Source of the DNA: an uncultured Clostridiaceae bacterium
GTDB taxonomy: Bacteria; Bacillota; Clostridia; Peptostreptococcales; Natronincolaceae
Direction: 5' to 3'
Assembly: GCA_964387405.1 (NCBI GenBank)
Contig: CAYLXY010000001.1
Span: 1-25,668, forward strand
Length of the DNA: 25,668 bases
Positions 1 through 25,668 of this stretch are shown one piece after another. The first letter of the stretch is position 1, and every line of letters begins with the position of its first letter. Below the pieces are notes generated by a model, which ran no database searches, was not told the DNA's origin, and saw only the letters and a program-made list of their open reading frames with translations. Both the position numbers and the translations under genes were made by a program.

Positions 1-40
1 ATATAAATAATTGAAATTTTAGATATCAGGAGGTAATATT

Positions 41-1783
41 ATGAGTTCTATTGTATTAAAAAACTATAATAACTGGCTAAATGAACCTTATTTTGATAAA
101 GCCACAAAAGAAGAACTAGAAGCCATAAAAGATAATGAAAAAGAAATAGAAGATAGATTTTATAAAGAATTAGAATTTGGTACTGCAGGTCTTAGGGGAG
201 TTATAGGGGCAGGAACTAATAGAATAAATAAATACATAGTAAGAAAAACAACACAAGGTTTAGCCAATTATATAAAAACACAGGGCAAAGAGGCAAAAAA
301 TCGTGGTGTAGCTATTGCATATGACAATAGACATATGTCTAGAGAATTTGCAGAAGAATGCGCATGTGTTTTAACAGCTAATGGAATAAAGGCATATCTT
401 TTCAAAGATTTAAGAACAACACCGGAGCTTTCCTTTGCTATTAGATATTTAAACTGTATTTCTGGGATAGTAATTACAGCAAGCCATAATCCACCAGAAT
501 ATAATGGCTATAAAGTATATTGGGAGGATGGGGCACAAATAGCAACAGATAGAGCAGAAGCCATAATAGACTCAATAGCATCTATTAAAGATTTTTCAAG
601 CATTGAAACACTAAATATAGACCAAGCAAAAGAAGAAGGTTTATTGATATACTTAGATGAAAAAATAGACAATGCTTATATAGAGGCAATAAAAAAGCAG
701 TCTCTAAGAGGAGACATTATAGAAGAGGTAAGAGATGACTTTAAAGTGGTTTATACACCCTTACATGGAACAGGAAATATACCTGTAAGAAGGGTACTAA
801 AGGAAATAGGATTTAATAATGTTTTTGTGGTTGCAGAGCAGGAGTTGCCTGATCCGAATTTTTCAACAGTAGAATATCCTAATCCAGAAGATAAAAAGGC
901 TTTTAAATTAGCTATAGAATTAGCTAAGGAGAAAGATGCACATTTAATTATGGGAACAGATCCAGACTGTGACAGAGTAGGGGCTATAGTAAAGGATAAA
1001 GATGAAGAGTATATAGTGCTTACAGGAAATCAAACAGGGGCACTTTTAGTTAATTATATTTTACAAGGATTGAAAGAAAAAAACAAATTACCTGAAAATG
1101 GTCTAATAATAAAAACCATAGTAACATCTGAAATGGGAACAAATATTGCTAAGGAATATAAGCTTGAAACTATAAATACATTAACAGGATTTAAATATAT
1201 AGGCGAAAAAATAAAAGAGTTTGAAAAGACAGGAGAAAAAACATTTTTATTTGGATATGAGGAAAGTTATGGCTATTTGGCTGGAACACATGCCAGGGAT
1301 AAGGATGCTGTTGTAGCATCTATGCTCATATGTGAAATGGCTGCTTATTATCATTCTAAAGATATGAACTTATATGATGCTTTAATAGACTTATATAGTA
1401 AGTATGGATATTTTCTAGAAGATTTAAAATCTATTACATTAGAAGGTAAAGATGGTTTAGAAAAGATGCAAAGTATTATGAAGTACTTTAGAACTAATAC
1501 TTTGAAAACAATTGGAGATAAGAATGTAGTATATATAGAGGATTATCAATTGCAAGAAAGAACTTGCTTACAAGGTAATTGTAAGGTAGAAGAAATAAAT
1601 TTACCTAAGGCAAATGTAATTAAATTCATATTAGAAGATGAGGGCTGGGTATGTTTAAGACCTTCAGGAACGGAACCAAAGCTTAAAGTTTACTGTGGTT
1701 TTAAGAGTAATTCAATGGAAAAAAGTAAGGAATTATTAACTACTACTATGAAATGGATGGAAGAGAAGATTAAAAAGATTTAA
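41..1783 (+). CDS. pgm: Phosphoglucomutase/phosphomannomutase (alpha-D-phosphohexomutase, PgcA-like)
   Basis: 580 aa; phosphoserine motif ITASHNP, metal loop DPDCDR, sugar loop GYEES, phosphate loop RPSGTEPK; AGGAGG RBS at 28-33. Confidence 0.93.
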
Positions 1784-1800
1784 CCAGGGGGGTTAAGGGT

Positions 1801-3108
1801 ATGAGTAGAATAACTTTGGACTATTCAAAATTATCGCAATTTTTAGATAGTAAACAAATATTTAACTTGCAAAATCAAGTAAGTTTATGCCATAATATGC
1901 TTCACAAGGGAACAGGTAAGGGTAGTGAGTTTTTAGGTTGGGTAGATTGGCCAAATACATATGATAAAGAGGAATTTACAAAGATCAAACTATCTGCAGA
2001 AAAAATAAGAAAAGATTGTGATGTGTTTATAGTCTTAGGTATAGGAGGATCTTACTTAGGTGCAAGGGCTGCTATAGATATGCTTAATCATAATTTTTAT
2101 AATGAGCTAGCTAAAAACAAAAGAAATGGACCTAAAGTATATTTTGCAGGTCACAATATTAGTTCTACTTATTTAAAGGAATTATTAGATATTATTGAAG
2201 GGGAAGACATATGTATAAATGTTATATCAAAATCTGGAACGACTACAGAAACAGCACTTGCCTTCAGAATATTAAGGGAGCATATGGAAAACAAATATGG
2301 TAAGAAAGAAGCAAGTAAAAGAATATATGCAACAACAGATAAAGAAAGTGGTGCATTAAAAGAGCTAGCAAACAATGAAGGATATGAAACATTTGTAGTA
2401 CCAGATAATATTGGAGGAAGATATTCTGTATTGACTCCTGTTGGACTGCTTCCTATGGCTGTAGCTGGAATAGATATAGATCAAGTTATGGAGGGTGCTA
2501 AAACTGCCGCAGAAGATTTATCAGGTGATAATATTAAAGATAATTTTGCTTACAGTTATGCTGTTATTAGAAATATATTATATTCTATGGGTAAGACAAC
2601 TGAGATTATTGTAAACTATGAACCAAATTTATTTCATTTTGGAGAATGGTTTAAGCAGCTATTTGGAGAATCGGAAGGTAAGGATGGAGAAGGTATATTT
2701 CCTACATCTTTAAACTTTACAACAGACCTGCATTCTATGGGTCAATATATACAGGATGGCAGAAGAAATATATTTGAAACTACATTAAATGTGGAAAAAC
2801 CTAAGGAAGAAATTATAATTAAAGAGGATGAAAAAGATCTAGATGGATTAAATTATATTAGTGGTAAAACTATGGATTTTGTAAACAAAAGTGCTATGGA
2901 GGGAACTATTGCTGCCCATATAGATGGTGGAGTTCCTAATATTATTATAAATATTCCACAAATAACACCTTATTATTTTGGCTATTTAGTATATTTTTTT
3001 AAAAAGGCTTGTGGAATGAGTGGGTATTTATTAGGTGTTAATCCTTTCGATCAACCTGGTGTAGAGTCATACAAGAAAAATATGTTTAGAATATTGGGTA
3101 AAAGCTAA
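1801..3108 (+). CDS. pgi: Glucose-6-phosphate isomerase (Firmicute type)
   Basis: 435 aa; [43 protein letters not shown] and NPFDQPGVE motifs. Confidence 0.95.
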
Positions 3109-3112
3109 TAAT

Positions 3113-3177
3113 GGGCGGTCAAAGATCGCCCCTGCGACCAGCATATATCAATATGTAGAGGAGACCTTTGGTCTCCT
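3113..3177. repeat. Inverted doublet of GTAG-type REP-like palindromes (REPIN-like)
   Basis: 3113-3135 read on the minus strand is GCAG-GGGCGATC-TTT-GACCGCCC; 3155-3177 on the plus strand is GTAG-AGGAGACC-TTT-GGTCTCCT. Same tag, 8-bp stem and TTT loop architecture with different stem sequences. Confidence 0.8.
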
Positions 3178-3210
3178 GTTTGGTAACACATAGTTTATAA
3201 TTGGTATCAT

Positions 3211-3324
3211 AGGGGCAGAGGCAAAAAACACGGGTCGGCATGGAAACCGACTCCTACGGTAATTTATATATATTCATTGTAGGGGCTGGTTTCCATGCCA
3301 ACCCGTAAGACTCTGTCTGCCCCT
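3211..3324. repeat. Second GTAG-type REP doublet nested inside an outer inverted repeat
   Basis: 3230-3257 (revcomp gtaggagtcggtttccatgccgacccgt) and 3279-3306 (gtaggggctggtttccatgccaacccgt) form an inverted pair; flanked by AGGGGCAGA (3211-3219) and TCTGCCCCT (3316-3324). Confidence 0.82.
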
Positions 3325-3343
3325 TGCGGCTAGGAGGTGAAAT

Positions 3344-4825
3344 ATGAGAAAAAGAGCTAGTGGAATATTACTACATATATCTTCCTTACCAGGTGACTAT
3401 GGAATAGGGGATTTTGGTAAAGAAGCATATAATTTTATTGATTTTTTAGTAGAGGCAAAACAGAAATATTGGCAGATACTACCTTTGGGTATAACTGGTT
3501 TTGGAGATTCCCCATATCAATCTTTTTCTGCATTTGCAGGTAATCCATATTTTATAGATTTAGACCAACTAATAGAATTGGGTTATATAAGTAAAAGCAA
3601 AGTAAAGGACTTTGAATTAGGCAAAGATCCTACTAAGGTTGATTATAAATTATTATATAAAAATAAAATAAAAATTTTAAGAATAGCATATGAAGCAGCA
3701 AAAGAAAAGTTGTGGGATGACCTAGAGTTATTCTATAGGAATAATTATCATTGTTGGCTAAGGGATTTTTCACTTTTTATGAGTATAAAGACTAAAAACA
3801 ATGGTATTCCATGGTCTGACTGGGATAGACATTACAAAGATTCTAATTCAAAAGAAGTTATTGATTTTGAAAAAAACAATAAAAATGAAATTTATTTTTG
3901 GATATTTACACAATTTTTCTTTTTTAATCAATGGAAAAAACTTAAAAACTATGCAAACCAAAAAGGGGTACAAATTATAGGAGATCTACCTATATATGTA
4001 TCTGAGGACAGTGCTGATGTTTGGGCAAATCCAGAATTATTTAATTTAGATGAAGAACTATGTCCTATTACAATTGCAGGTGTACCACCAGATGAGTGTT
4101 CGGCTACTGGTCAGCTTTGGGGTAATCCAGTATATGATTGGGATGAAGTGGAAAAGCGAGACTATTTATGGTGGGTACAAAGGGTGAAAAACTCATTTGA
4201 GCTTTATGATGCTTTAAGAATAGATCATTTTAGGGGTTTTGAATCCTACTGTGAGTTTGATTATGGTGCAAAGGATGCAAGGAATGAAACCTGGGTAAAA
4301 GGTCCAGGGCTTAAATTATTTGATAAAATAAAGGAAGAATTAGGGGAATTGAATATTATAGCAGAGGATTTAGGATATATAACTGAGGAAGTAGAGCAAT
4401 TAATAGAAGAAACAGGCTTTCCAAGTATGAAAGTGATTCAATTTGCCTTTGATCCAGAAAAAGATAGTGTTTATTTGCCCCACAACTATACTAATAATTC
4501 TGTGGTTTATACTGGAACTCATGACAATCCTACTGTTTTAGGATTAATAGAAGAAATGCCAGAAGAAGAATTCCAATGTGCAAAGAGATATTTAAAACTT
4601 ACAGAAGAAGAAGGATATAATTGGGGATTTATTAGAGGCGCTTGGAGTTCTCCAGCCTATTTAGCAATAGCACCTATGCAAGATTTCCTAGGTTTAGATA
4701 ATAGGGCTAGGATGAATACTCCATCTACTAGTGAGGGTAATTGGACTTGGAGAATGGAAAAAGATAGCTTAACAGAAGAATTGGTAAAAAAAATAAGGGA
4801 ATTGACTAACATATACAGGAGGTAG
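3344..4825 (+). CDS. malQ: 4-alpha-glucanotransferase / amylomaltase (GH77)
   Basis: 493 aa; SGILLHISSLP, DSPYQSFS, RIDHFRG, AEDLG, YTGTHDN, RMNTP motifs; RBS AGGAGGTGA at 3332-3340. Confidence 0.95.
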   Translation: MRKRASGILLHISSLPGDYGIGDFGKEAYNFIDFLVEAKQKYWQILPLGITGFGDSPYQSFSAFAGNPYFIDLDQLIELGYISKSKVKDFELGKDPTKVDYKLLYKNKIKILRIAYEAAKEKLWDDLELFYRNNYHCWLRDFSLFMSIKTKNNGIPWSDWDRHYKDSNSKEVIDFEKNNKNEIYFWIFTQFFFFNQWKKLKNYANQKGVQIIGDLPIYVSEDSADVWANPELFNLDEELCPITIAGVPPDECSATGQLWGNPVYDWDEVEKRDYLWWVQRVKNSFELYDALRIDHFRGFESYCEFDYGAKDARNETWVKGPGLKLFDKIKEELGELNIIAEDLGYITEEVEQLIEETGFPSMKVIQFAFDPEKDSVYLPHNYTNNSVVYTGTHDNPTVLGLIEEMPEEEFQCAKRYLKLTEEEGYNWGFIRGAWSSPAYLAIAPMQDFLGLDNRARMNTPSTSEGNWTWRMEKDSLTEELVKKIRELTNIYRR

Positions 4826-4829
4826 GATT

Positions 4830-7187
4830 TTGAAAAATATAAATAAGGTAATGGAAAGAATATCATTAGCAACTTTCGGGAGAAACTTAAAGGATTGTAA
4901 TAGTAAAGAAAAGTATGTTGTTTTATCTAAGGCTGTTATGGAAGATATTATTCCTAGGTGGATGGATTCAGAAAAAAAGTTTGATCAAAAAAGAAAAGCC
5001 TATTATTTTTCTGCTGAATACTTAATGGGTAGGGCACTTACTAATAATTTAATAAATATGAAAAACAAGAATAAAGTAGAATCTATTTTAGATGAAATGG
5101 GTATTGATTACAATTGTATAGAAGAGCAAGAAGAAGATGCAGGTTTAGGTAATGGAGGTTTGGGAAGATTAGCTGCCTGTTTTTTAGATTCTGCAGCCAC
5201 CTTAGATTATCCATTAATGGGCTATGGAATTAGATATGAGTTTGGACTTTTTAAACAGTTATTTAAAGATGGTTTTCAGGTGGAAGTAGGAGATGATTGG
5301 CTAGAATATCCAGATCCATGGTCAATAAGAAAACAATCTGAAGCTGTTAGAGTTAGCTTTGGAGATGGGGATGTTTTAGCAATTCCTTATGATACGCCTA
5401 TTATTGGATATGGACAAAATACTATAAACACTTTAAGGCTGTGGAAATCAGAATCCTTTGAAAAATTTAACTTTAGAGAATTTAATGATCAAAATTATGA
5501 CTTATCTGTTAAAAAGAAAAATGATGCAGAAAATATAACTAAAGTACTATATCCAAATGATGCTTATGAAGAAGGAAAAAAACTTAGATTAAAACAACAG
5601 TACTTCTTTGTTTCAGCATCCTTACAAGACTTAGTAAGAAAGCATAAATCTAAATATGATAGTTTTGATAACTTTGCAGACCTACATGCAATTCAATTAA
5701 ATGATACTCATCCTGCTGTAGCTATACCAGAACTAATGAGGATTTTGACAGAAGTCGAAAATATTAACTGGGATAAGGCATGGTCTATAGTAACAGATGT
5801 CTTTGCATATACAAATCATACTTTATTGGCAGAAGCATTAGAGCAGTGGTTTGTAGGATTTTACCAAAGCTTACTACCTTCTGTATATAGAATTGTAGAG
5901 AGAATTAATCATCAGCTTATGGAAGAATTAAGAGCAAAAGGTTTTAGAGAAGATGAATTAGATTGCTATAGAATTATTAACCATGATCATATTAAAATGG
6001 CTTGGCTTGCTATTTATGGTTCAAAATCTATAAATGGAGTAGCACGATTACATAGTGATCTTTTGAAAAACAAGGAATTAAATATATGGCATAGGTTAAG
6101 TCCAGAGAAATTTAATAATAAAACTAATGGTATAACCCAGAGAAGATGGCTATTAAAATCTAATCCAGAGCTATCAAATTTCATTACAGAATTGCTAGGG
6201 TCTGATGATTGGATAAAAGATTTAAGTCAGTTGAAAAATTTAGAAAAATTTATTGATGATGAAGATAAGCTTAATAAGTTTTTAGAAATTAAACATGAAA
6301 AAAAGAAAGAACTAGCAGATAGAATATTTAAAAAAGAAGGAATAAAAATAGATCCAAACTCAATATTTGATATTCAAATAAAAAGACTTCATGAGTATAA
6401 AAGGCAGTTATTAAATGCTTTTCATATACTAGATTTATATTATAGGTTTAAGAAAAACCCTGATTTGGACATAGTGCCAAGAACATTTATATTTGGAGCA
6501 AAGGCAGCACCAGGATATGTAAGAGCAAAGGGAATTATAAAATATATAAATGATATAAAACAATTGATAAATAATGACCCAGATGTTTCTGGAAAAATCA
6601 AAGTAGTATTTGTAGAAAATTACAATGTGTCTTATGCTGAATATTTATTTCCAGCAGCAGATGTGTCAGAACAAATTTCAACAGCAGGAAAAGAAGCATC
6701 TGGAACTGGTAATATGAAGTTTATGTTAAATGGTACCCCTACTATAGGAACCTATGATGGTGCAAATATAGAAATAGTAGAAGAAGCAGGAGAAGAAAAC
6801 AATTTTATATTCGGTCTTAGGGTTGAAGATATAGACAAAATTCAATGGGACTATAATCCTAGACATGACTATGAAACTATAAGTGGCTTAAAAAAGGTAG
6901 TAGACACTTTGGTAGATGGAACATTTAGCGATGGTGGTACAGGTATGTATAGGGAGATTTATGATTCTATATTGAATGGTACACACTGGCATAGACCTGA
7001 TGTTTATTATCTGATGAAAGATTTTGAAAGTTATAGAAATGCACAAGAAAATGTAAATGATGCATATAAAGATAGATTAGAGTGGGCTAAAAAATGCTGG
7101 ATGAACATGGCTAATGCTGGAAAGTTTTCTTCAGATAGAACTATCGAACAATATGCTAAAGAAATATGGGATATAGAAAAGCTATAA
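4830..7187 (+). CDS. glgP: Glycogen/maltodextrin phosphorylase (GT35)
   Basis: 785 aa, TTG start; GLGNGGLGRLAACFLDS, QLNDTHP, YTNHT, KRLHEYKRQ, PLP-lysine motif EASGTGNMKF, FSSDRTI. Confidence 0.95.
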   Translation: MKNINKVMERISLATFGRNLKDCNSKEKYVVLSKAVMEDIIPRWMDSEKKFDQKRKAYYFSAEYLMGRALTNNLINMKNKNKVESILDEMGIDYNCIEEQEEDAGLGNGGLGRLAACFLDSAATLDYPLMGYGIRYEFGLFKQLFKDGFQVEVGDDWLEYPDPWSIRKQSEAVRVSFGDGDVLAIPYDTPIIGYGQNTINTLRLWKSESFEKFNFREFNDQNYDLSVKKKNDAENITKVLYPNDAYEEGKKLRLKQQYFFVSASLQDLVRKHKSKYDSFDNFADLHAIQLNDTHPAVAIPELMRILTEVENINWDKAWSIVTDVFAYTNHTLLAEALEQWFVGFYQSLLPSVYRIVERINHQLMEELRAKGFREDELDCYRIINHDHIKMAWLAIYGSKSINGVARLHSDLLKNKELNIWHRLSPEKFNNKTNGITQRRWLLKSNPELSNFITELLGSDDWIKDLSQLKNLEKFIDDEDKLNKFLEIKHEKKKELADRIFKKEGIKIDPNSIFDIQIKRLHEYKRQLLNAFHILDLYYRFKKNPDLDIVPRTFIFGAKAAPGYVRAKGIIKYINDIKQLINNDPDVSGKIKVVFVENYNVSYAEYLFPAADVSEQISTAGKEASGTGNMKFMLNGTPTIGTYDGANIEIVEEAGEENNFIFGLRVEDIDKIQWDYNPRHDYETISGLKKVVDTLVDGTFSDGGTGMYREIYDSILNGTHWHRPDVYYLMKDFESYRNAQENVNDAYKDRLEWAKKCWMNMANAGKFSSDRTIEQYAKEIWDIEKL

Positions 7188-7282
7188 AAAACCCTTGTAA
7201 GCATTTTAATACTGTCCGACTCGGAAAGACATATAGTTTTTGAAATTTTTGAAATAGTCCTGAATAAAATAAAAAACAAGAC

Positions 7283-7327
7283 AATAATAAGAGGTATAGC
7301 TTAAATTTGCTTATACCTTTTATTATT
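7283..7327. terminator. Probable (bidirectional) intrinsic terminator after glgP
   Basis: AATAATAAGAGGTATA (7283-7298) pairs with TATACCTTTTATTATT (7312-7327) with one G-U wobble; A-rich left flank and T-rich right flank. Confidence 0.65.
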
Positions 7328-7348
7328 TGTATTTTAAACTTGTATAAT
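7320..7348 (+). promoter_or_regulatory. Possible promoter for glgB-glgC-glgD-glgA-pulA
   Basis: Perfect TATAAT at 7343-7348, just past the terminator and about 30 nt before the glgB start; -35 match is weak (TTATTA). Confidence 0.3.
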
Positions 7349-7378
7349 TTGGGTATAAGTTTTTAAAGGGGGATTATT

Positions 7379-9274
7379 ATGGAGCATAAGTATTTTTATT
7401 GGGAAGATTGGGAAGAAGATTGTTATTTATTTCATGAAGGTACATCTTATAAAAGTTATGAGTTTTTGGGAGCTCATTCTATTAACCTAGATAATAAAGA
7501 AGCAGTAAGATTTATAGTATGGGCGCCTAGGGCTAGGGAAGTATATCTTATGGGTGACTTTAATGATTGGCATGAAGAGAATCTGCCTTTGGAAAGATTG
7601 GGTCAATCAGGTTTATGGAATATTTGCCTAGAAAATGTAGAAGATTTTGATTCATATAAGTACAGAATAATTTCTTATGAGGGAGAAGTTAGAATTAAAG
7701 CAGACCCTTACGCATTTCATGCAGAAACAAAACCTAAATCAGCCTCTAAATATTACGATTTAAAAGGTTTCCAATGGGAAGATGAATCCTGGTTAAAACT
7801 AAGGGAGAAAATTTCTGATGATGAAAAACCAATGTCCATATACGAAGTGAACCTATCTTCTTGGAAAAGAAATTCAGATAATTCGGTATACTCTTATATG
7901 GAATTAGCCAAAGAGCTAGTTAGATATGTAAAAACCATGGAATTTACACATGTTGAACTTATGCCTATTATGGAACACCCCTATGATGGGTCTTGGGGCT
8001 ACCAGCAGACAGGGTACTTTTCACCAACTAGTAGGTTTGGAACACCAAAGGAATTCATGTACTTAATAAATGAATTTCATAAAAACGAAATTGGTGTAAT
8101 ACTAGATTGGGTTCCTCTTCATTTTTGCAAGGATGATCATGGCTTAGCTAGATTTGACGGGACTGAGTGTTTTGAGTCTTCAAACAAAGCTTTGGCAGAA
8201 AACAACAATTGGGGAACATTAAATTTTGACTATAGTAAACCAGAAGTGATAAGTTTTTTAATTTCAAATGCGGTATATTGGCATGACTATTATCATATAG
8301 ATGGACTTAGGATAGATGCAGTAGCCTATATGCTTTATTTAAATCATGGAGGAGAAGATATTAGAAATCAACATGGAGGCTATGAAAACCTTGAGGCTAT
8401 CGAGTTCATAAAGAAATTAAATCAAGTATTATCAGATTATTTTCCCTCTACTAAGATTATTGCAGAAGATAGTAGTGATTGGCCATTAGTTACTAGACCT
8501 GTAAAAGATGGAGGATTAGGATTTAAGTATAAGTGGAATATGGGATGGATGAATGACACCTTGGAATACATGGAAATGGATCCTATATTTAGAAAGGGCA
8601 ATCAAAATGCACTGACTTTTGGTATTACTTATTGTTTTTCTGAAAAGTATATATTGCCTTTAAGTCATGATGAAGTAGTCCATGGTAAAAAAAGTTTACT
8701 AAATAAAATGCCAGGCTCTTATGATGAAAAATTTGCAGGTCTTAGACTTTTATATCTATACATGTATGCTTACCCAGGTAAGAAGCTTTTATTTATGGGT
8801 GGAGAATTTGGACAGTTTATAGAGTGGGATGAAAAAAAGGAATTAGACTGGCATTTATTAGATTATGAAAAACATAATAAAGTACAAAGATTTATTAAGG
8901 ATTTAAATAAATTTTATAGGGAAGAAAGCTGTTTATATGAGTTAGATAATAGCTATGATGGTTTTGAGTGGTTAGAACATACTAATCATGCAGAGAGTAT
9001 TATAGCTTTTGAGAGAATAAATACTTTAGGGGAAAAGATAATAGCTATATTTAATTTTACACCAGTTGAAAGAAAGGATTATCCTATAGGTGTAGATTAT
9101 TTAGATACTTATCAAATGATATTCAATACAGATCAGGCTAAGTATGGTGGAAATTTAGCTAGGAGAATACATTATAAATCCAAAGAAGAATCTATTCATA
9201 ATAGAGAATATGCTTTAAGAGTAGATCTACCACCATTAGGGGGAATTATATTTAAAAAAAGATTAAATAAATAG
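7379..9274 (+). CDS. glgB: 1,4-alpha-glucan branching enzyme (GH13, CBM48; short-N-terminus type)
   Basis: 631 aa; FHEG, HVELMP, SWGYQ, DWVPLHF, LRIDAV, AED, LSHDEVVHGK, LFMGGEFGQ motifs. Confidence 0.96.
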   Translation: MEHKYFYWEDWEEDCYLFHEGTSYKSYEFLGAHSINLDNKEAVRFIVWAPRAREVYLMGDFNDWHEENLPLERLGQSGLWNICLENVEDFDSYKYRIISYEGEVRIKADPYAFHAETKPKSASKYYDLKGFQWEDESWLKLREKISDDEKPMSIYEVNLSSWKRNSDNSVYSYMELAKELVRYVKTMEFTHVELMPIMEHPYDGSWGYQQTGYFSPTSRFGTPKEFMYLINEFHKNEIGVILDWVPLHFCKDDHGLARFDGTECFESSNKALAENNNWGTLNFDYSKPEVISFLISNAVYWHDYYHIDGLRIDAVAYMLYLNHGGEDIRNQHGGYENLEAIEFIKKLNQVLSDYFPSTKIIAEDSSDWPLVTRPVKDGGLGFKYKWNMGWMNDTLEYMEMDPIFRKGNQNALTFGITYCFSEKYILPLSHDEVVHGKKSLLNKMPGSYDEKFAGLRLLYLYMYAYPGKKLLFMGGEFGQFIEWDEKKELDWHLLDYEKHNKVQRFIKDLNKFYREESCLYELDNSYDGFEWLEHTNHAESIIAFERINTLGEKIIAIFNFTPVERKDYPIGVDYLDTYQMIFNTDQAKYGGNLARRIHYKSKEESIHNREYALRVDLPPLGGIIFKKRLNK

Positions 9275-9314
9275 GAGAGATAATAGGAAAGTATAAAAAA
9301 GGGGTGAGCTTTCT

Positions 9315-10472
9315 ATGGTAAAAGGTAATGTAGTAGCTATGCTTTTGGCTGGAGGACAAGGGTCTAGATTAAAGTTATTAACACAAGATACAGCAAAACC
9401 TGCAGTACCCTTTGGTGGGAAATATAGAATTATAGATTTTACTCTTAGTAATGCTGCAAATTCTGGTATTGATAATATTGGAATACTGACTCAATATAAA
9501 CCTTTTGAGTTAAATGCTCATATAGGAATAGGAACATCTTGGGATTTTGATAGAAGCACAGGAGGACTTAGAATATTACCTCCTTTTACTAGTAAAACTA
9601 GTGGGAAGTGGTATACTGGTACTGCTAATTCTATTTATCAAAACATGGAATATATAGACAGTCTAAATCCAGAATATGTTCTTGTTTTATCTGCAGACCA
9701 TATATATAAAATGGATTATAAAAAGATGTTGAAATATCATATAGAAAAAGATGCCGATGTAACTATAGCAAGTATTGACGTTCCTTGGGAAGATGCTTAT
9801 ATGTTTGGTATATTAAATGTAGATTCAAATAATAAAATAGTGGAATTTGATGAAAAACCAGAAAATCCTAAAAATAATATGGCTTCAATGGGTATATATA
9901 TATTTAATTGGCATGCTCTTAAGTATTATCTTATAAAGGATAATAAAAACAAAAACTCAGAGCATGATTTTGGCAAAGATGTCTTACCTTTAATGTTAAG
10001 TGAAGAAAAGCAAATGTATGCATGGAATTTTAAAGGTTACTGGAAGGATGTAGGTACTGTTCGTAGTTATTGGGAAGCAAATATGGATTTACTAGATAAA
10101 AATAGTGGTCTTAATTTATATGACAAAAGTTGGAGAATATATACAAAAACAAAGCATCTACCACCACAATATGTAGGTAGTAGCAGCTCCATAAACAATA
10201 GTTTAATAAGTGAAGGCTGCTCGATAGAGGGAAAAATAAATAATAGTGTTATTTTTTCTGGTGCTAGTGTAGAAGAAGGAGCAATAGTTAATGATAGTAT
10301 AGTATTTAGCAATGCTGTTATTAGAAAAGGAACTATATTAGAAAAAGCTATAGTATTAGAAGGTGTAATAGTACAATTTGATGGAAAAATAGACAAAGAA
10401 TCTGAAGATGATATTTGTTTAATTGGACAAGATGATATTCTTATAGAACAGGGGGAAAAGTTATATGTTTGA
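9315..10472 (+). CDS. glgC: Glucose-1-phosphate adenylyltransferase, catalytic subunit
   Basis: 385 aa; [48 protein letters not shown]; C-terminal left-handed beta-helix repeats. Confidence 0.96.
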
Positions 10473-11580
10473 AAGTTGTCTAGGCGTAATAAGTTTTGAT
10501 AATATAGGCAGTGAGTTTGGGGATTTATGTAAAAACAGACCAGCTTATATGCTGCCTTTTGCTGGTAGATACAGAATAGTGGATTTTACCCTGTCTAATA
10601 TGATAAATCATGGTATTCGTACAATAGCAGTTTTTACTGGGGAAAAGGTACAATCAACTCTAAATCATTTAGGGGATGGTAGGCCTTGGGATTTAAACAG
10701 AAGAATGGGAGGACTATCTATATTTCCACCTTTGTTTGATGATAAAAAAAGGCGAAGCGGAGATATATATCAATATCATGTAACAGAAGATTACTTTACA
10801 AACTCTAGAGCAGAATATATATTTATTGCTAGTCCTAATGTTTTAGCCAAGGTAGATTTAGTTGAAGCCTTTGAGTATTTTTTACAAACAGATGCAGATA
10901 TTACTCTTTTATATAAAAAACAGACTAACGATAGTGATGCTTATATAAATAGTGAAAAATTAATATTAAATGATAATGGAGAGCTTGTTAACATTGGTAT
11001 TAATTTAGGATCGGAAGATGAATTTAACTTATTTATGTATATGGGTTTTGTAAAAAAGGAAATATTTTTAGAAATAGTTAAAAGAGGAATGGAAACAGGC
11101 AAAGATCTTTATTTTAAACAGGCTATGATAAGTAAAAAAAGTGAATACAAAATTAATAGTTATGAATTTAAAGGTCATGTAGAGCACATTAAAGGATTTA
11201 AATCTTATTATAATGCAAATATGAATTTATTAGATGATGAAATATTCAGTGAGCTATTTTACAAAAATGGAACAATACTTACCAAATCTGAAGATGAGCC
11301 ATCTACATTTTATATTGCAAATCCCAAAGTAAAAAATTCTTTAATAGCAAATGGTTGTATAATAGAAGGGCAAGTAGAAAATTCTATTTTATTTAGGGGA
11401 GTTAAAGTGGGTAAAAACGCAGTAATTAAAGATTCCATTGTAATGCAAAAATCTGTTATTGAAGAGGATGTTGTACTTACAAATACAATATTGGATAAGT
11501 ATACTAGAGTAAAAAAGGGAGTAAGTATAGTAGGTACTAAGGAGAATCCATATATAGGAGAAAAAAATTCAATAATATAA
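10465..11580 (+). CDS. glgD: Glucose-1-phosphate adenylyltransferase, GlgD subunit
   Basis: 371 aa; GlgC-paralogous [17 protein letters not shown] and WDLNR, degenerate nucleotidyltransferase loop, [12 protein letters not shown]; overlaps glgC by 8 nt. Confidence 0.93.
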
Positions 11581-11621
11581 AGAAAAAACCTAGTTTTGTT
11601 TTATAAAATGCTGTATTAGGA

Positions 11622-13058
11622 GTGATAAAGATAGATATACTATATGTAACATCAGAGGCTTTTCCCTTTGTAAAAACAGGAGGCTTAGGTGATGTGGCTG
11701 GTTCTTTACCCTTAGCAATTAAAAAACAGGGTCATGATATTAGGGTAGTTTTGCCACTTCATTCTGCTGTAGAAGAAAAGTATGTAAAGAAGATGGAAAA
11801 AATCGCAGAATTCACTGTGGATCTCGGTTGGAGAAATCAATATGTAGGTGTTTTACAATTAGAATATGAAGATATGATCTTTTACTTTATAGATAATGAA
11901 TATTATTTTAAAAGAAACAATCTTTACGGAGAGTTTGATGATGGGGAGAGGTATGCTTATTTCTCTAAAGTTGTAGCCTTACTTCCTAAAATAATAAATT
12001 TTAAACCAAATGTCATACATACAAATGATTGGCATTCTGCCTTGGTTAATCTGTATGTAAAGGATTTTAGAAAAGGCGATTGCTATTATAATGATATAAA
12101 AACTGTATTTACTATACATAATTTAAAATATCAGGGTATATTTGATGCTTGGATATTATCTAGTATTTTAGGATTATCAGAAGAATATTTTCAGGATGAT
12201 GGTATGAAATATTATGATAAGATAAATTATATGAAGGCTGGTATAGTTTATTGTGATAAATTAACTACAGTATCTCAAACATATGCAGAAGAGATAAAAT
12301 ATCAGTTTTTTGGTGAAGGTTTAGAAGGTATAATAAGAAAAGAAGAATATAAGTTAGTAGGAATAGTTAATGGAATAGATTATGATGTTTATAATCCAGT
12401 AGAAGATAAATATATTGAATATAATTATGATTTTAATAATTTATGCAATAAATATAAAAATAAAGAAAAAATACAAAAACTTTATGGATTAGAAGTAAAA
12501 GAAGATATTCCTCTTATAGCTATGGTAACGAGAATGGTAGCTATGAAAGGTATAGACTTAATTAAACATGTTTTAGGAGAACTTGTACAAGAAGATATTC
12601 AATTAGTGGTACTAGGTACAGGGGATAAGGAATATGAGGATTTATTTAAATTTTTTGAATATAGTTATCCATCTCAAATAGCCGCTAGAATCTATTTTAG
12701 CGAAGAAGAAGCACATGAAATTTATGCCGGAGCAGATATGCTTCTAATGCCATCCATGGCAGAACCTTGTGGTATATCTCAATTAATAGCTTTAAGGTAT
12801 GGTACAATACCTATTGTAAGAGAAACTGGTGGATTAAAGGATACAGTTATAGCTTATAATAAATTTAATCAAGATGGTAATGGTTTTAGCTTTAAAAATT
12901 ACAATGCTCACGAGCTCTTATTCACTATAAAGAATGCTATTGAAATATATAAAAATGATGAAAAGGCTTGGAAAAATTTAATTTTTAATGCTATGAGCTC
13001 AAAGAATGATTGGGAGGCCTCCTCACTTGAATATATAAACTTGTATGAAAAACTATAA
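11622..13058 (+). CDS. glgA: Glycogen synthase (GT5); 5' end uncertain (GTG 11622 or ATA 11631)
   Basis: KTGGLGDV, HTNDWH, FTIHNLKYQG, NGIDY, EPCGISQL, TGGLKDT motifs. Confidence 0.96.
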   Translation: MIKIDILYVTSEAFPFVKTGGLGDVAGSLPLAIKKQGHDIRVVLPLHSAVEEKYVKKMEKIAEFTVDLGWRNQYVGVLQLEYEDMIFYFIDNEYYFKRNNLYGEFDDGERYAYFSKVVALLPKIINFKPNVIHTNDWHSALVNLYVKDFRKGDCYYNDIKTVFTIHNLKYQGIFDAWILSSILGLSEEYFQDDGMKYYDKINYMKAGIVYCDKLTTVSQTYAEEIKYQFFGEGLEGIIRKEEYKLVGIVNGIDYDVYNPVEDKYIEYNYDFNNLCNKYKNKEKIQKLYGLEVKEDIPLIAMVTRMVAMKGIDLIKHVLGELVQEDIQLVVLGTGDKEYEDLFKFFEYSYPSQIAARIYFSEEEAHEIYAGADMLLMPSMAEPCGISQLIALRYGTIPIVRETGGLKDTVIAYNKFNQDGNGFSFKNYNAHELLFTIKNAIEIYKNDEKAWKNLIFNAMSSKNDWEASSLEYINLYEKL

Positions 13059-13068
13059 GAGGTGAAAT

Positions 13069-14973
13069 ATGCATAGAGATATTAGAAATTTAGGTGCTAA
13101 TTATACTCCTACTCAAACCATATTTAGAGTGTGGGCACCTAGTAGAGAAGAAGTAGAAATTTTACTATATGAAGATTGGAATAAGGAATGTAATAGAGCA
13201 TTTAAAATGGAGAAAATGCCTGACGGTGTTCATGAATGCACAATAAGAGAAAATTTAAAGGGCAAGTACTATACTTATTTAGTAGAAAACTCCTATGAAG
13301 TTACAGACCCTTATTCTGTAGCTTCTTCTATAAATAGTAAAAAAAGTGCAATTATAGATTTAAAAGAAACTAATCCGGTGGGATGGGAAAGTCATACTAT
13401 ACCTTCAACGGATTGGAAATGTGAAGAAATAATATATGAACTGCATATAAAAGATTTTACTATTCACCCAAGTAGTGGTGCTAAAAATAGAGGTAAATAT
13501 TTAGGTTTAGTCGAGGAAGGTACATCTTATAATGGATTGGCTACAGGAATTGATCATTTGAAAGATTTAGGGGTTACTTGTGTTCATTTAATGCCTGTTT
13601 ATGATTATTTAACAGTTAAAGAGGATAAAGAATATTTTCATAATGATTATAATTATAATTGGGGCTATGATCCAGAGTTGTATAATGTACCTGAGGGATC
13701 TTATGCAACAGAACCTACAGAACCTACAAATAGAATATTCGAATTAAAAACAGCTATAATGAAATTACATGAAGCGGGAATTAAAGTAATAGTAGATGTT
13801 GTATATAATCATACTTATTTAGGTAAAGATTCTAATTTTAATATTTTGTATCCAAATTACTATTATAGAATAAATAATGATGGAAGTTTTTCTGATGGCT
13901 GCGGATGTGGAAATGAACTAGCAACAGAAAAACCTATGGTTAGAAGTTTTGTTATTGAGTCTTTAAAGTTTTGGCTAGAAGAGTATAAAGTAGATGGTTT
14001 TAGATTTGACTTAATGGCTCTTATAGATAGAGATACTGTTAAGATGGCAGTAGCTACCCTAAAGAGTATTAAGGATGATCTAATAATATACGGAGAACCT
14101 TGGGCAGCTAATTATACAGTATTACCAGACTATATGATGAGCACAAAGGAAACATTAGAAAAATCAGATGTTTCTATGTTTAATGATATATATAGGGATG
14201 CTATAAAGGGAGATAATGATGGGTATATAAAAGGCTTTAGTCAAGGGGATATGAAGCACAAGATTGACGTAGAAAAAGGAATTATTGGAGGTTTTTTTAA
14301 ACTTCCACATAGGTCTATAAACTATATAAATTCCCATGATAATTTAATATTATATGATAAAATGAAAAAAGTATCTAAATTTACTTGTGAAGATGAGATT
14401 ATAATGCATAATAAATTAGCTTTAAGTATTTTATTTACTTCTCAAGGGATTCCCTTTATACATGCTGGAAATGAGTTTTTAAGGACTAAATATTTAAATA
14501 AAAATACTTATAATTCTCCAGTATCTATTAATCAGATAGATTGGAGCTTAAAGGATAGAAATATTGATTTTTATAATTATGTTAAGGATCTAATTAGAAT
14601 CAGAAAAATGTATAAAGAATTTACTATGGCAAATCCAGAAGAAATTAAGAGAAGAATTAAGTTTTTAGATATGAGATTTCATTGTAATTTAATAGTTTAT
14701 ACAATTAATAGAAAAATTACCTGTGATAGTTTGTTAGTAATTCATAATGGTAATGATAAGGAAGCAATCTTAAAGACTTCTAATTTAATAGCACACTTAG
14801 AATATTGGTATAGTGTTACACCTGAAAGTATAACCCTAACTCAAGTATTTGGTAATCAAGGTATTATAGAAGATAAAAAAGATTTAGTAGATGTAAAGGA
14901 AGTGATTATACCCAAATATAGCACTTACATATATGAAGCAACTGCAGGAACAGACATATATTGTATAATTTAA
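13069..14973 (+). CDS. pulA: Type I pullulanase / glycogen-debranching enzyme (GH13, cytoplasmic)
   Basis: 634 aa; FRVWAP, YELHIKDF, YNWGYDP (pullulanase signature), DVVYNHT, GFRFDLM, YGEPW, SHDN; no signal peptide apparent. Confidence 0.92.
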   Translation: MHRDIRNLGANYTPTQTIFRVWAPSREEVEILLYEDWNKECNRAFKMEKMPDGVHECTIRENLKGKYYTYLVENSYEVTDPYSVASSINSKKSAIIDLKETNPVGWESHTIPSTDWKCEEIIYELHIKDFTIHPSSGAKNRGKYLGLVEEGTSYNGLATGIDHLKDLGVTCVHLMPVYDYLTVKEDKEYFHNDYNYNWGYDPELYNVPEGSYATEPTEPTNRIFELKTAIMKLHEAGIKVIVDVVYNHTYLGKDSNFNILYPNYYYRINNDGSFSDGCGCGNELATEKPMVRSFVIESLKFWLEEYKVDGFRFDLMALIDRDTVKMAVATLKSIKDDLIIYGEPWAANYTVLPDYMMSTKETLEKSDVSMFNDIYRDAIKGDNDGYIKGFSQGDMKHKIDVEKGIIGGFFKLPHRSINYINSHDNLILYDKMKKVSKFTCEDEIIMHNKLALSILFTSQGIPFIHAGNEFLRTKYLNKNTYNSPVSINQIDWSLKDRNIDFYNYVKDLIRIRKMYKEFTMANPEEIKRRIKFLDMRFHCNLIVYTINRKITCDSLLVIHNGNDKEAILKTSNLIAHLEYWYSVTPESITLTQVFGNQGIIEDKKDLVDVKEVIIPKYSTYIYEATAGTDIYCII

Positions 14974-14996
14974 TAGAAAAGTAAAATTAAAATGTA

Positions 14997-15025
14997 TTGA
15001 CAAATATACTACTATAGTTTAATAT
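14997..15025 (+). promoter_or_regulatory. Sigma-A promoter of the his leader
   Basis: TTGACA (14997-15002), 17-nt spacer, TAATAT (15020-15025), immediately upstream of the T-box leader. Confidence 0.6.
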
Positions 15026-15052
15026 GTTAAATTAATAGAAGTATTTTAAAAT

Positions 15053-15352
15053 CAAATGCTTTGATGAGAAATAGTAAAAATATATATTCTTTTATAGAGA
15101 GTTCCCGGTTGGTGAGAGGGGCATTAGAAAATATTTTGAACACGTCTCTGAGCTATGCACCGAAACCTTTGAGGAAGTAGATTGCATCGGAAAATTCGCA
15201 CCCGTTATAGTGCTAGAGTATAATCAAGGAAATAATATCTTGACGTACTTGAAGAGATTGATGCTGTAAAGCATCAATAAAAAGAGGTGGGACCACGTGA
15301 GTATATATAACTCTCGTCCTCTAGCTATAGCTAGAGACGAGGGTTTATTTTA
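15053..15352 (+). promoter_or_regulatory. Histidine T-box riboswitch (transcription attenuator)
   Basis: Stem I with AGTA and GGTTGGTGAGAG elements; specifier GAA-CAC (His codon at 15141-15143); stem III ATTGATGC/GCATCAAT (15257-15278); T-box GAGGTGGGACCACG (15284-15297) with UGGG-ACC bulge, where G fits the C73 discriminator of tRNA-His; terminator at 15313-15352. Confidence 0.95.
15313..15352 (+). terminator. T-box attenuator terminator
   Basis: CTCGTC-C-TCTAGC / GCTAGA-GACGAG stem with TATA loop followed by a T-rich tract; CGTCCTC also pairs with the T-box as antiterminator. Confidence 0.9.
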
Positions 15353-15394
15353 TTTTAAATTTAACAGATAAAGTATAAAGGAGGAAATATATAT

Positions 15395-16612
15395 ATGAAA
15401 TCAAGAAGAGTATTATTACCAGAAGGAGTACAAGACCTACTTATTGACGATTGTATTCATCGCAGACAAATCGAGGATAAGATTATGAACAACTTTACAC
15501 AATCAGGTTATATGGAAGTTAGCAGCCCTACTTTAGAATATTTTGATTTATTTTCTACAGATTATTTAGGAAATTATGGGGACAACACATTTAAGTTTAT
15601 GGATACAAACGGAAGAATAATGGTCCTACGTCCAGATTGTACTGTGCCTATTGTTAGAATACTTTCTACCAAAATGAAGGATTTTGTCTTTCCATTAAGA
15701 CTATGTTATGTGCAGGATGTATTTCGTATAGACGAGGAACAAGCTGGCAAGAAGAGAGAATTTAGGCAGGCAGGAGTAGAGCTATTTGGTATTGACTCCT
15801 ATAAGGCAGATGTGGAAATAATAATTACAGCTATAGAAAGCTTAAAAGATCTAGGTTTGGAGAATTTTAAAATTGAGATAGGTCAAACTAAATTATTGAA
15901 AGGAATTTTGGAAGCTATAGAAATAGCAGATGAGGAAAAACAGGCAATTATTGAAAACATGGAAAATAAAAACCTTGTTGCATTTGACAGTCTATTAGAA
16001 GACTTACCTATAGAAAAAGATATAAGAACTGTATTAAGAAAATTACCAAGATTATTTGGAAGTACAAAGGAAGTTTTAAATGAAATAAATAATCTTCCAC
16101 TAACATCTTCTATGAAAGAGGCAGTAAAAGAATTGGAGAAAATATGTAAATCCATTGAAGAATATGGTTTAGGACAGTATATATCATTGGATTTAGGAAT
16201 GATTACTACTTTAAAATATTATAGTGGAGTGATTTTCAAAGGTTTTACTAAGGAATTAGGGGAAGTATTATTAAGTGGAGGTCGTTATGATAGACTTTTA
16301 AAAGATTTTGATATGGAATCTCCAGCCACTGGTTTTGCATTTTTAATAAGTAAAATTACAAAAGCTTTAAAGATACAAGAAAATTTAAAGATAGATAAGC
16401 AAAAGCATGTACTTTTATTAGAAGACCAAGGGTGCAAAGCGACTGCTAATATAGTAGCTTCCTTGAGAAAACAAGGATATATTGTAGAAGTAAGTCTTTT
16501 AAAAGATAAAGAAGATTTGTTGGAATATATAGAAAGAAGAAAAATAGATGAAGTTATGAAAATAGATGAAGATGGGAATGTCAATATTATAGAAGATTTA
16601 GGAGGGATATAG
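15395..16612 (+). CDS. hisZ: ATP phosphoribosyltransferase regulatory subunit
   Basis: 405 aa HisRS-like; LPEGVQD, LRPDCTVPIVR, REFRQAGVELFG, YYSGVIF, GGRYD; first gene after the His T-box. Confidence 0.93.
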   Translation: MKSRRVLLPEGVQDLLIDDCIHRRQIEDKIMNNFTQSGYMEVSSPTLEYFDLFSTDYLGNYGDNTFKFMDTNGRIMVLRPDCTVPIVRILSTKMKDFVFPLRLCYVQDVFRIDEEQAGKKREFRQAGVELFGIDSYKADVEIIITAIESLKDLGLENFKIEIGQTKLLKGILEAIEIADEEKQAIIENMENKNLVAFDSLLEDLPIEKDIRTVLRKLPRLFGSTKEVLNEINNLPLTSSMKEAVKELEKICKSIEEYGLGQYISLDLGMITTLKYYSGVIFKGFTKELGEVLLSGGRYDRLLKDFDMESPATGFAFLISKITKALKIQENLKIDKQKHVLLLEDQGCKATANIVASLRKQGYIVEVSLLKDKEDLLEYIERRKIDEVMKIDEDGNVNIIEDLGGI

Positions 16613-17245
16613 GTGGAAAAGGTAAAATTAGGTTTAACCAAGGGAAGATTACTTAAACATACTATTAAATTATTAGAAAAATCAGGAATTAACTGCGATC
16701 CACTAAAAGAAGATAATAGAAAGTTAGTATTTTTATTAGAAGATTATAATATAGAAGTAATTTTACTAAAAGCAGCAGATGTTCCTACTTATGTAGAGCA
16801 TGGAGTAGTAGATATGGGAGTTGCAGGTAAGGATGTTTTATTAGAGCAGGAAAAACACTTATATGAGGTATTAGATTTAAAGATGGGACAGTGTAAATTT
16901 TCTGTGGCAGGTAAACCTTCTATGAAGAACGGAAAGAAACATTTGCTTGTAGCTACAAAGTATCCAAATGTTGCTAAAAAACACTTTGCAGGAAAAGGTC
17001 AGTCTGTAGAAATTATACGACAAGAAGGCTCTGTAGAGTTAGCACCTATAATGGGATTATCCGATGTTATTGTGGATATTGTAGAAACAGGTAAGACTTT
17101 AAAAGAAAATGGGCTAATAGTCTTAGAGGATATAGCTGATATTAGTGCTCGTTTAGTAGTAAATGAAGTTAGTTATAAAACCAAGAAAAAAGATATAAGT
17201 AGAATTATTGATTTAATTGAAAAAGCAGTAGACCAGGAGGCGTAA
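16613..17245 (+). CDS. hisG: ATP phosphoribosyltransferase, short form
   Basis: 210 aa, GTG start; TKGRL, DVPTYVEHG, GKDVLLE, ATKYP, GSVELAP, DIVETGKTLKENGL. Confidence 0.96.
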   Translation: MEKVKLGLTKGRLLKHTIKLLEKSGINCDPLKEDNRKLVFLLEDYNIEVILLKAADVPTYVEHGVVDMGVAGKDVLLEQEKHLYEVLDLKMGQCKFSVAGKPSMKNGKKHLLVATKYPNVAKKHFAGKGQSVEIIRQEGSVELAPIMGLSDVIVDIVETGKTLKENGLIVLEDIADISARLVVNEVSYKTKKKDISRIIDLIEKAVDQEA

Positions 17246-17247
17246 TT

Positions 17248-18537
17248 ATGATGAAAACTATTGATTTACAAGGTTCTGGCAGAGCTGAATTTCTAAAAGA
17301 ACTAGAAGAAAGAAGTACAGTGGATTTTAAAGATTATGAAGAAACTGTTAAAAATATATTGTCTAAGGTAATGGTTGAAGGAGATCTAGCTTTATTTAAA
17401 TATACAAAAGAATTTGATGGAGCAGATTTAAGTAAAAAAGGAATGAAAGTAAGTGATGAAGAAGTAAAAGAAGCTTACAATGAAGTTTCAGAAGATTATT
17501 TAAAAGCCATAAATTTAGCTATTAAAAACATAACAGATTATCATAAAAATCAAATTCAAAATTCATGGTTTACTTCATCAGATGGTATTATTTTAGGACA
17601 AAAAGTAACACCAATTGCTAGTGTTGGCATTTATGTACCAGGTGGTACAGCAGCTTACCCCTCTTCTGTGTTGATGAATGCTATTCCTGCTAAGGTAGCA
17701 GGAGTAAAGAGGATTGCAATGATAAGTCCACCAAATAAAGATGGAAAATTACCAGCAGGAGTTTTAGTTGCAGCTAAGGAATTAGGTATTAATGAAATAT
17801 ATAAGGTAGGCGGTGCTCAAGGTGTAGGCGCTTTAGCCTATGGGACAGAAACTATAGAAAAGGTTAATAAAATTGTAGGTCCGGGAAACATTTATGTAGC
17901 AACTGCAAAACGTGAAGTTTATGGTTATGTTGATATTGATATGATTGCAGGTCCTAGTGAGATTTTAATAATTGCTGATGATTCTGCTAATCCTAAATAT
18001 CTAGCAGCAGACTTACTATCCCAAGCAGAACATGATGAGCTTTCTTCTTCAATACTTATTACGACTAGTAAGGAAATAGGTAAAGCTGTGGTCAAAGAAG
18101 TTCAAATACAAACAGCTAAATTAGAAAGAAAAGATATAATTGAAAAATCCTTAAGTGATTATGGTAAAGTTATTTTAGTAGAAGATCTAGAAGAGGCAGT
18201 AAAATTATCTAATGAAATTGCTCCAGAACATTTAGAGTTATGTGTAGATAATCCATTTGATTTATTAGATAAAGTAGAAAACGCAGGAGCTATATTTTTA
18301 GGAAACTATTCACCAGAGCCCTTAGGGGATTATTTAGCTGGACCTAATCATGTTTTACCAACTAGTGGAACTGCTAAGTTTTATTCACCTTTATCAGTAG
18401 ATGATTTTATAAAAAAATCTAGTATCATTTATTATAATGAAAAAGCTTTAAAAAATGTAAAGGATGAAGTTATGACTTTAGCAGAGTCAGAAGGACTAAC
18501 TGCCCATAAAAATTCTATTAAAGTGAGGTTCGAATAG
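17248..18537 (+). CDS. hisD: Histidinol dehydrogenase
   Basis: 429 aa; YVPGG, KIVGPGN, AGPSE, DLLSQAEHD, APEHLE, AGPNHVLPT. Confidence 0.97.
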   Translation: MMKTIDLQGSGRAEFLKELEERSTVDFKDYEETVKNILSKVMVEGDLALFKYTKEFDGADLSKKGMKVSDEEVKEAYNEVSEDYLKAINLAIKNITDYHKNQIQNSWFTSSDGIILGQKVTPIASVGIYVPGGTAAYPSSVLMNAIPAKVAGVKRIAMISPPNKDGKLPAGVLVAAKELGINEIYKVGGAQGVGALAYGTETIEKVNKIVGPGNIYVATAKREVYGYVDIDMIAGPSEILIIADDSANPKYLAADLLSQAEHDELSSSILITTSKEIGKAVVKEVQIQTAKLERKDIIEKSLSDYGKVILVEDLEEAVKLSNEIAPEHLELCVDNPFDLLDKVENAGAIFLGNYSPEPLGDYLAGPNHVLPTSGTAKFYSPLSVDDFIKKSSIIYYNEKALKNVKDEVMTLAESEGLTAHKNSIKVRFE

Positions 18538-18538
18538 T

Positions 18539-19594
18539 ATGTTAAATAGTTTAGTTAAAGATAATATAAAAAGTCTTCTAGCTTATAAAGTAGAAGACTC
18601 TGCAAATATGGTAAAATTAGATGCTAATGAAAATAATAATGTAAGCTATCTATTAAATGAAAAGCTGAGTAAAGCCATTATGGAATCAAAAATAAATGAG
18701 TATCCTGATTCAGACTGTGTGGAGCTTAGAAGTATTTTAGAAAAGGAACTTAAAATAGATTCCGAGAAAATAATAGTAACTTGTGGGTCAGATCAGTTAA
18801 TCGCTTTAATCATGAGTGCTTTTATAGATAATGGGGACAAAATGTTAACTCATACTCCTACTTTTGGTATGTATAAAATTGCAAGTCAAATAGCAGGAGG
18901 ACTTACTATAGAAGTACCTTTAAATGATGATTTTACTTTTGATTTAAATAGTTTTTTAAAGGCTATGGAAAAAGAGAATCCTAAAGTTGTATTTCTTACT
19001 AATCCTAATAATCCTACGGGAAATATTATAGCTAGGGAAGAAATAATAAAAATATTAGAATCAAGCAAGGGTATAGTAGTTGTAGATGAAGCTTATTACG
19101 AATTTTATGGAGAATCTGTAATTGATTTAATAGATAAGTATAAAAATTTGATTGTTTTAAGAACTTTATCTAAAGCATACGGATTAGCAGGGGCTAGAGT
19201 AGGTTATGGACTTGCATCAAAAAAATTTATGGATATTTTATACAAAGTAAAACCCCCTTATAATGTTGCCAGTTTAAGTCAAATGTCTGCTAAAATTTGC
19301 TTGGAAAATAAAGATATAATGTATAAAGCAGTAGATGAAATTGTCAAAGAGCGAGAGAGGATTTTAGAATTATTAAAGGAAATACCTAATTTAAAGATTT
19401 TTGAAAGTTATGCTAATTTTATTTTATTTAGATTAGATAATGCTAAAGAAGTTTATAATTATTTATTAGATAATAAGGTATTAATACGATATTTTGGAGA
19501 TAAAGGACCTCTAGCTGGATGTCTTCGCCTTTCTATTGGAAAAAAAGAAGAGAATGAGTTGGTTATAAAGTTACTTAAAGAATTACTTGTATAA
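18539..19594 (+). CDS. hisC: Histidinol-phosphate aminotransferase
   Basis: 351 aa; LDANEN, YPD, NPNNPTG, VVDEAY, RTLSKAYGLAGARVG (PLP lysine). Confidence 0.95.
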   Translation: MLNSLVKDNIKSLLAYKVEDSANMVKLDANENNNVSYLLNEKLSKAIMESKINEYPDSDCVELRSILEKELKIDSEKIIVTCGSDQLIALIMSAFIDNGDKMLTHTPTFGMYKIASQIAGGLTIEVPLNDDFTFDLNSFLKAMEKENPKVVFLTNPNNPTGNIIAREEIIKILESSKGIVVVDEAYYEFYGESVIDLIDKYKNLIVLRTLSKAYGLAGARVGYGLASKKFMDILYKVKPPYNVASLSQMSAKICLENKDIMYKAVDEIVKERERILELLKEIPNLKIFESYANFILFRLDNAKEVYNYLLDNKVLIRYFGDKGPLAGCLRLSIGKKEENELVIKLLKELLV

Positions 19595-19605
19595 AGATAA
19601 ATAAC

Positions 19606-19658
19606 AAGGATCTTGGTGTGTGGCAAACGAAACGTCCCCATGGCGCGTAGCTGATCCT
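19606..19658. repeat. GC-rich hairpin insert between hisC and hisB
   Basis: AAGGATC (19606-19612) / GATCCTT (19652-19658) enclose a 39-nt GC-rich core containing GTGGCAAACGAAACGTCCC; function unknown. Confidence 0.4.
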
Positions 19659-19681
19659 TATAAAAGAAAAGAGGTAATAGA

Positions 19682-20272
19682 ATGAAAAATAGAGTATGTA
19701 CTTTAGAACGGTCTACTACAGAAACATCCATAAAAATGGATATAAATATTGATGGTATGGGTGAAAATAATATAGATACGGGAATTCCATTTTTTGATCA
19801 TATGTTGATGCAAATTTCCCGTCATGGTTTTGTAGACTTAAATATTGAGGCAAAGGGAGATATTGAAGTAGACTTTCATCATACAGTAGAAGATGTAGGT
19901 ATTATTTTAGGCCAAGCTATTGCTGAGGCCTTGGGAGATAAAAAAGGAATTGTAAGATATGCTACTTCCTTTATTCCTATGGATGAAGCTTTATCCACAG
20001 TATCAATGGATATAAGTGGCAGGCCTTATTTTCATTATGAGGCAGAATTTATGGGAGAATTAAGTGGAAACTTTGAAGTGCAACTTATAGAGGAGTTTTT
20101 TAGGGCAGTGGCTTTTAATAGTGGAATGACTCTTCATGTTAGAAATTTATATGGTAAAAATAGTCATCATATTATAGAGAGTATTTTTAAGGCCTTTGCA
20201 AAGGCTCTAGATAGTGCTACTGGTTACGATCCTAGAATAGAAGGAGTTATGTCTACAAAAGGGAAATTATAG
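19682..20272 (+). CDS. hisB: Imidazoleglycerol-phosphate dehydratase (monofunctional)
   Basis: 196 aa; RSTTET, TGIPFFDHML, DFHHTVED, PMDEAL, NSHHIIE, STKG. Confidence 0.97.
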   Translation: MKNRVCTLERSTTETSIKMDINIDGMGENNIDTGIPFFDHMLMQISRHGFVDLNIEAKGDIEVDFHHTVEDVGIILGQAIAEALGDKKGIVRYATSFIPMDEALSTVSMDISGRPYFHYEAEFMGELSGNFEVQLIEEFFRAVAFNSGMTLHVRNLYGKNSHHIIESIFKAFAKALDSATGYDPRIEGVMSTKGKL

Positions 20273-20280
20273 GTGTATTA

Positions 20281-20393
20281 TGTCATTCTGAACGCAGTGA
20301 AGAATCTTAGGTCTTAAAAGCAAGATTCCTCGTTTCGCTCGAAATGACAATGAAATAGAGGGGTCGTCATCCTTTGCTTTGCTCAGGATGACA
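20281..20393. repeat. Cluster of three TGTC/CGTC-tagged palindromic repeat units
   Basis: 20281-20308 TGTCATTCTGAACGCAGTGAAGAATCTT; 20322-20349 inverted copy (revcomp TGTCATTTCGAGCGAAACGAGGAATCTT); 20366-20393 third unit with perfect GTCATCCT/AGGATGAC stem (revcomp TGTCATCCTGAGCAAAGCAAAGGATGAC). Confidence 0.85.
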
Positions 20394-20434
20394 GAGATTG
20401 AGTATGTTTAATTAGAAAGGAAGTGTGTTAGAAC

Positions 20435-21142
20435 ATGGTAATTTATCCAGCTATAGATATTAAAAATGGAAAATCTGTAATGTTAACCCAAGGAAAATTT
20501 GATGAAGAAAAGATATATTATGAAGATCCTAGACAAGTGGCGAAAATGTGGCAAGAAAAGGGGGCTAAGTTTTTACATATTGTGGACTTAGACGGTGCAT
20601 TAGAAGGGAAAAGCAAAAACCTTTCAATTATTAAGGAAATTGTTAAAGAAGTAAATATACCTATTCAATTAGGTGGAGGTATTAGAAGCTTACAAACAAT
20701 AAAAACATTAATAGATATTGGTGTAAATAGAGTCATTATTGGAACCAAAGCTATAGAAGATAAAGAAATGTTAAAAGAAGCAGTAGATATGTATGGGGAA
20801 AAGATTGTAGTAGGTATAGATGCTAAATCTGGCTATGTTGCAATGGATGCTTGGACTAAAACTAGTACAGTGGATGCTTTGGAATTTGCTAAAGAAATAG
20901 AATCTTTAGGAGTAAAAACTATTATATATACAGATATAGCAATGGATGGAATGTTAAAAGGACCTAATTTTGAGGCGACTAAAAAGATGAATGAAAGTGT
21001 ATCTATAGATCTTATAGCATCTGGTGGAGTATCTTCTGAAGATGATTTAAAGAAATTATCAGAGATTGGAGTGGCTGGAGCTATAGTTGGAAAAGCTCTC
21101 TATGAAGGGAAAATAGATTTAGCTAATTTAAAGGTGGTATAG
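20435..21142 (+). CDS. hisA: ProFAR isomerase
   Basis: 235 aa; YPAIDI, LHIVDLDGA, QLGGGIRS, VGIDA, YTDI, SGGV, VGKALY. Confidence 0.96.
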   Translation: MVIYPAIDIKNGKSVMLTQGKFDEEKIYYEDPRQVAKMWQEKGAKFLHIVDLDGALEGKSKNLSIIKEIVKEVNIPIQLGGGIRSLQTIKTLIDIGVNRVIIGTKAIEDKEMLKEAVDMYGEKIVVGIDAKSGYVAMDAWTKTSTVDALEFAKEIESLGVKTIIYTDIAMDGMLKGPNFEATKKMNESVSIDLIASGGVSSEDDLKKLSEIGVAGAIVGKALYEGKIDLANLKVV

Positions 21143-21145
21143 AAT

Positions 21146-21904
21146 ATGATAGAAAAAAGAATTATACCTTGCTTGGATATTGATAATGGAAGAGTAGTCA
21201 AGGGTGTAAACTTTGTAAACCTAGTAGATGCAGGGGATCCTGTTGAAATTGCTAAGGCTTATGATTTACAGGGTGCAGATGAACTAGTACTTTTAGATAT
21301 TAATGCAAGTAATGAAAATAGGGGTATATTGCTAGATGTAGTAAAAGAAATATCTTCTAATATATCCATACCTTTAGTAGTAGGGGGAGGTATTAAAAGT
21401 GTAGAGGATTGTAAACAAGTCCTTGAAAGCGGTGCTAATAAGATTTCCATTGGCTCAGCTGCTGTAGAAACACCTTCTCTTATTGTAGAGTGTGCAGAAG
21501 CTTTCGGTTCTTCTGCAATAGTTGTAGCTGTTGACGTAAAAGAAGATGAAGATGGTAATTATTATGTATATATAAAGGGTGGTAGGGAAAATACTGGACT
21601 TGAAGCGGTTGCTTGGGCAAAACAAGTAGCAGACTTGGGGGCTGGGGAAATTTTGCTTACTAGTATGGATAAGGATGGGACTAAAAGTGGCTATGATCTT
21701 GATATAACTAGAAAGATTAGTCAAGCTGTAAATGTTCCTATAATTGCCTCTGGTGGTGCTGGTAGATTAGAAGATTTTTATCAGGTATTTACAAAAGGAA
21801 AGGCAGATGCAGCTTTAGCAGCTTCCTTATTTCACTTTAAAGAAATTGTAATTGAAGATTTAAAAGAATATTTAACTAGTAAAGGAATTTATAAAAGAGG
21901 GTAG
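21146..21904 (+). CDS. hisF: Imidazole glycerol phosphate synthase, cyclase subunit
   Basis: 252 aa; [54 protein letters not shown]. Confidence 0.96.
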
Positions 21905-21912
21905 GGATTGAA

Positions 21913-22536
21913 GTGGATAAAGTAAAAGATTTAAAGTTTGATGAAAAAGGTTTAATAGCAGCCATAGTGCAAGATACTAATACAAATGAAGTTCTAATGT
22001 TAGCTTATATGAATGCAGAATCTTTAAAGAAAACTTTAGAAACTGGAGAAACCTGGTTTTGGAGTCGCAGTAGACAAGAATTGTGGCATAAAGGGGCAAC
22101 TTCAGGTCATATTCAAAAAGTAAAAAATATAATTTATGATTGTGATGGAGATGCTCTTCTAGTTGAAGTAGAGCAGCATGGTGTAGCTTGTCATACAGGG
22201 GCTAAAAGTTGTTTTTTTAATGTTCTTTCTCAAGATGGAAATGAGGATAAGACTAGTTCAGATATAATGGAAAAATTATATGAGATTATTAGAGATAGAA
22301 AAGAAAATCCTAAGGAAGATTCCTACACAAATTATTTATTTAATGAAGGATTAGATAAAATTTTAAAAAAGGTAGGAGAAGAGGCAACAGAAGTTGTAAT
22401 AGCTGCTAAAAATCCTGATAAGGATGAGTTGATTTATGAAACGAGTGATTTATTATATCATTTATTAGTTTTATTAAAAGAGAAGGAGATTGCTCCTGGA
22501 GAAATTTTTGCAGAGCTAAACAAAAGATTTAAATAA
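21913..22536 (+). CDS. hisIE: Bifunctional PR-AMP cyclohydrolase / PR-ATP pyrophosphatase
   Basis: 207 aa, GTG start; [27 protein letters not shown] (HisI half); [19 protein letters not shown] (HisE half). Confidence 0.96.
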
Positions 22537-22574
22537 TAATGCTAGAAGATGGGGCCAGAAATAGACTTGCTATA

Positions 22575-22620
22575 TGTCATTCTAAGACAACAGTATAAAC
22601 GGTACTTACGAAGAATCTTA
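22575..22620 (+). repeat. TGTC-tagged repeat unit with expanded spacer
   Basis: TGTCATTCT (22575-22583) and GAAGAATCTTA (22610-22620) match both ends of the 20281-20309 unit but are separated by a longer internal segment. Confidence 0.6.
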
Positions 22621-22649
22621 TTTTGTAGTTCAGGGGGAGGCGATAGATA

Positions 22650-23546
22650 ATGAATTTTGCAACTTATATGGTGGATAACATTGAAAAAATAGGCATAGTA
22701 AATAATGAAAAAACAAAGGTGTTGGACTTAGATAAATTATCAGACTTTGAAAATTTTGATAATATGCTTAGTTTAATAGAAGGTTGGAATGATAAATTCA
22801 ATAAGCTATTAGAAGAAGCTTTAAATAAGATGAATATATGGGAAGAAAAGGCTAGGAATACTGATCAAGTGAAGATGCTTGCACCTATTCCTAAATTAAA
22901 GAGAAATGTTATTTGTCTGGGTTTAAATTATAAAGATCATATAGAAGAATCACAATCAGCATTGAGATTAAAAATGAAACTACCAGAGTTTCCTATATAT
23001 TTCACAAAGATGCCTTTAAATCCTATAGGCACTGGTCAGTCTATTAACAGTCACTCACAGATTACCCAAGAGGTAGATTATGAAGTAGAACTGGCAGTAG
23101 TTATTGGTAAAAGTGGAATTGATATTAAGCCTGGGGAAGTAGAAAATCACATATTTGGATATACAATATTAAATGATATAACAGCAAGGGATCTGCAGCG
23201 TAATCATAAACAATGGGTTAGGGGCAAAAGCTTAGATACTTTTACAGCCATAGGACCTTGGATTACACACAAATCAGTAATTCCATTACCAGTAGAATTA
23301 AAATTATATTCTAAAGTAAATGGAGAGTTTAGACAAAATTCAAATACTAAAAATTTTATTTTTGATATTCCCTATATAATAAGTGAACTATCTAAAGGTA
23401 CAAGATTGGAAGCTGGGGATATAATTGCCACTGGTACGCCAGCAGGTGTAGGTATGGGTTTTGATCCTCCTAAGTATTTAAAATCAGGAGATCTTGTGGA
23501 GTGTTATATAGAAAATATTGGTAGCTTAACAAATCCTGTCATTTAG
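22650..23546 (+). CDS. Fumarylacetoacetate hydrolase family protein
   Basis: 298 aa; ICLGLNYKDH, FTK, VDYEVELAVVIGK, GYTILNDITARDLQ, GKSLDTF, GDIIATGTPAGVG; substrate unknown. Confidence 0.9.
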   Translation: MNFATYMVDNIEKIGIVNNEKTKVLDLDKLSDFENFDNMLSLIEGWNDKFNKLLEEALNKMNIWEEKARNTDQVKMLAPIPKLKRNVICLGLNYKDHIEESQSALRLKMKLPEFPIYFTKMPLNPIGTGQSINSHSQITQEVDYEVELAVVIGKSGIDIKPGEVENHIFGYTILNDITARDLQRNHKQWVRGKSLDTFTAIGPWITHKSVIPLPVELKLYSKVNGEFRQNSNTKNFIFDIPYIISELSKGTRLEAGDIIATGTPAGVGMGFDPPKYLKSGDLVECYIENIGSLTNPVI

Positions 23547-23572
23547 CAGATTAAATTTTATATGTGTATATT

Positions 23573-23616
23573 AAAAATAGTGAAGAATCTTAGGATTAAG
23601 ATTCTCCACTATTTTT
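23573..23616. terminator. Bidirectional terminator between the convergent FAH and LysM genes
   Basis: AAAAATAGTGAAGAATCTTA / TAAGATTCTCCACTATTTTT, a 20-bp stem with one mismatch and a 4-nt loop; A/T tails on both sides. Confidence 0.8.
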
Positions 23617-23620
23617 TATT

Positions 23621-24223
23621 TTACTTTGGAATGCAAATTACTTGACCTATTCTTAAAGCATTTGGATTAATACCTGGGTTAACTGCCATAATAGCATTTA
23701 CTGTGGTGTTAAATTTAATTGCAAGATGGTATAAAGTATCTCCAGCCTTAATTGTATAAGGGCTTGTTCCTGCTGGACAAGTATGTGGTGGTCTTGGTGG
23801 TTTAGTGCCACAATTTACACCAAGAGCAGTCCATGTTTGAACACCAACTATTCCATCAACGGCTATATGGGTATCCCTTTGGAAAGCCATTACAGCTGTC
23901 TGTGTTCTAGGACCAAAAACACCATCAATAGATCCAGGGTTGTAACCCTCATTTTTTAAAAGTTCTTGCAGATGTTGGACAGAAGGCCCTCGACTACCAA
24001 TTCTTAGTGTAGGACATGGCATTGTTGTAGGTGGCTGTGTAGATTCTATAGGGATACAAACTATTTGTCCTATAGATAATTTATCTGGATTAACTCCGGG
24101 GTTAGCCGCCACTAAAGCATCAAGTGATATGTTTTGAGCTTTTGCTATTTTATAGAAGGTATCCCCAGCTTTAATAGTGTATGGTGTTGTACCATTAGGG
24201 CAAGAATTTTGTTTATAGTACAT
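23621..24223 (-). CDS. LysM - PG_binding_1 - LysM peptidoglycan-binding protein (probably sporulation-related)
   Basis: 200 aa; two LysM repeats (YTIKAGDT...NPG.NP..L.IGQ..CIP) flanking a PG-binding domain (LRIGSRGPSVQHLQ...DGVFGPRT..AV.AFQ...DGIVG..TW); RBS AAGGAGGAGA on the minus strand at 24231-24240; no signal peptide apparent. Confidence 0.88.
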   Translation of the reverse strand: MYYKQNSCPNGTTPYTIKAGDTFYKIAKAQNISLDALVAANPGVNPDKLSIGQIVCIPIESTQPPTTMPCPTLRIGSRGPSVQHLQELLKNEGYNPGSIDGVFGPRTQTAVMAFQRDTHIAVDGIVGVQTWTALGVNCGTKPPRPPHTCPAGTSPYTIKAGDTLYHLAIKFNTTVNAIMAVNPGINPNALRIGQVICIPK

Positions 24224-24281
24224 AATTTAATCTCCTCCTTTATACTGTTGAATCAATACTAAAAAGTTTATAGTACACTAT

Positions 24282-24309
24282 ATACTATGAACAACTGGCA
24301 TTAGTAGTG
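24282..24309 (-). promoter_or_regulatory. Putative sigma-K/sigma-E-type (mother-cell) promoter for the LysM gene
   Basis: Minus strand reads CACT, 16 nt, CATAGTAT, matching the B. subtilis-type mACm-16-CATANNNT consensus at 3/4 and 5/5 fixed positions; about 60 nt upstream of the start. Confidence 0.4.
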
Positions 24310-24351
24310 TATAATATAAAATATAATATTAATTTAGAGGAGGAGCAAAGT

Positions 24352-25050
24352 GTGGTCAGTAATGTAGAAATAATTTTAAGATTACTCTTGGCAAGTGCTT
24401 TAGGTGGACTAATTGGAATGGAACGTGAAGCCAGTAATCGTCCTGCAGGCTTAAGAACCCATATTTTAGTTGCTGTAGGCTCTGCACTTATTATGCTGGT
24501 ATCTATAGATGGTTTTAGGGGAATCTCTTATAATGGAAGTGGTGCAGATCCTTCTAGACTAGCAGCACAAATAGTAACTGGTATAGGTTTTTTAGGTGCA
24601 GGGACTATTTTAACTAAAGGTTCTAGCATACATGGATTAACAACAGCTGCATCTTTATGGGTATGTGGAGGAATAGGCATAGCTATTGGAGGTGGATATT
24701 ATTTAGGTGGTGTTGTAACGGTTATTATTGTTTTATTTACTTTATCAAGATTATCAATTATGGAAAAAAATTTATTTAAACAAAGATACAGAATGTTTAT
24801 AGTAGACAGCATAGATAGAACTGGCTTAATTGGTGAGTTAGGGACCGTTTTTGGAGCTTGCAATATGAATATTAGGAGTATGGATATAAGTCATTATACA
24901 GAATTAGATGACTTGGAGTATATTAAAATTAAATTTTTACTTAGGGTACCTAGTAATTTCGAATCTAGTGGGCAATGTATTTTTGATAGTATTTATAAAG
25001 TTAAAGGTGTAAAAAAAGCAGAATGGGAAACTAAGAAAATATATGAATAA
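24352..25050 (+). CDS. MgtC/SapB family membrane protein with C-terminal ACT-like domain
   Basis: IGMERE..NRPAGLRTH, SRLAAQIVTGIGFLGAGTI, GLTTAASLW; start moved from the ORF-track 24307 to GTG 24352, which follows GAGGAGGAG (24337-24345). Confidence 0.9.
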   Translation: MVSNVEIILRLLLASALGGLIGMEREASNRPAGLRTHILVAVGSALIMLVSIDGFRGISYNGSGADPSRLAAQIVTGIGFLGAGTILTKGSSIHGLTTAASLWVCGGIGIAIGGGYYLGGVVTVIIVLFTLSRLSIMEKNLFKQRYRMFIVDSIDRTGLIGELGTVFGACNMNIRSMDISHYTELDDLEYIKIKFLLRVPSNFESSGQCIFDSIYKVKGVKKAEWETKKIYE

Positions 25051-25074
25051 AAGAAATCATTATTAGCCAGACTA
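25045..25074 (+). promoter_or_regulatory. Putative sigma-G (forespore) promoter
   Basis: GAATA (25045-25049), 18 nt, CAGACTA (25068-25074) versus consensus GHATR-18-CATXHTA (one mismatch); directly precedes the RBS AGGAGGT (25081-25087). Confidence 0.5.
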
Positions 25075-25095
25075 TGAAATAGGAGGTGGTTAATT

Positions 25096-25590
25096 ATGAA
25101 TATACAATTAACACAAAAAGAAAGATTGCTTTTAGAAGATCAAAAAGGTCATGAGGAAATGTGTATTAAGAAGTATACTGAATATGCAAATCAAACACAG
25201 GATCCACAGTTAAAACAAATGTTTCAAAAACATGCTCAACAAGAACAGGAACATTTAGACACAATTAATCAAATACTTAGTGGACAAGTTCCATCTATGC
25301 AAAGTCAACAGGGTGGAATGCAAAATAACCAAGGATTACAAAGCATGCAAAGTGGACAACAAAGTCAAGCTTCTAACATATCAGGAAGTTATAATGCTAA
25401 AGACAAAGACATGTGTACAGATCTACTAATGACAGAAAAATATGTCTCTGGTACATATGATATAACTATTTTTGAATGTGTAGACACTAATGTAAGGCAA
25501 GCACTTAATCATATTCAAAAAGAAGAGCAAGAACATGGGGAAGAAATATTTAATTATATGCAAAGTAATGGAATGTATACAGTAGAATAA
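25096..25590 (+). CDS. Ferritin-like (Coat_F/rubrerythrin-like) spore-associated protein
   Basis: 164 aa; two helical-hairpin halves, each E-x6-Y-x22-E-x2-H, joined by a Q/S/G/M-rich linker. Confidence 0.75.
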   Translation: MNIQLTQKERLLLEDQKGHEEMCIKKYTEYANQTQDPQLKQMFQKHAQQEQEHLDTINQILSGQVPSMQSQQGGMQNNQGLQSMQSGQQSQASNISGSYNAKDKDMCTDLLMTEKYVSGTYDITIFECVDTNVRQALNHIQKEEQEHGEEIFNYMQSNGMYTVE

Positions 25591-25611
25591 AACTATATTG
25601 GAAATGACTAT

Positions 25612-25650
25612 AAAAGCCTTGGAAATTCGACATAATTTTCAGGGCTTTTT
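25612..25650. terminator. Intrinsic terminator after the ferritin-like gene
   Basis: AAAAGCCTTGGAAATT / AATTTTCAGGGCTTTT stem (two G-U wobbles), 6-nt loop, T-run. Confidence 0.75.
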
Positions 25651-25668
25651 ACTATTTTAAAATATAAA

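Follow-up and report, generated by a model that had tools for sequence, protein, structure and literature searches.

A histidine operon lacking hisH in an Alkaliphilus-like clostridium, and a HisF that may run on free ammonia

The window, by which we mean the whole 25.7-kb stretch of DNA that was analysed, carries a histidine biosynthesis operon in the order T-box(His)-hisZ-G-D-C-B-[162 bp]-A-F-IE, with all eight genes intact and of full length. An earlier note on this DNA had proposed this gene order without hisH, together with the gene coordinates, and both are borne out by the positions of the open reading frames and by NCBIfam matches. Gene identities were based on NCBIfam equivalog models, which all eight his genes match over their full length, and the features of the operon are as follows.

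15052..15324, forward strand: T-box leader, 5' of hisZ (Rfam RF00230, 115 bits, gathering score 93, match to the whole model, 1-219)
15395..16612, forward strand: hisZ, ATP-PRT regulatory subunit (TIGR00443, 331.6 bits, cut-off 271.65)
16613..17245, forward strand: hisG, short-form ATP phosphoribosyltransferase (TIGR00070, 201.8 bits, cut-off 75.75)
17248..18537, forward strand: hisD, histidinol dehydrogenase (TIGR00069, 571.4 bits)
18539..19594, forward strand: hisC, histidinol-phosphate aminotransferase (TIGR01141, 353.5 bits)
19682..20272, forward strand: hisB, monofunctional IGP dehydratase (NF002115, best, 283.2 bits, cut-off 289; NF002111, 269.6 bits, cut-off 231)
20273..20434, no strand assigned: hisB-hisA spacer, the site of hisH in relatives (162 bp; two hairpin-forming small repeat units)
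20435..21142, forward strand: hisA, ProFAR isomerase (TIGR00007, 291 bits, cut-off 228.95)
21146..21904, forward strand: hisF, IGP synthase cyclase subunit of a hisH-less type (TIGR00735, 355.8 bits, cut-off 294.55)
21913..22536, forward strand: hisIE, bifunctional PR-AMP cyclohydrolase / PR-ATP diphosphatase (NF002747, 293.7 bits, cut-off 187)

The best model for hisB, NF002115, falls just below its own cut-off and the cut-off of NF002111 is exceeded, both matches being full-length. The specifier codon of the T-box is CAC (His), the alignment giving the specifier-loop GAA, then CAC, then G. Around the his genes, the ten non-his proteins scanned with Pfam include glycogen-metabolism enzymes, PGM, PGI and MgtC, and there is no histidinol-phosphate phosphatase in the window. 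The source of the window is best explained as an uncultured Alkaliphilus/Natronincola-like clostridium.

No trace of hisH was detected in the window. When all six-frame ORFs of 90 aa or more were scanned with an HMM of 120 HisH sequences, none matched; a tblastn run with 20 HisH queries (E<=10) returned only chance matches, of which the best had E=0.66 and none lay in the spacer, and no GATase family match was obtained from Pfam among the ten non-his proteins scanned. The 162-bp spacer was considered as a hisH remnant and rejected, given the blank tblastn result, the junctions of 30-48 bp in relatives and its lineage-specific content. Pieces of the spacer recur in four other loci (L003, L007, L069 and L090), and the junction between hisB and hisA is only 30 bp long in L008 and 207 bp long in L007, where it is flanked by a duplication of ~25 bp; L007 encodes the same HisF protein as the window, yet has the longer spacer. 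On account of this presence/absence polymorphism between L007 and L008, and of the ~25 bp duplication, the spacer repeats are a MITE-like secondary insertion of small mobile repeats. The repeats that the earlier note had described at this position are therefore present, but as a secondary mobile insertion they have no bearing on the loss of hisH. The spacer was also rejected as a structured RNA, its fold being no better than that of shuffled sequences (z = -1.13). Finally, the junction is not an assembly artefact, because the identical hisB-162 bp-hisA arrangement was independently assembled from two other samples, one contig (L001) spanning the whole gap and the other (L002) starting from base 12 of the gap.

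The hisF product matches TIGR00735 / PF00977 with its residues 1-249 on profile positions 1-252, and HisF chains in the PDB match it down to E=7e-96. AlphaFold2 predicts the protein with a pLDDT of 88.3 and a pTM of 0.89, and the strand-helix alternation of this predicted model corresponds to the (beta-alpha)8 topology of HisF. There are, in addition, sub-threshold matches to the paralogues WbuZ (270.8 bits) and AglZ/HisF2 (238.8 bits), which could suggest that the protein has been re-purposed for sugar amidation or another reaction. We regard this as extremely improbable, as the respective cut-offs (299.7 and 310) are both missed whereas that of the TIGR00735 hisF model is exceeded, hisF lies between hisA and hisIE under the His T-box and has no glycosylation genes next to it, and paralogues of this type are normally accompanied by a HisH-like partner of their own.

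Residues were numbered by alignment to Thermotoga maritima HisF and to the PDB entry of LUCA-HisF (4evz), the alignment being gap-free to about residue 133. The catalytic residues D11 and D130 and the loop-1 residue K19 are present in the window HisF, as are all four residues of the gate ring (R5/E46/K99/E167), and R251 aligns with T. maritima R249, a hinge residue that makes a cation-pi contact with hW123. The two phosphate sites for PRFAR are formed by G80-G82 and N103/T104 and by D176, G177, G203, A224 and S225, and the window HisF keeps all of these residues apart from N103 and T104, in whose place it has G103 and S104; S104 is also found in a canonical relative (P0003). The codons of the changed positions are listed below.

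21365..21367, forward strand: S74 (canonical F), alpha2-beta3 loop, HisH-docking face
21377..21379, forward strand: V78 (canonical T78), in the ammonia channel where beta3 starts
21437..21439, forward strand: N98 (canonical D98; salt bridge to HisH K181, glutaminase activation)
21452..21454, forward strand: G103 (canonical N103), on the catalytic face, directly behind beta4 at its C-terminal end
21512..21514, forward strand: S123 (canonical Q123), just before beta5, interface

The codon coordinates that the earlier note had given for the changed residues are arithmetically correct, and its reading of V78/N98/G103/S123, of D11/K19/D130 and of the gate stands, save that the glutamate it calls 'E168' has the number 167 in T. 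maritima. Its placing of residue 103 at the interface does not hold, since in the predicted model this residue directly follows the C-terminal end of beta4 (99-102), on the catalytic face. In the heterodimer fD98 is paired with hK181 in a salt bridge and plays a central part in activating the glutaminase (PMC8115485; bioRxiv 10.1101/565457). Position 123 is indeed an interface position, but its claimed need for the glutaminase was overstated, as the glutaminase is little affected by the substitution fQ123A (PMC12828452).

The window HisF belongs to a set of 20 related HisF clusters that form one clade inside the Natronincola/Alkaliphilus group, recovered in 140/200 neighbour-joining bootstraps with 11 diagnostic sites masked. 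Nine genomic contexts of the clade were examined (the window with L001-2, L003-4, L007-8, L172, L169, L170, L171, L173 and L174), and hisH is absent from all nine within 6-10 kb of hisF, the gap between hisB and hisA being as short as 30-48 bp. The one canonical-relative context that was read, that of the close relative P0003 (76% identical), has the order hisB-hisH-hisA, and two further related HisH proteins are both encoded in canonical operons. A seemingly near-identical canonical HisF (P0002) was discarded, being an internally duplicated chimera of 428 aa. [quoted passage not shown]

For comparison we used a background of diverse HisF loci from contig scans with the clade alignment and with the window HisF, containing relatives at 53-65% identity among the matches listed. 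Within this background, and among the matches listed, HisF proteins with a linked hisH have D98 in 111/111 cases, Q123 in 111/111 and N103 in 109/111. Position 98 in the clade is D in 12 members, N in four, S in three and G in one, and D98 has been replaced on at least six separate branches, whereas Q123 is found in none of the 20, its place being taken by S (13), P (2), A (2), E (2) or K (1). Residue 74 is F in 92% of the background (among the matches listed) and in 95% of canonical relatives, but in none of the 20 clade members, of which 19 have S and one has T; residue 78, T in 94% of the background among the matches listed, is T in 10, I in eight and V in two clade members; and residue 103, N in 98% of the background among the matches listed, is G in 19/20 and S in one. 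D11, K19 and D130 are invariant throughout the clade, the gate residues are conserved, and the equivalent of R249 is kept in 12/20 members. Close to the active site V12I, F49L and N103G are fixed in the clade, and A128S is found in most members, the window retaining A128. In L052, an independent lineage represented by a biogas-reactor MAG, hisB is likewise followed directly by hisA and HisF has S98 and R123.

Judged on this comparison, the changed residues of the window HisF lie far outside chance variation. Moreover, because Q123 is retained in 0/20 members with five different replacements and D98 has been replaced on at least six branches, the pattern at positions 98 and 123 is what relaxed constraint, and not co-evolution, would leave behind. 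S123 was rejected as a marker on its own. It occurs naturally together with D98 in Aquificae, among them Persephonella and Hydrogenothermus, and is present at five background loci without a linked hisH, and replacing fQ123 by A has next to no effect (PMC12828452). The alignment of orthologues that the earlier note had suggested shows loss of D98/Q123/T78 co-occurring with the absence of hisH (nine of nine clade contexts and L052), and such loss is absent from the 111 hisH-linked HisFs. The idea of long-term evolution of HisF without HisH has thus passed the comparative test, although three details of the note were wrong or overstated.

An alternative explanation is that hisH has merely moved, or that another class I glutamine amidotransferase has been recruited, so that HisF has a partner, bound at a remodelled interface, and the enzyme continues to depend on glutamine. 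In favour of this, hisH is missing from the flanks of about 30% of the diverse loci (among the matches listed), which nevertheless have the canonical residues, so that an unlinked hisH is common; the operon has no phosphatase gene and, in L169-L171, no hisD; and the gate residues and R249 are mostly retained in the clade. However, D or E98 is kept in 48/49 of the loci in which hisH is merely unlinked (among the matches listed), which is difficult to reconcile with the at least six independent changes to N, S or G at a position central to glutaminase activation (PMC8115485), and these changes, together with the five residues at position 123, look more like release from constraint than like a new fixed interface. 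No relocated hisH was found among HisH homologues, and the two candidate contexts that were read are ordinary operons with hisH in place. The best 120 homologues of the sister-group HisH include those of Alkaliphilus metalliredigens, A. peptidifermentans and A. serpentinus, with 56-57% identity, whereas the MAGs with a clade HisF that are named 'Alkaliphilus sp.' or 'Candidatus Alkaliphilus sp. MAG34' contribute no protein to this set, which is weak evidence as MAGs are incomplete. Taken together, we consider a relocated or recruited glutaminase to be unlikely, though the most probable of the alternatives.

It is also conceivable that the loss of hisH led to histidine auxotrophy and that the remaining his genes are becoming pseudogenes. 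In E. coli and Salmonella, mutation of hisH causes auxotrophy even when the medium supplies ammonium (PMC3896937), and stand-alone function of HisF is therefore not automatic; in addition, hisD has been lost from the operon in one sub-lineage (L169-L171), in which the remaining genes are intact, and the his genes of L172 are fragmented. The contig of L172 has a coverage of 1.08, though, and its fragmentation is most likely sequencing error, and the his genes are intact not only in the window but also in eight other diverged hisH-less operons. The pN/pS for hisF is 0.20-0.27, in line with the remaining his genes, with saturation at synonymous sites and pN at 0.09-0.26, and the conserved HisF positions are retained at 79/101, including D11, K19, D130, G80-82, D176, G177, G202-203, A224 and S225. 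Since synonymous sites are saturated while pN is low, purifying selection has persisted long after the loss of hisH. With a pN/pS of about 0.2, as in the other his genes, with the catalytic positions kept and with a functional-looking His T-box in place, the operon is by all signs in its sequence not decaying, and we see pathway decay as very improbable.

We therefore favour the proposal that the window HisF is a stand-alone, ammonia-dependent IGP synthase, which we hold to be probable but by no means secure. We infer that NH3 is the nitrogen donor in vivo and that HisF has no partner elsewhere in the genome. The operon would be a working histidine biosynthesis unit that is switched on by uncharged tRNA-His through the T-box, with HisF retaining its cyclase reaction, in which PRFAR and a nitrogen donor give IGP and AICAR. 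The nitrogen would most likely come from free cytoplasmic NH3, replacing the NH3 that is otherwise channelled from the HisH glutaminase. With no partner to dock or to activate, the HisH-facing residues D98, Q123 and residue 74 (and R249 in some members) would be left to drift, and the channel residue T78 may likewise have been released from constraint, while the changes near the active site at positions 12, 49 and 103, and in most members 128, may tune HisF for use on its own. Several observations point against the stand-alone reading, in that 12/20 clade members keep D98, and the gate residues and the window equivalent of R249 are conserved. Furthermore, the operon alone is not the whole pathway, as the phosphatase is missing from the window and hisD from L169-L171, from which it follows that his genes sit elsewhere in the genomes of that sub-lineage.

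A broader form of the proposal is that the whole Alkaliphilus-like clade has permanently abandoned the glutaminase half, that I12, L49 and G103 (with S128 in most) are adaptations for NH3 capture while the interface decays neutrally, and that L052 represents a repeat origin in ammonia-rich anaerobic habitats, of which biogas reactors are an example; to this we would give an even chance. The earlier guess of an alkaliphile or peptide fermenter agrees with the nearest named relatives, which are Alkaliphilus sp. MAGs, Natronincola and Clostridium formicaceticum.

The textbook case of ammonia channelling and of inter-subunit allostery is HisF/HisH, whose subunits are regarded as an obligate, co-evolving pair. 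We found no description of a natural hisH-less HisF or of an ammonia-only IGP synthase in the searchable literature, and if our proposal is right no earlier natural example of an IGP synthase working on its own would be on record. It would mean that the ammonia-dependent side activity, which the papers found report only from in vitro work and from hisH mutants, can be physiological, and would offer a natural experiment that separates those residues of HisF that serve HisH only (98, 123, 74, 78 and 249) from the catalytic ones. It would also correct metabolic reconstructions in which hisH-less MAGs are scored as histidine auxotrophs and link the design of amino acid biosynthesis to niches that are alkaline or rich in ammonia. 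Enzyme engineering would gain a simplified HisF scaffold that needs no partner.

Among known systems, the closest is the heterodimeric IGP synthase HisF/HisH (T. maritima 1GPW/7AC8, E. coli, and LUCA-HisF 4evz), with which the window HisF has in common the cyclase family, the fold and the operon position, as well as D11/D130/K19, the gate R5/E46/K99/E167 and most of the PRFAR phosphate-binding positions. It differs in having no adjacent hisH, in the replacement of D98 by N and of N103 by G, and in the changes at Q123, residue 74 and T78, the drift at 98/123/74/78/103 being common to the whole clade. WbuZ and AglZ-HisF2, which act in glycan amidation, belong to the same barrel family and give partial profile matches below the curated cut-offs, but their context is glycan modification whereas that of the window HisF is histidine biosynthesis. 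Natural ammonia-only amidotransferases are represented by the NH3-dependent NAD+ synthetase NadE without a glutaminase domain and by AsnA. These belong to different enzyme families, yet follow the same principle, in which the synthase half is kept and, given a supply of ammonia, the glutaminase half is done without. For HisF itself the nearest parallels are laboratory mutants. HisF alone supplies IGP from ammonia in a hisH mutant of Klebsiella pneumoniae, which is rescued by high NH4+ (PMC5919458), and ammonia-dependent HisF activity is likewise seen in Corynebacterium glutamicum delta-hisH and when C. glutamicum hisF complements E. coli hisH (PMC3896937). The mechanism that we propose is shared with these mutants, but their organisms naturally keep hisH, whereas the loss in the clade of the window took place in nature, is ancient and clade-wide, and came with change in the sequence of HisF.

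The histidine operon lies in a stretch of about 31% G+C (25.7 kb) in which almost every gene is on the + strand. The products of its eight genes are each full-length matches to their NCBIfam equivalog models, hisF being a full-length match to TIGR00735, and the features of the region are as follows.

41-14973: contiguous phosphoglucomutase/glucose-6-phosphate isomerase/glycogen gene block, directly upstream of the his operon
15052-15324, + strand: T-box leader (Rfam RF00230, 115 bits; gathering score 93)
15395-16612, + strand: hisZ
16613-17245, + strand: hisG
17248-18537, + strand: hisD
18539-19594, + strand: hisC
19682-20272, + strand: hisB
20273-20434: hisB-hisA spacer, 162 bp
20435-21142, + strand: hisA
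21146-21904, + strand: hisF (355.8 bits against a cut-off of 294.55)
21913-22536, + strand: hisIE

In the Rfam alignment the leader reads GAA-CAC-G at the specifier position, and its specifier is thus the His codon CAC. In a Gram-positive survey, his T-boxes are very rare in Eubacteriales and are listed there only for hisXYZ transporters, such as that of Alkaliphilus oremlandii (PMC9413887), which makes it noteworthy that an Alkaliphilus-like organism has a T-box ahead of its biosynthetic his operon. The upstream block comprises pgm, pgi, malQ, glgP, glgB, glgC, glgD, glgA and a pullulanase/debranching enzyme gene, seven of which belong to glycogen metabolism; starch-synthase (glgA) and alpha-amylase-family genes, the last two of the block, likewise lie just upstream of the his operon of a second locus, L003. 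Between the glucose-6-phosphate isomerase and 4-alpha-glucanotransferase genes there is a 28-nt inverted repeat (3230-3306; 86% complementary, 21-nt loop), GC-rich relative to the window, that may be a terminator or other repeat element.

The earlier note held that the window contains no hisH ORF, and this is borne out: an HMM from 120 HisH sequences found no match among the six-frame ORFs, tblastn with 20 HisH queries (E<=10) gave only chance matches in the window and none in the spacer, and ten non-his window proteins scanned had no Pfam match to the GATase family. An assembly error at the hisB-hisA junction is ruled out, since contigs of two other sequencing runs carry the identical hisB-spacer-hisA junction.

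The window HisF aligns without gaps, to about residue 133, with T. maritima HisF and the PDB sequence LUCA-HisF. It carries V78, N98, G103 and S123 (T. maritima numbering), and R5, D11, K19, E46, K99, D130 and E167 (E168 in window numbering) are all present, in agreement with the changed and kept residues first read from the sequence, whose codon coordinates are also correct. The AlphaFold2 model (pLDDT 88.3, pTM 0.89) shows the (beta-alpha)8 arrangement that was expected, with beta3 at 77-80, beta4 at 99-102 and beta5 at 125-133, so that positions 74, 78, 98 and 123 fall at or just before N-terminal strand ends, the face of the barrel on which HisH docks. G103 comes directly after the C-terminal end of beta4 and belongs to the catalytic face, and N103 is thus not the interface residue it had been taken to be. 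Of the interface residues, D98 of HisF pairs with K181 of HisH and is repositioned upon glutaminase activation (PMC8115485; bioRxiv 10.1101/565457), and Q123A in HisF has a minor effect only (PMC12828452).

As background, 160 diverse HisF loci were taken from among the matches listed by two scans of sequence collections. All 111 with hisH in the flank have D98 and Q123, and 109 have N103 and 104 T78. The 49 with no hisH in the flank read, at positions 78/98/103/123, TDNQ (40), TDNS (5), TENC (3, including two with the titles Planctomycetia and Candidatus Kuenenia) and TSNR (1), and D98 is therefore kept even where hisH is merely unlinked. S123 alone does occur naturally alongside D98, in the five TDNS loci and in HisF entries bearing the names Persephonella, Hydrogenothermus and Aquificae. 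Both points accord with the published roles of the two residues.

Among the best 120 homologues, 20 proteins lack N103 and Q123 (G103 in 19, S103 in the other), and in several of these D98 or T78 is missing too. These form one clade in 140 of 200 bootstraps (neighbour-joining tree, 11 diagnostic columns masked), and those of its members that have a name come from MAGs of 'Alkaliphilus sp.' and 'Candidatus Alkaliphilus sp. MAG34'. Among the matches listed, the canonical HisFs closest to it belong to Natronincola, Clostridium formicaceticum, Serpentinicella and Tindallia. The earlier note had suggested comparing loss of D98, Q123 and T78 with hisH absence across orthologues, and the two do go together: hisH is absent from all nine clade contexts obtained (of 20 members), with no hisH remnant in these loci by tblastn, and P0003, a canonical HisF 76% identical to that of the window, is encoded in hisB-hisH-hisA. 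Two further related hisH genes sit in ordinary operons, their contexts having been looked up, and the list entries for HisF and for HisH pair up, partly by shared organism name, in other canonical relatives. The order hisZ-G-D-C-B-A-F-IE accompanies the window protein (P0001), P0009, P0035, P0015, P0040 and P0011; with P0010, P0031 and P0036 it is hisZ-G-C-B-A-F-IE, also without hisD.

The hisD-less operons, intact in their other genes (L169 4655-10342, L170 4616-10391, L171 5692-11377), belong to one sub-lineage of the clade, where hisD is either encoded elsewhere or replaced by a different dehydrogenase. Since the window operon is likewise not the entire pathway, the phosphatase being absent from it, a partner for HisF, hisH or another glutaminase, might be encoded elsewhere in the genome; we regard this as unlikely, though deserving of serious consideration. 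In L172 (ERZ2648073, NODE_818, record-name coverage 1.08) every his gene except hisF and hisIE is split into fragments, more likely through sequencing error than as real pseudogenes, and in P0002 (ENA, 428 aa) residues ~70-245 are duplicated in tandem inside the protein, which alone accounts for its second search rank; P0002 is probably a chimera produced by assembly or gene calling.

Of 101 positions conserved at >=90% in both the hisH-linked background and canonical relatives, the clade retains 79 at 90% or more, including D11, K19, D130, the glycine-rich phosphate-binding loops and R5/E46/K99/E167. The most changed positions fall into two sets. One belongs to the interface or channel and comprises F74S, T78I/V (in half), 98, 123 and 249; the other, close to or on the catalytic side of the barrel, comprises V12I, F49L, 83, N103G and A128S (the window has A128). 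Because position 123 is S, P, A, E or K, and replacement of 98 by N, S or G took place on six or more independent branches, variation at both looks, from sequence comparison, like release from constraint and not a re-optimised interface. Ignoring phylogeny, D98 is lost in 5/10 hisH-less operons against 0/112 hisH-linked ones (Fisher, p = 1e-6), and D/E98 in 8/20 of the clade against 1/49 of the unlinked background (p = 1e-4). Pairwise between the window and six relatives, hisF pN/pS is 0.20-0.27 with synonymous sites saturated, and the other his genes behave in the same way, which shows that purifying selection went on acting on the operon long after hisH was lost and makes decay of the pathway very improbable.

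The 162-bp spacer holds two hairpin-forming units and folds no better than its shuffles (z = -1.13). Pieces of it are found again at other intergenic sites of related loci, and the hisB-hisA junctions of other clade members contain quite different repeats. At loci L008 and L007, with identical HisF proteins, the junction is 30 bp versus 207 bp, an insertion of ~180 bp flanked in L007 by a ~25-bp duplication. The spacer repeats are small mobile repeats inserted at an intergenic site, and the spacer as a scar of hisH deletion is ruled out by this variation in content and length. A hairpin repeat family with the core GTCATYCTGARCG...GAAGRATC, and other MITE-like units, occur at intergenic sites of the his operons; the stretches compared are as follows.

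Window 20273-20434: small hairpin/MITE-like repeats
L003 3773-3847 and 5920-5947: the same
L007 5378-5907 and 6499-6705: the same
L008 6073-6102: the 30-bp hisB-hisA junction, for comparison with that of L007

In a hisH-containing relative an opposite-strand LysM-domain gene sits between hisB and hisH (L177 5051-5590, L178 4951-5490), and a LysM/PG-binding gene lies just downstream of the window operon (23621-24223, minus strand); the boundary between hisB and hisH seems to be a place where rearrangements readily occur.

Locus L052, from 'Clostridiaceae bacterium AS04akNAM_68', is a phylogenetically independent hisH-less case; a thermophilic biogas reactor is the source of MAGs whose names begin in this way (PMC7355431). 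Its operon (2870-8635) reads hisZ-G-D-B-A-F, hisB and hisA being 47 bp apart, and its HisF, which has S98 and R123 and keeps N103, joins the clade in 0/200 bootstraps. It is a weaker case, as hisC and hisIE are also not found within ~6 kb.

Ammonia-dependent HisF activity has long been known in vitro, and we propose that the window HisF is probably a stand-alone, ammonia-dependent enzyme, which would act with free ammonia as nitrogen source; that it is a re-purposed HisF paralogue seems highly improbable. There is precedent in vivo, since high NH4+ rescues a hisH mutant of Klebsiella (PMC5919458); hisH mutants of E. coli and Salmonella are auxotrophs (PMC3896937), and thus stand-alone function would need either an improved enzyme or a larger supply of free NH3. 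Such a supply would be available in an alkaline or ammonia-rich anaerobic setting, and settings of this kind are hinted at by what the relatives are called and by L052's origin in biogas. The literature searched yielded no account of a natural his operon lacking hisH, nor of a HisF whose interface with HisH has decayed. By its TIGR00735 score the window HisF is an unremarkable HisF family member, yet it has neither a cognate gene nearby nor D98, both of them defining features of the HisF-HisH complex, and is therefore best described as a variant of a known family.
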